Source: an uncultured Gemmatimonadales bacterium
Lineage (GTDB): Bacteria; Gemmatimonadota; Gemmatimonadetes; Longimicrobiales; RSA9
Assembly (NCBI GenBank): GCA_963786235.1
Contig: CAWAYJ010000003.1
Location: 18,236 to 82,235, forward strand
Length of the DNA stretch: 64,000 nucleotides
Direction: 5' to 3'
A model generated the notes under the pieces. That model had not been told where the DNA came from. It ran no database searches and saw nothing but the letters and a program-made list of their open reading frames with translations. The translations under genes and the position numbers were made by a program. Positions 1 through 64,000 of this stretch are shown here, one piece after another; the first letter of the stretch is position 1, and each line of letters begins with the position of its first letter.

Positions 1-780
1 CGCGTGATCGGGCAGAAGGGCCACGGCCCGGGAGAATTCGGCAACCCACGTTTTCCCCGATACGACGATCGGGGCAACATCTACGTTGTTGACCTAGCTA
101 GTGGCGCCATCAACGAATTCACGAACACCGGGTCGTACGTAGGCCAATTCAAGCCCGATGGCATCAACGCTATCAGCGGCTTCGAAGTACTTACGGATAC
201 AACATTCCTACTCAGTGGCCACGAAGCTGTTCCGACGCCCAGCCACGTACTATTCGTTGTGAAGAAAGGCGGGCAGCCTGTGAGGCGTTTGCTGCCGATT
301 TGGACGACAAAACCCCGGGGCGCATCGGAGCAATACCTCTGGAATTCATTCCGATCCTTCCCATTCACCGTTGCGGGGGATACAGCGTACGTTTTGTGTG
401 TCGCGTCGGATTCCCTGTGGACGGTTCACATTGAGTCTGGAGCGTACCGAGCCCGACGACTTGAGATTGAAGGCGTTCCACCGATGGGTGATTTCCCGAA
501 GGGCGGTTTCGGTGATGGCAACGACTTCATACAATGGGTGTTGGACCAGTACATGGCCACAACACCTTCGGCAGTAGGAGGAACTCTATTCATCCCCTTC
601 GCGAAGGGTGGTGATGTGATGGCGGACGACGTAGTCACGGTGTTTCGCAATCAGCGAGGACACTGGGCGATGGCGCGCGGAATGGCTAGAGTCATCCGGG
701 CGCACCACGGCTACGTTGTGATTGCCCAGGGGCCCGTGGAGAAGGTGAAACTGGCGATAAGCCAAAGGAGTTCCGAGTGA
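1..780 (+). CDS. NHL-repeat / six-bladed beta-propeller protein, 5-prime end outside window
   Basis: ORF 4..780 is open to the window edge. It has an NHL-type blade (GHGPGEFGNPRFPRYDDRGNIYVVD). Hand-counted GC is about 50-58% per 60-nt line, below the rest of the window. Confidence 0.6.
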   Translation, partial: RVIGQKGHGPGEFGNPRFPRYDDRGNIYVVDLASGAINEFTNTGSYVGQFKPDGINAISGFEVLTDTTFLLSGHEAVPTPSHVLFVVKKGGQPVRRLLPIWTTKPRGASEQYLWNSFRSFPFTVAGDTAYVLCVASDSLWTVHIESGAYRARRLEIEGVPPMGDFPKGGFGDGNDFIQWVLDQYMATTPSAVGGTLFIPFAKGGDVMADDVVTVFRNQRGHWAMARGMARVIRAHHGYVVIAQGPVEKVKLAISQRSSE

Positions 781-791
781 GAAGGTGTTGC

Positions 792-812
792 TGAGGTGAC
801 CCCCGGATCCTG
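792..812. repeat. IS left terminal inverted repeat
   Basis: TGAGGTGACCCCCGGATCCTG. The first 13 nt are identical to the reverse complement of 1996-2008, with partial matching beyond. Confidence 0.85.
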
Positions 813-852
813 ACCCGGTTATTATCTGACTCCCGGCCTGGAAGGAGGAGTC

Positions 853-1119
853 ATGAGGAAGAGCCGGTTCACGGAGGAGCAGATCGTCTCGGCCCTGCAG
901 GAGGCGGAGGCAGGCGCGAATGTGGGTGAGTTGTGCCGGCGGTTGGGCATCAGCCGGGAGACGCTGTACGCGTGGCGGCGGAAGTACGGGGGCATGCAGG
1001 TGTCGGATGCGAAGCGGCTCAAGCAGCTGGAGGACGAGAACCGGCAGCTGAAGCGGATCGTAGCGGACCAGGCGCTGAATCTGCAGGTGCTGAAGGATCT
1101 CCTGGGAAACAAGTTGTGA
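853..1119 (+). CDS. IS3-family transposase OrfA (HTH)
   Basis: 88 aa, MRKSRFTEEQIVSALQEAEAGANVGELCRRLGISRETLYAWRRKYGG followed by a leucine-zipper-like tail. GGAGGAG Shine-Dalgarno upstream. Confidence 0.9.
   Translation: MRKSRFTEEQIVSALQEAEAGANVGELCRRLGISRETLYAWRRKYGGMQVSDAKRLKQLEDENRQLKRIVADQALNLQVLKDLLGNKL
1104..1110 (+). promoter_or_regulatory. programmed -1 ribosomal frameshift heptamer G_GGA_AAC
   Basis: An X_XXY_YYZ heptamer in the orfA zero frame, 7 nt before the orfA stop. The orfB frame is open across it. Confidence 0.7.
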
Positions 1120-1982
1120 CGGCCCGGGCGCGGCGCCAGGTCGTCGAGAAGGTCCAAGCCGCGGTCGGGGTGTCGGAGCGTCGAGCCCTGCGCTTCACGG
1201 GATTCGCCCGGTCGACCATCCGGTACCGCGCTGTTCGGGATCCACAGGAAACGCTCTGCCGCCGAATTCGCGAATGGGCGGCCCAGAAACCCCGCTGGGG
1301 GTACCGCATGATTCACCTGAAGCTCCGCCGAGAAGGGTGGCCGGTGAACCGGAAGCGGGTGCAGCGGCTCTACCGGGCCGAAGGGTTGGCGGTGCGGCGT
1401 CGAGGCAAGCGGAAGCGGGCGCAGGTGCCACGGCCCGTTCGCACGGTGCTGACACGGCCGAACGAGCGGTGGAGCATGGACTTTCTCAGTGACACGCTCT
1501 CGAATGGTCGCCGCTTTCGCTGTCTCACCATCATGGACGAGTACAGCCGGGAGTGTCTGGCGATCGAGCCGGGGCATTCGATTCCCTCCGCCCGAATCAT
1601 CGACGTGCTCGAGCGGATCCGGAAAGAGCGGCCGTTGCCGGACGTCATCGTGACGGACAACGGCTCCGAGTTCACGAGCCGGGCGTTCGATTCCTGGGCC
1701 TACGCCCGTGGCGTGAAGATCGACTACATTCAGCCCGGGAAGCCGATCCAGAACTGCTTCATCGAGAGCTTCAACGGCACGTTCCGCGACGACTGCCTCA
1801 ATCTCAACTGGTTCGTCTCGCTCGACCGCGCCCGCGTCGTGATTGAAGGATGGCGGCGGGAGTACAACCTGATTCGCCCGCACAGCTCCCTCGGCGGGTT
1901 GACCCCCGGGGAGTTTGCTGGATCTCACAACCCTGGAGACGCGGACGTCGTCTCTACCACATCGCCGAGTGTCAGGGAATAG
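1104..1982 (+). CDS. IS3-family transposase OrfB (DDE integrase core), expressed as OrfAB by -1 frameshift
   Basis: The -1 frame relative to orfA encodes WSMDF..., VTDNGSEF..., and NCFIESFNGTFRDDCLN (rve/DDE motifs). There is no independent good start. Confidence 0.88.
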   Translation, partial: GKQVVTARARRQVVEKVQAAVGVSERRALRFTGFARSTIRYRAVRDPQETLCRRIREWAAQKPRWGYRMIHLKLRREGWPVNRKRVQRLYRAEGLAVRRRGKRKRAQVPRPVRTVLTRPNERWSMDFLSDTLSNGRRFRCLTIMDEYSRECLAIEPGHSIPSARIIDVLERIRKERPLPDVIVTDNGSEFTSRAFDSWAYARGVKIDYIQPGKPIQNCFIESFNGTFRDDCLNLNWFVSLDRARVVIEGWRREYNLIRPHSSLGGLTPGEFAGSHNPGDADVVSTTSPSVRE

Positions 1983-1988
1983 CTGGAG

Positions 1989-2008
1989 CAGGATTGGGGG
2001 TCACCTCA
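1989..2008. repeat. IS right terminal inverted repeat
   Basis: CAGGATTGGGGGTCACCTCA, the reverse complement of the left end. Confidence 0.85.
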
Positions 2009-2021
2009 TTGCCTGTGGACC

Positions 2022-2561
2022 GTGAGCCTTCTGAGCGTGTCATTGACGTCATGTGACTGGCGCACTCGACCTGATGCGACCTTGAGCATGCCGGACGTCG
2101 ACAGCGCGATCGTCGCGGGGATAGGCCTGCTTCAGGCGCCTGATCGAATTGGTGCGGCTGACGGTGCGGAGTGGTTCGACAAAGGCCGGGGCGTCGCGAT
2201 CCTGACGAACAGCTATCAATGCTACTCGTGCCGCGAAGTCGGCTACTGGGCTAGGGTCCTTCAAGACTGGTCTGTGGAGCGACAACTGAGCCTGGCAATC
2301 GCGGTGCCCGAAGGTGATTCCGGGAGGGTGGACTCGTACCTTCGCAAGGAACGGGTTCAGGCCGGCCTTGTTGTTGTGACCGGCGATTTGGGTCGGATGC
2401 TGGCAGCCGAACTTGACGTACGGGGCACTCCGACCATCTTTGTGAATGGCTGGCGTGTTCGCCCGGACAGCGTCGGAGCGGTTGTCGACTCGGTTGCAGT
2501 TCATGCACGGCCTTATGGAGGCTATACGGTTCGCCACCTGACATTCGGGTCGCCACAATGA
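2022..2561 (+). CDS. thioredoxin-fold (DsbA/Thioredoxin_4-like) protein with CYSC motif; native 5-prime end (777-791) severed by the IS
   Basis: CxxC (QCYSC) and a VRGTPTIFVNG motif. Joining 777-791 to 2013 restores MRRCCLWTVSLLSVSLTSC, a lipoprotein signal. Confidence 0.65.
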   Translation: MSLLSVSLTSCDWRTRPDATLSMPDVDSAIVAGIGLLQAPDRIGAADGAEWFDKGRGVAILTNSYQCYSCREVGYWARVLQDWSVERQLSLAIAVPEGDSGRVDSYLRKERVQAGLVVVTGDLGRMLAAELDVRGTPTIFVNGWRVRPDSVGAVVDSVAVHARPYGGYTVRHLTFGSPQ

Positions 2562-3748
2562 CGGCGTGGCCACGGGTACCCTCTTGTTTCACCCAACGAC
2601 GGACACGTGTCGCCTTGCTGGTGCTGGCGCCACTCTTGGCGAGTGGTACGACAGCATACGCGCAATTTCCGACTCTGCACGCGGTGCCGGAGATGCGCAT
2701 CAATGGATACGAGATGGATCTCGTGCCCATCACCGGAATCGCCACAGGTCCGGGCGGTGAGATTGCCGTTGTCCAGCAGCAGGACTATTCCGTTCGCGTA
2801 TTCGACGCGCGCGGGCAACCTCTCCGAACGGTGGGAGGTCAAGGGGACGGCCCGGGTGAATTCCGACGCCCGACATCTGTCGGCTGGTTCGGCGATACGC
2901 TCTGGGCAGTCGATGGCGCTCTCCGTCGCCTGACGCTGTTTGCCGCAGACGGGTACGCCGGGACATTCACACCTCCAATGAAAGTGGATGCGGGCCGTTC
3001 GCGCGTGGAAGGGGTTCCTGCCGACGCCAGGTCCGTACCATTGGCGTACGGCCACGATCGGTCCGTCCTGGCCACGGTTTCCGCCGGAGGTAGAGGCGCC
3101 GCCGAGACTGTAACGTTCATTCAGATGACTCCTGACGGAGCCGTCCGTGCGATTCTGGCTCGTCTCAGCCCGGGCAACTCCTCCGTCATGTACGAGACCG
3201 GTGGCAGGTACCTCATCCTTCGTCAGCCTTTCCCGAACGAAGCACTGTACGCTGCCGCACCCGACGCTGCGCGTCTGGTACTCGTCAAGGCCGCGCTCGA
3301 TGGCTCCGAGCGCGGACTGTTCACGGTAACCGGGATCGATAGCCAGGGTGACACCCTGTTCCGTACGCAGCATCGGTTTCCCATCGCAGCTCTGCCACGC
3401 CAGGCAGTCGACAGTGCGATCGACGCGAGACTCGCGGAGTTCCGCAAGGGTGGCCTTGCGACAGCCGGGATCGAGCGTGCGTATCGTCGACTGCCGGTCC
3501 CTCCCGCGTACCCTCCATTCACGGCGGTTCGCATGGGCGGCGACTACAGCACGTGGATCGAGATGCGTTCGACCGACGGCCTCGTGCACTACCTGGTTCT
3601 GGATCCGATGGGCGTTCTCGTGGGTGAGGTCAGCTTCCCGGCACGATCGCAGGTGCGGGCCGCAACGCTGACCCGGGCATGGACCACCGAATTGGACCCG
3701 TATGATGTGGCGAGCATCGTCCGGTATGCGATCCAGCGCAACCCGTGA
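2558..3748 (+). CDS. secreted six-bladed beta-propeller (NHL-like) protein
   Basis: 396 aa with a signal peptide (LLVLAPLLASGTTAYAQ) and an NHL-like blade (GGQGDGPGEFRRPTSVGWFGDTLWAVD). ATGA overlap with the upstream stop. Confidence 0.7.
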   Translation: MTAWPRVPSCFTQRRTRVALLVLAPLLASGTTAYAQFPTLHAVPEMRINGYEMDLVPITGIATGPGGEIAVVQQQDYSVRVFDARGQPLRTVGGQGDGPGEFRRPTSVGWFGDTLWAVDGALRRLTLFAADGYAGTFTPPMKVDAGRSRVEGVPADARSVPLAYGHDRSVLATVSAGGRGAAETVTFIQMTPDGAVRAILARLSPGNSSVMYETGGRYLILRQPFPNEALYAAAPDAARLVLVKAALDGSERGLFTVTGIDSQGDTLFRTQHRFPIAALPRQAVDSAIDARLAEFRKGGLATAGIERAYRRLPVPPAYPPFTAVRMGGDYSTWIEMRSTDGLVHYLVLDPMGVLVGEVSFPARSQVRAATLTRAWTTELDPYDVASIVRYAIQRNP

Positions 3749-5871
3749 GCGAAACCATGAGCTCCCGTCGCCTCCTCCGTTGGACCGCATTCGCCGGCGG
3801 CATCCTCCTGATCCTGCCCCCGCCGGCCCGTGCCCAGACGGTGCGAGGGAAGGTGGTGGAAGACAGCGTTCTCCTGCCGGTGCCCGGCGCCTTCGTCACG
3901 CTCAGGGACACGGCGGGCCTCGTAGTCGCGGGAAGTCTCACGGACAGTTCGGGTACGTTCCAGCTTACCGGCAAGGCCGGAAAGTACACGCTGCACGTCG
4001 AGCGGCTCGGGTATCGGTCCTTCAGCACGGCGGTCTTCCGGTTGGACACGACGCAGGTTCGCGAGCTGCGTGTGTCGAGCGCGCCCGTCGCTCTGCCATC
4101 CCTGAGCATCGAGGCCCGGCGCAAGTGCAAGCCGGCCAATGCGCTGGGACCCGAGGAAATCCTGATCTGGGAGGAACTGCGGAAGTCTCTGGCGGTTGCC
4201 GATTGGACCGCTACCGAATCCGGCATCACGTATGATATCCGGGAATATGACCTGTGGCGCGGCCTCGACAACCTCAATGTCGTCGAACGCCTGAATGAGA
4301 AGCGGTATACCGTCCGGACGAACCACAACCCGATGGCGACGATTTCACCCGACAGCATGCTGAAGCGCGGCTTCATCATTCCAGTCAAGGACGCGGCAAG
4401 CTGGCAGGCCACGGACAAGTATTTCGCTCCCGACGCCCGGTTGTTGCTCTCGAGCGCCTTTCAGGAGACGCATTGCTTCGCGATAGAGACCGACGCGGCG
4501 CGGCCCGGCATGGTGGGCTTCGCGTTCGAGGGCACCGGCGCCATCAAGCCGTACGATGTGGAGGGCGTGCTGTGGCTCGACCGTTCGACTCACGAGTTGC
4601 GACGCCTCGAGTTCGGATACAACAGACTGCCTCATTCGATTCCCCGTAACCGCATCAGGGGCGCAGTCGAGTTCGTGCGCCTGCCCTCAGGCCGGTGGCT
4701 TACCAGTGCGTGGTGGATGCGCTTCCGCCAAAGCACGCAGGAGAGGCGAGTAGTAACGTACGATGAAAGAGAGAAAACAGGATCAGTGCTGCGTGTTGTG
4801 CCTTCGCAAACCGCACACCTGGAGCGTGGCGCTCAGGTCGTGGCCGCCCATGAGGGCGGCAACGAGATCTATCGGCGGCCGGCTTTCGTCATGACCGGTC
4901 ACGTCCTTGACCGGGAGAGTGGCGCTCCCGTTGCCGGCGCGCTGGTCAAACTGCTGGACGCGTCTCCCTCGATATGGGATGTGCTCGACCCCCTTGCCTT
5001 GCACACGGCGGCGGCCTCGGTAATCACGGCTGAAGATGGCGGCTTCGTCCTTCGCACCTACGATGTCGGTATGTACCGCGTCGACGTGGCGGCGCCGGGC
5101 TTCGCTGGTGCACGTTCCACACCCTTCGCCCTTCCCGCCGACACCGCGCCGCGGGCGCTTCGACTCGACCTCTCACCCGCGGCCATGCCCGATCCGTGGT
5201 CCGGGTGCGTCCCCGACACGCGGCTCACGGCGAAGGACTCTGTATTTTTGGAAGATGTCACGACGGCGCTCGGCCTGATCGACTGGACGCAGCGCCAGGG
5301 GCACATGTCGTACCGCGTGCAGGAGCGCGTCTCGTCGTTCGATCGTCTGGGCGTCCAACAGCAGGACCGGTCCGCCGTCGGCGTCCTCGACGCCGAAGCC
5401 GTGCTGTGGCCTGCTCCGCCGAGCACAGGGCTCGGCTACATACGTCCCGCATCAGGCTCCGGCTACAATGTCTTCGCGCCGGACCTTCGCACGCTCTCCA
5501 GCGAGGGCTTCCTCAACATACACTGTGCCCGGATCGTCGCCGATGACAGCAGGCCTGAGCTGGTCGGCCTCCGCCTGGAAACGATAGCCGACCCGCGCCG
5601 AGCGCCGGGTCACGCCGTGAATGCCACGTTCTGGATCCGTCGCGAGACGCGCGAGTTGAGTGCTGTCGACATCGCCTACCCCGACCTGCCCGAAGGCCTG
5701 GCGTCCAGCGCCACCGGCGCTTCCATGACGTTCCTGCGTCTGCCCTCCGGCAAGTGGATCATCACGGGTTGGACGCGGCGCGTGCCTGCTGCCGAGGGCG
5801 GGTGGCGAGAAATCAGCCGGCGCGTGCTGACCGCGTACGACGGCGGTACAGCCGTGTATCGCGGAGGCTGA
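3745..5871 (+). CDS. secreted protein with two tandem CarboxypepD_reg-like + conserved C-domain modules
   Basis: 708 aa. GTGA overlap with the upstream stop; the alternative ATG is at 3757. Signal ends PPPARAQ. Two CarboxypepD_reg-like starts (VRGKVVED...GTFQL...GKYTLHVERLGY and GHVLDRESGAPVAGALV...GGFVL...GMYRVDVAAPGF). Each is followed by the same C-domain motifs. Confidence 0.8.
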   Translation: MSETMSSRRLLRWTAFAGGILLILPPPARAQTVRGKVVEDSVLLPVPGAFVTLRDTAGLVVAGSLTDSSGTFQLTGKAGKYTLHVERLGYRSFSTAVFRLDTTQVRELRVSSAPVALPSLSIEARRKCKPANALGPEEILIWEELRKSLAVADWTATESGITYDIREYDLWRGLDNLNVVERLNEKRYTVRTNHNPMATISPDSMLKRGFIIPVKDAASWQATDKYFAPDARLLLSSAFQETHCFAIETDAARPGMVGFAFEGTGAIKPYDVEGVLWLDRSTHELRRLEFGYNRLPHSIPRNRIRGAVEFVRLPSGRWLTSAWWMRFRQSTQERRVVTYDEREKTGSVLRVVPSQTAHLERGAQVVAAHEGGNEIYRRPAFVMTGHVLDRESGAPVAGALVKLLDASPSIWDVLDPLALHTAAASVITAEDGGFVLRTYDVGMYRVDVAAPGFAGARSTPFALPADTAPRALRLDLSPAAMPDPWSGCVPDTRLTAKDSVFLEDVTTALGLIDWTQRQGHMSYRVQERVSSFDRLGVQQQDRSAVGVLDAEAVLWPAPPSTGLGYIRPASGSGYNVFAPDLRTLSSEGFLNIHCARIVADDSRPELVGLRLETIADPRRAPGHAVNATFWIRRETRELSAVDIAYPDLPEGLASSATGASMTFLRLPSGKWIITGWTRRVPAAEGGWREISRRVLTAYDGGTAVYRGG

Positions 5872-6056
5872 ATGGCGTCGGCCCGGCATGGCGGGTACGG
5901 AAGCAGCGGCCCAATGAGATTGCGAGCCGGCCCACGTGACGTGACGCCCATGGCGCCCACAGCTTTCTTGCGACGCGGTCGTTGCGGTGGCATCCTTCAA
6001 CTACAATCCTCGTATCAGCGCCATCGAATCACGGCAGATCAACGGGGGTGGCATTC

Positions 6057-7238
6057 ATGAACGGAGCAATCCCGGACTCGCGCACGACGCCCACCTCCCC
6101 ACTCTTTCCGGCCGGCTCCGGCAAGGCCCCGCCCGGGACTGCCTCACGATCGTCTGTCGTGTTGCTGGCGGGCTTCCTCGCCTTGGCGGCCGCGCCGGCC
6201 GCGACGGCCGCGCAGATCATCATGGGAACGCTCACGGTCGAAAGAACGGGAGCGCCGGCGCAGGCGGCGTGGATCACCGTGCTGGACTCGCTGGATCAGA
6301 AGCGAGCCGCCGTGCTGAGCGACGCGTCGGGCCGGTTCCTGGTGCAGGTGGCGGGATTCGGGCCGGTCCATCTGCGGGCGCGGCTGATCGGCCACACGGA
6401 CGCAGTGTCGGAGATCCTCGAGGTCGGTCCGGGCGAGACGCGGACGGTATCGCTCGTAATGCGGGAGCGCGCACTACCGCTCGCGCCGATCACGGTCGAG
6501 GCGGAACGGCGCTGCGCCGCCTCGCCGGATGCGGGCGCAGCCACGATCCTGTGGGATGAGGTGAAGAAGGCGCTGGAAGGAGTCCGGCTCACGGGCGAGG
6601 CGGAACTGGTGGCATACCGGGTCGAACGATTCCGTCGCACGTACGGGCTCGACCACGCGGTGCTGCAAGAGAGCCTGGACACGGCCGTATTGCAGGGCGA
6701 GCGACCGTTCCGGACGCCGCCGCCGTCGGATCTGGTACGTGAAGGGTACGTGCAGGGCGACGAGGCGCCGGTGTTCTATGCGCCGGACGTGGAGGTGCTG
6801 CTGTCGGACGGGTTCGCTGCGACGCACTGCTTCCGCGCGCGGCGCGGCCGTGGCGAGACGGCGTCGATGGTCGGACTCGCCTTCGAGCCGAACGCGGACC
6901 GCGGCCTGCCGGACGTCGCGGGCACGCTCTGGCTCGACACGGCGACGGCGGAACTCCGCTACCTGGAGTTCGAGTACACGGGCATCGACTACAGCCTGCG
7001 CAGCTGGAAGTTCGGCGGCCGGCTGGATTTCATGCGTCTCGAAGATGGCGCGTGGATCGTGCGCAAGTGGTCCATCCGGGCGCCGGCGCTGCTGGCACGC
7101 GACGCCTCGGGCGGCGGCAAATCCGGCCGCCGCTCGATCGGCGCGATCGCGGAGGGTGGCGCGGAGCTGATCGAGATCGTGTCCGGCGAGTGCAAGGCAT
7201 CGCCGTCGGACCCGCCGCGTCCGGGGCCTGCCTCCTGA
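6057..7238 (+). CDS. secreted CarboxypepD_reg-like + conserved C-domain protein (single module)
   Basis: 393 aa from the MNGAIP start. Roughly 70% identical by eye to the 27979..29115 product. Motifs: EAERRC, ILWDEVKKALEGV, FYAPD..LLSDGFAATHCF, GTLWLDTAT.ELR.LEF.Y. Confidence 0.8.
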   Translation: MNGAIPDSRTTPTSPLFPAGSGKAPPGTASRSSVVLLAGFLALAAAPAATAAQIIMGTLTVERTGAPAQAAWITVLDSLDQKRAAVLSDASGRFLVQVAGFGPVHLRARLIGHTDAVSEILEVGPGETRTVSLVMRERALPLAPITVEAERRCAASPDAGAATILWDEVKKALEGVRLTGEAELVAYRVERFRRTYGLDHAVLQESLDTAVLQGERPFRTPPPSDLVREGYVQGDEAPVFYAPDVEVLLSDGFAATHCFRARRGRGETASMVGLAFEPNADRGLPDVAGTLWLDTATAELRYLEFEYTGIDYSLRSWKFGGRLDFMRLEDGAWIVRKWSIRAPALLARDASGGGKSGRRSIGAIAEGGAELIEIVSGECKASPSDPPRPGPAS

Positions 7239-7568
7239 CCCGGGCCCTGCGGGCGCGCCGGATCGGGACTGGCGGGATCGAGACGACATCGCGATCGGGT
7301 GATCGGATTCACTGGCACCACTGCCTACGGTTCCGCGCTCTGTGTCATCGACTCGAAATCCGGCCAGATCCCCGCGCTCGCCAACGGCTAAGACCGGCTC
7401 GCCGACTGGTCCCCGTCGCTTGGCGGGACTCTGGATCGCTGAAGCAGCAATCGGGCTCCCGGGGCGCCGACCGCCCGATGGCTGATCGATAGCCCTTCCT
7501 CATACTTGATGCGATAAACCCATCGCCTTGGGGTTGGGAATCGACAGCAGTGCGCCGGCCCGGCGGGA

Positions 7569-7946
7569 TCACACCTTCTTCTTCCGGTACTTCACACCCG
7601 GCAGACCCTCGAAATCCGCGTCCTGCGTCCAGAGAGTGGCCCGGTGGAGCCGAGCGGTCGCCAGCACGACGCTGTCCGCCAACGGCAGCCGACGCTCCAC
7701 GCCGATCTCCGCGGCGAGCAGGGCGAGCGACTCATCGAGATCCTGGATCGCACCGGCCTTCATGGCCGCGACCGCCTTCAGCGCCGCATCCCGGTCCTTG
7801 TGGCGACGAACATGCCGGTACACTTCCAGGAGAACGATCGTCGGCAGCACCAGTTCGTCGCCCGAGAGGATCGCCCGCTCGAAATAGCGCGCGTTCGAGC
7901 CGCCCGTGAAGTACTCGATCCACGCCGACGAGTCCACTACGTTCAC
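7569..7946 (-). CDS. vapC: PIN-domain toxin VapC
   Basis: 125 aa from GTG (VNVVDSSAWIEYF...; acidic PIN residues D, E, D). The GTGA overlap with the antitoxin stop was verified base by base. Confidence 0.85.
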   Translation of the reverse strand: MNVVDSSAWIEYFTGGSNARYFERAILSGDELVLPTIVLLEVYRHVRRHKDRDAALKAVAAMKAGAIQDLDESLALLAAEIGVERRLPLADSVVLATARLHRATLWTQDADFEGLPGVKYRKKKV

Positions 7947-8149
7947 AGCCGGTCCGCCTCCCGCTCGAATTCCGGGACCTCGCCGGAAAGGAAGCCCTTC
8001 AGCGCCTCCAACGGGACCACCGGGACCAGCTCGATCCGGTCGCCCAGCGCGAATGCATGCACCTTCTGACCGGGCCGGATCCCGACCCTGTCGCGAACAT
8101 CCCGCGGGATGACGACCTGCCATTTCGACGAAACGGTCACCACGGACAT
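7943..8149 (-). CDS. vapB: AbrB/SpoVT-family antitoxin VapB
   Basis: 68 aa, MSVVTVSSKWQVVIPRDVRDRVGIRPGQKV. AAGGA lies 8 nt upstream of the ATG at 8149. Confidence 0.8.
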   Translation of the reverse strand: MSVVTVSSKWQVVIPRDVRDRVGIRPGQKVHAFALGDRIELVPVVPLEALKGFLSGEVPEFEREADRL

Positions 8150-8279
8150 TACGAATCCTTGATCGATAGACTTGTCGTAAAACGCCTGAGTCAACGATAA
8201 ATCGGGCGGGTTGCAAAGACAAGCGAGTTGCAGACTCGGTCCGTGACCGACCCGGGTCAGTGTGCCCGAGCTTCCGCCG

Positions 8280-8693
8280 TCAGGCGGCGGCGAGCTCCTC
8301 GAGCAGCTGAGCGGGCGTGCGCGCCGGGATCGGTGAACGGCGGAAGTCCTTCACGTTGCGCGTCGCGACGTAGAGGGCTCCGCACGCTCTCGCGGCCGCG
8401 ACCTGCATCGCGTCTTCGAAGTCCGCCAACGGCAGCGAGGCCGCGAACCGCATGGCATCGGTGTCGGTCGGCGCGACGGCCAGGAACGCGGTCAGGTCGT
8501 TGACGAACCCCCGGGCGTCACCATCGCCCCGGACCGGGCGCAGCAGGTGGTAGAGGTTGGAGAGTGTGTGCCATGCGACGAAGGCGCGGTAGGGCTCGCG
8601 TTCGAAACGGGTCAGCAACGCCGCGGCAGGTTCCGCGTGCGGCGCGCGGTCCAGGGCCACGTCGAGCAGCACGTCGGTGTCGATCAGGATCAA
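8280..8693 (-). CDS. vapC: PIN-domain toxin (VapC-like)
   Basis: ILIDTDVLLDVALDR... plus downstream acidic residues. A likely TTG start at 8693 overlaps the antitoxin stop (TTGA). The exact start is uncertain. Confidence 0.75.
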   Translation of the reverse strand: MILIDTDVLLDVALDRAPHAEPAAALLTRFEREPYRAFVAWHTLSNLYHLLRPVRGDGDARGFVNDLTAFLAVAPTDTDAMRFAASLPLADFEDAMQVAAARACGALYVATRNVKDFRRSPIPARTPAQLLEELAAA

Positions 8694-8911
8694 CGGTACT
8701 TCTCCGCGAGGGCCCGGTACCGGTCGTCGTCGCGTTCCGCGAGCACGAACGCGCCGCGCCAGCGCTCGACGAATCCCGGCCGTTCCGGCTCGATCTTCTC
8801 TCGCAGCGCATCCTCGATAAGCGACGAGAGCGAGACGCCCTTCCCGCGAGCGAAGCGCTTGGCCGACGGCAGCAGCTCCCGGTCGATCGTCACGGTCAGC
8901 TTCGTTTTCAT
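8690..8911 (-). CDS. type II antitoxin (small, RHH/DUF6364-like)
   Basis: 73 aa, MKTKLTVTIDRELLPSAKRFARGKGVSLSSLIEDALRE, immediately upstream of the PIN gene. Confidence 0.7.
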   Translation of the reverse strand: MKTKLTVTIDRELLPSAKRFARGKGVSLSSLIEDALREKIEPERPGFVERWRGAFVLAERDDDRYRALAEKYR

Positions 8912-8941
8912 ACGTATACGTATAGCCATGACACGTATACG
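8912..8941 (-). promoter_or_regulatory. candidate TA operator: two GTATAC-centred palindromes
   Basis: ACGTATACGT (perfect palindrome, 8912-8921) and ACGTATACGG (8932-8941), in an unusually AT-rich patch directly upstream of the antitoxin ATG. Confidence 0.45.
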
Positions 8942-9008
8942 GCACAAGACTGTAGGCAGTGCCAAAGGCGGGACGGACTCGGGGGAAGCGGCCGGCGCGC
9001 GCCGAGTT

Positions 9009-11837
9009 TCAGAAGTTCGCGGGCAGATCCCTTGCCTTCACGTTCCAGCCGCCGAGCCGAACGTGCGGCTCCTCGCCCTGCAGCCGGAACGCATCGACGT
9101 CCGCGACGACGGTCCGGCTCTCGCCCGGCAGTATGGTGAGGAAGTTGTCGCTCCAGAACGTGGGAAGGATCTCCTCGCCGTCCGCTCCCGCGGTCAGCAC
9201 CGGGTTCACGAAGAACGCCAGGTCGGGACCCGGATTCGCGAGCGTGAGCGTGACGCGCACCCGATCGCCGACGCGCTCGGCGCGGGCGGTGGCGGTCAGC
9301 TCGACGGGGTGCAGATCGTTCAGTGCCCGGAAATCGCCGCCCGGCGCCAGCCAGTAGAAGTTCTCCGACACGGTCTCGCCCGACGTCGCCTCGAGCCGGA
9401 ACCGCACGAACCGGAACGCGTTCGCGTCCCAGCCCGGCACCTCGTCCAGCCCGAGAATTCGCACGGACCGCTCCGCGTCCAGCGACACGCCGGCGCGCGT
9501 CGTGCCACCCAGGCGCTGTGATCGCAGGTCGTACAGATCGATGCGCAGCGTCATGTCGCGCAGCGGCCGGAACGTCGTGTTGACGCCGGTGACCTCGAAA
9601 GTCGTCGGATGCAGTTGCACGTGCACGGGCTCGGACGCGCGCTTCGCGAAGTAGTAGCCGGCGTTCGGGCGCAGGTACCAGTCGTAGACCTGCCACATGA
9701 CGCTCGGCCACGCGGAGTTGGTCTTCCAGAGGATGACGCCGGCGGTGCGCGAGAGGTCCTGCTTCGCGGCCTCGAAGATGGCGCGGTAGTTCTCGGCGTT
9801 GAGGACCTGCGCCTTCAGCGCGTACTCGCGCATCGTCCGCGGCTCGCCGTAGCGGTCGCGGATGGCGCGGTCGTACAGGCCGTACCGGCCGTTGCCCTCG
9901 GCGGCGTCGTGGTAGCCCCACGTGTCGGTCAGCGTGGCGACCGTCGTGTCGAGGTCGGGGATGAAGCGCTCGAGGCTGGCGAGCGGCGAGAGCGAGGGAA
10001 TGCCGACCTCGTCCTTGAAGAGCCAGTCCTTGCCGGAATCGGCACGCGCGAAGTAGTCGGCGGGCTCGACCCACCAGTAGGGGCCGCCGCTGTACGCGCC
10101 GGTCTCGTGGTCGTCCGGCCACGAGAGTCCCCACGACGTGTCGGGGTTGGCGTAGCCGGAGGTCGGCAGGAACGGCCGCGTGCCGTCGAGCTTGGCGGCG
10201 ATGGAGTCGCGGAGCACTTCGTACAGCTCGCGACGCGGGTAGCCCTCGTTGCCGGCGCTCCACGCCAGCAGGCTCGGGTGGTTGCGGAGCCGCTTCGCGG
10301 CGTCCACGGCGTTGGCGATGAAGACGTCGCCTTCGATCGGCCAGTCGCGGGTGCCCTTGTTCCAGGTGCCCTGGCAGTCGCCGGTGATCCAGAAGTCGTG
10401 CCAGACGAGGAGGCCGAGGCTGTCGGCGACCACGAAGAAGTCGTCGGGCGGCGTGACACCGCCGCCCCAGATGCGGACCATGTTGAAGTTGGCGTCGCGC
10501 GAGAGGCGGAGCTCGTCCTTGTAGCGCTGCCGGTCGCGCGCGAGCATCAGGTCCGGAACCCAGGCGCCACCGCGGACGTGGATTCGGCGGCCGTTCACGG
10601 TGAAGTTGCGCCGGGCCCAGCCATCGACGGTCGCGAACTCGCTGCCCACCTCGCGGATGCCGAACGCGAGCGACTCCCGGTCCGACACGGCGCCGTCGAT
10701 CGTAAAGCGCAGGTCGAGGTCGTAGAGCTCAGGAGCGCCGTAGCCGACGGGCCACCAGAGGGCCGGATTCTCGATCGTGAGCTGCCAGTAGTCGGCCGGG
10801 CTGAGCGTGACGACCGTATCGCGTCCCGCGGCCAGCGTGACCGGGCGCCGGAGATGGAGCGGGAGCCGGCCGTCCCGCCGGATCTCGGCCTCGAGGAAGC
10901 CGAACACCGGTGCACTCGAGGTGTTGAGCAGCTCGGCCGAAACGGTGAGTCGCGCCGATGTCGTATCCGGCAGCGGGAGGTCCGTCACGATGTGCGGGTA
11001 GCGCAGGTCGACGGGGCCGGTGAAGCTGAGGTACACGTCCTGCCAGATGCCCATGTTGCGGTCGCGCACGGCGGGGATCCAGTCCCAGCCAATGGACGAC
11101 TGCATGGTGACGTTCTTGCCGATGTCGCCGGTCTCTCCTCCGTTCAGGCCGAACGTGCCGAACACCTTCAGCTGCGGCTCGCCCGGCATGCCGGGCCAGT
11201 CGAGCGGATGGATGCGCACGGCCAGAACGTTCTTCCGGCCGGGCCGCACCGCGGCGGTGACGGGCAGCGTGAACGACCGGAACATGCCGACCATCTGCGA
11301 GGAGTCGGCCACGCGCACGCCGTTCAGCCAGACGTCGGCCCGGTAGTTGATTCCCGCGAAGTTGAGCCAGACCTGCGTTCCTTCGGGGAGCGCCGGCACG
11401 TCGAATTCGGTGCGATACCACCAGGGGCTCGACCACGGGTTGGCGTGGTCCGGCAGGTGGCTGAAGCGGGCGAGGTCGTACGTGCGGTTGAAGTCGTCGT
11501 TGGCGTCGGGGATCCGCATGTTGTTCATGCCGACGTACGGATCCGGGTAGATGCCGTTCGCGACCAGGCCGCGCAGCACGGTCGTCGGTACGCGCACCGG
11601 ATACCAGCCGCGCGGCGTAAACGCGCCGGTCGAGATCCGGGCGCCGTCGCTCTCGACCACAGCGGACGACTGCAGCAGGAAGTCGCGAAGGAAGAGCTTC
11701 GGCTCGACCTGCGCGGTGAGCGATGCCGCATGAAGCGCGAGGGCGATGGTGGCCGTGGCGGCCGCGAGACGGGCGGCGCGCGGCCCCGGCGCATGGCTCC
11801 CTCGAAGATCCCCTGACGCGTGCATGCGGTTCGCCAC
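9009..11837 (-). CDS. glycoside hydrolase family 2 (exo-beta-glucosaminidase / beta-mannosidase-like)
   Basis: 942 aa with a signal peptide. GH2-type motifs: NFAGINYRADVWLNG, FNMVRIWGGG, AWSAGNEG, VILWKTNSAWPS. Confidence 0.8.
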   Translation of the reverse strand: MANRMHASGDLRGSHAPGPRAARLAAATATIALALHAASLTAQVEPKLFLRDFLLQSSAVVESDGARISTGAFTPRGWYPVRVPTTVLRGLVANGIYPDPYVGMNNMRIPDANDDFNRTYDLARFSHLPDHANPWSSPWWYRTEFDVPALPEGTQVWLNFAGINYRADVWLNGVRVADSSQMVGMFRSFTLPVTAAVRPGRKNVLAVRIHPLDWPGMPGEPQLKVFGTFGLNGGETGDIGKNVTMQSSIGWDWIPAVRDRNMGIWQDVYLSFTGPVDLRYPHIVTDLPLPDTTSARLTVSAELLNTSSAPVFGFLEAEIRRDGRLPLHLRRPVTLAAGRDTVVTLSPADYWQLTIENPALWWPVGYGAPELYDLDLRFTIDGAVSDRESLAFGIREVGSEFATVDGWARRNFTVNGRRIHVRGGAWVPDLMLARDRQRYKDELRLSRDANFNMVRIWGGGVTPPDDFFVVADSLGLLVWHDFWITGDCQGTWNKGTRDWPIEGDVFIANAVDAAKRLRNHPSLLAWSAGNEGYPRRELYEVLRDSIAAKLDGTRPFLPTSGYANPDTSWGLSWPDDHETGAYSGGPYWWVEPADYFARADSGKDWLFKDEVGIPSLSPLASLERFIPDLDTTVATLTDTWGYHDAAEGNGRYGLYDRAIRDRYGEPRTMREYALKAQVLNAENYRAIFEAAKQDLSRTAGVILWKTNSAWPSVMWQVYDWYLRPNAGYYFAKRASEPVHVQLHPTTFEVTGVNTTFRPLRDMTLRIDLYDLRSQRLGGTTRAGVSLDAERSVRILGLDEVPGWDANAFRFVRFRLEATSGETVSENFYWLAPGGDFRALNDLHPVELTATARAERVGDRVRVTLTLANPGPDLAFFVNPVLTAGADGEEILPTFWSDNFLTILPGESRTVVADVDAFRLQGEEPHVRLGGWNVKARDLPANF

Positions 11838-11942
11838 CGATGTCCTGTTCGTCGATGCGGGTGTCGAACCGCTAATCTGGCCTGCGGCCTCGCCCCTACG
11901 CCACCACCGGACGAAGTGGGCGCGACCGCACCGCCATGTCCG

Positions 11943-14018
11943 TCAGGGCTGGATCCCACCTCCGCCCGCCGGCACCCTGTAGATCACAATGGTGCTCCCG
12001 GTCACCCGGCGGCTCCAATAGGCGAGTCGAGTTCCATCCGGGGACAGCATCTCGGAGCCGAACACACCGGCGTCCTCCGGCGTCAGTCTCACCGCAGCCG
12101 CGCCGGGCCGGACCGGGATGACGAAGATGCCATCGTCGTCCATTGATGCCGCACCACTCCCTTCGAAGATGAGGGCGTCGTCATCGGGCGACCACAACCC
12201 GAGCAGTGCCCCTCCCTTCATCCTCGTGTCAAGAACGAGGAGATCGCCCCGGGCGTGGAGCTGCTCGTCGAGATCGACTACCGCGAGCGTGTACTCCGGG
12301 TCGCCATCTTCTCGTTCGTATTCCAGCGCGATCCGGCGTCCGTTCCGGGACCAGGTCGGCCGGAAAAAGGTGCCGGCAACGCTCAGGATTTCCACCGTGC
12401 GGCCCGTCGCGACGTCGCTCACCAGAAGTGTCGAGCGTGTACCGGTTCCGTCGTCCGGGACGGAACGGACCCACGCGATCCTGTCTCCGAAGATGCCCAC
12501 GTCACCGGCTCTATGCGCCCGGTTGAGCGTGTCGACCAGCTCGCGCGGATAGGTCCAGAAGGGCTCGGGACCCTCCCCGGGTCGGAGGGTCGAGAGCTCG
12601 ATACGTCCGTTCCTGAATTCCGGGTAGATGAAGCGGCCGTCCAGCGCGCACTCGGATTTCAGCTGTGAGATTCCGCCGGATCCGGTGAGCGTCGCCGCCG
12701 GGTCGAGATCGAGAAGATCGGCGCTGGGGCCCGGGAAGCCCTGAACGCTTCCGGTCACCAGGTCGATGATCACCCTCGAGTATTTGCGCAGGTATCCTGT
12801 GTCGCCGGGGGCGGTGGGCGTGAAGCCGAGTACGTGGCGGCCATCGGGATGGACGCAGAAATCGAGACTCAGGATGCTCCGCAGGCGCTCGGACACCTCC
12901 TCCACGGTCCCGTTCCGAGGATCCACGATCAGCGCCCTCCCTGCACCCGGGGTGGACGAGGCCGCCCCGAGAAACACGCGGTCGCCGATCCACGCGATCG
13001 GGTCGAGGCCCCGAGGGTCCCTTAATAGGGTCGTCGGCGGGCCGCCGCTCAGCGGGACCACGTTGATGGAGGATTCCGCCACCGCTCTGGTAGCCAGGAT
13101 GGACGAGCCGTCGAACGAGAAGCTGAAAGAGGCGCCGGGCGATCCCGCCGGTATGGTGAAATTCGCGAGGACGGTGCCACGGGAGTCCGTGATCTGGTAC
13201 CCGCTTCCCCACGGTGTTTCGGGCGATCTGGCTACGTACCACAGAAGTCTCCGGCCATCTCCGCTGAAGTCCCCGAGCCTCCGCCCGGGCAGGGGGGGGA
13301 ACACAAGCTCGGGCTCTCCACCCGCCAGCGCGACCCTTCGCCCACCGACCTCGAGCCGGTAGGGGCCGGGGTTAGGCTGGTTCCACAGCACGAACCGGCT
13401 GTCCTCGGACCATCCCGGCCCGCGGAGTCCTCCCCTCGTTCGTGCCAGCTCCCTGGATGCTCCGCCGCTGGCGGGGATGACCTTGATCGAGTTTTCCGGA
13501 TATTCACTGACGAAATACGCCACCCACTGTCCATCCGGCGAGGGCACGATGCCGCCAAGCAGCCCCCCGAGGTAGGGCCGGAACGCCTCCATGGAGAGAG
13601 GGCGCGGCAGCCCGGCCGCCTGCCCCGTCGCGGGATCGAACGGCACCCGCATGAGGTTGACTGCGCCGTTCTTCCCGTCACTCACCCGGTCCGAGAAGAA
13701 GTAGAGGTAGCGGCCATCCGGCGCCCACGCCGGCCAGGTATCGGTGAAGGCGCCGCGCGTCACCTCGATCGGATCGCCACCGGGTGCGCCATCTGCCGCG
13801 ACCACGTAGAGAGACGTGCGATCCGGTGCGGGTTGGCCGGCGAACGCGATCCACCGGCCGTCCGGCGAGAGGGCCGGACCCGTGATCTCCATCGCCGTCG
13901 ATGTGAAGACTTCCTGCGGTTCGACCTGGGGCACGACCTGGGCCCCGGATCCTGCCACGGCGAGGATAACGAATGTGAAGGCTGCGCTCAGCGCACGATT
14001 CCAGGTGCGGACGGACAT
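11943..14018 (-). CDS. secreted TolB-like / PD40 (WD40-like) beta-propeller repeat protein
   Basis: Repeated SPDG..iAf motifs (SPDGRWIAFAG, APDGRYLYFFSDR, SPDGQWVAYF, SPDGTRLAYW). The start was chosen at MSVRTWNRALSAAFTFVILAVAGSGAQ. Confidence 0.75.
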   Translation of the reverse strand: MSVRTWNRALSAAFTFVILAVAGSGAQVVPQVEPQEVFTSTAMEITGPALSPDGRWIAFAGQPAPDRTSLYVVAADGAPGGDPIEVTRGAFTDTWPAWAPDGRYLYFFSDRVSDGKNGAVNLMRVPFDPATGQAAGLPRPLSMEAFRPYLGGLLGGIVPSPDGQWVAYFVSEYPENSIKVIPASGGASRELARTRGGLRGPGWSEDSRFVLWNQPNPGPYRLEVGGRRVALAGGEPELVFPPLPGRRLGDFSGDGRRLLWYVARSPETPWGSGYQITDSRGTVLANFTIPAGSPGASFSFSFDGSSILATRAVAESSINVVPLSGGPPTTLLRDPRGLDPIAWIGDRVFLGAASSTPGAGRALIVDPRNGTVEEVSERLRSILSLDFCVHPDGRHVLGFTPTAPGDTGYLRKYSRVIIDLVTGSVQGFPGPSADLLDLDPAATLTGSGGISQLKSECALDGRFIYPEFRNGRIELSTLRPGEGPEPFWTYPRELVDTLNRAHRAGDVGIFGDRIAWVRSVPDDGTGTRSTLLVSDVATGRTVEILSVAGTFFRPTWSRNGRRIALEYEREDGDPEYTLAVVDLDEQLHARGDLLVLDTRMKGGALLGLWSPDDDALIFEGSGAASMDDDGIFVIPVRPGAAAVRLTPEDAGVFGSEMLSPDGTRLAYWSRRVTGSTIVIYRVPAGGGGIQP

Positions 14019-14324
14019 CGGACCTCCCATTGCCGGTGTGGCGCAAGCTGCCGGGGACGATTCGGGACACGAAGCGTGCCAGTGCGAAGCTGCGCCGCGC
14101 GACGTTCGCTGAAAGCCGGGGTCCGGGAGGAGAAACGTCCGTTGGCGAGTCCCGACGAGAAACCGGCCGGTCGGGCCGGGGGCCATGCGGCGGCAACGGA
14201 ACAATGCCGCCACCGGCATTGGAACGATGCCACCCACCGCAACGCGCGTGGCCGATCACCGAGGAACAGGCCAGGAGGAGGAACAGGCCAGGAGCAGAAT
14301 CCCGGGCGTCCGCGCCCGCTCACG

Positions 14325-15764
14325 TCAGCTCGATTCGCTTTCCCGGTGCGGGTCCTCCGAAACCGGGACCGTCAGTCGGTGCCGCTCGATGATGCGATCG
14401 AGCCGCGGGCGGGTGATCTTCAGCGCCCGGGCCGTTCTTCTCTTGTTCCCGCCGCACCGCTCGAGGACGGCGCGAACGTGACGCGCCTCGGCGGCCGCCA
14501 GCGAATCGCCCTCCGCTTCGGAGGCGGTGGCCGCCGACGCGTTCGGTTCGCCGTCGGCGCTGTCAGGAGACGCGACTCCGATTTCGTCGAGCGCGACGTC
14601 GCCCGGGCGGATGACGCCGCCCCGCGCGAGCACGACCGCTCTCGTGAGAACGTTCTCCAGCTCGCGGACGTTGCCCGGCCAGGGATATTCCCGGAACGCC
14701 GCCATGACCTCGTCGGAAACGACGGCCACGGGCTGGTGGTGCCGCCGCGAGATGCGGCCGAGGAAGTGGTCGACCAGGAGCGGAATGTCCGAGGGCCGCT
14801 CGCGGAGCGGAGGCACCGTCAACTCGACGACCCTGAGCCGGAAGTACAGGTCCTCGCGGAACTCGCCGGCTTCGATCCGCCGTTCCAGCGGGCGGTGCGT
14901 GGCCGCCATGATGCGCGCGTCCGTTCGCAGCACGCGCTCGCTGCCGACGGGGTGGAACTCGCCGCCCTCGAGGACCCTGAGCAGCTTGGCCTGGAAGTCC
15001 GGCGACGTGTCTCCGATCTCGTCGAGGAACACCGTCCCTCTGCCGGCCAGCTGGAAGATGCCCCTCCGGCTTGAGACCGCACCCGTGAACGCGCCGCGCA
15101 CGTGGCCGAAGAGCTCGGACTCAAGCAGCGACTCGGAGAGCGCTGTGCAGTTGACCGCGAGAAAGGGCTCCCCGGCGGCCGGCGATTCGAAGTGGATCGC
15201 CCGCGCGACCCGCTCCTTGCCCGTCCCCGTCTCGCCGCGCACGAGGACCGTGGCGCGATTCCCGGCCAGCACGCCGATGAGCTTGTAGATGTCGATCATG
15301 GACGGGGCGCGCCCGATCAGCGCGTCCAGGCCCTCGTCCTGCGCGGATCTCTCGCGCTCGCGCTGGGCGCGAGCGAAGACGGCGCGGTCCCGGATCGCCC
15401 GGTCGAGCAGCACTTCGAGCGCATCCAGGTCGACCGGCTTGACCAGGAAATCGAGGGCCCCCTCCTTCATGGCCGTGACCGCGCTCTTCATGTCCTCGTG
15501 CGCGGTCATGACGAGGACCATGACATTGGGATCGTGGAGGCGGAGCCGCTTCAGGAGATCGAGCCCGCTGATTCCGTCCATCCGCACATCGGTGACCACG
15601 ACATCGGGCCCGAACTCGTCGAAGGCGGTCAGGGCCGTCTCTCCGCTTTCGGCCGTTCGGACGTCGAAGCCGCTCTGCGAGAGGTTCAGCTGGAAGATCT
15701 CCCGGATGGACGGCTCATCATCGGCGACGAGAATCCGTCCCCTCGTTTCACGCTCCCGCTTCAT
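14325..15764 (-). CDS. sigma-54-dependent response regulator (NtrC family)
   Basis: Receiver domain (ILVADDEPSIREIF...VVTDVRMDG), AAA+ domain (GETGTGKERVARAIH, GAFTGA, ESELFGH) and a C-terminal Fis-type HTH. Confidence 0.92.
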   Translation of the reverse strand: MKRERETRGRILVADDEPSIREIFQLNLSQSGFDVRTAESGETALTAFDEFGPDVVVTDVRMDGISGLDLLKRLRLHDPNVMVLVMTAHEDMKSAVTAMKEGALDFLVKPVDLDALEVLLDRAIRDRAVFARAQRERERSAQDEGLDALIGRAPSMIDIYKLIGVLAGNRATVLVRGETGTGKERVARAIHFESPAAGEPFLAVNCTALSESLLESELFGHVRGAFTGAVSSRRGIFQLAGRGTVFLDEIGDTSPDFQAKLLRVLEGGEFHPVGSERVLRTDARIMAATHRPLERRIEAGEFREDLYFRLRVVELTVPPLRERPSDIPLLVDHFLGRISRRHHQPVAVVSDEVMAAFREYPWPGNVRELENVLTRAVVLARGGVIRPGDVALDEIGVASPDSADGEPNASAATASEAEGDSLAAAEARHVRAVLERCGGNKRRTARALKITRPRLDRIIERHRLTVPVSEDPHRESESS

Positions 15765-17536
15765 GGATCGGGATCTCCAGTACGAAATGGGCGCCGGCGC
15801 CGGGTTCCGCCGGCAGCAGCCGGATCGTTCCGCCGTTCGCCTCCGCTGTCTGCAGCGCGAGGGGGAGACCGAATCCGTTCCCCCGTGCTCTGGTGGTCAC
15901 GAACGGATCGAAGATCCGCGGCGCGAGCTCCTCTGCAACACCCGGACCTCCGTCCACGATGTGGATGCGGACCACGTCGCCTCCACCTGCTCCGGTCCGG
16001 TCCGCTGCGGAAACGACGACCTCCACGTTCACGAGGATCTCGCCGCCGCCGGGCATGGCCTCGGCGGCGTTTCGGAGAAGGTTGAGGAGTGCGCCGCGAA
16101 GCGCTTCCTCGTCCACGAGCACGAGCGCGTCGCCATTGGCGGCCACGAGCCGCGTGTCGACTCCACGTTCCGCGAGCTCGCCTGCGATCGAGTCGATGGC
16201 TCCCTGCACGAGCGTGGCCGCCGGAACCGGAACGGGGGGCCGCGACGGCTTGCGCCCCAGGCCGAGGACCCCGGTGGCCACGCGGTCCAGGCGCTCCGTT
16301 TCCTGGAGCGCGATTTCCAGCGACCGGGCGTGCTCCGTGTCCGCGAGCCGGCGCTGGAGTCCCTGCAGGCTCATGTGGATCGCGGTGAGCGGATTGCGGA
16401 TCTCGTGCGCGATCTGCGCGGAGAACTGGCCGACGGCGGCCAGCTGGCGGCTCTCTTCGACCTGTACGAGCATCGCCCGGATCCGGCTCAGCATCAGGCG
16501 GAACGTGTCGGCGAGCGTGCCCGCCTCATCGCGCCCGGCGGGCGGGAGCTCCGGCGACAGGTCGCCATCGGCGACGCGGGCGGCCGCGGCGGTGAGCTTC
16601 ACGAGGGAGTCGGTGGTGCGAAGCGTCGTCAGGAGGAAGACGGCCGATGCCAGCAGCGTGATGGCCAGAACGAGGATGAGATTGGTGCGCGCCGCGCTGT
16701 GGAACGGTCGGGAGAAGCCGTCGAGGGGCGAGCTGCTCACCACTTCCAGCGTGCTGTGCGCGACGGGCACGATCAATGCCATCCATGCGCGGCCATCGCG
16801 AGCGTAGCGGAAGCTGTCTCCGCCTCCGTCGCGTCCGGGGTCCCGTCGACTGGCCGAGCGTCCCGGGGCGGGCCGGTCCGGAAGGGGCGCGGCCGTCGCT
16901 CCGGAAAGGAACGGCCCCTCCGGGTGAAAGAGGACCCTTCCGTCTTCCCGGTCCCGCACGGCGACGAAGCCACCTTCTCCGAAGCTCTCCGTCGAGAGGT
17001 TGTCCGGCAGCATCGCGGCCGGGCTGACGGCTCGCGCGCACCGTTCCGATGACCTCTCCGTCGCCGGGGCTCCGGACCGCTTCGGTGATGACGACGGGAG
17101 CCGATGCCCAGGCCCCGATGCCCGAGGCGTTTCCACTTCCGACGGCGGCACCCGCTCCGGTCGGACCCAGATCGAGGATCGTTTCGCCGTCCGGGTCCTC
17201 GAACCGCACCCACTGGAAGCGACCGGCCAGTGCGTCCCAGCTCCAGGAGAGGAAACCCGCCGGTCCTTCGGGGGCGGACGCGAAGGCCGGGAGCGTATTC
17301 CGGCCGAACAGCGCCAGCGTCTCGGTATTCTCCGCAAGGAACAGAAGCTCCGAGACTCTGGCGTCGTGCAGGATCTCGATTTCCTCCGCCACGCGCCGAG
17401 CGACCTGCAACGTCCCTCCCGCTACCAGGTCCTCGACCGCATTAATGTTGCGGTGATTCGTGATCCAGCCCACGGCGATGAGGGGAATGGCACCCAGGAC
17501 GACGAACGCGATCAGGAGTCTCGTCCGCAGCGTCAT
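15748..17536 (-). pseudogene. sensor histidine kinase, split by one apparent frameshift near 17030
   Basis: The N-terminal TM plus sensor is in frame with 17536 up to ...EVIGTVRA. The second TM, HAMP, HisKA (AQIAHEIRNPL) and HATPase (N and G boxes) are in frame with 17337, starting at ...AVSPAAMLPDN. The junction lies in GTGCGCGCGAGCCGTCAGC. Confidence 0.75.
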
Positions 17537-17551
17537 GCAGCCTCCCCTCGC

Positions 17552-19279
17552 CTACATCTCCCGCTGGTACTTCACCACCCCGCCGATGATCGTCAGGTCC
17601 ACCTTCGTGTCCGGAATCTCGGCATCCGGGACGGTCAGGATGTCACGGTCGAGCACGGTGAAGTCGGCGTACTTGCCGGGCGTGATCGAGCCCTTCACGT
17701 CCTCCTCGAACGCGGCGTAGGCGCCGTTCAGCGTGTACGAGCGGAGCGCCTCCTCCCGCGTCATCTTCTGCGCCGGGTAGAAGGGCGTGCCGTCCGGCAT
17801 CATGCGCGTCACACTGGCGTAGTAGCTCGCGATCGGACGGATCTGCTCGACGGGCACGTCGGTCCCGTTCGAGATGATCGCGCCGCTGTCGATCAGGTCG
17901 CGCCACATGTACGCGCCCGACTCCGCGCGCTCCGGGCCCAGCCGCTTCAGTACCCACGGCCCGTCGGACGTGCAGTGGATCCCCTGCATCGCGGCGATCA
18001 CGCCGAGCTGGGCGAAGCGCGGGATGTCCTGCGGGCTCAGGTGCTGCGCGTGCTCGATCCGCCAGCGCCGGTCCTGCCCGCCCGTGCCCTCGTTGAAGAT
18101 CTTCTCGTAGATGTCGAGCACCTCGCGGTTGGCGCGGTCGCCGATCGCGTGGATGTTCATGCCGAAGTTGTGCGCGTACGCGATGCGCGCGATCTGCTCG
18201 ATCCGCTCGACCGGCGTGGTCTCGAGGCCGGAGCTCTCCGGCAGGTCCAGGTACGGCTCGAGCAGCCACGCGCCGTGCGGGCCGAGCGCGCCGTCGATCG
18301 ACTGCTTGATGCTCTGCACGGTCAGGTAGTCGTTGCCCTCATCCACCATGCGGTACTCGTCGAGGTGCGCCTCCAGATTCTCCGGCGACTCGTTCCGCAC
18401 CATCACGTAGAGCCGGACCGGCAGCTCGTTCCGGTCCTCCAGCGACTTCAGGAAGTCGATCGTCGCGAAGTTGGAACCGGCATCCGTGAAGCTGGTCACG
18501 CCGTTCTCCAGCGCTTCCTGCCCCGCGAGATCCACCTGCCGCTTCTGCTCCGAGTAGGTCTCCTCCGCAGAGCGCTGCTCCGATCCGCGACCCCGTCGTC
18601 GGACCAGCCCCTGCGCCGTCTCGCGCAGCAGCCCGGTCGGATTCCCGCTCGCGTCGCGCACGATCTCGCCGCCGTTCGGGTTCCGCGTCCGCGCGTTCAC
18701 GCCCGCCGCCGCCAGCGCCGCGCCGTTCACGAACGAGGCGTGCCCGCTCGCGTGCGTCAGCACCACGGGATTGTCGGGCGACACGCTGTCGAGCGCGGCG
18801 TGGAGCGGCACGCCCTCGACGTTGGGTTCGGGCACTTTGTCCCACTTCTCCTGGTGCCAGCCGCGGCCGAAGATCCAGTCGCCGGGCTTGGCGGAGGCGA
18901 CGGCGTCGCGGACCATGGCGACAATGTCATCGAAGTTCTTCGCGGTGGTGAGGTCGAGGATCATCTTCGACTGGCCCAGGCTCATGTAGTGGCCATGGCT
19001 TTCGATGAAGCCGGGGATCATGAGCCGGCCGGCGAGGTCGACGACCTCGGTCTCGGGTCCGATGTAGCGGTCGATCTCGTCGTTGCTGCCGACGGCGAGG
19101 ATCTGGTAGCCGCGGACGGCGACGGCCTCCGCGCGAGGCACGGAGTCGTCGACGGTGACGACGTTGCCGTTGTGGAGGACCATGTCGGCGGGCTCGACCG
19201 GCGGCGCGCTCTCGCAGGCGGCGAGCGCGGCGAGCAGGGCCAGGGCCGAGAAAGCGGAACGGTGGGCGATGGTGCGCAT
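17552..19279 (-). CDS. amidohydrolase family (Amidohydro_3) lipoprotein
   Basis: 575 aa. Lipobox LAALAAC, GFIESHGH metal motif, TIM-barrel hydrolase-like C-terminal motifs. Confidence 0.8.
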   Translation of the reverse strand: MRTIAHRSAFSALALLAALAACESAPPVEPADMVLHNGNVVTVDDSVPRAEAVAVRGYQILAVGSNDEIDRYIGPETEVVDLAGRLMIPGFIESHGHYMSLGQSKMILDLTTAKNFDDIVAMVRDAVASAKPGDWIFGRGWHQEKWDKVPEPNVEGVPLHAALDSVSPDNPVVLTHASGHASFVNGAALAAAGVNARTRNPNGGEIVRDASGNPTGLLRETAQGLVRRRGRGSEQRSAEETYSEQKRQVDLAGQEALENGVTSFTDAGSNFATIDFLKSLEDRNELPVRLYVMVRNESPENLEAHLDEYRMVDEGNDYLTVQSIKQSIDGALGPHGAWLLEPYLDLPESSGLETTPVERIEQIARIAYAHNFGMNIHAIGDRANREVLDIYEKIFNEGTGGQDRRWRIEHAQHLSPQDIPRFAQLGVIAAMQGIHCTSDGPWVLKRLGPERAESGAYMWRDLIDSGAIISNGTDVPVEQIRPIASYYASVTRMMPDGTPFYPAQKMTREEALRSYTLNGAYAAFEEDVKGSITPGKYADFTVLDRDILTVPDAEIPDTKVDLTIIGGVVKYQREM

Positions 19280-19392
19280 GGCGGATCCGTGGTTCGGGTA
19301 AGGCGAGACGACGGAAGTTGGGACGGCGCCGGGCCCTGCGCCAGAGTTGCGGAACCCTTGCCGCCGGCGTCTCGCCAGCGCACCCTAAGGGG

Positions 19393-20553
19393 ATGAGCGA
19401 GACGCAGGCTGCGGCGGAGCGGGCGCTGGCGGCGTTCCACGACGCGTTCGGCGGCGACCCCGACGCTGCCGCGCGGGCTCCGGGCCGGACGAACCTGATC
19501 GGGGAGCACGTCGACTACAACGACGGGTTCGTGCTGCCGACCGCGGTAGACCGTGACATCGTGGTCGCGGCCCGGCGCCGCCGGGAGCGCCGGTTCCGGG
19601 TGACGGCGGCCGACCTCGCCGAAAGCGCTTCCTTCCATCTGGACGAAGCCTCGCCGCCCGGCCGCTGGCCTCGCTGGGTGTCGTACGTGCTCGGCGTCGC
19701 CAAGGTGCTCGATCATTCCGGGCTCCGCCTGCCCGGTGTGGACCTGGCGTTCGCGGGCGACGTGCCGCAGGGTGCCGGCCTCTCATCCTCGGCCGCGCTC
19801 GAGGTGGCGACGGCGCGCGCGCTGATCGCGCTCACGGGCGCGGATGTGCCCGACCTCGAGGTCGTCGAGATCTGCCACCGCGCGGAGCAGCAGTGGGCGG
19901 GCGTGAACTGCGGCGTGATGGACCAGTTCACGTCGGTCTTCGGCCGGGCCGGCCAGGCGATCTACCTCGACTGTCGCACGCTCGACTGCATCGGCGTGCC
20001 GATCCCGGAGAACGCGGTGCTGATCGCGGCGGACAGCGGCGTCCGCCATTCCCTCGCGGATTCCGCGTACAACGAGCGGGTCCGTGAGTGCGACGAGGCC
20101 GCGTACCGTCTGGGCGTGCGGAAGCTCCGCGACATCGGATACGACGAGTACTTCGCGCGCATCGAGGAGTTGCCCGAGCGGGTGCGGATGCGCTCGCGCC
20201 ACGTGGTGACGGAGATCGAGCGGACGCGCGAGGCTGCGGCGGCGCTCGAGGCGGGCGACCTCACCCGGGTCGGCCGCGCCATGAACGACAGCCACGAGAG
20301 CCTGCGCCTCGACTACGAGGTCTCGACGCCCGAGCTGGACGCGCTCGTGCACGCGGCGCGCGGCGTGCCCGGCGTCTACGGCAGCCGGCTGAGCGGCGCC
20401 GGCTTCGGCGGCTGCACGATCTCGCTCGTCGAGGCGGACGCCGTGCCTTCGTTCATGGTCCACGTCCCCACCGAGTACAAGCGCCTGACCGGCCGCGATA
20501 CCGTGCTGCACGTCCTGACCCCGGCCGCGGGCGCATCGGTCCTCGACGTCTGA
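19393..20553 (+). CDS. galK: galactokinase
   Basis: GRTNLIGEHVDYNDGFVLP signature and the GHMP motif PQGAGLSSSAALEV. Confidence 0.9.
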   Translation: MSETQAAAERALAAFHDAFGGDPDAAARAPGRTNLIGEHVDYNDGFVLPTAVDRDIVVAARRRRERRFRVTAADLAESASFHLDEASPPGRWPRWVSYVLGVAKVLDHSGLRLPGVDLAFAGDVPQGAGLSSSAALEVATARALIALTGADVPDLEVVEICHRAEQQWAGVNCGVMDQFTSVFGRAGQAIYLDCRTLDCIGVPIPENAVLIAADSGVRHSLADSAYNERVRECDEAAYRLGVRKLRDIGYDEYFARIEELPERVRMRSRHVVTEIERTREAAAALEAGDLTRVGRAMNDSHESLRLDYEVSTPELDALVHAARGVPGVYGSRLSGAGFGGCTISLVEADAVPSFMVHVPTEYKRLTGRDTVLHVLTPAAGASVLDV

Positions 20554-20562
20554 CGCGGGGCG

Positions 20563-20793
20563 TCAGCCGTCGATCACGTTCGCGGAGCGCAACACCTCGA
20601 GGGCGCGCTCGACGTTCTCGCTGAGTACGATCAGGCGCGCGCCCTTCGGAAAGGTCATGCCGGTGTCCGTCATGGACGCGTCGTCCATGCTGACCATGGA
20701 CTCGATGCCGGCATCCTGCAGGTAGCCCTGCGCCAGCTCTGCCTCGTAGCGGTGTGAGAACCGCCCCACGACGATCTCGGCGTCCCGTTCCAT
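20563..20793 (-). CDS. DUF2007-like small protein
   Basis: 76 aa, EAELAQGYLQDAGIESMV..., resembling the putative signal-transducing DUF2007 fold. Confidence 0.5.
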   Translation of the reverse strand: MERDAEIVVGRFSHRYEAELAQGYLQDAGIESMVSMDDASMTDTGMTFPKGARLIVLSENVERALEVLRSANVIDG

Positions 20794-23054
20794 CAGCTGC
20801 CCTCCTCCCGTCGTTCAATGACCGTGAACGGCCGCTCGCGGGTCGCGGACCGGCCGGTCTCGCCGTCCGTAACCAAGATGCGGACCCGGTAGCGGCCCGG
20901 CGAGAGCTCGGACTCGACCGAGCGGATCTCGCGCACGACGCCGTCGGATTCCGGTTGCGCCACGCCCTCGAAGCGGAGCCGGACCGCGGGCCCGCCGCCC
21001 CCGAACAATCGCTTCACCGCGCGGCCAATGCCGCCGCCCTGGTGCTCGATGAGCAGCTCCGTCGTGTACGCGTGGTCGGCGGCCAGGTTGTACACCTCGT
21101 AGAACACGTCGAACGCGCCGCCCTGGTACTCGCGCGTGGGCACGAGGCGCAGCGCGATGCCGCCGCGCCGGAAACTGCCGGTCTCGCCCGGCGCGGCGAG
21201 CACGACGTCGCTCAGCATCAGCGAGTTTCCGCCGAAGTCGGGGATGTCGAGTGCGCGTCCGAGCATCCCGCCGGTGGTCGAGTCTTCCGCGTCGCGGACG
21301 ACGAGCCGGTGCGCGAGGCCGTGGCCCGGGACGACGGGCATGGAGAGCGTCGCGAGCACGATGTCGTCGGGCGCGCCGTGCTCGGGCTCGCGGATCACGA
21401 GCGACGTGTCAGCCCTCACGACGCGGCGCTCGACCGTGTCCACCACGATCGAGGACAGGGAGACCGACCAGCGCGTGCCGCGGCCGGTGACCGTCGGGTG
21501 CAGGGCGCGGGCGGGCAGCGCGACCGCGGCCGTGAGGTCGGTCCGGCCGTAGTCGCCGCGGAACGCGAACAGGTCGTAGATGAAGGGGAGCGGGTTGGCG
21601 AAGTCGGGCCGGTCGCTGTCGGAGGCGAGCGCGGCCAGCGCATCGCGGCGGACCTCGGCACTGACGGAGCGGCGGTCGAACTCGTCGCAGCTCACGAAGC
21701 TCAGCCGGCGGTCGAACAGCTGCCGGTCCGAGAGGTACTCCGGGTCGCAGAGCACGTTGTAGATGAGCACGTAGTCGTTGTAGGCCTGCGGGACCTCGCC
21801 ATCGATCGCGGACGCGGTCGGGTTGCCCGCGCCGACCCGGCCGGCGCCGCCGCCCACCGACAGTGCCGACGCGTACTGCACGAACTGGAGGAGCCGGTAG
21901 CCGCCCTCGAGCGCCGGGTACGCCCACGACTCGTTGCGCAGCTCGCCCGGCGAGCGGATGATGCGCGCGGGCTCGCCGTGGCGGACGAGGATGATGCCGC
22001 GGTCGTCGAACGGCAGGTCGGGCCGCTCGAGCAGCAGCGCGTTGGACGGTGGCGCGCCGTACTTGCGGAGCCGCGGGTAGTCACGGGTGGCGCGGTCGAG
22101 CCGGCGGTAGTGCTCGGCGATGCGCGCGGCCACGCTCTCCCCCGACAGCGCGGCGCGCACGTCCCAGTAGTTGTGCAGCCAGGCGCGCCGGCCCGCGGAG
22201 TCCGCCACCCGCCATTCCGCGAGCTCCGCCTCGGTCGCGATCGGTCGCGCGTCATCGTACATATCCTCGATCGTCGCCCCGCTCGCGCTGTCGATCGCGA
22301 CGAAGTACTCGCGGGCGCCGGCCTCCAGCTCGCCCTGGCCGAGGAGCGCACGAGCGAGCGCGTATCGCGCGCCGGGTGGTGGGTCCGGCGCGCGCGCGGC
22401 GCGGACGGCGGCCTCCCGGGCCACGTCGAAGTCCTGTTGTGCGGCCGCGATGCGGGAGAGCGCGAGGTTGGCGGTTGCGTCCGTGCGACCCTCACTCTCC
22501 GCCCGTTCGAGCGTTGCGCGCGCGGCGGCCAGCTCGGCGGAGTTCCGTTTCTCCGTGGCGAGGCCGGCGAGCAGCACGGCGGCCTCGATCAGGCCGGGAT
22601 CGCGTTCGAGCGCGTTGCGGAGCGCGCGGCTGGCGCGGGAGCGTGCGTCGCGGCCGAGCGCTTCCTTGAACGCGCGGTCCATGACGACCGTGGGCGCGGG
22701 GTCGGTGATCTCGGGATCGCGGAGCCAGCTCATGCCGAGGCCGAGCGCGGCGGCCGCGAGTTCCGGATCGGCCTTCGTCGCATCCTCGAACCGGTCGCGC
22801 GCGCGCCGCAGGTCGGCGACGAGGCCCGTCAGCTCGTAGAGCCGGAGTCCGGCGAAGCCCTGGCGCAGGAGCGACACGGGCGAGGCATCCTTCGGCGGGG
22901 CCGCCCACGTGGCGCGGTGAAGGCCGGGCACGTCCGAGACCGCGGCGACGGAATCGCGGAACGCGGTGATGTCCGGGGTCTGCGCGCGGACGGGAGCCGC
23001 GATCGCCAGCACGGTGGCCAGGACGGTGACGGTTCCCGCTGCGGTGACCTGCAT
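20793..23054 (-). CDS. secreted TPR-like / GWxTD-like domain protein (family tentative)
   Basis: 753 aa. Signal ends APVRAQ, with a helical-repeat N-terminus. The stretch FDDRGIILVRHGEPARII resembles the GWxTD-domain core. Confidence 0.65.
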   Translation of the reverse strand: MQVTAAGTVTVLATVLAIAAPVRAQTPDITAFRDSVAAVSDVPGLHRATWAAPPKDASPVSLLRQGFAGLRLYELTGLVADLRRARDRFEDATKADPELAAAALGLGMSWLRDPEITDPAPTVVMDRAFKEALGRDARSRASRALRNALERDPGLIEAAVLLAGLATEKRNSAELAAARATLERAESEGRTDATANLALSRIAAAQQDFDVAREAAVRAARAPDPPPGARYALARALLGQGELEAGAREYFVAIDSASGATIEDMYDDARPIATEAELAEWRVADSAGRRAWLHNYWDVRAALSGESVAARIAEHYRRLDRATRDYPRLRKYGAPPSNALLLERPDLPFDDRGIILVRHGEPARIIRSPGELRNESWAYPALEGGYRLLQFVQYASALSVGGGAGRVGAGNPTASAIDGEVPQAYNDYVLIYNVLCDPEYLSDRQLFDRRLSFVSCDEFDRRSVSAEVRRDALAALASDSDRPDFANPLPFIYDLFAFRGDYGRTDLTAAVALPARALHPTVTGRGTRWSVSLSSIVVDTVERRVVRADTSLVIREPEHGAPDDIVLATLSMPVVPGHGLAHRLVVRDAEDSTTGGMLGRALDIPDFGGNSLMLSDVVLAAPGETGSFRRGGIALRLVPTREYQGGAFDVFYEVYNLAADHAYTTELLIEHQGGGIGRAVKRLFGGGGPAVRLRFEGVAQPESDGVVREIRSVESELSPGRYRVRILVTDGETGRSATRERPFTVIERREEGS

Positions 23055-23251
23055 TTCGCCGCTCGAAGAGTGGGGAAGGGTATCCGGCGTGCCACCGGAC
23101 CCGTGGGCTGTACACGTCCGGCCCGGTGCCGTTCCGAGGGGTCCGGCGGAACCCCGGGCCCCCGCCTCGGGTTTTCCCTGCCGGTCTCGTCACGGTATCT
23201 TCCGGCCGCTCCGCCGGGCGGTCCCGGCGGGCCGCACCAGGACAGTGGAAC

Positions 23252-24355
23252 ATGATCGAGATCGAGACACTGCCGTTCGACCGTTTCTTCCTGCCGGGCC
23301 CCGTGGGCGTGCGTCCCGAGACACTCGCGCAGATGTCGAAAGGGATGATCGGGCACCGCGTGCCCGAGATGAGCGAGCTGATGGAGTTCATCCAGTCCCG
23401 GCTCAAGACCATCTTCGGCACGACGCGGCCCGTGTACGTGTCCACCAGCTCCGCGACCGGGCTCATGGAGGGCGCGGTCCGGAACGGCGCGCGACGGCAG
23501 GTGCTCTCGCTCGTGAACGGCGCGTTCAGCTCCCGGTTCCACAAGATCACGCTCGCCAACGGGCTCCGGGCCGACGCGCTCGAGGTGCCGTGGGGCCAGG
23601 TCCACACGCCCGGCATGCTGGACGATGCGCTCAGCCGTGGCATCTACGACGCGGTCACGGTCGTGCACTCGGAGACCTCGACTGGCGCGCTAAACCCGAT
23701 CCACGAGCTGGCCGAGGTCGCGCACAAGAACGGCGATGTCGCGATCCTCGTGGACAGCGTGTCCGGTCTCGCGGGCGCGCCGCTCCACACCGATGACTGG
23801 CGGCTCGACTTCGTGCTGACCGGCTCGCAGAAGGCGCTCGCGGTGCCACCCGGCCTCGCGTTCGGCGTGGCCCAGAAGAGCGTGCTCGAGCGCGCCCGCA
23901 GCAAGAACGACCGCGGCATCTACTTCGACTTCCTCGAGTTCGAGAAGAACCTCGTCGAGAGGAACCAGACGCCCAGCACGCCCGCGGTTTCGCTGCTCTA
24001 CGCCCTCGCCGAACAGGCCGAGCACATCGTGCAGGAGGGGATGGAGGCGCGCTGGGCGCGGCACGCCGCGATGGCCGAGCGCACGTACCGCTGGGTGGCC
24101 GAGATGAACGAGCGCGGCGTGAAGCTCGAGATCGTCGCGCCCGAGGGCGCCCGCTCGCCGACCGTCACCTGCATCCGCCTGCCCGACGGCTGGACCGGGC
24201 CGAAAGTCGTCGCCGAGACGAGGAAGCGCGGCTTCGCCGTCGCGACCGGGTACGGCAAGCTGAAGGAAGAGTCGTTCCGCATCGGCCACATGGGCGAGCA
24301 CACGGTCGCCGGTCTCGAGTCGCTGCTCGACGTGCTGACGGACGTGCTCGCATGA
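23252..24355 (+). CDS. class V aminotransferase (serine-glyoxylate / phosphoserine aminotransferase-like)
   Basis: 367 aa with a PLP-fold class V pattern (LTGSQKALAVPPGLAF). ATGA-coupled to serA. Confidence 0.75.
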   Translation: MIEIETLPFDRFFLPGPVGVRPETLAQMSKGMIGHRVPEMSELMEFIQSRLKTIFGTTRPVYVSTSSATGLMEGAVRNGARRQVLSLVNGAFSSRFHKITLANGLRADALEVPWGQVHTPGMLDDALSRGIYDAVTVVHSETSTGALNPIHELAEVAHKNGDVAILVDSVSGLAGAPLHTDDWRLDFVLTGSQKALAVPPGLAFGVAQKSVLERARSKNDRGIYFDFLEFEKNLVERNQTPSTPAVSLLYALAEQAEHIVQEGMEARWARHAAMAERTYRWVAEMNERGVKLEIVAPEGARSPTVTCIRLPDGWTGPKVVAETRKRGFAVATGYGKLKEESFRIGHMGEHTVAGLESLLDVLTDVLA

Positions 24356-25998
24356 GCGACACGGCGACGAAGGCGACGAAGCCGAGGGAAGCCGCCGCGG
24401 ACGGCGGCCGGTTCCGGGTCGTGCTCGCCGACTCGATCTCGCCGACCGGCCTGCTGCCGCTCGCGGAGGACGGCCGCTTCGAGATCGTCGCGCGGACCGG
24501 CCTCAAGGGTGAGGCTCTGGCCGACGCGCTGGCCGAAGCCGATGCCGTCATCGTGCGGAGCGCGACGCGCATCACGCGCGAGGCCATGAGCCGCGCCGAC
24601 CGGTTGCGCGTCATCGGACGCGCCGGCGTCGGCGTCGACAACATCGATGTCGAGGCGGCGACCGAGCGCGGCATCGCCGTGCTCAACGCGCCCGCCGGCA
24701 ATACCGTGTCCGCCGCCGAGCTCACGCTCGCGCTCCTGCTCTCGCTCGTCCGCCACGTGCCCGCCGCCGACCGCTCCATGAAGGACGGCGCGTGGGACCG
24801 GAAGAGCTTCGCCGGGACCGAGCTGGCCGGGAAGACGCTCGGCCTCGTCGGCGCCGGCCGCATCGGCACCGCGGTCACCGACCGGGCCCGCGCCTTCGGC
24901 ATGGGCGTCGTCGCCTACGACCCGTACCTCGATCGCGAGCACGCGGCCGCGCACGGCATCGAGCTGGCCTCGCTCGACCTGGTCATCGAGCGCGCCGACG
25001 TGATCTCCGTCCACGTGCCGCTGACCGACGCGACCCGCGGCATCATCGGCGACGCCGAGTTCGAGCGCATGAAGCCCGGCGTCTTCGTGCTCAATGCCGC
25101 GCGCGGCGGTGTCATCGACGAGGCCGCGCTCGTGCGCGCGCTCGAGAAGGGCCGCGTCGCAGGCGCCGGCATCGACGTCTACGGCGCTGAGCCGCTGCCC
25201 GCCGACCACCCGCTCCGCTCCGCGCCCAACACGGTGCTCACGCCGCACCTCGGCGCATCGACGGCCGAGGCGCAGGAGAGCGTGGCGCTCGAGATCGCGG
25301 GTGCGGTCCGGGCCGCGCTCGTGGACAGCGATTTCACGCGTGCGGTCAACGCGCCGGCGATCGGCGGCGACGCGATGCGCAAGCTGCGGCCGCTGCTCGA
25401 CCTCGCCGAACGGCTCGGCCGGCTCGCCGCCGGGCTCACCGACGGCGCGCTCCAGAAGATCGAGGTCTCCTGGACCGGCTCCGCCGACACCCTGCTCCGC
25501 CCGCTCGCGTCCGCCGTGCTCTGCGGCATGCTCCGGGGTGTCGTCGGCAAGGGCGCCGTCAACTACGTGAACGCGATGCACGTCGCCCAGACACGAGGCG
25601 CGACCGTCACCACGACCCGCCTCGCCGGCGGCGCCGATTACGGCCAGTACCTCGAGGTCGCCGCCACGGTCGACGGCCGGCTCCTCACCGTGGCCGGCGC
25701 GTTGCTCGACGGGACGCACCCGCGCATCGTCGGCATCGATGGGTTCCGCATGGACGCGCGTCCGTTCGGCACACTGCTCGTCGTGCAGAACCGCGACGTG
25801 CCCGGTGTGATCGGCCGGGTCGGCTCGCTGCTGGGCGAGGCGGGCGTGAACATCGGCGAGTACAACCAGTCGCGGCGCGAGGCGGGCGGGGAGGCGCTCG
25901 GGCTGGTCGCGATCGATGAGATGGTGGGGCCGGAGACCATGGCAAAGCTGGCGGCCGTGCCGGAGATCACCGCGGTCTACCAGGTTCCGCTCGGTTGA
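24352..25998 (+). CDS. serA: D-3-phosphoglycerate dehydrogenase (long form with ASB/ACT domains)
   Basis: 548 aa. GLVGAGRIGTAV NAD motif, 2-hydroxyacid dehydrogenase signatures, C-terminal ACT-like region (LLVVQNRDVPGVIGRVGSLLGE). Confidence 0.9.
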   Translation: MSDTATKATKPREAAADGGRFRVVLADSISPTGLLPLAEDGRFEIVARTGLKGEALADALAEADAVIVRSATRITREAMSRADRLRVIGRAGVGVDNIDVEAATERGIAVLNAPAGNTVSAAELTLALLLSLVRHVPAADRSMKDGAWDRKSFAGTELAGKTLGLVGAGRIGTAVTDRARAFGMGVVAYDPYLDREHAAAHGIELASLDLVIERADVISVHVPLTDATRGIIGDAEFERMKPGVFVLNAARGGVIDEAALVRALEKGRVAGAGIDVYGAEPLPADHPLRSAPNTVLTPHLGASTAEAQESVALEIAGAVRAALVDSDFTRAVNAPAIGGDAMRKLRPLLDLAERLGRLAAGLTDGALQKIEVSWTGSADTLLRPLASAVLCGMLRGVVGKGAVNYVNAMHVAQTRGATVTTTRLAGGADYGQYLEVAATVDGRLLTVAGALLDGTHPRIVGIDGFRMDARPFGTLLVVQNRDVPGVIGRVGSLLGEAGVNIGEYNQSRREAGGEALGLVAIDEMVGPETMAKLAAVPEITAVYQVPLG

Positions 25999-26607
25999 CT
26001 ACTTCCGCAGCCGTTTCGCGCCGGCGCGCCGCGCCCATTCGCCGACCCGCAGGACCGCGGGCGACCGCATGCGCGGCGTCGAGAACATCCAGCCGCGCCG
26101 GATCTCGCGCGGCTCCTCGATCGTGATGAACGCGTCCGGATCCCAGCGCTCGACCTCGCGCAGCACAATCCGGATCTGCCGGCGGGCGACCACCGTGTGC
26201 ATGACTTCGACCGGACCCTTGCGCCCCTGGCCCGTGTACGCCGTGACGCCGAAGCCGAGGGCGCGCAGGCCGTCGGCGAGGCCGGCGCCCGCGCGCATGG
26301 TAATGACTTGCATGGTCGCGATGCCGATGGCCAGCTTCTCCTCGAGCCACAGGCCGACGCTCGTGCCGGCCGCGAAGCCGAGCGAGTAGCCGAGCACGTG
26401 CCATACGCTGTCGAGGTGGCGGATCGCATTGCCGGCCGCGACCAGCCAGACGAGAACCTCGACGAAGCCGATGATGGGGACCAGCAGCTTGCGGCCGCGC
26501 ACCGCGAGCAGGATGCGCACCGTCGAGAGGGAGACGTCGACGATGCGCAACAGGAAGATCACGAGAGGCCCGACAGGGCCGCTGAAGAGAAAATCGATGT
26601 CCGGCAT
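25999..26607 (-). CDS. DUF2179/UPF0316-family membrane protein
   Basis: 202 aa. N-terminal TM helices followed by a DUF2179-like C-domain (GVTAYTGQGRKGPVEVMHTVV). Confidence 0.65.
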   Translation of the reverse strand: MPDIDFLFSGPVGPLVIFLLRIVDVSLSTVRILLAVRGRKLLVPIIGFVEVLVWLVAAGNAIRHLDSVWHVLGYSLGFAAGTSVGLWLEEKLAIGIATMQVITMRAGAGLADGLRALGFGVTAYTGQGRKGPVEVMHTVVARRQIRIVLREVERWDPDAFITIEEPREIRRGWMFSTPRMRSPAVLRVGEWARRAGAKRLRK

Positions 26608-27982
26608 GCACCTTCGTCGCGGGAGTCCGTGCTCCCCGCACTATAGCGGTTCCGCCGCGCCGCTCCAAAGCCGGCCCTGGACCGCGGCGACGTTCGTCGC
26701 CTCGCTGCTCTTCGCGGTCGCGTGCAGTGGGACTCCCGCCGCGACACCCGCCGCCGCGGCACCCGCCGCCGCGCAACGCGGCTCGGGCGGCGTCAACGCT
26801 CCGCGCTGGATCGACGCGCCGTACGTCCTGCTCGTCTCGTTCGACGCGTTCCGCTGGGACTACCCGGACCGCGGCGTGACGCCCAACCTCGAGCGGCTGG
26901 CCGCGCGCGGCGTCCGCGCCGACGCGCTCATCCCGATGTTCCCGAGCAAGACGTTCGCCAACCACTACTCGATCGCGACCGGCATGTCACCCGGCCACAA
27001 CGGCATCGTTGCGAACAACTTCTACGACCCGGCCTTCGACGCGACCTACCGGCTCAGCGACCGCAGCACGGTGCAGGACGGGCGCTGGTACGGCGGTGAG
27101 CCCATCTGGGTGACCGCCGAGATGCAGGGCATGGTCACCGCCGCCATGTTCTTCGTCGGTACCGAGGCGCCCGTCAAGGGCATCCAGCCGACGTACTGGA
27201 ACACGTTCGACGCCAACGTCACCGAGGACACACGCATCCGCGCCGTTCTCGACTGGCTCGCCATGCCCGCGGAGAAGCGGCCGCACCTCATCACCCTCTA
27301 CTTCGAGCGCCTCGACAACGCCGGCCACTGGTACGGTCCCGACTCGCCCGAGCTCGACCTCGCCCTCGCCGGCGCCGACAGCATCGTCGGCCGGCTGATG
27401 GACGGCATCGATGCGCTGCCGTACGGCGACCGCGTGAACCTCGTCATCCTGACCGACCACGGCATGGCCATGCTCGACAAGCCGCCCGTCGAGCTCGAGG
27501 ACTGGGCCGACCTCACAGGCGTTCGTGTGCTCACCGCCGGGCCGCTCGCCCAACTGTACGTCGACGGTGACACAGCGCGTGCCCGCGCGCTCCGCGACTC
27601 GCTCGACCGCGCGCCGGGTATGCACGCCTACCTGCCCGGCGAGACGCCCGCTTCCTGGCGGACCGGCCGGAACCCGCGCTTCGGCGACGTCCTGCTCGTC
27701 GCCGACGAGGGCGTGCAGATCCGGCGCCGCGGACAATCGGGTGAGCGAACGCCCGCCACGCACGGCTGGCCGCCCATCCAATCGATGTACGGCGTGTTCT
27801 TCGCCGCCGGACCGGGCATTCGCCCGGGCACGCGGGTCCCGGCATTCGAGAACATCGACGTCTACCCGTTCCTCGCCGCGCTGCTCGGTCTCGAGCCGGC
27901 CCGCGGGATCGACGGCACGCTCGACCCTCTGCTACCTGTCCTGACCGGCCCGGCCGCGGCCGCGCCACGACGCCGGCAGTGA
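26597..27982 (+). CDS. ectonucleotide pyrophosphatase/phosphodiesterase (NPP, alkaline-phosphatase superfamily) lipoprotein
   Basis: LLVSFDAFRWDY, FPSKTFANHYSIATGMSPGHNGIVANNFYDP, lipobox LLFAVAC. The start is uncertain (ATG 26597 or 26606), and both overlap the divergent gene start. Confidence 0.8.
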   Translation: MSGMHLRRGSPCSPHYSGSAAPLQSRPWTAATFVASLLFAVACSGTPAATPAAAAPAAAQRGSGGVNAPRWIDAPYVLLVSFDAFRWDYPDRGVTPNLERLAARGVRADALIPMFPSKTFANHYSIATGMSPGHNGIVANNFYDPAFDATYRLSDRSTVQDGRWYGGEPIWVTAEMQGMVTAAMFFVGTEAPVKGIQPTYWNTFDANVTEDTRIRAVLDWLAMPAEKRPHLITLYFERLDNAGHWYGPDSPELDLALAGADSIVGRLMDGIDALPYGDRVNLVILTDHGMAMLDKPPVELEDWADLTGVRVLTAGPLAQLYVDGDTARARALRDSLDRAPGMHAYLPGETPASWRTGRNPRFGDVLLVADEGVQIRRRGQSGERTPATHGWPPIQSMYGVFFAAGPGIRPGTRVPAFENIDVYPFLAALLGLEPARGIDGTLDPLLPVLTGPAAAAPRRRQ

Positions 27983-29115
27983 CGGGCATGAAAGGCAGGG
28001 TCCCGGTACTCGCGGTGGCGACGTCGCACTCCCATAGAACGTGGGCCCGACGAACGCTCCTCGCCGGCGTCCTTGCCCTCGCCGCGAGCCCGACCGCCGC
28101 GGCCGCGCAGATCGTCACCGGCACGGTCACCGTCGAGGGTACGGGCGCGGCCGCGCGCGGCGCCTGGATCGCGGTGCTCGATTCGCTCGATGAGCAGCGG
28201 ACCGCCGTGCTGACCGACTCGACCGGCCACTTCTCCGTGCGCGTTGGCGGGTTCGGGCCGGTTCACCTCCGGGCCCAGCTGATCGGCCACACCGATGCGG
28301 TGAGCGGCGTGCTCGAGGTCCGGCCCGGGCAAACCTCCGTCGTGACGCTCTCCCTGCGTGAGCGAGCGCTCCCGCTCGATGCGATCACTGTCGAAGCCGA
28401 ACGTCGCTGCGACGCATCGCCCGAGGCCGGCGCCGCGGCGATCCTGTGGGACGAAGTGAAGAAGGCGCTCGAAGGCGTGAGCCTGACCGGCCGCGCCAAC
28501 CTCGTCACCTACCGGGTGCAGCGCTCCCGACGAAGGTACGGCCTGGACAACCTGCTCCAGCGCGAGTCGCTCGACACCGTCATGTTGCGAGGCCAGCGGC
28601 CGTTCAGCACGCCGCCGCCACGCGAGCTGGTGGACAAGGGCTACGTGCAGGGCTCCGAGGCACCTTCGTTCTACGCGCCCGATGCCGACGTGCTGCTCTC
28701 CGACGGGTTCGCCGCCACGCACTGCTTCCGCGCACGCCGCGGCAGGGGCGAGACGGCGTCGATGGTCGGACTCGGGTTCGAGCCGAACGCGGACCGCCAC
28801 CTGCCCGATGTCGCCGGTACGCTCTGGATCGACACCGCGACATCCGCGCTCCGGTTCCTCGAGTTCGACTACACCGGCGTGGACTTCGGCCCACGCACCC
28901 GCGAGCTGGGCGGCCGCCTCGACTTCACGCGGTTGGAGACCGGCGCCTGGATCGTGCAGAAGTGGTGGATCCGCGGACCCCTGCTGTTCGCGCGCGGCGC
29001 ATCGGGCGGCGTCGATATCACCCGCCGCTCGATCGCCGGGTTCGTGCAGGCGGGCGCGGAGGTCATCGAGATCGTGTCGGAGAACGGCAAGGGATCGCGG
29101 GCGCCGGATCGGTGA
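27979..29115 (+). CDS. secreted CarboxypepD_reg-like + conserved C-domain protein (paralog of 6057..7238)
   Basis: 378 aa. GTGA overlap with the NPP stop; the alternative ATG is at 27988. Collinear high similarity to 6057..7238. Confidence 0.8.
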   Translation: MTGMKGRVPVLAVATSHSHRTWARRTLLAGVLALAASPTAAAAQIVTGTVTVEGTGAAARGAWIAVLDSLDEQRTAVLTDSTGHFSVRVGGFGPVHLRAQLIGHTDAVSGVLEVRPGQTSVVTLSLRERALPLDAITVEAERRCDASPEAGAAAILWDEVKKALEGVSLTGRANLVTYRVQRSRRRYGLDNLLQRESLDTVMLRGQRPFSTPPPRELVDKGYVQGSEAPSFYAPDADVLLSDGFAATHCFRARRGRGETASMVGLGFEPNADRHLPDVAGTLWIDTATSALRFLEFDYTGVDFGPRTRELGGRLDFTRLETGAWIVQKWWIRGPLLFARGASGGVDITRRSIAGFVQAGAEVIEIVSENGKGSRAPDR

Positions 29116-29151
29116 ACGGCCGGGTCGTGCCCGGAGACCCTGCGCTCGCGG

Positions 29152-29835
29152 TCAATGTTCGTGCGCGGCTCCGTCCGGCGTCCCGTCCATCGTCGCAGCC
29201 GGCGCCATCGGCATATGCCCGTGCATCCCGCCGCCGATCCAGCCCTGGCGCTTGCCCACCGACCATACCGCAGCCAGCAGCACGCCCGCCGCGAGTGCGC
29301 GGCGCAGGCCGAGACTCGCGCCCAGCAGACGCCGTGCGCCCAGCGTGAGCGCGGCCAGCGCAGGCACCGTGCCCAGCCCGAACAGCGCCATCGCGAGTGC
29401 GCCGACCGGCGCGCTGCCCGTCGCCAGCGGGATGCCGAGCGCCGCGTACACGAGACCGCACGGCAGCAGGCCGTTCGCCGCGCCCAGCACGTAGCGCGAC
29501 GCGACCCCGCGCCGCCCCGTCGCCCACTTCATCACCCGCGCCGCACCCGGCACCGACACCTTCGGCTCCGGCACCAGCCCGGCCAGCGCGGCCGCGAACC
29601 ACGCGACCACCGCCAGCGAGATCACCGCCGGGATCCACGATGGGCCCGGCAGGATGTCGCCGAACGCGCCGGCCAGCGCACCCAGAACCGCGTACGTCGT
29701 CAGCCGGCCCGAATGATACGCGGCCGCGCCTGCCGGGCCGCGGCCGCACGCGAGCACGAACGGCCCGCACATCCCAATGCAGTGGGGACTTCCGACCAGT
29801 CCGGCCAGGAACGCGCCGGCGAGCAGTCCAGTCAT
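29152..29835 (-). CDS. DsbD_2/UreH-like (TauE-like) membrane protein with His/Met-rich tail
   Basis: 227 aa. N-terminal GSPHCIGMCGPF motif, multiple TM helices, C-terminal GGGMHGHMPMAPAATMDGTPDGAAHEH. Confidence 0.7.
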   Translation of the reverse strand: MTGLLAGAFLAGLVGSPHCIGMCGPFVLACGRGPAGAAAYHSGRLTTYAVLGALAGAFGDILPGPSWIPAVISLAVVAWFAAALAGLVPEPKVSVPGAARVMKWATGRRGVASRYVLGAANGLLPCGLVYAALGIPLATGSAPVGALAMALFGLGTVPALAALTLGARRLLGASLGLRRALAAGVLLAAVWSVGKRQGWIGGGMHGHMPMAPAATMDGTPDGAAHEH

Positions 29836-30028
29836 GTCAGCCTCCGGCCGCCGTCGGCCACACCACGCCGCCGGGCCGGTCGAGAGATGGAATCGCGAGA
29901 AAGTTCCCCGAAATCGCCCCGCGAAAGGTCAGGAAATACCCTACTGAAGTGAAGCAAGTTTTCCATACGTTGCGGCGTTCCGTTTCCTGCCGCAGACGAT
30001 AACACCGTCACAGCAAGGGGACCAGTTG

Positions 30029-31510
30029 ATGGAACGCGAGAGCGCGAAGGCACCGGCGAGCGACGCGGCTGTTGCGGCTGCCCCGGTGCGGAGCGCGGCC
30101 GTCGACTACGACGACCGCATCGTGAGGATGTTCCTGGGCGCCGTGGTTCTGTGGGGTGCGGTGGGCATGCTGGTGGGCGTGGTGATCGCGCTGCAGATCG
30201 CGTGGTGGCCGGCGAACCTGGGGTTGCCGTGGACGACGTTCGGGCGGTTGCGTCCGCTGCACACGAACGCGGTGATCTTCGCGTTCGCGGGCAACGTCTG
30301 TTTCATGGGCATTTACTACTCGACGCAGCGGCTGCTGAAAGTCCGGATGTGGAGCGACCTGCTGTCGCGGATCCACTTCTGGGGTTGGCAGGCGATCATC
30401 GTGGCGGCGGCCATCACGTTGCCGCTGGGGATGACGCAGTCGAAGGAGTACGCGGAGCTGATCTGGCCGATCGACGTGGCGATCGCGATCGTGTGGGTGA
30501 TCTTCGGCATCAATTTCTTCGGCACGATCGCGGTGCGGAAGGTCAAGCACCTGTACGTCGCACTGTGGTTCTACATGTCGTTCGTGATCACGATCGCGGT
30601 GCTGCACATTGGCAACAGCCTGGCGATCCCGGCGACGTTGACGCGATCGTACCCCATCTACTCGGGTCTGACCGACGCGTTGGTGCAGTGGTGGTACGGG
30701 CACAACGCGGTGGGCTTCTTCCTGACCACGCCGTTCCTCGGGCTGATGTACTACTTCCTGCCGCGGGCGGCGGAGCGACCGGTCTACAGCTACCGGCTCT
30801 CCATCATCCATTTCTGGGGCCTGGTGTTCCTCTACATCTGGGCGGGGCCGCACCACCTGCTGTACTCGGCGCTGCCGGAATGGGCGCAGACTGTGGGCAT
30901 GGTGTTCAGCATCATGCTGCTGGCGCCGTCGTGGGGCGGCATGCTGAACGGGCTGCTGACGCTGCGCGGCGCGTGGTACAAGTTGCGGACTGACCCGGTG
31001 CTCAAGTTCATGGTGGTGGCGGTGAGCTTCTACGGCATGAGCACGTTCGAGGGGCCGATGATGTCGATCCGCGCGGTGAACGCGCTGTCGCACTACACGA
31101 ACTGGGTGATCGGGCACGTGCACTCGGGCGCGCTGGGCTGGGTCGGCATGATCTCGTTCGGCGTCGTGTACTGGCTGACGCCGCGGCTGTACAACCGGCC
31201 GCTGGCGTACCCGAAGTGGGCGACGACGCACTTCTGGCTGGCGACGATCGGGATCGTGCTCTACACGGTGTCGATGTGGGCGGCCGGCCTGATGGAGGGG
31301 CTGCAATGGCGGCAGATCGCGGAGACCGGTCAGCTGGCGAACCCGATCTTCGTGGACATCGTGCACCGGCTCGCGCCCTTCTACTGGCTGCGCCTGGCGG
31401 GCGGCGTGATGTACCTGACCGGCATGCTGATGCTGGCGTGGAACGTGACCCGCACGGCGCGCGGTGGTCCGGCGCCCGCGGCGGACCTGGCGGCCCCGGT
31501 CGCGGCCTGA
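30029..31510 (+). CDS. ccoN: cbb3-type cytochrome c oxidase subunit I
   Basis: 493 aa, 12+ TM, with heme-copper His ligands in CcoN-type context (HFWG, GHVHSGALGW). AAGGGGA Shine-Dalgarno 8 nt upstream. Confidence 0.92.
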   Translation: MERESAKAPASDAAVAAAPVRSAAVDYDDRIVRMFLGAVVLWGAVGMLVGVVIALQIAWWPANLGLPWTTFGRLRPLHTNAVIFAFAGNVCFMGIYYSTQRLLKVRMWSDLLSRIHFWGWQAIIVAAAITLPLGMTQSKEYAELIWPIDVAIAIVWVIFGINFFGTIAVRKVKHLYVALWFYMSFVITIAVLHIGNSLAIPATLTRSYPIYSGLTDALVQWWYGHNAVGFFLTTPFLGLMYYFLPRAAERPVYSYRLSIIHFWGLVFLYIWAGPHHLLYSALPEWAQTVGMVFSIMLLAPSWGGMLNGLLTLRGAWYKLRTDPVLKFMVVAVSFYGMSTFEGPMMSIRAVNALSHYTNWVIGHVHSGALGWVGMISFGVVYWLTPRLYNRPLAYPKWATTHFWLATIGIVLYTVSMWAAGLMEGLQWRQIAETGQLANPIFVDIVHRLAPFYWLRLAGGVMYLTGMLMLAWNVTRTARGGPAPAADLAAPVAA

Positions 31511-31528
31511 ACCCGGCGAGGTCGAACA

Positions 31529-32338
31529 ATGGCTGACAACAAGCAGGCGAGTGGCGAAAGCGAGAAGGGCTACAGCCAGTTCCACCGCAGTTTCTTCGAG
31601 GGCCGGTCCGGCGTGTTCGCGGTCGGGATGACGATCGCGATCCTGATCGGCGGGATGGTCGAGATCATCCCGATGTACTCGGCGAAGGCGGGCCCGGAGC
31701 GGGCCGACTGGGTGACGCCCTACACGCCGCTGGAAGTCGCCGGGCGCGACATCTACATCCGCGAAGGCTGCTACCTCTGCCACTCGCAGATGATCCGGCC
31801 GATGCGGGCCGAGCTGCTCCGCTACGGCGAGTGGACCCGCGCACCCGAGTACCAGTACGACCGGCCGTTCCTGCTCGGCTCGCGCCGCATGGGGCCGGAC
31901 CTGCAGCGCGTCGGTGGCAAGTACCCGGACGCGTGGCATTTCGAGCACATGCGTGACCCGCGCAGCACATCGCCGGGCAGCGTGATGCCGACCTACCCGT
32001 GGCTGCACGAGAAGAGCATCGACCCGGCCGACGTACGCGCGTCGGTGGTCGCGCTGAAGCGAGTCGGCACGCCGTACACCGACGAGCAGGTGGCGTCGGT
32101 CGCGGACAGCCTGACGGCGCAGGGCACGCGCATCGCGCAGAGCCTCGCTACGACCGGCATCCAGACGGAGCCGAACCGGGAGATCATAGCGCTGATCGCG
32201 TACCTGCAGCGGCTCGGCCAGGATGGCAAGCGCCACCTCGAGGCGCAGCAGACGGGCGCGGCAGGAAGCTCGGCCGCGGCAGCCGCGCCCGCGGCCGCGG
32301 CGCCGGCGACGGAGCGGCAGCCCGGAGGCGGGCAATGA
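31529..32338 (+). CDS. ccoO: cbb3-type cytochrome c oxidase subunit II (monoheme), with Ala/Gly-rich C-terminal extension
   Basis: [14 protein letters not shown] heme site, FixO-type N-terminal TM, roughly 40-aa low-complexity tail. Confidence 0.9.
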
Positions 32339-32514
32339 ACCCGCTGCTTCACGAGGCGGCCGGCTCGGTGCGGATGGGCTGGCTGCTGGGTCTCATGACC
32401 GTGGTCTTCCTGGCGTTGTTCATCGCATGGATCGCGTGGGCGTACGCGCCGCGGCGCAAGGCCGCCATGGACGAGTACGCCCGGCTGCCCCTGGACGACG
32501 GAGGCGAAGCGTGA
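32335..32514 (+). CDS. ccoQ: cbb3 oxidase small subunit CcoQ/FixQ-like
   Basis: 59 aa with a single TM ([23 protein letters not shown]). ATGA overlap with the ccoO stop. Confidence 0.65.
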
Positions 32515-33077
32515 GCAAGGAAACGAACCGTCTGCTCGGCCACGCGGATGAGGCGGACGGGATCGAGGAATACGACAACCCGCTTCCGGACTGGTGGCTC
32601 GGCCTGTTCTGGCTGACGATTATCTGGGCGTTCGCATACGCGGTACACTACCATTTCATCGCGCACCGCTCCTACCAGAAGGAGCTGGCGGCCGAGATGG
32701 CGGCCGCCGCCGTGCGCTGGCCCGCGCAGGAGACGGGCGGCGCCTCGCTGTCGTTCGCGCCCGAGGCGGTCGCGGCGGGCGAGGCGATCTTCAACCAGAA
32801 CTGTGTGGTCTGCCACGGCCAGGACATGAAGGGCGGCATCGGGCCGAACCTGCTCGATCCCGACTGGATCCACGGCGGCACGGCCGCCGACGTCGTGCGC
32901 ACCATCACGGAGGGCGTGCCGGAGAAGGGCATGCTGACCTGGGGGCCGATCCTCGGGCCGGAGAAGATCAACCAGGTCGCGGCCTACGTGATCACGAAGA
33001 ACGCGGAGGCGCTGGGTCGGGCGCCGGAGTCGTACCTGGGTGGGGGAACCGCGGCGCCGGACACGGCGTCGAACTGA
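32511..33077 (+). CDS. ccoP: cbb3 oxidase subunit III-like, monoheme CcoP
   Basis: GTGA overlap with the ccoQ stop. FixP N-terminal motif ([28 protein letters not shown]). Only one CxxCH (CVVCH). Confidence 0.8.
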
Positions 33078-33080
33078 ATG

Positions 33081-33226
33081 CGGGTGGCGGGAGTGGAGGC
33101 GGAGGCGTTTGCGGGGCCGGGAGCGGGAGCGGCGGGAGCGGGATGGGAGCGGGAGCGTCCGCACCCGCCGCACCCGCAAACGCGCCCGCAAACGCCTCCG
33201 CCTCCGCCCCCGCCCCCCGAATCCCT
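33081..33226. repeat. GC-rich palindromic repeat element, copy A (full, two arms)
   Basis: Left core GGAGGCGGAGGCGTTTGCGG at 33095-33114. Its exact reverse complement CCGCAAACGCCTCCGCCTCC is at 33186-33205. The flanking G-rich and C-rich arms are imperfectly complementary. Confidence 0.85.
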
Positions 33227-33262
33227 TCAACCCGTGATCGAACCGCGGTAAGGTAGAAATAG

Positions 33263-34612
33263 ATGCTCGGATTCAGTGGGACCCGGGAGTGGGTGTATCC
33301 GCAGTCCATTCGTGGGCGGTGGATGACGCTCCGGCGCTGGACGTTCTTCGGGCTGCACATCGTGCTGTTCGTACTGCCGTGGTTCACGCTGAACGGGCAC
33401 CCGCTGCTGAGGGTGGACCTGCCGGCGCGGCGGCTGTTCCTGTTCGGCCAGATCTACACGGCGTCGGACACGATCTTCCTGCTGCTGCTGCTTCTGTTCC
33501 TGGCGTTCCTGCTGTTCTTCGCTACGGCGATCCTGGGGCGCGTGTGGTGCGGGTACGCGTGTCCGCAGACGGTCTTCCTCGAGACCTGGATCCGGCCGAT
33601 CGAGCTGTGGATCGAGGGCGACCGGTCAAGGCGGAAGCGCCGGGACGCGGCGGGCCTCTCGTTCGACCTGGTCTGGCGCAAGGTCGTGAAATGGCTCCTC
33701 TTCGGCGCGGTCTCGCTGCTTCTGGGCATGGCGTTCATGTCCATTTTCGCGGGGGCGCGCGAGCTGTGGACGGGGCGGGCCGGCCCGGTCGAGTACACGC
33801 TCGTCCTGATCATCGCGGGCGCGTTCTTCCTCGACTTCGTCTGGTTCCGGGAGCAGTTCTGCAACTATCTCTGCCCGTACGCCCGGTTCCAGAGCGCGCT
33901 GGCCGATGACCACAGCCTGACGGTCACGTATGACATCGGCCGGGGCGAGCCGCGCGGCCACGGTCCGGCGGTTGCGGCGGCGGGCCGCTGCATCGAGTGC
34001 AGCAAGTGCGTCGCGGTGTGTCCGCAGGGGATCGACATCCGGAACGGCTTCCAGCTCGAGTGCATCCAGTGCGCGCGCTGCATCGATGCGTGCACGTCGG
34101 TGATGGAGCCACTCGGGCACCGGACGCTGGTGCAGTACAGCACGATCGCGGCGAGCGAGGGCCGGCCGGTCCGGAAGATGCGCGGGCGCACGATCGTGTA
34201 CGGCGGTCTCATGACCGCGCTCGTCGCCGCGTCCATCACGCTGTTGGTGACGCGGACGCCTTTCGAGGCGACCGTGAACCGGGCGCCCGGCTCGCTCTTC
34301 ACGATCGATGCCGACGGTTATGTCCGGAACACGTTCCTGTTGAGCGTGACCAACAACGACCCGTCGGTGGACGAGCAGGTGTACCAGGTTTCGGTGGACG
34401 GCCTGGACGGCGCCGAGGTGCTGACCGAGCCGGTCCGGCTCCGCTCGATGGAGTCGCGCGTCGTGCCGCTGATCGTCCGGGTGCCGCAGACGCCGGGACT
34501 CGCGCGCACGGTGGCGCTGCACGTGCACGTCACGGGCGACCGTTCACAGGTCATGCTGGAGACCACCTTCAAGAGTGGATCGGCCCTCAATGAAGAGACC
34601 TCCCGACCCTGA
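33263..34612 (+). CDS. ccoG: cytochrome c oxidase accessory protein CcoG/FixG (4Fe-4S)
   Basis: CGYACPQ and CIECSKCVAVCPQGIDIR...CIQCARCIDAC ferredoxin motifs. Confidence 0.9.
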   Translation: MLGFSGTREWVYPQSIRGRWMTLRRWTFFGLHIVLFVLPWFTLNGHPLLRVDLPARRLFLFGQIYTASDTIFLLLLLLFLAFLLFFATAILGRVWCGYACPQTVFLETWIRPIELWIEGDRSRRKRRDAAGLSFDLVWRKVVKWLLFGAVSLLLGMAFMSIFAGARELWTGRAGPVEYTLVLIIAGAFFLDFVWFREQFCNYLCPYARFQSALADDHSLTVTYDIGRGEPRGHGPAVAAAGRCIECSKCVAVCPQGIDIRNGFQLECIQCARCIDACTSVMEPLGHRTLVQYSTIAASEGRPVRKMRGRTIVYGGLMTALVAASITLLVTRTPFEATVNRAPGSLFTIDADGYVRNTFLLSVTNNDPSVDEQVYQVSVDGLDGAEVLTEPVRLRSMESRVVPLIVRVPQTPGLARTVALHVHVTGDRSQVMLETTFKSGSALNEETSRP

Positions 34613-34778
34613 CACGGGCGCCGCCGCCCGCCCGCTCGCGATCCGCGCGGACTGGATCTGGCCGGTCGCCATCATCGTCGCCCTGCTGATCGTGGTCGCC
34701 GTCAACGCCGCCTACATCTGGGTCGCGGTGTCCGGCGCGGACGATGTCGTACCGTCCTACGTCACCGAAGACCGCTGA
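34590..34778 (+). CDS. short FixH-like membrane protein
   Basis: 62 aa. WIWPVAIIVALLIVVAVNAAYIWVAVSG resembles the FixH N-terminal TM. It sits between ccoG and ccoI and lacks the usual periplasmic domain. Confidence 0.5.
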   Translation: MKRPPDPDTGAAARPLAIRADWIWPVAIIVALLIVVAVNAAYIWVAVSGADDVVPSYVTEDR

Positions 34779-34800
34779 GCCCCGCCGGGGCTCCGCGTCC

Positions 34801-37110
34801 ATGACGGAGTCCGCGCGGTCGGACTCCGTTGACGTTTCGCGCAGCGCGCGCTGCCCGCATTGCGGCGCGGCGGTCGAGGGCGCGGAAGACGCGTACTGCT
34901 GCCACGGCTGCGAGCTGGCCGCCGAGATCATCCGGGACGCGGGCCTCGAGCGTTATTACGCGGAACGCGAGACGTGGGCGCCACGGCCGAGCGGGAAGGC
35001 GCCAGGTTGGAGCGCCGCGCCCGTGCACGAGCTCGAGGACGGCACCTGCGAAACGCGCCTCCACATCGACGGCCTGCGCTGCGCATCGTGCGTCTGGGTC
35101 ACCGAGAACGTGCTCGCCGCTACCGGCGGCGTGGTCGATGCGCACGTCAGCTACGCCACCGGCCGCGCCACCGTGCGCTGGGACCCGCACGCGATCGACC
35201 TCGATGGCGTCGCCAACCGGATCGCGCAGCTCGGCTACCGGCCGCGCCCGCTGGGCGAGGAACGCGCGCCCGACCGCGACCTGCTGGTCCGGCTCGGCGT
35301 CGCCACGTTCGCCGCGCTCAACGTCATGCTCATCTATGCGTCGCTCTACGCCGGCTGGTGGAGCGGCATGGCGCCGCGCTTCGTCGCGCTCTTCGACTGG
35401 ACCGCGCTCGCGCTCGCGACACCGGTCGCGCTCTGGTGCGCCGAGCCGTTCTACCGCGGCGCCATGGGCGGGCTCCGCCACCGCGTGCTGCACATGGACC
35501 TGCCCATCGCGATCGCGGTGGCTGTTCTGTACGTCCACGGACTTTGGGCGACGCTCGCCGGCGCGCACGCCTACCTCGACTCGCTCACCATGCTCGTCGC
35601 GCTGCTGCTCGCGGGCCGCGTGCTCGAGGGGCGCGGCCGGCGTCGCGCGGCCGAAGCCGCGGTCGCGCTCGCAGCGTCACTGCCGAACACCGCACGGCGT
35701 CGTGCAGGCGACGCGGTCGAGCGCGTGCCCGCGCAGGATCTCGCCGCCGACGACGTCATCCTCGTCGGGCCAGGCGAGGAGGTCGCGGCGGACGGCATCG
35801 TGCTCGCGGGCAAGGGGTCGCTCAACCGCGCTCTGGTGACGGGCGAGTCGGAGCCGGCGTCGATCGGCGCGGGCGACCGCGTCGTGGCGGGCACCGCGCT
35901 CATCGATGGCGCGGTCGAGATCACCGTGCAGGCGGCCGGCAGCGACACGCTGATCCAGCGCATGGCCGCCGAGCTCCGCGAGTCGGCGGACCGCGGCGCG
36001 AGGCCCGACGCCGCCGACCGCATCGCGCCCTGGTTTACCGCGGGCACACTCACTGTCGCGGCCATAACGTTCGGCGTGTGGCTCGCCCTGGCCGGGACCG
36101 GCCGCGCCCTCGAGGCGACCGTCGCCGTGCTCGTGGTCGCGTGTCCCTGCGCCCTCGCGCTCTCCCGTCCATTGTCCGCCGCCGCCGGCCTCGGCGCCGC
36201 CGCGCGACGCGGCATCTTCTTCCGCTCCGCCGACGCGCTGCTCGACCTCGCCACCGTGGACGTCATGGCGCTGGACAAGACGGGCACCGTCACGGAGGGC
36301 GAGATCCGGATCACGGAGGCGAGCGACGTCGCCCTCCGCATCGCGTCCGGGCTCGAACGGTTCAGCGTGCACCCCGTCGCCCGGGCCATCGTCGATGAAG
36401 CCGTGCGACGCGGCATCCCGCTGCCACTTGCGGCCGATGTCGAAGAAACGCCCGGCCGCGGCGTGACCGGCGTCGTCGACGAAACTCGCTGGAGCCTCGC
36501 GGCCGGCGACCCGCGCGAGCTCGTGCTCGAGTCCGCCGAGGAGCGTCACGTGCTCCGCATCGGCGATGTCTCCCGCGAGGATTCCGGGCGCATCGTCCGC
36601 GCGCTCAGGGACGCCGGCTTCCGGCTCACCCTGCTGAGCGGCGACCGGAGCGAGGTCGCGGCCAGCGTGGGCGTCGAGACCGGCCTCGACGAGACGATCG
36701 GACAGCTCGACCCCGAACAGAAGGCCGCGTGGGTGCGGGCACGGCGCGACGAGGGCAACCGCGTCGCGTTCGTCGGCGACGGGCTCAATGACGGACCCGC
36801 CCTCGGCGCCGCCGACGTCGGCATCGCCATGGGCGCCGGCGCCGCGACCAGCGTCCTCGTCGCCGACGCCGTCATCGCACTCCGCTCGCTCCGGCCCGTC
36901 CTCGCCGCCGTCCGGGCCGGCCGCGCCTGCCGGCGCGCCATCCGGGTGAGCCAGACGCGCTCGATCGTGTATAATGTCCTTGCGGTCAGCGCGGCCGCGC
37001 TGGGTTGGGTCAACCCGCTGGTTGCCGCCGTCCTGATGCCGCTCTCCAGCGGCATGGTCATCTGGACCGCCTCGCGCGTCGAGGCGGCCGTGCGCAAGGC
37101 GGAGGCATGA
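34801..37110 (+). CDS. ccoI: copper-translocating P1B-type ATPase CcoI/FixI
   Basis: N-terminal CPHCG...CCHGCE metal-binding domain, CPC, DKTGTVT and GDGLNDGPAL motifs. Confidence 0.92.
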   Translation: MTESARSDSVDVSRSARCPHCGAAVEGAEDAYCCHGCELAAEIIRDAGLERYYAERETWAPRPSGKAPGWSAAPVHELEDGTCETRLHIDGLRCASCVWVTENVLAATGGVVDAHVSYATGRATVRWDPHAIDLDGVANRIAQLGYRPRPLGEERAPDRDLLVRLGVATFAALNVMLIYASLYAGWWSGMAPRFVALFDWTALALATPVALWCAEPFYRGAMGGLRHRVLHMDLPIAIAVAVLYVHGLWATLAGAHAYLDSLTMLVALLLAGRVLEGRGRRRAAEAAVALAASLPNTARRRAGDAVERVPAQDLAADDVILVGPGEEVAADGIVLAGKGSLNRALVTGESEPASIGAGDRVVAGTALIDGAVEITVQAAGSDTLIQRMAAELRESADRGARPDAADRIAPWFTAGTLTVAAITFGVWLALAGTGRALEATVAVLVVACPCALALSRPLSAAAGLGAAARRGIFFRSADALLDLATVDVMALDKTGTVTEGEIRITEASDVALRIASGLERFSVHPVARAIVDEAVRRGIPLPLAADVEETPGRGVTGVVDETRWSLAAGDPRELVLESAEERHVLRIGDVSREDSGRIVRALRDAGFRLTLLSGDRSEVAASVGVETGLDETIGQLDPEQKAAWVRARRDEGNRVAFVGDGLNDGPALGAADVGIAMGAGAATSVLVADAVIALRSLRPVLAAVRAGRACRRAIRVSQTRSIVYNVLAVSAAALGWVNPLVAAVLMPLSSGMVIWTASRVEAAVRKAEA

Positions 37111-37241
37111 ACGCAGTCCTTTTCCTCCTGCCCCTCGCGATCCTGCTCGGCGCGATCTTCGCCGTGCTGTTCATCGTGGCCGTGAAGAGCGGCCAGTTCG
37201 ACGACCTCGACGACCCGCCCGAACGCATACTGCACGACTGA
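37107..37241 (+). CDS. ccoS: cbb3 oxidase maturation protein CcoS/FixS
   Basis: 44 aa, LLPLAILLGAIFAVLFIVAVKSGQFDDLDDP. ATGA overlap with the ccoI stop. Confidence 0.85.
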   Translation: MNAVLFLLPLAILLGAIFAVLFIVAVKSGQFDDLDDPPERILHD

Positions 37242-37345
37242 CAGACGGCACGGGCGGCTCCCGCCTCACCTTGTCCCACCCGCCCATGGCACGGCCCCGG
37301 CCGGTCCGCGATCCTCCCGGGCGGGGGACGGGCGTGCGTCGTGGA

Positions 37346-37375
37346 TTGACCATGATCGCTGACCATGGTTAGCTT
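37346..37375 (+). promoter_or_regulatory. candidate promoter/operator of the phd-vapC module
   Basis: TTGACC (37346-37351), a 17-nt spacer, then TTAGCT/TAGCTT. Direct repeat TGACCATG at 37347-37354 and 37360-37367. Confidence 0.35.
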
Positions 37376-37402
37376 TCTGGCATGAGCGAGCCGAAGGAGT
37401 CG

Positions 37403-37705
37403 ATGGCGATCTCGAAGTTCAAGGCGACGTGCCTCGCGGTGCTGGAGCGGGTGCGGCGGACGGGCGAGCCGGTGCGGATCACGCGCTTCGGCCGGCCAGT
37501 TGCGGACGTCGTGCCGCCCGCGCCGCCAACGGTGCCGGAGTCGTGGCTCGGGGCGTTGCGAGGTCGTGGCCGCGTCGCATCCGACCTGATCGAGCCAGTG
37601 GTGGAAGCGTCGGAATGGGAAGCGCTGGCGAGTTCGAGGAAGGGTCGGGATTCGGGGGATCCGGGTGGTTCGGGGCGGTCGTCCCGGAAGGGGCCGCGGC
37701 GGTGA
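37403..37705 (+). CDS. Phd/YefM-family antitoxin with Gly/Arg-rich C-terminal tail
   Basis: MAISKFKATCLAVLERVRRTGEPVRITRFGRPVADVV. AAGGAG lies 5 nt upstream of the ATG at 37403. The last ~24 codons are encoded by a G-rich repeat-like segment. Confidence 0.75.
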   Translation: MAISKFKATCLAVLERVRRTGEPVRITRFGRPVADVVPPAPPTVPESWLGALRGRGRVASDLIEPVVEASEWEALASSRKGRDSGDPGGSGRSSRKGPRR

Positions 37706-38097
37706 GGTACCTGCTGGACACGCACGTGTGGGCGTGGAGCCTGGTGGATCCGGAGCGCTTGCCGGCGCGTGGGCTCCGGATCCTGGAGGACCCGTCGAGC
37801 GAGGGTTGGCTGTCGCCGATCAGCGCGTGGGAGTTGTCGCTGCTGATCGAGCGAGGCCGGCTGGAGGCGGATGCACCGGCGGACGAATGGGTCCGGGAGG
37901 CGTTGCGGCGAACGCCACTGCGCGAGGCGCCGCTGAATCACGAGGTTGCGCTGCGCAGCCGGACGGTCCGCCTTCCCCATGCGGATCCGGCGGACCGGTT
38001 CCTGGTCGCGACGGCGGAGGTGTGGGAGCTGACGCTGCTCACGGCGGACCAGCGGCTGCTGGACGCGCGTGCGTGCAAGGTGCTGGACTGTCGCTAG
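37702..38097 (+). CDS. vapC: PIN-domain toxin VapC
   Basis: GTG start overlapping the antitoxin stop (GTGA). RYLLDTHVWAWSL...PADRFLVATA...LLTAD PIN motifs. Confidence 0.8.
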   Translation: MRYLLDTHVWAWSLVDPERLPARGLRILEDPSSEGWLSPISAWELSLLIERGRLEADAPADEWVREALRRTPLREAPLNHEVALRSRTVRLPHADPADRFLVATAEVWELTLLTADQRLLDARACKVLDCR

Positions 38098-38900
38098 GCC
38101 TCGCCTTCCTTCTTCAGCGCCGCCATCGCCCGGCCCACGAACTCGAACATCGCGCCATCCAGGCTGCCGATCTGGTGCTTCTGCGCCATGTCCGGCTCGT
38201 TCTTCCAGACCTTCGCCAGGCTTTCCGTGGTCCCCGGGTCGCCACCCGTGAACTCCTCGACCAGCCCCTGCCAGCGACGCGCCAGCGACTGCATCGTCTC
38301 GCTCGCCGGGTCGCTGCCCTTCTCCATTTCCGCCCGGACCTCCGCGATCAGACGCGGCCACTCCGCTTCCACTTCGCGGATCCGCTCCGCGCCCAGATGC
38401 TCCCCCCGCTGCCGCAGCTGCTCCAGCTGCTCCGGCGTGTAGTATTTCTCGTACATGTGCGTTGCCTCGACCGTGAGAATCAGATCGCCGGCGGAGACTG
38501 TCCCCGCCGATCGCAGCTCCGACGCGACGCGCTCGAGCCGGGTCACCAGCTCCCGCTGCGCGGCCAACTGCTCCCGCACCCGGGTCAGGTGGGCCTCCAC
38601 CACCTCGAGCGGAGAGAGGCGCCGCGCATCCAGCAGCTCCCGGATCGCCTCCAGCGGTAGTCCCAACTGACGGAGCGACAGGATCTGCTGAAGCCGCAGA
38701 AGGTCCGCCACGTCGTACAGCCGGTGCCCGCTTGCCGACCGATGACCCGGCACCAGCAGCCCGAATCCGTCCCAGTGGTGCAGCGTCCGGACCGTCAGCC
38801 CCGCCCGCTTCGCCAGTGCCCCGACTTTCAGCCGGACCGCGCCGGCTCCCGCCGTGCCCGCTCCCGGACCCACCCCCTCCACCGTTTTCCGAGCCGTCAT
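38094..38900 (-). CDS. MerR-family regulator with TipAS-like C-terminal domain (TipA/Mta/SkgA type)
   Basis: 268 aa. MerR HTH (LKVGALAKRAGLTVRTLHHWDGFGLL) and a TipAS-like tail (YTPEQLEQLRQRGE...). The rest of the 829-aa ORF in the track is not coding. Confidence 0.85.
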   Translation of the reverse strand: MTARKTVEGVGPGAGTAGAGAVRLKVGALAKRAGLTVRTLHHWDGFGLLVPGHRSASGHRLYDVADLLRLQQILSLRQLGLPLEAIRELLDARRLSPLEVVEAHLTRVREQLAAQRELVTRLERVASELRSAGTVSAGDLILTVEATHMYEKYYTPEQLEQLRQRGEHLGAERIREVEAEWPRLIAEVRAEMEKGSDPASETMQSLARRWQGLVEEFTGGDPGTTESLAKVWKNEPDMAQKHQIGSLDGAMFEFVGRAMAALKKEGEA

Positions 38901-38916
38901 CGTCTTCACACCGTCG

Positions 38917-38947
38917 AGAGTAATCCCTGACGTTACGTGAGCTTCAA
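38917..38947 (-). promoter_or_regulatory. MerR-type promoter: TTGAAG, 19-nt spacer with dyad CTCACGTAACGTCAG, then TACTCT
   Basis: Read on the minus strand. The 19-bp spacer and the ACGT-A-ACGT dyad between -35 and -10 are typical of MerR/TipA autoregulated promoters. Confidence 0.55.
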
Positions 38948-39029
38948 GGGGGAGATCAAATCTCCCGGAGATTCGGGGGGATGGTTGGTGGCGGGTCCCG
39001 CAGGGAACCACCCGCCGTTCAAACTCACA

Positions 39030-39125
39030 ACCCCATATCCCCCGATCCCCCCCATCCCCCTGATCCCCCTTCATCGAACGGTCGGCGTCCATGAAGGGGG
39101 ATATGGGGATGTGGGGGATAGCGGC
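39030..39125. repeat. C5/G5-rich palindromic element (ATCCCCC / GGGGGAT units)
   Basis: Perfect 12-bp stem ATCCCCCTTCAT / ATGAAGGGGGAT around a 16-nt loop. The arms extend imperfectly as repeated CCCCAT/ATCCCCC units. Confidence 0.7.
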
Positions 39126-39188
39126 TGGCGCCCGCCCGCCGACCCGGCGAGGTTCACCGCGACGAAACCCGAGAAAGGAAGGATCTCC

Positions 39189-40481
39189 TTGCAGAGGACG
39201 GCAATCACCACAATCCCCATTCTGCTTGCGCTGGCCGCCCCGATCTCCGCGCAGACGGATGTCGCAGCGGAGGTGCGTGCGATCGCCCGGGATCCCGCGA
39301 TCGCCCGTGCGTTCGCCGCGATCGAGGCGCTGGATGCACAGGGGATGAGGGAGTTGATCGAGATGGCGGAGATCCCGGCGCCGCCGTTCAAGGAGCAGGC
39401 GCGTGCGGAGGTGTACGTGCGCTGGCTGCGGGAGGCGGGTGCGGACACGGCGTACATCGATGCGGAAGGCAACGTGGTGGCGATCCGTCGCGGCCGGCAG
39501 GACGTTCGTACGCGACGCACGGTCGGGTTCGCGGGTCACCTCGACACGGTCTTCCCGGAGGGAACGGACGTGACGGTGAAGCAGCGCGGCGACACGCTGT
39601 TCGCGCCGGGGGTGGGGGACGACACGCGCGGCCTGATCGTGGTGCTGACGGTGCTGCGGGCGATGGAGCGTGCGGGGATCGAGACGGAAGCGGACGTCTG
39701 GTTCGTCGGCATCGTGGGTGAGGAAGGTCTGGGCGACCTGCGCGGGATGAAGCACCTGTTCCGGCCGGGCGCGCCGAAGATCGATGCGTGGATCGACGTG
39801 GATGGCGGCGGGATCGACCGCATCGTGAACGCGGGTCTGGGTTCGCACCGGTACCGGGTCACGTTCAAGGGGCCGGGTGGTCACTCGTGGGGCGCGTTCG
39901 GGATGGCGAACCCGGCGCACGCGGAGGCTCGCGCGGTGCATTACTTCGTCGAGGTCGGGGACTCGCTGACGCGGTCGGGTCCGCCCACGAGCTACAACGT
40001 GGGTGTGCTGGGCGGCGGGACGTCGGTCAACTCGATCCCGTTCGAGGTGGTCATGGAGGTGGACATGCGGTCGGAGGATCCGGCGAGTCTCGTGCGGATC
40101 GACGCCGCGTTCCAGGCCGCGATGCGGAAGGGGCTGGCGGAGGAGAACGCGGTGCGCCGGCGCGGTCCCGCGCTGGAAATGGATGTCGAGCAGGTAGGCG
40201 ACCGGCCGTCCGGCACGATGCCGGCCTCGACGCCGCTGGTTCAGCGTGCGGTCGCGGCCGCGAGCGCGCTCGGCGGTTCGCCCTCGCTCGAGATGAGCTC
40301 GACCGACTCGAATATCCCGATCTCGCTCGGCGTGCCGGCTGTAACGATCGGACGGGGTGGCGATGGTGGCGGTGGCCACTCGCCGGGCGAGTGGTGGCGG
40401 AACGAGAACGGCACGCTCGCGATCCGGAACGCGCTGTTGCTGCTGGTGAGCGAGGCGGGACTGGCGCGGCCGCGGGCCTGA
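39189..40481 (+). CDS. M20-family metallopeptidase (tripeptidase-like), secreted
   Basis: TTG start after GAAAGGAAGGA. Signal ends LAAPISAQ. GFAGHLDTVFPEG, GVGDDTRG and VGEEGLGDLRG motifs. Confidence 0.8.
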   Translation: MQRTAITTIPILLALAAPISAQTDVAAEVRAIARDPAIARAFAAIEALDAQGMRELIEMAEIPAPPFKEQARAEVYVRWLREAGADTAYIDAEGNVVAIRRGRQDVRTRRTVGFAGHLDTVFPEGTDVTVKQRGDTLFAPGVGDDTRGLIVVLTVLRAMERAGIETEADVWFVGIVGEEGLGDLRGMKHLFRPGAPKIDAWIDVDGGGIDRIVNAGLGSHRYRVTFKGPGGHSWGAFGMANPAHAEARAVHYFVEVGDSLTRSGPPTSYNVGVLGGGTSVNSIPFEVVMEVDMRSEDPASLVRIDAAFQAAMRKGLAEENAVRRRGPALEMDVEQVGDRPSGTMPASTPLVQRAVAAASALGGSPSLEMSSTDSNIPISLGVPAVTIGRGGDGGGGHSPGEWWRNENGTLAIRNALLLLVSEAGLARPRA

Positions 40482-40523
40482 TCGTTCGGCCTGCAGCGCG
40501 ACGCCACGACCGCACGAAAGAAG

Positions 40524-40559
40524 GAGCCGGGGCGGCGGATCGGACCGTCGCCCCGGCTC
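40524..40559. terminator. bidirectional hairpin terminator between convergent genes
   Basis: Perfect 11-bp stem GAGCCGGGGCG / CGCCCCGGCTC with a 14-nt loop. A T-rich tail (CCTTCTTTCG) follows on the minus strand and TCTCGTT on the plus strand. Confidence 0.5.
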
Positions 40560-40579
40560 TCGTTGCGCAGGGTCCGCGG

Positions 40580-42943
40580 TCACTGCAAGCGGACGATGAA
40601 CACGCGCATGTTGGTGGGCAGTGCGCCGCCGCCCGTGCTGCGCATGCCGAGCGCGGCCGCGGCGCGGGTGCCGCTCACGATGAAGTAGGCGGTGGAGCCG
40701 GCGCGCACCTGGACGTCGTCGCTGAAAGCAGTGAACGTGCGCATGCGCGGCCTGAGATGCGCCTGCTCGACCAGCCGGTTCTCGATGTCGAGCAGGTTCC
40801 AGCTCGGGATCGTGAGGGACGGGTCGGCGCCCGAAATCCGGTCATCGACGTACAACGAGGCGGCCCAGTCGGCGAGCACGCGGTCGAGCGGTTGGCCCGG
40901 CTGTCCGATCGCGTTCGCGACGTTGGCGAAGCCGGCGAGGTTGCCGAGGATCAGTTGGTGCTGCAACTGCTTCTCGCCGCCGACCGCGGGCCCGAACCGG
41001 TCCGACAGGTAGCGCAGCAGCAGCCAGGGCACACCGTACACCTCGCGGCCGCTGTAACAGGGTCCGGTGTTGCCGTTGGAGGCGAGATCGAGCCAACTGC
41101 ACTGCTCGGGCGCGCCGGCGATCGGTGTCGTCGAGGCGTCGGGGTTGAACCCGTAGTACAGGGCGAGGTCGACGAAGCCGTCGAGGTACCAGAGGCCACC
41201 GCCGGCGTCCTGGCAGGGCCTGGATCCGGGCACGCAGTTGAAGGCGACGTCGAAGCCGTAGTTCTGGCCAATGGTCCGCCCGGTGACCGCGTGTCCCGCC
41301 ACTTCCTCGGCGAACGTTGCCTGGCCCTCCAGCTCCCAGATCTTCTGGAGCGTGCCGTTGAAGGTGGCCTGGCCGGCGCGGACCGAGAACTGGATGATGT
41401 GGGTGACCTCGTGCGCCAGCAGCACGGGTGCATCGATCAGGGCGGACGCGGTCGTGTAGGGGTCGCCGAAGGTGCCGTTGGGATCGGGCGCGCGGGTGTA
41501 GTAGATCTCGCCCTCGTCGCTCGACGGGCAGCTGGCGTTTCGTGCCCGGAGATCGGCCGTCGTGGTGAAGCCCAGGTTGTTGGTCTTGTTGATCTCTTTC
41601 GACACGACAATGACGATGCGGCCGTTGCCGTCGATGTCGGACGGTGTGCCGAAATAGTCGACGTCGTTCGCGTAGATCTTGTTGTCGAACAGGCTCGCGA
41701 GGCTCTGGTAGTCCGACGTCGTGAGACCGCCCGTCGGGTTGCCCGTGTCCTCCAGCCACACGCTCTTCGTGCCCACCGCCTTCACGACCGTCGTGATCTC
41801 CGCGTAACGGACACAAAGGCTGTCGATGTTCGGCACGCGGATCGTGACGTTGTCACCGACGTTGACCACCGCGGGCACCGCCAGCGCGGCGTCGGCGGAC
41901 GCCGCGGCGAGGCCCGCGTGCAGACTGTGCTTCGCGAGCACCATCGGTGGCATCGCGGATGACTGCTCGCGGCGCCGGAGCGCGAGCTCGGCCTCGCGGT
42001 GGCGAGCCCAGCGCTGTTCGCGCGCGAAGTCGAAGGGAGGCATCTCGGCGGTGCCCGACGAGACGACCGGCAGCGCGGCCATACCCGCGACCGACGGGCC
42101 GGGCGCGGTCGCCGCCATGGCGACAGTGACCGGTGTCAGGACCGCCACGTTCTCGCTGTAGTTCTGCACGCCGACGAGGTACGATTCCGCGGCGGCCGAC
42201 GCGCCGAATTGCAGACAGAAGCCGGACTGCAGGAATTGCATCTGGCCGACGGCCGCGGTGACGGTCGTGCCGGACGACTGCACGGGGTGATCGATCGGGT
42301 TGCTCACCCGTCCGCCGACCGTGACCGTGACCGTGGCCGGGCCCGGCACGATGCAGAGCGAAGACGGGACCGTGACCGTGAGCGTCGTCGCCGTGGCAGC
42401 TGTCACGGTCGCGGCGTTCCCGCCGATGCTCACGGCGTTGGCGCTCGGCACGGTGCTGAAGCCGCTGCCGGTGAGCGCGGCGGTCTGGCCCGGGACCAGC
42501 GTGGCCGGCGTGATGGTGGAGAGCACGACCGGCGTGGGCGTGGTGACGGCGATCTGGATGCTGCCGCTCTTGCCGCCGATCGTCGCGGTGATCGTCGCGC
42601 TGCCTTGCACCACGCCGTTCACGAGCCCGTCGCTCGACACCGATGCCACGCCCGTGTTGGTGCTCGACCATGTCGTGCTCTGGCCGGAAACGATGTTGCC
42701 ATCGGCGTCGCGCGCGGTCGCCGTGAGCTGCAGCAGCCCGCCGACATCGACGGTCGTGGACGGCGCCTCGACGGCAACCGTCGCGACCGTCGATCCGCCG
42801 TTGCCCGGTCCGGTCGCGTCCTTCGAGCACGCGGAGGCCAGTGCGACGGCGCCCAGCAGCAACAGGGACGGCGCGGTGAAACGCGGGCGCCCCGGGGGCG
42901 CCCACGACCAAGCGGCGAGCCGCTCTCTCGACATGCGGTTCAT
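40580..42943 (-). CDS. lipoprotein with Big_2 Ig-like domains and an HExxH metalloprotease-like C-terminal region
   Basis: Lipobox LASAC. Big_2-type repeat (ASVSSDGLVNGVVQGSATITATIGGKSG). LLAHEVTHIIQF zinc motif. Confidence 0.7.
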   Translation of the reverse strand: MNRMSRERLAAWSWAPPGRPRFTAPSLLLLGAVALASACSKDATGPGNGGSTVATVAVEAPSTTVDVGGLLQLTATARDADGNIVSGQSTTWSSTNTGVASVSSDGLVNGVVQGSATITATIGGKSGSIQIAVTTPTPVVLSTITPATLVPGQTAALTGSGFSTVPSANAVSIGGNAATVTAATATTLTVTVPSSLCIVPGPATVTVTVGGRVSNPIDHPVQSSGTTVTAAVGQMQFLQSGFCLQFGASAAAESYLVGVQNYSENVAVLTPVTVAMAATAPGPSVAGMAALPVVSSGTAEMPPFDFAREQRWARHREAELALRRREQSSAMPPMVLAKHSLHAGLAAASADAALAVPAVVNVGDNVTIRVPNIDSLCVRYAEITTVVKAVGTKSVWLEDTGNPTGGLTTSDYQSLASLFDNKIYANDVDYFGTPSDIDGNGRIVIVVSKEINKTNNLGFTTTADLRARNASCPSSDEGEIYYTRAPDPNGTFGDPYTTASALIDAPVLLAHEVTHIIQFSVRAGQATFNGTLQKIWELEGQATFAEEVAGHAVTGRTIGQNYGFDVAFNCVPGSRPCQDAGGGLWYLDGFVDLALYYGFNPDASTTPIAGAPEQCSWLDLASNGNTGPCYSGREVYGVPWLLLRYLSDRFGPAVGGEKQLQHQLILGNLAGFANVANAIGQPGQPLDRVLADWAASLYVDDRISGADPSLTIPSWNLLDIENRLVEQAHLRPRMRTFTAFSDDVQVRAGSTAYFIVSGTRAAAALGMRSTGGGALPTNMRVFIVRLQ

Positions 42944-43179
42944 TCGGTTTTTCGCTCTCAGCTGCCGCGCGACCGTCGATGGCGGGAGCCGCCGGTTTCC
43001 AAAGAACGTCCGGGAGACCCGGAACCAGTCGGCATCCGGTCCCTCCTCGCGTTGGAGAGCCGGATCGTCCATGAGTACCCGGCCGGGCACGGGCCGGTTC
43101 ATTCGCCGACCGTCGCGCGCCTCCCCCTGACGACACCCGGCCGCTACTTTCCCCCGATCGTGAAGCCAGGGTAGACGAC

Positions 43180-44367
43180 ATGGAGACATCGACACATACC
43201 GCCGCGATGGCGGCCGCCGGACCGCTCGGCCTCGTCCTGACCGGGGGCGGCGCGCGCGGCGCGTTCCAGGCCGGCGTCCTCAAGTGGATCGCCGAGCGCT
43301 ACCCGACCCTGAACGTGCCGGTCCTGACCGGCGTGTCGGCCGGTGCGCTGAACGTGGCCTGCATCGCCGCGCATCCCGGCGGCTTTGGCGCCGGAGTGGA
43401 CCGGCTCCACCGCCTGTGGACCGATCTGACGGCGGAGCGCGTGTTCCGTGTGGACGCCCGCAGCGTCGGCACCCACGCACTCGGTTGGGGCGTCCGACTC
43501 ATGTCGGGTGGAAGCCGGGCGCAGCACGTGCACGGCTTCCTCGACACGAGCCCGCTCCGCGACTACCTGCACGCCGTGCTCCACGTCGAGGACTCGATCA
43601 TCACAGGGATCGGCAGGAACCTCGAGGAAGGCAAGCTCAAGGCGGTCGCGGTCGTCGCCACCTCGTACTCGACCAACCAGACGGTCGTGTTCCTCGAGGG
43701 CTCCGACATCGTGCCCTGGACCCGGCCCCAGCGCCGCGCCGAGAAGACCCGGCTCACCATCGAGCACGTCATGGCGTCCGCATCGCTGCCGCTGTTCTTC
43801 CCGGCAATCCGTATCGGCAGCGAGTGGTTCGGCGACGGCGGGATCCGGCTGGCCGCCCCGCTCTCGCCCGCGCTCCACCTCGGCGCGAACCGCGTGCTCG
43901 CCATCTCGACGCGCTACCCCCGGTCGCGAGCCGAGAGCGACGTCCCCTCGATCCCCGGCTACCCGCCGCCCGCGCAGGTCCTCGGCTCGCTCCTCAACGC
44001 CGTGTTCCTCGACCTGATCGACCAGGATGTGTTACGGCTGGAGCGCATCAACGAGTTGCTCGAGCGGCTGCCGCCCGAGCAGCGCGAAGGGATGCGCGTC
44101 GTCGACTTCCTCGTCATCCGGCCCTCGCGCGACCTCGGTCGCCTCGCCGCCGAGTTCGAGCCCGACCTGCCCCGCGCGTTCCGCTTCATGACGCGCGGAC
44201 TCGGAACGCAGGAACAGAAGAGCCCCGACATGCTCAGCCTGCTGATGTTCCAGCACGACTACATCAAGCGGCTGATCGAGATCGGCGAGCACGACGCCGC
44301 CGCGCGCGCGGACGAGATCGACGCCTTCCTCGCTCCGCTCCTGACCGCCGCACGATCCGCATCCTGA
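43180..44367 (+). CDS. patatin-like phospholipase
   Basis: GGGARGAFQAGVL oxyanion motif, GVSAGAL (GxSxG) and DGG catalytic Asp motif (FGDGGIR). Confidence 0.88.
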   Translation: METSTHTAAMAAAGPLGLVLTGGGARGAFQAGVLKWIAERYPTLNVPVLTGVSAGALNVACIAAHPGGFGAGVDRLHRLWTDLTAERVFRVDARSVGTHALGWGVRLMSGGSRAQHVHGFLDTSPLRDYLHAVLHVEDSIITGIGRNLEEGKLKAVAVVATSYSTNQTVVFLEGSDIVPWTRPQRRAEKTRLTIEHVMASASLPLFFPAIRIGSEWFGDGGIRLAAPLSPALHLGANRVLAISTRYPRSRAESDVPSIPGYPPPAQVLGSLLNAVFLDLIDQDVLRLERINELLERLPPEQREGMRVVDFLVIRPSRDLGRLAAEFEPDLPRAFRFMTRGLGTQEQKSPDMLSLLMFQHDYIKRLIEIGEHDAAARADEIDAFLAPLLTAARSAS

Positions 44368-44391
44368 TGCAGGCGACGTCGCGGGGCCGCG

Positions 44392-45579
44392 CTACCGGCG
44401 CGGGCCGAGCGTCCGGTCCCAGTTCAGGACGCCGTACTTGCGCAGCACGTCCATCGTGCGGTCCAGCGGCAGCGCTTCCACCACGCCGCGCGGACCCTCG
44501 ACCGACTCCGCCTTGAAGAGCGAGTTGTAGACCGCCTCCTCCGTCGCTTCCGCGACCGCCTGGAAGAGCGGCGTCATCGCATCGTTCGACAGGTCCTCGA
44601 GCGTGCGCACCGGCGAGCCGCCCGTCCGCCGCACCGATTCCGCCGCCGAGAACGCGATCACGTAGTCGCCCGAGCCGTTGCTCTCCGTCGCGCCCGTCCG
44701 GCCCAGCCCGATCAGCGCGCGCGACGCGAGCCGCTCGAGGTTCCGGGAATCCAGCGGCGCATCCGTCGCCACCACCATCATGATGCTGCCGTCCGGCGTC
44801 GGATCCGAGCCCGCGCCGCCCGTCTCGCGCCGGAACGAGTACTGGCCCAGCTCGCGGCCGACCGGCGCACCGTTCACCGTCAGGATCCCGCCGAAATTCG
44901 ACTGCACCAGCACGCCCACGGTGTACCCGCCCGCCGCCGCCGGCGTCACCCGCGAGCTCGTCCCGATCCCGCCCTTCCAGCCGAACGCGATCGTGCCCCG
45001 GCCCGCGCCCACCGAGCCCTCCTCCACCGCGCCGCCGCTCGCCGACTCCAGTGCGCGTACCACGTGCTCCGGCAGGATCGGCCGCGCGCGAATGTCGCTC
45101 AGCGTGCCGTCGTTCGTCTCGCCAACCACCGGGTTGATCGAGCGCACGTTCCCCATCCCCGGCCGCTCGAGAAGCCACGCCACCATCGCGTCCGCCGCAC
45201 GCCACACGCACAACGTGCACGTCAGCAGGATCGGCGTCTCCAGCTCGCCCAGCTCCCGCAGCTGCGTCACGCCCACCAGCTTGCCGAACCCGTTCCCCAC
45301 CACCAGCGCCGCCGGCGGCCGCTCGTGGTACCAGTCTTCGCCCGGTGGCAGGATCGCCGTCACCCCCGTGTTCGCGCCGTTCCCCGTGACCGTCGCGTGC
45401 CCGACCCGCACACCCGGCACATCCGTGATTGCGTCGTTCGGGCCCGGCGTGAAGACACCGACGATGACGCCGGCCTCGCGAGCCCGCGGCCGCGGCGCTG
45501 TTGTCGCATCCTGTCCCGACACGGCTGATGCTCCGATGGTGGTGAGCAGGAAGAGGAGAAACGAAAGGGTCGTGCGCAT
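44392..45579 (-). CDS. DmpA/P1 (S58) family aminopeptidase
   Basis: 395 aa with a signal peptide. NDAITDVPGVRVGH, TGVTAIL and GETNDG motifs typical of L-aminopeptidase/D-esterase. Confidence 0.7.
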   Translation of the reverse strand: MRTTLSFLLFLLTTIGASAVSGQDATTAPRPRAREAGVIVGVFTPGPNDAITDVPGVRVGHATVTGNGANTGVTAILPPGEDWYHERPPAALVVGNGFGKLVGVTQLRELGELETPILLTCTLCVWRAADAMVAWLLERPGMGNVRSINPVVGETNDGTLSDIRARPILPEHVVRALESASGGAVEEGSVGAGRGTIAFGWKGGIGTSSRVTPAAAGGYTVGVLVQSNFGGILTVNGAPVGRELGQYSFRRETGGAGSDPTPDGSIMMVVATDAPLDSRNLERLASRALIGLGRTGATESNGSGDYVIAFSAAESVRRTGGSPVRTLEDLSNDAMTPLFQAVAEATEEAVYNSLFKAESVEGPRGVVEALPLDRTMDVLRKYGVLNWDRTLGPRR

Positions 45580-45706
45580 GGTCGTGCACCGGTGAGGGAG
45601 TGGACTGTGCAGCAGAATACGCGCGCGATGCCGCCGCGGGCAATCAGGCGCTGGCCGGTGGATCCCGCGGGGGTATATTACGCGCCCGCAGACGGGAGGA
45701 AGACTG

Positions 45707-46654
45707 ATGACGGACGCACGTGCGGCAGGCGACGGAGCCCGGCGCCGGCTCGGGCGGTTGGCGGCTTTCGCGGCCGCGTATACATGGTTGCTGGTGGTGT
45801 TCGGCGGGATCGTCCGGATCACGGGTTCGGGACTCGGTTGCGGCGATGACTGGCCGCGCTGTCACGGTCAATGGATCCCGGCATTTACGCTCGAGACGCT
45901 GATCGAGTACACGCACCGGCTGCTGGCCGCCGGCATCGGCACGGTCGTGCTCGTCGTGCTGGGCTACGCGTTCCTGCGTCGGAACGCGCCGGGGATGCGG
46001 GGCCGGGATGGGTTGCTGGCGCCGAGCGCGCTGGCCGCGGTCCTCGTGGTCGTGCAGGCGTTGCTGGGCGCGATTACGGTGTGGCTGGAGCTGCCGACGT
46101 CGGTGACGGTGGCGCATTTCGTGACGGCGATGCTGTTCTCCGCGACGCTGATCACGATCTCGGTGCGGGCGGGCGTGTTCGGCGAGCCGGCCGCGTCGGC
46201 GGGTTCGGGCCGGGCGGCGCGCATCGCGATGCTGGCGGCGGGCACGGGCCTGGTCGTGGTGGCGCTGGGCGCGGTGACGGCGAACACGCCGGGCGCGGCT
46301 GCGGCGTGCACGGGATTTCCGCTCTGCAACGGACAGTGGCTGCCGCAGGCGGGTGCACCGACGGTCCTGATCCAGTGGCTGCACCGACTGGCGGCGTTCA
46401 CGCTGCTTGCGGTCGTGCTGGTGTCGTGGGTGTCGACGCGGCGCGCTGCGCCGGGCGCGCCGGTACTGCGGGCGTCATCGCTGGCGGCGAGCCTGGTGCT
46501 GTTGCAGATCGTGGTGGCCGCGGGCATGGTTCTGATGCGTCTGCCGCAGTTTCTGCAGGCGACGCATTTGGCGTTCGGCGCGGCGATCTGGTTCGTGCTC
46601 GCGGCGTGGACGACTCTGGCCCGGCGGGAGGCGCGAGCGGTCGGCGCGACCTGA
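45707..46654 (+). CDS. ctaA: heme A synthase (COX15/CtaA)
   Basis: GGIVRITGSGLGCGDDWPRCHG, with a second Cys pair CTGFPLC and conserved His in TM helices. Confidence 0.88.
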   Translation: MTDARAAGDGARRRLGRLAAFAAAYTWLLVVFGGIVRITGSGLGCGDDWPRCHGQWIPAFTLETLIEYTHRLLAAGIGTVVLVVLGYAFLRRNAPGMRGRDGLLAPSALAAVLVVVQALLGAITVWLELPTSVTVAHFVTAMLFSATLITISVRAGVFGEPAASAGSGRAARIAMLAAGTGLVVVALGAVTANTPGAAAACTGFPLCNGQWLPQAGAPTVLIQWLHRLAAFTLLAVVLVSWVSTRRAAPGAPVLRASSLAASLVLLQIVVAAGMVLMRLPQFLQATHLAFGAAIWFVLAAWTTLARREARAVGAT

Positions 46655-46769
46655 CCGGCATGCGGTATCCGCAGGTCCGGCGGGAGGCGCGAGCGGCCGC
46701 GTCGCCTCGATGCGGTGTGCTATTTCGGCCGGTCCGGCGGGAGGCGGAGTCGGCCGCCGCGACTTGACC
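46619..46769. repeat. three tandem ~56-57-bp repeats spanning the ctaA 3-prime end and the ctaA-ctaC spacer
   Basis: The units start at 46619, 46675 and 46732 with G(C/T)CCGGCGGGAGGCG(C)GAG. Units 1 and 3 end CGCGAC(C/T)TGACC. Each has internal hairpin potential. Confidence 0.8.
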
Positions 46770-46853
46770 TTCCGTGCCATCTCTTTTAAAGTCCGGTCCT
46801 TCCTTGCCCGGGCCCGGCGCTGAACAGGCCCACACCAAGAACGAGAGTAAGGG

Positions 46854-48026
46854 ATGATCCGCAACGCTACGAGAAGAGCGCGGGGGTTGGGCATTGCTGT
46901 CCTGGCTTCCGCCCTCCTGTCGGCGTGCACGGGCGGCACCGAGTTCGTGCAGACGACGTTCCACCCGGTCAGCAGTTATGGCCGGGCGGAGAACGCCGCG
47001 TTCATGAACACGTTCTGGTGGACCATGGGGATCCTGTTCCTGGTCTACTTCCTCGTGATCTACGTCGTGATCCGGTTCCGGGAGCGGCCGGGCATGCCGC
47101 ACCCCGAGCAGGTCCACGGCAACACGAAGCTCGAGATCCTGTGGACGGTGATTCCCGCGATCATCACCGTTTTCATCATGGTGCCCGCGGTGAAGGGCGT
47201 GTTCGCGCTGCAGCGCGCGCCGGTGCCGGGCGCGCTCGAGATCGAGGTGATCGGGCACCAGTGGTGGTGGGAGTTCCGCTACCCGGCGGAAGGCGTTGTC
47301 ACGGCGCAGCAGTTCTACGTACCGATCGGTCGCGAGGTGCACCTGCGGCTGAGCTCGGCGGACGTGATCCACAGCTTCTGGGTCCCGCGCATCGGCGGCA
47401 AGCGGGACGTGCTGCCGCAGCCGCGCGTGGCGGAAGGCGAGCGGCCGCGTCCCAACCACATCGTGTTCACGGTCGACTCGGCCGGGGCCTGGCGCGGCCA
47501 GTGCGCGGAATACTGCGGCGAGGGTCACGCGATCATGGCGATGCAGGCCGTGGCCGTGCCGCCCGCGGAATTCGATGAATGGGTGCGCTCGATGAAGGAC
47601 ACGCCGGCGTCGCCGGCGGGCGAGCCCGCGGCCGAGCAGGCGGCCGCTTCCGCCGCTGCGCAGCCCGCCGCCGCGCCGCAGGACACGGCCGCGCCCGCGG
47701 CGCCGGCCGCGCCGCAGACACTCGAAGAGCAGGGGAAGCAGATCTTCCTGAGCAAGGCGTGCATCGCGTGCCACTCGGTGGCGAACACGACGGCGAAGGG
47801 GATGGTGGGTCCGAACCTGACCCGGTTCGGCGCCCGGCCGTACGTGGGTGCGGGTGCGCGTCCGAACACGGTGGAGAACGTGATCCAGTGGATCCACAAC
47901 CCGCGGTCGCTCAAGGCGGGCGCGCTGATGCCGGGCGCGCAGGAGGCGGCGGGTGGTTTCCCGCCGACCGGGTTGACGGATGAGGAGATCCGGGCGGTGG
48001 CGGCCTGGCTGGTCAGCCTCAAGTAA
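46854..48026 (+). CDS. ctaC: cytochrome c oxidase subunit II with fused C-terminal cytochrome c (caa3 type)
   Basis: CuA site (HSFWVPRIGGKRD, CAEYCGEGHAIM) and a C-terminal CIACH heme c motif. Confidence 0.92.
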   Translation: MIRNATRRARGLGIAVLASALLSACTGGTEFVQTTFHPVSSYGRAENAAFMNTFWWTMGILFLVYFLVIYVVIRFRERPGMPHPEQVHGNTKLEILWTVIPAIITVFIMVPAVKGVFALQRAPVPGALEIEVIGHQWWWEFRYPAEGVVTAQQFYVPIGREVHLRLSSADVIHSFWVPRIGGKRDVLPQPRVAEGERPRPNHIVFTVDSAGAWRGQCAEYCGEGHAIMAMQAVAVPPAEFDEWVRSMKDTPASPAGEPAAEQAAASAAAQPAAAPQDTAAPAAPAAPQTLEEQGKQIFLSKACIACHSVANTTAKGMVGPNLTRFGARPYVGAGARPNTVENVIQWIHNPRSLKAGALMPGAQEAAGGFPPTGLTDEEIRAVAAWLVSLK

Positions 48027-48053
48027 TCGCGCGCAAACGAGGAACGAATAACG

Positions 48054-49868
48054 ATGGCCACCATCGAGGCACACGTCCCGAGCGTCCCCGCGGCCGGCAA
48101 GCCGCGCTCGTGGCTCTGGGACCTGATGACCACGGTCGACCACAAGAAGATCGGTCTGTTGTACGGCGCCACCGCGCTCGTCTGGTTCGTGGTGGGTGGG
48201 GTCGAGGCGCTGCTGATGCGGACGCAGCTCGCCAAGGCCGAGAACACGTTCATCTCCGCGGACCTGTACAACCAGCTGTTCACGATGCACGGCACGACCA
48301 TGGTCTTCCTGGTCGGCATGCCGATCGCCGTGGCGCTCTTCAACATCATCATGCCGCTCCAGATTGGCGCGCGCGACGTCGCGTTCCCGCGGCTCAACGC
48401 GCTCTCCTACTGGATCTTCCTGTTCGGCTCGCTGTTCATGAACTTCAGCTGGCTGCTCGGCCAGGCGCCCAACGGCGGCTGGTTCGGCTACGCCAACCTG
48501 ACCACGTCGCAGTACTCGCCCGGGCTCAACATCGACTTCTGGGTGCTCGGCCTGCAGGCGCTCGGCATCGCTTCCATCATGGGCGGCATCAACTTCGTGA
48601 CCACCATCATCAACCTGCGCGCGCCGGGCATGCGACTCATGCGCATGCCGCTCTTCACGTGGATGAGCTTCATTCAGAGCATCCTCGTGATCACCGCGCT
48701 GCCCATCCTCGCCGTGGCGCTGTTCCTGGTCACGTTCGACCGCTTCTGGGGCACCAACTTCTTCGCGGTCGCGGCCGGCGGCGACCCCGTCCTCTGGCAG
48801 CACCTGTTCTGGTTGTTCGGCCACCCCGAGGTCTACATCCTGATCCTGCCCGCGTTCGGCATCCTGTCGGAGGTCATCCCGACGTTCTCCCGCAAGCCGA
48901 TCTTCGGCTACTCCGTGATGGTCTACTCGGCGGCGCTCATCGCGTTGATCGGCTGGGGCGTCTGGGGCCACCACATGTACGCGGTCGGCATGGGCCCGGT
49001 CGCCGATTCCTATTTCACGATCAGCACGCTCATCATCGCGATCCCGACCGGCGTCAAGATCTTCAACTGGATCGCGACGATGTGGGGCGGCAAGATCAAG
49101 TTCAACACGGCCATGGCCTACGCCGTCGCCGCCGTCGTCACGTTCACGATGGGCGGCGTATCCGGCGTGATGCACTCGACCACGCCCCATGACTGGCAGC
49201 AGACGGACACCTATTTCGTGGTCGCCCACTTCCACTACGTGCTGCTGGGCGGCCTCATCATGGGCCTGTTCGCCGGCTTCTACTACTGGTACCCGAAGGT
49301 CACCGGCCGGCTGATGTCGGAGAAGCTCGGCAAGTGGAGCTTCTGGACCTACATCATCGGCATGCACATGACGTTCTTCCCCATGCACTGGACCGGGCTG
49401 CTGGGGATGCCGCGGCGCGTGTTCACATACTCCGCGGAGCTGGGCGTCGACCGGCTCAACCAGGTTTCCACCGCCGGTGCGTTCCTCTCCGCCGTCGGCG
49501 TGCTCTTCCTCGTGATCAACATGATCCGCAGCCTGAAGAAGGGCGAGCCGGCCGGCCGCAACCCGTGGAACGCGGCCACGCTCGAGTGGGCGACCGAGTC
49601 GCCGCCCGTCGCGCACAATTTCAACCGCGTGCCGACCGTGCACAGCCGCGAGCCGCTCTGGGTCGAGCGCGAGCAGATCGAGACGACCGTGTTCGCCGAG
49701 CCCGAGCCGATGCACATGCCGCCACCCTCGTACTGGCCCATCCTGACGGCCGTGGGCGTGGTCGCCACGTTCGCCCTGTTCTTCGCGCCCATGTGGTGGG
49801 CGCCGCTCATCGGGCTGGGCTGGGTAGGCGTGTGCATCATCAACTGGGCGTACGAACCGATTCACTGA
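48054..49868 (+). CDS. ctaD: cytochrome c oxidase subunit I
   Basis: 604 aa, WFFGHPEVYILILP-type motif (LFWLFGHPEVYILILPAFG), HFHYVL. Confidence 0.95.
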   Translation: MATIEAHVPSVPAAGKPRSWLWDLMTTVDHKKIGLLYGATALVWFVVGGVEALLMRTQLAKAENTFISADLYNQLFTMHGTTMVFLVGMPIAVALFNIIMPLQIGARDVAFPRLNALSYWIFLFGSLFMNFSWLLGQAPNGGWFGYANLTTSQYSPGLNIDFWVLGLQALGIASIMGGINFVTTIINLRAPGMRLMRMPLFTWMSFIQSILVITALPILAVALFLVTFDRFWGTNFFAVAAGGDPVLWQHLFWLFGHPEVYILILPAFGILSEVIPTFSRKPIFGYSVMVYSAALIALIGWGVWGHHMYAVGMGPVADSYFTISTLIIAIPTGVKIFNWIATMWGGKIKFNTAMAYAVAAVVTFTMGGVSGVMHSTTPHDWQQTDTYFVVAHFHYVLLGGLIMGLFAGFYYWYPKVTGRLMSEKLGKWSFWTYIIGMHMTFFPMHWTGLLGMPRRVFTYSAELGVDRLNQVSTAGAFLSAVGVLFLVINMIRSLKKGEPAGRNPWNAATLEWATESPPVAHNFNRVPTVHSREPLWVEREQIETTVFAEPEPMHMPPPSYWPILTAVGVVATFALFFAPMWWAPLIGLGWVGVCIINWAYEPIH

Positions 49869-49884
49869 CAGGGGACAGACGAAC

Positions 49885-50496
49885 GTGAGTCAGACGGCAG
49901 CGGCAATGGCCACCCACGGCGGGGCTCCCGCGGAACACACCGCGACGGGCCTGAGCATGCTCAAGCTGGGGTTCTGGATCTTCCTCGGCTCCGAGACGCT
50001 CTTCTTCGGGTCGCTCATCTCGACCTACATGGTCTACAAGCACGAGAGCGTGGTCGGGCCCTATCCCACCGAGATCCTGAACATCCCGCTCACCAGCATC
50101 AGTACCTTCGTGCTGCTGATGAGCTCGCTCGCCGTGGTCATTGCGCTCGACGCGCTGCAGCGCGGGCTCCGCCAGCGCGCCCTGTTCTGGATCATGGCCG
50201 TCGTCGTGCTCGGCTCCATGTTCCTCGGCTTCCAGGCCTTCGAGTTCACGCACTTCTACCACGAAGGCCTGACCCTGCAGAAGAACCTCTTCGGCTCGAC
50301 CTTCTTCGTGCTGACCGGGTTCCACGGTGCGCACGTGACGGTCGGCGTGATCTGGATCCTGATTCTGTGGATGGATGCGTTCCGCGGTAATCTGGGGCCG
50401 GCCAACGCGCTCAAGTTCGAGATCGCGGGTCTGTACTGGCACTTCGTGGATATCGTGTGGATCGCGATCTTCACGCTGATCTACCTCATCAACTGA
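49885..50496 (+). CDS. ctaE: cytochrome c oxidase subunit III
   Basis: 203 aa, FFVLTGFHGAHVTVG motif. Confidence 0.9.
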   Translation: MSQTAAAMATHGGAPAEHTATGLSMLKLGFWIFLGSETLFFGSLISTYMVYKHESVVGPYPTEILNIPLTSISTFVLLMSSLAVVIALDALQRGLRQRALFWIMAVVVLGSMFLGFQAFEFTHFYHEGLTLQKNLFGSTFFVLTGFHGAHVTVGVIWILILWMDAFRGNLGPANALKFEIAGLYWHFVDIVWIAIFTLIYLIN

Positions 50497-50502
50497 CGGG
50501 AC

Positions 50503-50544
50503 GGCGGGCGACCTGGGGCGGGCGACTTGGGGCGGGCGACGAAG
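50503..50544. repeat. 3 x 14-bp tandem repeat GGCGGGCGAC(NNNN)
   Basis: GGCGGGCGAC at 50503, 50517 and 50531, in the ctaE-ctaF spacer. It is followed by a degenerate GGCGGGGAAGGGAT. Confidence 0.8.
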
Positions 50545-50587
50545 GGCGGGGAAGGGATTACGGCGGGAACGGAATGGAGGGGGACGA

Positions 50588-50920
50588 ATGAGTGGTGAGT
50601 CGGGAGCGGTTGTGGCGGAGCATGGAGGCGGGCACGCGAGTGTGGGCACCTATGTGGTCGTGGGCGTGGTGCTCACGATCATCACGGCGATCGAGGTGGC
50701 GATCTTCTACATCCCGGCGCTGCACCCGATCATGGTGCCGACGCTGCTCACGTTCTCGGCCGCGAAGTTCCTGATCGTGGTGGGCTTCTACATGCACCTG
50801 AAGTACGACAGCCCCATCTTCCGGCGCGTTTTCTTCGGGCCGCTCGCGCTCGCCGTCGTGGTATCGATCGGGTTGCTCATCCTCTTCAAGTTCATTCCGG
50901 GGCTGGATCCGGTCCGCTGA
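50588..50920 (+). CDS. ctaF: prokaryotic cytochrome c oxidase subunit IV
   Basis: 110 aa, 3 TM, KFLIVVGFYMHLKYD motif. Confidence 0.8.
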   Translation: MSGESGAVVAEHGGGHASVGTYVVVGVVLTIITAIEVAIFYIPALHPIMVPTLLTFSAAKFLIVVGFYMHLKYDSPIFRRVFFGPLALAVVVSIGLLILFKFIPGLDPVR

Positions 50921-51011
50921 CTGGATCCACGTCCTCGACGAGCAACGCATCGCCCTTACCGTGCTCCGCCCGCGCTTCACGGAGGTCGAGCAGTACCTGC
51001 TCACCCGCCGC

Positions 51012-51045
51012 AGTGAAGCGAAGCTGGAAGTGAAGCGAAGCTGGA
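51012..51045. repeat. exact 17-bp tandem duplication AGTGAAGCGAAGCTGGA x2
   Basis: Read directly: 51012-51028 is identical to 51029-45. Confidence 0.9.
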
Positions 51046-51160
51046 GCGGATGCGCGCGCTGTTGCGACGGAGTTCCGGAACCGGCGTCTGATCTCGCTGA
51101 AGGCGGCGGTCCTCCACGCGACGGGGCCCTCGACGGCGCGACGACTTCGGGCCACCTTCC

Positions 51161-51703
51161 GTGGTGCGGAAGGACGATCGGGAACATCCGGCGGGGAGGC
51201 CCGGACAGGTGCGCACGAAGGTCGGGAAATGGCGGCGCTGGGAGATCCGGATCGGCCGCGAGCTGGACCGGCTGGAGTCGTGGCGCGCCGCGCGCGAAGG
51301 GCTCGACGGCGACGACCGGATCGCGGTCGCGGATCGCGCGTTCGTCGCCGAGGTCTACGCCCACGCGCTCGCGATGGGCGTGCGCCGGCAACTCAAGACC
51401 GGGTCACGCGACGTTTCGCTGGTGCGCCTGCTCGAGGACATCGCCGCGAACCCTCGCATGCTCCCCAACACTCCCGGCGAGCGAGCGCTGACCGCCACCG
51501 CCGTCCGCCGCGACCTCGCCGAACTCAAGCGACTGGCCCGCCCCGCCGAGGCGTACGCCGACCGCTCTGTCGCCCACTCCGATCGACGCTCCCGCGGCGA
51601 GCCCCCCATCGAAGCGCTCCACGCCGCGCTCGTTCGCCTCCGCGAGCTGCACGCGAAGTACGCCCGCCTCATCCCCGGCAACTCCGCATCCCCCGGTCGC
51701 TGA
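51161..51703 (+). CDS. hypothetical protein (helical; weak AbiU2/HEPN-like resemblance)
   Basis: 180-aa ORF with a GTG start and protein-like composition, unlike its shadow frames. Motif ...AYADRSVAHSD.... No confident family. Confidence 0.45.
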   Translation: MVRKDDREHPAGRPGQVRTKVGKWRRWEIRIGRELDRLESWRAAREGLDGDDRIAVADRAFVAEVYAHALAMGVRRQLKTGSRDVSLVRLLEDIAANPRMLPNTPGERALTATAVRRDLAELKRLARPAEAYADRSVAHSDRRSRGEPPIEALHAALVRLRELHAKYARLIPGNSASPGR

Positions 51704-51726
51704 CCGTCGAGCCGCCCGCGTCCATC

Positions 51727-51808
51727 GCCGCCCCTCTCCCGCCGCCCCCTCTCCCGCCGCCCCCGCAAACGCTCCCGCGAACGCCTCCGCCTCCGCCCCC
51801 GCCCCCCG
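51727..51808. repeat. GC-rich repeat element, copy B (single C-rich arm)
   Basis: CCCGCAAACGCTCCCGCGAACGCCTCCGCCTCCGCCCCCGCCCCCC, preceded by duplicated CGCCCC(C)TCTCCCGC. It lies between convergent genes. Confidence 0.8.
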
Positions 51809-51815
51809 TTTCCGT

Positions 51816-52949
51816 TCAGAACCCGAGTCCCCTCACCAGCCCCGCAATCCCGAACCCCAGATACGTCCCGACCGCGTAGCCGAGCAGACCCACGATGACG
51901 CCCGGCAGCACGAGCTGCGGCCATTCGCGAGCGACGGCGACGGCGAGCGCGCTGGGCGGCCCGCCGACCGCGGCCTGCGAGGCGACGGAAAGCGAGGCGA
52001 CGTCGATCCGGAACAGCTTGCCGAATCCGAAGACAACGAGGCCGTGCACGGTCACGATGATGAGCGTGAAGTAGAAGACGTCGACGCCGACCGCCATGAT
52101 CTCGGCGGCGCGCGAGTGGATCCCGATCACGACGAAGAAGAACACGAGCGCGAAATTACCGAACTGCAGGGAGCCGGCCACCTTTCCGAGCGGCGTGAGG
52201 TGGCCGGCGACGAGTGCGAACGTGGTCAGCCACAGCACTGCGGGCACGCCGGGCACGAGCCGGCCGGCGGCGTTTGCCAGGAGCACGAGCAGGAGGCCGG
52301 ACGAGACGAGCAGCGCCATGTCGACGGTGTTGAGCGTGATGCCGGAGAAATACGGGTGCTCGACATCGGTCGCGCCCGCGACCGGATCGGCCGGCTTCGG
52401 GATGGGTGGGTAGAAGCGCGCCAGCCAGACGGGCAGGAGCAGGGTCGCGCCCATCCATAGCGCGGTCGCCGCGGCGTCCGCCGCGTTGGCGGCGGCGAAC
52501 AGGGTGGGCGGGATGCCGAGCCCGCGGCTGACGGACACGAAGTTGACGGATCCGCCGGTGTAGGTCCCGGTGAACGCGCCGGCGAGGCTGGCGTTGTCGG
52601 CGCCGAATCTGCTCGCGAAGATGAACGCGCCGATCAGCGCGCCGAGCGCGGTGCCGACGCAGGCGAGGCCGAACGCGCCGAGCACACGGCGGCCGACGCG
52701 TCGCACATCGGAGATGTTGACGGCGAGCAGCAGCCATGCGATCGCGACGTAGGTGATCGGCCCCTCGATGGCGTCGTACACGGGCGAGGCGGCGGGCACG
52801 GCGCCGAGGTTGGAGAGTGCTGCGCCGATGATGATGGCGAGCATGCCGGCCCCGATCTTCGAGAGCACCGGCACGTGGCGGTCGAGCCAGAAGCAGAGCG
52901 CGACGGTTACGGCGATCACGGTCGCGAGCGGCAGCGGTGCCTGGATCAT
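51816..52949 (-). CDS. DUF819-family integral membrane protein
   Basis: 377 aa, about 10-12 TM. The N-terminus LCFWLDRHVPVLSKIGAGMLAIIIGAALSNLG is typical of DUF819. Confidence 0.65.
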   Translation of the reverse strand: MIQAPLPLATVIAVTVALCFWLDRHVPVLSKIGAGMLAIIIGAALSNLGAVPAASPVYDAIEGPITYVAIAWLLLAVNISDVRRVGRRVLGAFGLACVGTALGALIGAFIFASRFGADNASLAGAFTGTYTGGSVNFVSVSRGLGIPPTLFAAANAADAAATALWMGATLLLPVWLARFYPPIPKPADPVAGATDVEHPYFSGITLNTVDMALLVSSGLLLVLLANAAGRLVPGVPAVLWLTTFALVAGHLTPLGKVAGSLQFGNFALVFFFVVIGIHSRAAEIMAVGVDVFYFTLIIVTVHGLVVFGFGKLFRIDVASLSVASQAAVGGPPSALAVAVAREWPQLVLPGVIVGLLGYAVGTYLGFGIAGLVRGLGF

Positions 52950-53042
52950 GGGCGTCCACTATCTTGGCGTGAGATCGGGACCGGGCCGCGAAGTGTGCCA
53001 CCGGCGCGGTGCGGCCCGCAAGTCGAGGACGAGGAATCGGGC

Positions 53043-53492
53043 ATGAACGAGACTCCTGGCGGGCGGCTGGAAGCGATCTGGATCAAGCGGGCGAAGCGGG
53101 GGCCGATGGATCCCTTCGCGGCCGCGTCGCTGGTGGCGGGCCGCGGCCTGGTCGGCAACGCGGACCAGGGCGGCCGGCGCCAGGTCACGATCATCGAGAA
53201 GGAAGTCTGGCAGCGGCACATGGACGCGCTCGGCGGATCGCTCGACCCGTCCTCGCGGCGGGCGAACCTGATGGTGAGCGACTTCCCGCTCGCGGACAGC
53301 CGCGGCCGGACCTTCCGCATCGGCGCGTGCCGCATCCGCATCTTCGGCGAGACCAAGCCGTGCGAACGGATGGAGTCCGCACTGCCGGGCCTGCGCGAGC
53401 AGATGTACGCGGACTGGGGCGGCGGCGCGTTCGGCGAGGTGCTCGATGATGGCGGGATCGAAGTCGGGGACACGGTCGAGTGGATCGATTGA
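53043..53492 (+). CDS. MOSC domain protein
   Basis: 149 aa, GLVGNADQGGRRQVTII...RIGACRIRIFGETKPCERM MOSC signature with a conserved Cys. Confidence 0.8.
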   Translation: MNETPGGRLEAIWIKRAKRGPMDPFAAASLVAGRGLVGNADQGGRRQVTIIEKEVWQRHMDALGGSLDPSSRRANLMVSDFPLADSRGRTFRIGACRIRIFGETKPCERMESALPGLREQMYADWGGGAFGEVLDDGGIEVGDTVEWID

Positions 53493-53505
53493 GGGAGGCA
53501 TCGCC

Positions 53506-55340
53506 ATGAGGATGCGCGGGAAGATCGCGGTGCTGGAGGTCGCGAGACTGGCCAGTGGATCCGCAGTGCCGACACTTCGGGCGCGATGGACGTGCGCTTC
53601 GGTTTTCCTCGCGCTGGCACTGCTGCTTTCCCTGCCGCCGGAAGCGCAGGCGCAGCGGCGGTCGCGGCCGCAGCCGCTGGTGGCCGCGGACGGGACGGTG
53701 GACTGGAACCGGTATTACAGCGCGGCGGAGACGAGCCAGATCCTGACCGCGCTCGGCCGCCGGTACCCGGCGCTCACGCGCGTCTACTCGATCGGCAAGA
53801 GCTACAAGGGCGTCGACCTGATGATGGTAGAGGTGACCAACGAGGAGACGGGGCCGGCAGCGGAGAAGCCTGCGCTCTACCTCGACGGCGGGATCCACGC
53901 CGGCGAGCTCACGGGCTCCGCCGTCGCACTCTACGTGTTGAACCACCTGCTCCGGAACTACGGCCGCGACACCGCGATCACGCGGCTGCTCGACACGCGC
54001 GCCTTCTACATCCGGCCCAAGTTCAACCCGGACGGGTCGGACCTCGCGCTGCTCGAGGACCAGCGGCTGCGCAGCACGGTCCATCCGTGGGACGAGGATG
54101 GCGACGGCACGGCCGACGAGGACCCGCCGGAAGATCTCGAACAAGGACGGCTGGATCACGCAGATGCGCGTGCGCGATCCACGCGGCGACATGAAGCCGA
54201 GCCCGCTCGACCGGCGCGCGCTTGTTGCCGCGCGAGCCCGGCGACTCGGCGGGCCCGTTCTACTTCGTCAGTACGGAAGGCATCGACAACGATGACGACG
54301 GCCGCTTCAACGAGGACGGCATCGGCGGCATCGACATGAACCGCAACTTCCCGGGCAACTGGGCGCCCGAGTACCTGCAGCCGGGTGCGGGCCCGTTCCC
54401 GCTCTCGGAGCCCGAGACGTACGCGACCGTGAAGTTCATCGATGAGCACCCGAACATCGCGAGCATCGTGCACGGTCACACGTCGGGCGGATTCGTGTAC
54501 CGGCTGCCGTCCGCGTCGGACCCGTCGAAATTCGATCGCACGGACCTCGGCGTGATCGAGGACCTCGGCCAGGTCTACACGGCGACGACCGGCCGGCCTG
54601 TGCAGCCCAGCTCGACGCACCCGACGGAGCACCGCTACGGCACGCTCATCGAGTGGGCATACCAGGACAAGGGCATCATCGGCTGGGTGCCCGAGTACGT
54701 GCCGCCCATGTCGTGGGTCACCGACTACGACGGCAACGGCAGGATCACCGAGGAGGAGCAGCTGCGCTTCGACGACGAGAAGCTGGGTGGCCGCTACTTC
54801 TCGCCCTGGAAGCCGTTCCCGCACCCGCAGCTGGGCGAGATCGAGATCGGCGGCTGGCACCGCAAGTTCTGGGGGCAGAACACGCCGCCCGAATACCTCG
54901 AGGCCGAGTGCCGGGCGCAGGTGCCGTGGATCCTCTACCTCGCCGGGACCGGGCCGCGCCTCGCGCTGGGGACGCCGCGCGTCCGCGCCGTCGACGCGCA
55001 GCACGTGCGCATCGAGGTCGAGGTCCGGAATGAGGGCTGGCTGCCGACCTACCTGACGGAGCGCGGATTCACCGGACGCGAAACGCGGAGCGGGATCGAG
55101 GACCAGATCGTGCGCCCGCCGACCGCGCTGCTCGAGCTGACCGGCGGAACGGTGCAGGGTCCTCCCCGCATCGTCGTCGGCCACCTCGGCGGCGAGTCGC
55201 CGCACTCGAAGAAGGTGACGGAGACGTCGCGGATGATCGAATGGACCGTGCGCGTGACGGGCCGCGAGCTCCGCTTCCACGTCGTCGCCGAAGGCGGACC
55301 CGCGGGTACGGCGCGCAGCACGGACGTCGTGTACCGCTGA
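53506..55340 (+). pseudogene. M14 zinc carboxypeptidase, two apparent +1 frameshifts (about 54139 and about 54224)
   Basis: GAGGGAGG Shine-Dalgarno and a signal peptide. The zinc motif GGIHAGE is in the first frame. NKDGWITQMRVRDPRGDMKPSPLDRRAL is in the +1 frame. LPREPGD...GIDMNRNFP...HGHTSGG is in the +2 frame. Confidence 0.8.
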
Positions 55341-55346
55341 AGCGAC

Positions 55347-55368
55347 GCCGGCGTCTTCGGGCGCCGGC
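55347..55368. terminator. candidate hairpin between convergent genes
   Basis: GCCGGCG-TCTTCGGG-CGCCGGC, a 7-bp stem. There is no clear U-tract. Confidence 0.3.
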
Positions 55369-55403
55369 CCGCGCGTCAGTCCGGCGCCGTCTCCCCTCGT
55401 CGT

Positions 55404-56552
55404 CTACTTCCCGGTCGCGTGCCAGGCCGCGAGCACTTCCTTCTCGCGCTCCGGCTTGATGCCGCTCCGCAGGTTCTGCTGCTGCGCTTCCGGCCGGGTC
55501 TTGTGCCACGCCAGCGTGTCGCGCGCCGTGACCTCGAGCGGCCGGTAGGTCAGCCCCTTGGCGACCGCGCGCGCGACGCTCACCGCCATGAAGCCCATGG
55601 TCTCCTCGGTGAGCGGCACCCAGACGGGCATGTCGGACCAGCCGCGCACCTTCTGCTCGGTGAGGAAGTCCTGGTCCACGAACGTGAGCTTCGCATCGGA
55701 GCCGATCGCCTTGCGGATGCCCTCGAGCATGTCGCCCATCGGCCGCGGCTGGTCGGGTCCCGTCGCGTTGAACACGCCGACCTCGCCATCCTCGGCCATG
55801 CGGATCGTCCACTCGGCAAGGTCGCGCGCGTCGATGATCTGGGTCGGGTCCTTCGGCGTGCCCGGCGCCAGCACCTCGCCGCCCCGGTCGATGCGGACCG
55901 GCCAGTACGTGAAGCGGTCCGTCTGGTCGCCCGGCCCCACGATCAAGCCGGGCCGGATGATGGTCGCGCGGCCCGGGAACCAGTAGGCGGCTTCGCGCTC
56001 GGAGAGCGCCTTGAGCGCGCCGTAGAAACGGCCGGCCTGCGCGATGGGCAGCGTGAACGGGTCCTGCTCACCTTCGTATACGGCGACCGGCGCGGTCTCG
56101 TCCATCCCGACCTGACTGTTGTCCGGGTAGACGGAGATCGTCGAGATGAAGATGTACTGGCCGGCCGCGTCCTTGAGCAGCGAGCCCGCCGTGCGCACCC
56201 AGTTCGGCAGCGTCGTCGGGTTGTCGATGACGACGTCCCACTCCCGTCCTTTCAGGGCCTCGATATTGTCGTTCCGGTCGCCCTGCAGGTGCTCGACGCT
56301 ATCGGGCAGGTCGGCCTGGCTGCGGCCGCGGTTGAATACGGTTACGGTGTGGCCGCGCGAGACCGCGTAGCGCACCTGGTGCGGTCCGGTGAAGCCGGTG
56401 CCGCCGAGGATCAGGAGCTTGAGCGGCCGGCGCGCGGGCTCAACCGCATCCTTCCGCGTGGTCATGCCCGCGAGGCTGGCCGGCAGGCCGAGGCCGAGCG
56501 CGCCGCTCGCGGCGGCCGCCGTCGTCAGGAACTGTCTGCGATTCGTCGCCAT
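55404..56552 (-). CDS. NAD-dependent epimerase/dehydratase (extended SDR) with Tat-type signal
   Basis: MATNRRQFLTTAAAASGALGL twin-arginine leader and the LILGGTGFTGPHQV Rossmann motif. Confidence 0.8.
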   Translation of the reverse strand: MATNRRQFLTTAAAASGALGLGLPASLAGMTTRKDAVEPARRPLKLLILGGTGFTGPHQVRYAVSRGHTVTVFNRGRSQADLPDSVEHLQGDRNDNIEALKGREWDVVIDNPTTLPNWVRTAGSLLKDAAGQYIFISTISVYPDNSQVGMDETAPVAVYEGEQDPFTLPIAQAGRFYGALKALSEREAAYWFPGRATIIRPGLIVGPGDQTDRFTYWPVRIDRGGEVLAPGTPKDPTQIIDARDLAEWTIRMAEDGEVGVFNATGPDQPRPMGDMLEGIRKAIGSDAKLTFVDQDFLTEQKVRGWSDMPVWVPLTEETMGFMAVSVARAVAKGLTYRPLEVTARDTLAWHKTRPEAQQQNLRSGIKPEREKEVLAAWHATGK

Positions 56553-56608
56553 CGGTTCGTCTCTCGCCTTTTCGGTTCGCCGTGCGGGCGAACGGTTTCG
56601 TTTGCGGT

Positions 56609-57967
56609 TCAGGGTACGGGGTTCGTCGCCGCCGCTCCGGTCGTCGTCGCGTCAGCCGCCAGCACGTCCTGCCGCCGGCCCAGCCAGAGCGCGTTGAAGA
56701 GCCAGCCGAGCGAGACGGGCACCGCGATCAGCGCGACGCCGCCGATGCCGAGGCCGAGCGCGGACAGCCCGCGCTCGACCCACGCGCCGACCTGGTCGCC
56801 GAAGCGATAGACGAACGTGTCGATGAAGTTCTTGGCCTTGTACTTGTCTTCGCGCCGGAGCACCGTGTACAGCAATTCCCGGGTGGGCCGGGCGACCGCG
56901 AAGTTGCCCGCGCGCCGGAGCACCTGGAACACGACCACGACGGCGAGCATGGGTGCGACGCCGAGCGCGAGGAACCCGATCACGGAAAGCGCGGGCAACA
57001 ACGCCAGCGTCCAGGCCACGCCCAGCCAGCGCACCAGCTTCGCCGTGAGCCATGCCTGCAGCACGACCGTGATCAGGTTGACGGCGAGGTCGATGCGCGC
57101 GAACAACGCCGTGCGGACAGCACGGTCCGTCACGACCGCATCGATGATCCGGCCCTGCTGGATGTAGAGGAAGGTCGAGCCGAACGTGAAGAGCAGGAAG
57201 AACAGGCAGATGTTCAACAGATAGGGCGACCTGCTGACGTGCTTGATCCCGTCCGTGAAGCGTCCGCCGATCGTCTCCTCCGACTGCGCGGCCACCTCGA
57301 GCTTCAGGTGCTCGGGCGCATCCTGCCGGACGTGCCGGGCCAGCGCGCGCGTGCACCAGACGGCCAGCTCGAGGATCACGATGCTGACCAGCAGCAGGTT
57401 GGTCGGTCCGACGATCTCGGCGAAGAAGGCGGTGACGGACGAACCGGACACGGCGCCGAGCGTACCGCCGAGCGCGATGAACGCGAACAGGCGGCGGCCC
57501 TGCTCGTTGCGGAAGATGTCCGTGATGAAGGACCAGAAGACGGAGACCACGAACAGGTTGAACACACTGACCCAGATGAAGAACGCGCGCCCGATCCAGA
57601 TCCCCTCGCTCTCGGGCAGAAAGCGCAGCATCAGGAAGAAGGCCAGCAGGACCAGCATCAGGAACCGGTACGTGACCGGGATGAACCGCTTGCGGGGCAA
57701 CCAGGCGACGAGCGCGCCGAAGAACGATGTCGCGATCAGCGTCCCGATCAGCGTGCCCATGAACAGCCACGGGTAGTTGTTCACGCCGCCCGCCACGCCC
57801 ATCTCGTCCCGGATCGGGCGCATCACGTAGTACGCCATCAAGACGAGGAAGTAGTAGAGCGCGGACAGCAGCAGCGCCGACAGCTCGCCCGGCCGCACAT
57901 CCACGATCCGCTGCACCAGCCGGAACGCGCGGGACTCGGATTCGGGACGGGTTGCGTCGCCGTTCAT
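56609..57967 (-). CDS. MFS-fold transporter of the ATP:ADP antiporter (TLC/Npt)-like family
   Basis: 452 aa, about 12 TM. The N-terminus RPGELSALLLSALYYFLVLMAYYVMRPIRDEMG resembles the TLC-like family. Confidence 0.55.
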   Translation of the reverse strand: MNGDATRPESESRAFRLVQRIVDVRPGELSALLLSALYYFLVLMAYYVMRPIRDEMGVAGGVNNYPWLFMGTLIGTLIATSFFGALVAWLPRKRFIPVTYRFLMLVLLAFFLMLRFLPESEGIWIGRAFFIWVSVFNLFVVSVFWSFITDIFRNEQGRRLFAFIALGGTLGAVSGSSVTAFFAEIVGPTNLLLVSIVILELAVWCTRALARHVRQDAPEHLKLEVAAQSEETIGGRFTDGIKHVSRSPYLLNICLFFLLFTFGSTFLYIQQGRIIDAVVTDRAVRTALFARIDLAVNLITVVLQAWLTAKLVRWLGVAWTLALLPALSVIGFLALGVAPMLAVVVVFQVLRRAGNFAVARPTRELLYTVLRREDKYKAKNFIDTFVYRFGDQVGAWVERGLSALGLGIGGVALIAVPVSLGWLFNALWLGRRQDVLAADATTTGAAATNPVP

Positions 57968-58224
57968 GCGGTTACGGCCTCCTCCCGGAGTGCGGGACTC
58001 ACTCGGCTCGGCGCGGAGACTTGCACGCAGCCAGGACCGCCCGCTTCCGCCCGGGCGTCACTACGAAGCGCGACCCGTCCCGCCGCGCGGCGGGCGCCGA
58101 CTCCGAATGCCACCCCCCCGGACGAAACGATGGGGACACCGGGGGAACGTTCGGGGTGGGCGGCGAGCGGAAATGATAGGGAACGTTCGGGGGCGGCGCC
58201 AACGGCGCGGGGATGGGAGGCGTG

Positions 58225-58389
58225 CCGGGTGGGGCGAGATGCGGGGTTCGGGGAGCGGAGGCGGAAGCGGACGCGTTTGCGGGGGACGGAGCGGGAGCGG
58301 GCATGGTCCGCTCCCGCCCCCGCCGCCCCCGCCAACGCTCCCGCAAACGCCTCCGCCTCCGCCCCCTCCCGCAATCCCTCCCCACCCGG
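58225..58389. repeat. GC-rich palindromic repeat element, copy C (full, two ~80-nt arms)
   Basis: Left arm: CCGGGTGGGG...GGAGCGGAGGCGGAAGCGGACGCGTTTGCGGGGG.... Right arm: ...CCCGCAAACGCCTCCGCCTCCGCCCCC...CCCCACCCGG. Centre near 58307. It ends 11 nt before the M28 ATG. Confidence 0.85.
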
Positions 58390-58400
58390 TACTCTACGAC

Positions 58401-59369
58401 ATGACCGCGCATTTTCGCCGGCCGGCAACGGCCCTGTTCCTCGCTCTTGCCCTGCACACTCCGTTGGCCGCGCAGGTTGCCGCCCCGCGAACCCTCGCCG
58501 TCCCCGTCGATTCCGCCTCGCTGCTCACGGACCTCCGGGTGCTGGCGGCGGACTCGATGGAGGGGCGGCGGACGGGGACGCCGGGGGCGGAGCGGGCGCG
58601 CCGGTACATCGAGGCGCGGTTCCGGGCACTGGGCGTCCAGCCGTTCGGGGACGGACGGGTACCGCCAGACGTTCGAGATGACGGCGGGCCGTGTGTCGGC
58701 GCGGCCGGACGGGACCAACCTCGTCGGCCGGATCACCGGCCGGGACACGAGTCGCGTGATCGTCGTCACGGCGCACTACGACCATCTCGGTGTGCGCAAC
58801 GGCCAGGTGTACAACGGCGCGGACGACAACGCGTCGGGCGTCGCCGCGCATGCTCGCGGTCGCCCGCACGCTCGGCCGCGAGACAGCCTCGGCACACCAT
58901 CCTGCTGGTGGCGCTGGACGCGGAGGAGATCGGACTGCTGGGCGCGCGCGCGTTCGTCGCGGACCCGCCCGTCAGCCGCGACGCCATCGCGGTCGACCTC
59001 AACTTCGACATGGTCAGCCGGAACGCGGCCGGCGAGCTGTGGGTCGCCGGCACGTACGAGTACCCGTTCCTGAAGGGGTTCGTCGAAGCGCTGGCGAAGC
59101 GGGCGCCCGTCTCGCTCCGGCTCGGGCACGACCGGCCGGACGGCGCGACCGGCGACGACTGGACGGACCAGTCCGATCAGGGCGCATTCCACGGTGCGGG
59201 TATCCCGTTCCTCTACTTCGGCGTCGAGGATCATCCGGACTACCACCGTCCGACCGACGACTACGCGAACATCGCGCCGGCCTTCTTCATCGCCGCGACT
59301 GCCACGCTCATCGACGCCGTCACCTCGCTCGACGCGCAGCTCGATACGACCGTTCCCCGCCGCCACTGA
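58401..59369 (+). pseudogene. M28 aminopeptidase with three +1 frame excursions (58649-58656, about 58849, about 58883) that together restore the frame
   Basis: The frame-0 ORF stays open, but the conserved DGYRQTFEM...VIVVTAHYDHLGV...NGADDNASGVAA is in the +1 frame. MLAVARTLGRE is in the +2 frame. HTILLVALDAEEIGLLGA is back in frame 0. Confidence 0.8.
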
Positions 59370-59463
59370 GGCCGCGCGCCGATTGCGAGGCGCGCGCCGG
59401 CCCGGCACATTCGGATCGGTGCGGGGCGTCCGCCGCCAGGACCCCGGAACGCAAGGACCCTGA

Positions 59464-60702
59464 ATGAACCGAATCCGCCTCACGCTCGCCCTCGCCACGG
59501 GCCTGTTCGCGACAGCCGCGCTCGCCCGCCCCCTGACCGCGCAGGTCACGCACATGGAAATCGCACGGCGCGTGCTCGCAGCCACGCCCCTGATCGACGG
59601 CCACAACGACCTGCCCTGGGCCATCCGCGAGTCGGCGAGCGCGCCGCGCGACGTGCCGGCGTACGACCTGCGCGGGCGGGCCCCGGGACACACCGACATC
59701 CCACGCCTCCGCGCGGGCATGCTGGGCGCGCAGTTCTGGTCCGTGTACATCCCGTCGAACAGCGTGGAGACGGGCGCGGCGAAGATGCAACTCGAGCAGA
59801 TCGACATTGCGAAGCAGATCTTCGCGCGCTACCCGGACGTGTTCCAGGAGGCGACGTCGCCGGACGCGGTGCTCGACGCGTTCGGCAACGGCCGGATCGC
59901 GTCCATCATCGGGCTCGAGGGCGGCCACGCCATCGAGAACTCGCTCGGCACGTTGCGCGCGTACTACGATCTCGGCGCACGCTACCTGACGCTGACGCAC
60001 TCGGACAACATCGACTGGGCCGACTCGGGCACGGACGAGCCCGAGCACCACGGCCTCACGGAGTTCGGCAGGGAAGTGATCCGCGAGATGAACCGGCTCG
60101 GCATGCTGGCCGACCTCTCGCATACGTCGGTCGAGACCATGAACGACGTGCTCGACGTGACCGAGGCGCCCGTCATCTTCTCGCACTCCTCCACCCGCGC
60201 GCTCGTCGACCATCCGCGCAACGTGCCCGACGACGTGCTCCGCCGCCTGAGCGAGAACGGCGGCGTCATCATGATCACGTTCGTGCCCTCCTTCGTCAGC
60301 AACGCGGTGAAGGACTACGCGGCGCTGCCGGAGGCGGAGCGGCAGAAGACGCCCGCGCCACGCGCGACGATGGCGGACGTGATCGCGCACATCGAACGCG
60401 CGCGTGACGTCGCGGGCATCGACCACGTCGGCATCGGCGGCGACTTCGACGGCATCACGTCGGTGCCGATCGGTCTGGAAGACGTCTCGACCTACCCGGC
60501 GCTGTTCGCCGAGCTGTCGCGTCGCGGCTGGAGCGAGGCGGACCTGCGCAAGCTTGCGGGCGAGAACCTGCTCCGCGCGTGGCGGCAGGCCGAGTCGGTG
60601 GCCGCGCGGCTGCAGCGGCTCCGCGGCCCGTCCACCGCCACTATCGAACAGCTCGACCATGCGACCAACAAATCCGAACCGGCCGTGACAGGCGGTTCGT
60701 GA
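59464..60702 (+). CDS. membrane dipeptidase (M19, renal dipeptidase family)
   Basis: LIDGHNDLPWAIRE, GLEGGHAIENSL and DLSHTS motifs, with a signal peptide. Confidence 0.9.
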   Translation: MNRIRLTLALATGLFATAALARPLTAQVTHMEIARRVLAATPLIDGHNDLPWAIRESASAPRDVPAYDLRGRAPGHTDIPRLRAGMLGAQFWSVYIPSNSVETGAAKMQLEQIDIAKQIFARYPDVFQEATSPDAVLDAFGNGRIASIIGLEGGHAIENSLGTLRAYYDLGARYLTLTHSDNIDWADSGTDEPEHHGLTEFGREVIREMNRLGMLADLSHTSVETMNDVLDVTEAPVIFSHSSTRALVDHPRNVPDDVLRRLSENGGVIMITFVPSFVSNAVKDYAALPEAERQKTPAPRATMADVIAHIERARDVAGIDHVGIGGDFDGITSVPIGLEDVSTYPALFAELSRRGWSEADLRKLAGENLLRAWRQAESVAARLQRLRGPSTATIEQLDHATNKSEPAVTGGS

Positions 60703-60716
60703 CAAGGAGGCACACC

Positions 60717-61619
60717 ATGTTCCGGCCCGTCGCGCAGCTCTGCGCCGCAGCCCTGATCGCAGTTTCCGCCACCGCGCTCACCGCGCAGGAACAGCCCGGC
60801 CCGCTCGTCTCAACGCAGTGGCTGGCGAGTCACCTCGACGATCCCGGCGTTCTCGTCGTCCAGATCGATGGCCGCCGCGACGCGTACGACGCCGGGCACA
60901 TCCCGGGCTCCCGCTTCATCGTGCAGTCCTCGATCGTCGTCAACACCGGCCCCGGCTACGAGCTGCCCTCGCCCGACTCGCTCGACCGCGTGCTCGAGGC
61001 GGCGGGCGTGAGCGACGATGTGCACGTCGTCATCGTGACCGGCTCCATCCTCGCCGCGACCCGGCTCTGGCTCACGCTCGACTGGCTCGGCCACGGCGAT
61101 GACACCTCCATCCTCGATGGCGGGATCCCGCGCTGGCAGGCGGAGAACCGGCCGCTCGTTGCCGCCGCGCCCGCCGCGCGGCGCGGCTCGTTCACGCCGC
61201 GGCCGCGCCCGGACATGCTCGTCGACGCCGACTGGATCGCGGCCCGGCTCGAGGATCCGGCCGTCGCGCTCATCGACGCACGCTCCGACGCCGAGTATAC
61301 GGGCGCCGACGGCGGCATGGGCGGCCAGGTGCACGCCGGCCACATTCCGGGCGCCGGACACGTGTTCGCCGATGCGCTGGTGGTATCGACGACGACGGAT
61401 CCTCGGTTCCTGCCGGTGGCCGAGCTGCGCGCGAAATTCGAGGAGGCCGGCGCCGGACCGGACAAGGCCGTCGTCGCCTACTGCATGATCGGGGCGCGGG
61501 CCAGCCTCGACTACTTCGTCGGCCGCATGCTGGGATACGACATGCGGTTCTACGACGGCTCGTGGCACGACTGGGGCGCCCGCGACCTGCCGTTCGTCGG
61601 CGGCAACAACCGACGCTGA
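60717..61619 (+). CDS. tandem-rhodanese sulfurtransferase (SseA/thiosulfate-3-mercaptopyruvate type), secreted
   Basis: AAGGAGG Shine-Dalgarno, two rhodanese domains, active-site loop YCMIGARAS. Confidence 0.8.
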   Translation: MFRPVAQLCAAALIAVSATALTAQEQPGPLVSTQWLASHLDDPGVLVVQIDGRRDAYDAGHIPGSRFIVQSSIVVNTGPGYELPSPDSLDRVLEAAGVSDDVHVVIVTGSILAATRLWLTLDWLGHGDDTSILDGGIPRWQAENRPLVAAAPAARRGSFTPRPRPDMLVDADWIAARLEDPAVALIDARSDAEYTGADGGMGGQVHAGHIPGAGHVFADALVVSTTTDPRFLPVAELRAKFEEAGAGPDKAVVAYCMIGARASLDYFVGRMLGYDMRFYDGSWHDWGARDLPFVGGNNRR

Positions 61620-61781
61620 GGGCGGAGGGAACCGTCATGGCGGGCCGGTGTCTGCAACTGCTGGCCCCGGCCCGATCATGACCGTCCCGCGCGGGGCACG
61701 GTGAATCTTCTCCGACGTCGCGGCCCGCGTTCCCGGCCGCGCGGGTCCGCACCTTCGCACCCCGACTCACGGAGGCAACGG

Positions 61782-63657
61782 ATGTCGTTTCCTGCGACGT
61801 CGCGCGCCGCGCGCCCGGCGATCCTCGCGCTCACGGTGATCCTCTCGCTGCCGGGCGGGCTGCTCGCGCAGCGCACGGTCAAACCCGTGCTGCACGGCCG
61901 GCACTGGGTCGCCATCACGGGCAAGCCGCTGGGCGCAACCGCGGGTGCCATGATGTTCCAGAAGGGCGGCAACGCGGTGGACGCCGCGGCCGCGATGATC
62001 GCCGCCACCGCGACCATGTGGGACGTGCTCTCCTGGGGCGGTGAGACGCAGGCGCTGATCTGGAACCCGGTCGAGAAGAAGGTGATCGCGATCAACGCGC
62101 TCGGTTTCGCGCCGACTGGAGCGACCCCGGCCTACTACCACTCGAAGGGCCTCGACTTCCCGCCCGAGTACGGCCCGCTCGCGGCGGTGACGCCCGGTAC
62201 GCCCGGCGGGATCCTGACCATGCTCGCGAACTGGGGCCGGCTCAGCCTGGCGGACGTGCTCGCGCCCGCCATTCGAGATGGCCGATGGCTACCCGATCGA
62301 GGCGCAGACCGCCAACTCGATCGAGAGCAACAAGGCGTGGCTGAAGCAGTGGCCCTACTCGAAGGTGACCATGCTGCCGCACCTCGGCGAGGCGCGCGAG
62401 GCGCCGTATCCCGGTGAGATCTTCAAGCAGCCCGACCTCGCCGGCACGCTCCGCAAGCTGGTCGACGCCGAGAAGCAGGCACTCGCCGCCGGCGCGAACC
62501 GGCACGACGCGATCATGGCCGCGTACAACCGCTTCTACAAGGGCGACATCGCGCAGGAGATCGCCCGTTCGACGCAGGAGCAGGGCGGTCTCATCACGGT
62601 CCAGGACCTGGCCAACTGGAAGGTGCGCATCGAGGAGCCGCTCAAGACCAGCTACAAGGGAATCGACGTCTACAAGCTGCAGCAGTGGACGCAGGGACCG
62701 GTGCTGCTGCAGACGCTCAACATCCTCGAGAACTTCGACCTGAAGGCGATGGGCTACAACAGCGTGCGCTACATCCACACGCTCTACCAGGCCATGAGCC
62801 TCGCGTTCGCCGATCGCGACTTCTACTACGGCGATCCGTACTTCCCGCCCGAAGAGCCAATGCAGGGATTGCTCTCCAAGGACTACGCCCGCGAACGCGC
62901 GAAGCTGATCAACCCGGACCGGAACGATCCCGATATCAAGCCGGGCGACCCGTACCTGTTCCAGAACGGGACCAATCCGTTCCTCAACTACCTCGAGACG
63001 TGGAACGCGAACAAGAGTGCGACGCCGGGCGGCGCGCCCGAGCCGGCCGATTCCGCGTTCCTCGACAGCTTCTACTCCGGGACCACGTCCGTGCAGGCCG
63101 CGGACGAGGAGGGCTGGGTCGTGTCCGTGACGCCGAGCGGTGGCTGGGTCCCCGCCGTGATCGCCGGCCGAACCGGCGTCGGCCTGAGCGAGCGCGCGCA
63201 GAGCTTCGTGCTCGACCCCGCGGAGGGCCCCTACAACGTGATCGAGCCGGGCAAGCGGCCGCGCGTCACGCTCACGCCCAGCCTCGCCGTCAAGGACGGC
63301 AAGCCGTTCCTCTCGTTCGCCGTGCAGGGCGGCGACAGCCAGGACCAGAACCTGCTCCAGTTCTTCCTCGACGTGGCCGAGTTCGGGATGAACGTGCAGC
63401 AGGCCGCCGAGGCCGCCAACTTCAACAGCTACCAGATGCACAGCTCGTTCGGCGCCCACGAGTCCCGCCCCGGCGCCATGATGATCAACGACGAGACCTC
63501 GCCCTGGGTCATGGCCGAGCTCCGCCGCATGGGGTACATGCTGGAGCCGACGCATCTCACGTCCGGGCCGATCAACGCCATCTTCTTCGATTGGGCGCAC
63601 GGGTCGTTCTGGGGCGGGTCGAGCAATCATGGGGAGGACTACGGGATAGCCTGGTAA
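61782..63657 (+). pseudogene. ggt: gamma-glutamyltransferase, one apparent +1 frameshift near 62274
   Basis: The N-terminus ends ...SLADVLAPAI in frame 0. It continues EMADGYPIEAQ...GTTSVQAADEEGW (catalytic Thr region) in the +1 frame. GGAGG Shine-Dalgarno before the ATG at 61782. Confidence 0.8.
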
Positions 63658-63666
63658 CGGATCGTT

Positions 63667-63735
63667 GGGCGGGGGCGGAGGCGGAGGCGTTTGCGGGATG
63701 GGGAGCGGGGGCGGCGGGAGCGGGGGGGGACCCGG
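63667..63735. repeat. GC-rich repeat element, copy D (single G-rich arm)
   Basis: GGGCGGGGGCGGAGGCGGAGGCGTTTGCGGGATGGGGAGCGGGGGCGGCGGGAGCGGGGGGGG, 10 nt after the ggt stop. Confidence 0.85.
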
Positions 63736-63861
63736 GTCGCGACACACACGGAGCGCAATGACGGATGCGGTTTCCACGGTGCTGGTGGCTGCGCCTCGAT
63801 CCGGCCTGGGATCCACCGCGGGAGAATCCGCGGTTCAAGGTCCTGGTCGGAGGGGAGTAGC

Positions 63862-64000
63862 TCAGCGGACCTTGTCCACCACCATGAGCAGCAGCAGGGC
63901 GGGCAGGTAGAGGACCGAACCCAGAAAGACCCGTCGGGCCTGGTGCTCGCTCCGCTGGTAGACGAGCGTGCCGCCGAGCAGCAGAAACGCGGTGCCGAGC
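63862..64000 (-). CDS. C-terminal fragment of a polytopic membrane protein, heme O synthase (CtaB/CyoE)-like; continues beyond window
   Basis: The minus strand reads ...LGTAFLLLGGTLVYQRSEHQARRVFLGSVLYLPALLLLMVVDKVR-stop. It is absent from the ORF track because the start lies outside the window. The family call is tentative. Confidence 0.4.
   Translation of the reverse strand, partial: LGTAFLLLGGTLVYQRSEHQARRVFLGSVLYLPALLLLMVVDKVR

Follow-up and report, generated by a model that had tools for sequence, protein, structure and literature searches.

Dispersed hairpin repeats are known in bacteria. The ERIC or IRU elements of enterobacteria and the Correia elements of Neisseria are imperfect palindromes of about 100-150 nt in transcribed intergenic regions, whose RNA folds into hairpins that can make flanking messages more or less stable; they have an ordinary base composition and defined terminal inverted repeats, accompanied in Correia elements by TA duplications. 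The STRR heptamers of heterocystous cyanobacteria are dispersed 7-nt arrays found in intergenic DNA and in the hairpins of stable RNAs. To our knowledge, the only well-understood partnership between repeats of this kind and a gene is that of REPINs with the RAYT transposase. We also know of no function given to the S23p or IVS proteins since their discovery in 23S rRNA early in the 1990s, so that they have been an orphan family for 30 years.

In the ORF-carrying intervening sequences (IVSs) of 23S rRNA in Leptospira, Coxiella and Brucella, terminal inverted repeats pair into a stem whose loop contains an S23p (PF05635) ORF with short tandem heptamers before it, and RNase III cuts the stem; the function of S23p is unknown, and a mobile-element origin of IVSs has been proposed, not shown (PMC4990558). 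PF05635 is structurally related to Avd of the diversity-generating retroelements (DGRs) (PMC10053308). REPs, for their part, are defined by a GTAG or CGTC end tag (PMC3733652).

Here we tie an orphan repeat to this orphan gene family: the arms of a Gemmatimonadota repeat enclose an S23p/PF05635 gene, and the same layout of gene and arms surrounds PF05635 genes in cyanobacteria, in an alphaproteobacterium and in a cultured Gemmatimonadota strain. Our subject is a palindromic element (copy A) in the ccoP-ccoG spacer of a 64-kb stretch of DNA, which we call the window, together with its relatives inside and outside that stretch (Table 1).

A hairpin between ccoP and ccoG

Copy A was singled out as a GC-rich palindrome inside a cco cluster, and the order of the genes around it, ccoNOQP-ccoG-ccoI-ccoS, bears this out: the element runs from the ccoP stop codon to within 40 nt of the ccoG ATG. 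The complementarity described in the original prediction is exact, in that the 20-nt core GGAGGCGGAGGCGTTTGCGG at 33095-33114 on the forward strand has its perfect complement at 33186-33205, and the arms as a whole are 83% complementary according to a repeat finder. The proposed long RNA hairpin is indeed predicted, the computed fold being a stem of ~64 bp that reaches -122.1 kcal/mol, compared with -85.5 +/- 4.4 kcal/mol in shuffles (z = -8.4), and the view that copy A has no coding role is likewise supported. The left arm carries a canonical G-quadruplex (G4) motif at 33113-33153. The right arm has the outer end GGGATTCGGGGGGCGG, and exactly this sequence ends the arm at the IVP locus (L103) described below.

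An intrinsic terminator was considered for copy A and rejected: there is no T/U run, the stem being followed by GAATCCCTTCAACCC, and no terminator-like site was found in 32800-33500. No sigma-70 promoter was found at copy A either. The ccoP gene here encodes a short form of 188 aa that has only one haem c domain, and a PIN-domain gene follows ccoS. The window has two oxidase clusters, the cbb3 cluster (30026-37110) and one of the aa3 type (46854-50496), which comprises COX2 with a cytochrome c domain, COX1 and COX3.

Table 1. Repeat copies and cco genes in the window, with the arms found beside PF05635 genes in other records
Feature	Position or record	Strand	Remarks
Copy A, whole doublet	33078-33222		145 nt, ORF-less; between ccoP and ccoG
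Copy A, G-rich left arm	33078-33141	+	64 nt; directly after ccoP stop codon
Copy A, loop	33142-33158	.	17 nt between arms
Copy A, right arm	33159-33222	-	64 nt; C-rich on +, G-rich on -
ccoN	30026-31510	+	upstream of ccoP
ccoO	31529-32338	+	upstream of ccoP
ccoQ	32335-32514	+	upstream of ccoP
ccoP (FixP, one haem c domain)	32511-33077	+	TGA 33075-33077 abuts copy A
ccoG (FixG)	33263-34612	+	ATG 33263; first gene past copy A; then ccoI-like P-type ATPase, ccoS
Copy B, single arm	51727-51811	-	G-rich on -; directly after TGA of DUF819 gene
Copy C, doublet	58222-58392	.	arms 58246-58306 (+) and 58313-58377 (-); extra outer pairing
Copy D, single G-rich arm	63660-63731	+	2 nt past gamma-glutamyltranspeptidase TAA (stop 63655-63657)
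PF05635 gene arms, L104	metagenome-assembled genome		GCGGAA units
PF05635 gene arms, L105	metagenome contig		CCCGTG/CCCTTG
PF05635 gene arms, L108	metagenome contig		GGCTAA
PF05635 gene arms, L109	metagenome contig		CCCTGC/CCTTGC
PF05635 gene arms, L111	Gemmatirosa kalamazoonensis KBS708 plasmid 1		GGGCAGGA octamers
PF05635 gene arms, L116	Anabaena sp. 90 plasmid, between cas6 and cas4		heptamers AGGTGAC/AGGGAAC
PF05635 gene arms, L117	Azospirillum lipoferum plasmid		short-period purine arms
PF05635 gene arms, L118	Geminocystis plasmid		short-period purine arms
PF05635 gene arms, L119	Nostoc PCC 7120 gamma		downstream arm only; ISL3 transposase upstream

A dispersed family of arms in the window

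Six matches to the core with at most three mismatches were found in the window against 0.05 expected, and none of 100 shuffles reached six. Outside copy A they lie at 51775-51794 (reverse strand, one mismatch), 58263-58282 (forward strand, two mismatches), 58341-58360 (reverse strand) and 63677-63696 (forward strand). A search of the 64 kb with an arm profile returned exactly six arms at four loci (E 3e-13 to 3e-10) and no further arm below E = 1, from which the dispersed repeat family emerges as a genuine one. The core does recur at three other loci, as had been claimed, but two of these, copies B and D, are single arms and not palindromes.

The unit of the family is an arm of ~64 nt, G-rich, C-poor and periodic at 6 nt (self-match at lag 6 of 0.635 vs 0.453 +/- 0.014 in shuffles), which occurs in the window as two inverted doublets (A and C) and two single arms (B and D). 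Its outer end is conserved and reads (T)GA and then ACGGAAWC, or GGGATTC, followed by GGGGGGCGGGGGCGGAGGCGG. A lone arm folds to -17 to -27 kcal/mol only, compared with -122 kcal/mol for the doublet. Copy B, in which the profile places the arm at 51747-51811, fills the gap between a DUF819 gene (51816-52949, reverse strand) and the stop codon (51703) of a convergent forward-strand gene, and copy C, the fold of which over 58215-58395 gives z = -7.1, occupies the divergent spacer between an MFS/TLC-like gene on the reverse strand and an M28 peptidase gene (ATG 58401). The potential to form G-quadruplexes is real: canonical G3N1-7 motifs are present in four of the six arms (A_L, B, C_R and D), and seven of the nine window regions with an absolute G4Hunter score of at least 2 are family arms, the score reaching 2.5, with the reservation that long-read homopolymer errors, seen in the splitting of metH and ggt into several frames, leave the exact lengths of the G runs in the arms uncertain.

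Some other features of the window deserve mention in their own right. The gamma-glutamyltranspeptidase gene (61701-63657) is split into an N-terminal part (61701-62417) and the rest (62278-63657) in overlapping frames, and is either a frameshifted pseudogene or the product of a long-read homopolymer error. A second simple-repeat hairpin, unrelated to the family arms, occupies the divergent spacer of MerR/TipAS and M20 peptidase genes at 39031-39121; there a C-rich arm of 8-9-nt units (CCCCNATC) precedes the complementary G-rich arm (GGGGGATATGGGGATGTGGGGGATAG), in C-then-G order, with G4Hunter scores of -2.68 and +2.32, and short-period hairpins with skewed arms may characterise this genome as a whole. 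At 58142-58193, immediately upstream of doublet C, two copies of GGG(G)AACGTTCGGGG lie 36 nt apart, each containing the perfect palindrome GAACGTTC (58145-58152 and 58181-58188), and the pair may serve as operators for a dimeric regulator.

Insertion behind stop codons

As judged from orthologous sites in relatives, copies A and B are shown to be insertions directly 3' of an ancestral stop codon, copy A being a recent one. The ccoP-ccoG spacer measures 185 nt in the window vs 62, 87 and 90 nt in three relatives whose CcoG proteins are 91, 81 and 78% identical to that of the window, respectively; the flanks of the spacer align (TGA..TGC on the left and TTCAA on the right), and no family arm was found in 36 kb of these three relatives. 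At locus B, 112 nt separate the convergent stop codons in the window vs 8 nt in relatives with a 79% identical DUF819 protein, where the empty site reads TTCTGA-CCTTTCGC-TCA and has the same TTCTGA stop as the window; in a relative with a 96% identical DUF819 protein, the 53 nt past the stop contain no arm. Since both copies are absent from the orthologous sites, both are insertions, and in this sense the mobile-like behaviour that had been suggested for the element finds support. No target-site duplication was found at the two empty sites, A and B.

The G arm is also flush with the upstream stop codon at D (TAA-CGGATCG), at the metH locus described below, and in several metagenome contigs, which read TGA-ACGGAATC, TGA-GAACGG or TGA-ACGGCC. 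G arms start 0-2 nt past the stop at A, B, D, the metH locus, a further locus (L095), Gemmatirosa and L104.

One of the relatives, that with the 81% identical CcoG (L101), has a G-rich ccoP-ccoG spacer (9914-10000), reading GAACCGGGGGCGGGCGGGGTTCGCGAGCCGGGCGGCG...GGGAGCGGCGGGATTGAA; it is loosely like a degenerate single arm and is not significant with the arm profile.

Family arms around a PF05635 gene

Two family arms lie 450 nt apart in a metagenome match (L085), where the order on the gene strand is the end of metH (…HHPEARYFSA, TGA), a G arm, ~90 nt, a PF05635 ORF, a C arm and the ATG of the next gene. The ORF matches PF05635, "23S rRNA-intervening sequence protein" (E 8e-16), and TIGR02436, "four helix bundle protein" (E 2.5e-16). 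The closest homologue of its product is P0122 (86% identical), the nearest solved structure to which is the S23p pentamer 2gsc, and which is encoded in the same layout at L103, on the contig (ERZ25039500:contig_17864) that also carries the window, ~470 kb away. The G arm of L103 (9839-9922; E 1.4e-13) is the best-scoring arm outside the training set, on a par with the training arms, and shares 45 identical nt with window arm C_R, while three tandem C arms (10364-10527) are read through as the Pro/Ala-rich tail of the called protein. These loci show a physical association in which the family arms are the inverted repeats bracketing the gene for the genome's 23S rRNA IVS protein.

Besides the ORF-bearing copy, the 20 kb of L103 hold two further family copies, a doublet in the thyX/nfu divergent spacer (563-694) and a partial G arm (8285-8344) in metH, where it lies in the linker that joins the pterin-binding domain to the B12-cap domain. 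The window genome has 7 loci in the 84 kb examined, comprising three doublets, three single arms and one ORF-bearing copy. Arms are thus arranged singly, as doublets of G arm, loop and C arm, or as brackets around the PF05635 gene between metH and the next gene. The metH gene of L103 (6286-9834) is called as four fragments in different frames, and its frame 0 runs on through the partial arm into the B12 domain; the partial arm may be an in-frame insertion in coding sequence, as with the Rickettsia palindromic elements.

Gene and arms in other genomes

Of the 11 PF05635 genes examined, which come from records of Gemmatimonadota, cyanobacteria and Azospirillum, ten are flanked by inverted short-period arms of at least 34 bits; under the same fixed test none of 66 neighbouring control genes has such arms, the maximum being 25 bits. 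The low-complexity heads and tails of PF05635 proteins (GQGQGQ, GEGEGEG, SASAPAPAPAS, PANASASAP) are translated arms.

Dispersed ORF-less copies were found in three genomes, namely the window genome, that of L104 (two solo arms, one of them flush with a TGA) and Gemmatirosa. BLAST located the arms of the Gemmatirosa kalamazoonensis PF05635 gene in 22 places, 5 and 17 on two megaplasmids, and in no other plasmid record; the 17 probably include weak or partial matches, since a strict search of 300 kb of plasmid 2 gave one further doublet only. Two clear ORF-less doublets were read in Gemmatirosa. One of them exactly spans the gap between two convergent stop codons; in the second, the G arm directly adjoins a TAA, and 5 nt separate the end of the C arm from the following ATG. 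The arms of the Anabaena PF05635 gene occur once and are not dispersed on plasmids, which means that dispersal is not universal. On the Anabaena plasmid (pANA02, record 44265-44633), ~230 nt of purine heptamer repeats lie upstream of the four-helix-bundle gene, which is inside a type I-D CRISPR-cas operon, so that an element of this kind is tolerated within an operon.

Authenticity and distribution of the repeats

The CcoG protein of the window is identical, residue for residue, to one on the ENA contig ERZ25039500:contig_17864 (573 kb), and its homologues are annotated as Gemmatimonadota or Longimicrobiales. The short-read contig of the copy A site begins at window position 33195, inside the right arm, as is expected of a multi-copy repeat. 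An assembly artefact was considered and is ruled out, independent Illumina-based contigs carrying the family; it is also present in independent JGI contigs. A scan of metagenomes with a 24-mer gave 19 loci, ~6 of them chance matches in coding sequences of 62%-GC marine contigs and the rest true or related family members. The corresponding scan of genome contigs with a 20-mer gave 78 single matches in unrelated phyla, none of which fits the arm profile; these are chance matches of a pattern too low in complexity. BLAST of copy A against 72,556 plasmids found no match.

Class membership

The window as a whole has 0 Rfam matches at the gathering score, and the earlier impression that copy A belongs to no described family agrees with this. 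Of the affiliations that had been put forward, membership of the REP class fails on two counts. In place of a self-palindromic unit of 20-40 nt there is a non-palindromic arm of 64 nt that folds weakly alone; the GTAG or CGTC end tag is absent, the outer ends reading (T)GA-ACGGAAWC or GGGATTC and then GGGGGG. No RAYT (PF01797) is found among the called genes of L079 and L103 or the scanned ORFs of the window, 84 kb in all. The feature that agrees is the occurrence in many copies, at 7 loci in the 84 kb examined, of intergenic inverted doublets and singlets. Nor are these classical, IS-derived MITEs, given that no target-site duplication accompanies copies A and B and that the IS3-family element of the window has no similarity to the arms. 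That element (814-1982), which is the only transposase found in the sequence examined, is close to the end of the source contig and is made up of orfA, matching HTH_Tnp_1 (E 1e-25), and orfB, matching rve/rve_3/HTH_21.

An integron attC was rejected as well: the flanking genes are core respiratory genes, there is no integrase and the ends are unlike RYYYAAC/GTTRRRY. A DGR, considered since PF05635 resembles Avd, was rejected for this locus too: no reverse transcriptase is encoded within 10 kb of the L103 PF05635 gene, and PADLOC gave no hit.

The architecture of an IVS is largely present. The long stem of terminal inverted repeats is represented by the 64-nt arms (z -8.4), the full-length copy (L103, L085) has an S23p/PF05635 ORF in its loop, and copy A, with a 17-nt loop and no ORF, is like the short ORF-less IVSs. 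The location is not that of an IVS in helix 25 or 45 of 23S rRNA, since there is no rRNA in the window; all copies lie between protein-coding genes, with one within. Copy A is best filed as a variant of the IVS type of element, an mRNA-borne miniature that belongs to a dispersed family and falls outside REP, MITE, terminator and Rfam classes.

Discussion

Our essential contention, which we regard as probable while leaving it appreciable room for error, is that copy A is a miniature, ORF-less, IVS-like element lodged in an mRNA spacer, and a member of a lineage-specific family of Gemmatimonadota hairpins. It is read in this way because the full-length copy has the architecture of an ORF-carrying IVS, with the ORF in the loop of the stem. 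Only one ORF-bearing copy of the family was seen, at two orthologous loci, and so the association of arms and gene could reflect an incidental landing of either partner in the other. Also to be set against our reading are the complementarity of arms within a doublet, which is no higher than 83%, and the Anabaena arms that are not dispersed on plasmids. A wider proposal is that PF05635 genes mark a widespread and undescribed class of hairpin-embedded elements, whose short-period, strand-skewed arms give rise to genome-specific populations of hairpins and solo arms that lack an ORF and insert directly behind stop codons; in such a REPIN-RAYT-like system without a transposase, the protein would act in trans on its own repeats, and the IVSs of 23S rRNA would be the special case in rRNA. 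This we put forward tentatively, as a possible but rather doubtful extension. In the literature that we searched we found no link between STRR and a four-helix-bundle gene, and nothing connecting four-helix-bundle genes with dispersed repeats, with simple-repeat arms outside rRNA or with Gemmatimonadota repeats.

Copy A is likely to be transcribed together with ccoNOQP, in which case the transcript would form a GC-rich duplex of ~64 bp. By analogy with the stems of rRNA IVSs, this duplex could be a substrate of RNase III or a barrier to 3' exonucleases, and the stable, highly expressed ccoNOQP message would thereby be uncoupled from the ccoGHIS assembly genes. For the host, the element may be near neutral or of low cost. 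The four-helix-bundle protein may bind the arms or the hairpins and be the trans-acting factor of the family. We know of no catalytic activity for the four-helix-bundle fold, and for this reason the protein cannot move DNA by itself. Since some copies lie in the spacers of divergent promoters and one within a coding linker, the evidence favours a family that is in the main selfish or neutral over one that serves as a dedicated regulator, and for the two doublets in divergent promoter spacers a role at 3' ends or in processing makes little sense.

Alternatives to this IVS-like reading differ chiefly in what they make of the gene and of the position behind stop codons. Hairpins and four-helix-bundle gene could be independent, with a mobile gene homing into the loops of existing hairpins that spread by other means, much as IVSs occupy the loops of helices 25 and 45 in 23S rRNA. 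The gene does occupy the loop position at every locus, the arm sequences are wholly different between genomes where the protein is conserved, and Gemmatirosa has a complete small doublet just upstream of its gene and an extra C arm after it. We nevertheless think homing unlikely, because arms adjoin such genes even where no dispersed family is evident, as on the Anabaena plasmid, because no homing enzyme is encoded, and because translation of the arms gives the proteins their low-complexity tails, from which it would follow that arm and ORF evolved together. That the PF05635 neighbour is a coincidence, and the repeat an element of REP/REPIN type that owes its mobility to a RAYT gene at another place in the genome, would suit a population of intergenic, lineage-specific doublets and singlets like those of REPINs (PMC3116915, PMC3337134), and also the insertion polymorphism without target duplication and the density of 7 loci in 84 kb. 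It is made distinctly improbable by an arm that is itself non-palindromic (-17 to -27 kcal/mol vs -122 kcal/mol for the doublet), is 64 nt long instead of 20-40 nt and bears no GTAG/CGTC tag (PMC3733652), and by the facts that PF05635 is the sole gene seen flanked by arms and that an unrelated IS3 is the only transposase in the 84 kb examined.

The starts of G arms 0-2 nt past stop codons at many loci, and the doublets that occupy gaps between convergent or co-directional genes, might instead point to host regulatory structures kept alike by selection or gene conversion, such as terminators lacking a U tract or protectors of mRNA 3' ends. Such structures should not be missing at the orthologous sites of close relatives, nor be placed in divergent promoter spacers (C; L103 563-694) or, as a partial arm, in the metH linker; moreover, there is no T-run and single arms cannot form hairpins, and we hold this explanation to be very unlikely. 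Least credible of all is that the G-rich arm is itself functional, as a former of G-quadruplexes or R-loops on the sense strand or as a C-rich Rho-loading site for antisense or convergent transcripts, with the doublets being secondary. The single arms B, D and L095 are indeed G-rich on the sense strand of the gene that they follow, G4Hunter scores rise to 2.5 with canonical motifs in four of six arms, and every doublet of the family and of Gemmatirosa reads G arm and then C arm; but in related four-helix-bundle elements the C arm comes first or the arms are purine tracts with few G runs, and the perfect duplex of a doublet outcompetes a G4.

If the link between arms and PF05635 genes is causal, it would offer a testable role for a very common orphan protein family, explain the origin of rRNA intervening sequences and add a second kind of gene-plus-repeat partnership to bacterial genomes; the cultured relative Gemmatirosa kalamazoonensis KBS708 makes the causal link open to experiment. 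For annotation, the family accounts for the frequent G- or C-rich "shadow" ORFs and for Pro/Ala-rich or Gly-rich protein tails, and in high-GC soil bacteria it accounts for breaks in short-read assemblies at the ends of genes.

Comparison with known systems

With ERIC/IRU and Correia elements the doublets share the form of an imperfect palindrome of ~100-150 nt inserted in transcribed intergenic DNA, but the arms described here consist of simple repeats with a strand skew, and the two empty sites show no duplication. The likeness to STRR lies in the Anabaena sp. 90 PF05635 gene, which is flanked by heptamer arrays of the STRR kind, although those arms, unlike STRR, are not dispersed on plasmids.

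REPs and REPINs, too, are short repeats that populate intergenic DNA both as inverted doublets and as singlets; they are vertically confined to a lineage and have a single-copy gene flanked by the same repeats (PMC3116915, PMC3337134). The unit described here differs in being non-palindromic, in having no GTAG/CGTC tag and in arms that are two to three times longer, and the gene that it flanks encodes a non-catalytic four-helix-bundle protein, not a Y1 transposase.

From the IVSs of 23S rRNA our elements differ in location, since they lie outside rRNA, between protein-coding genes and flush with stop codons; in their arms, which are 64-nt, G/C-skewed hexamer arrays; and in that these arms recur as a family of many dispersed copies, some of them doublets without an ORF and others single arms. 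What the two have in common is a PF05635 gene in the loop of a long stem, short tandem repeats beside the ORF, the existence of short forms without the ORF, and the fact that both are tolerated inside essential transcripts.
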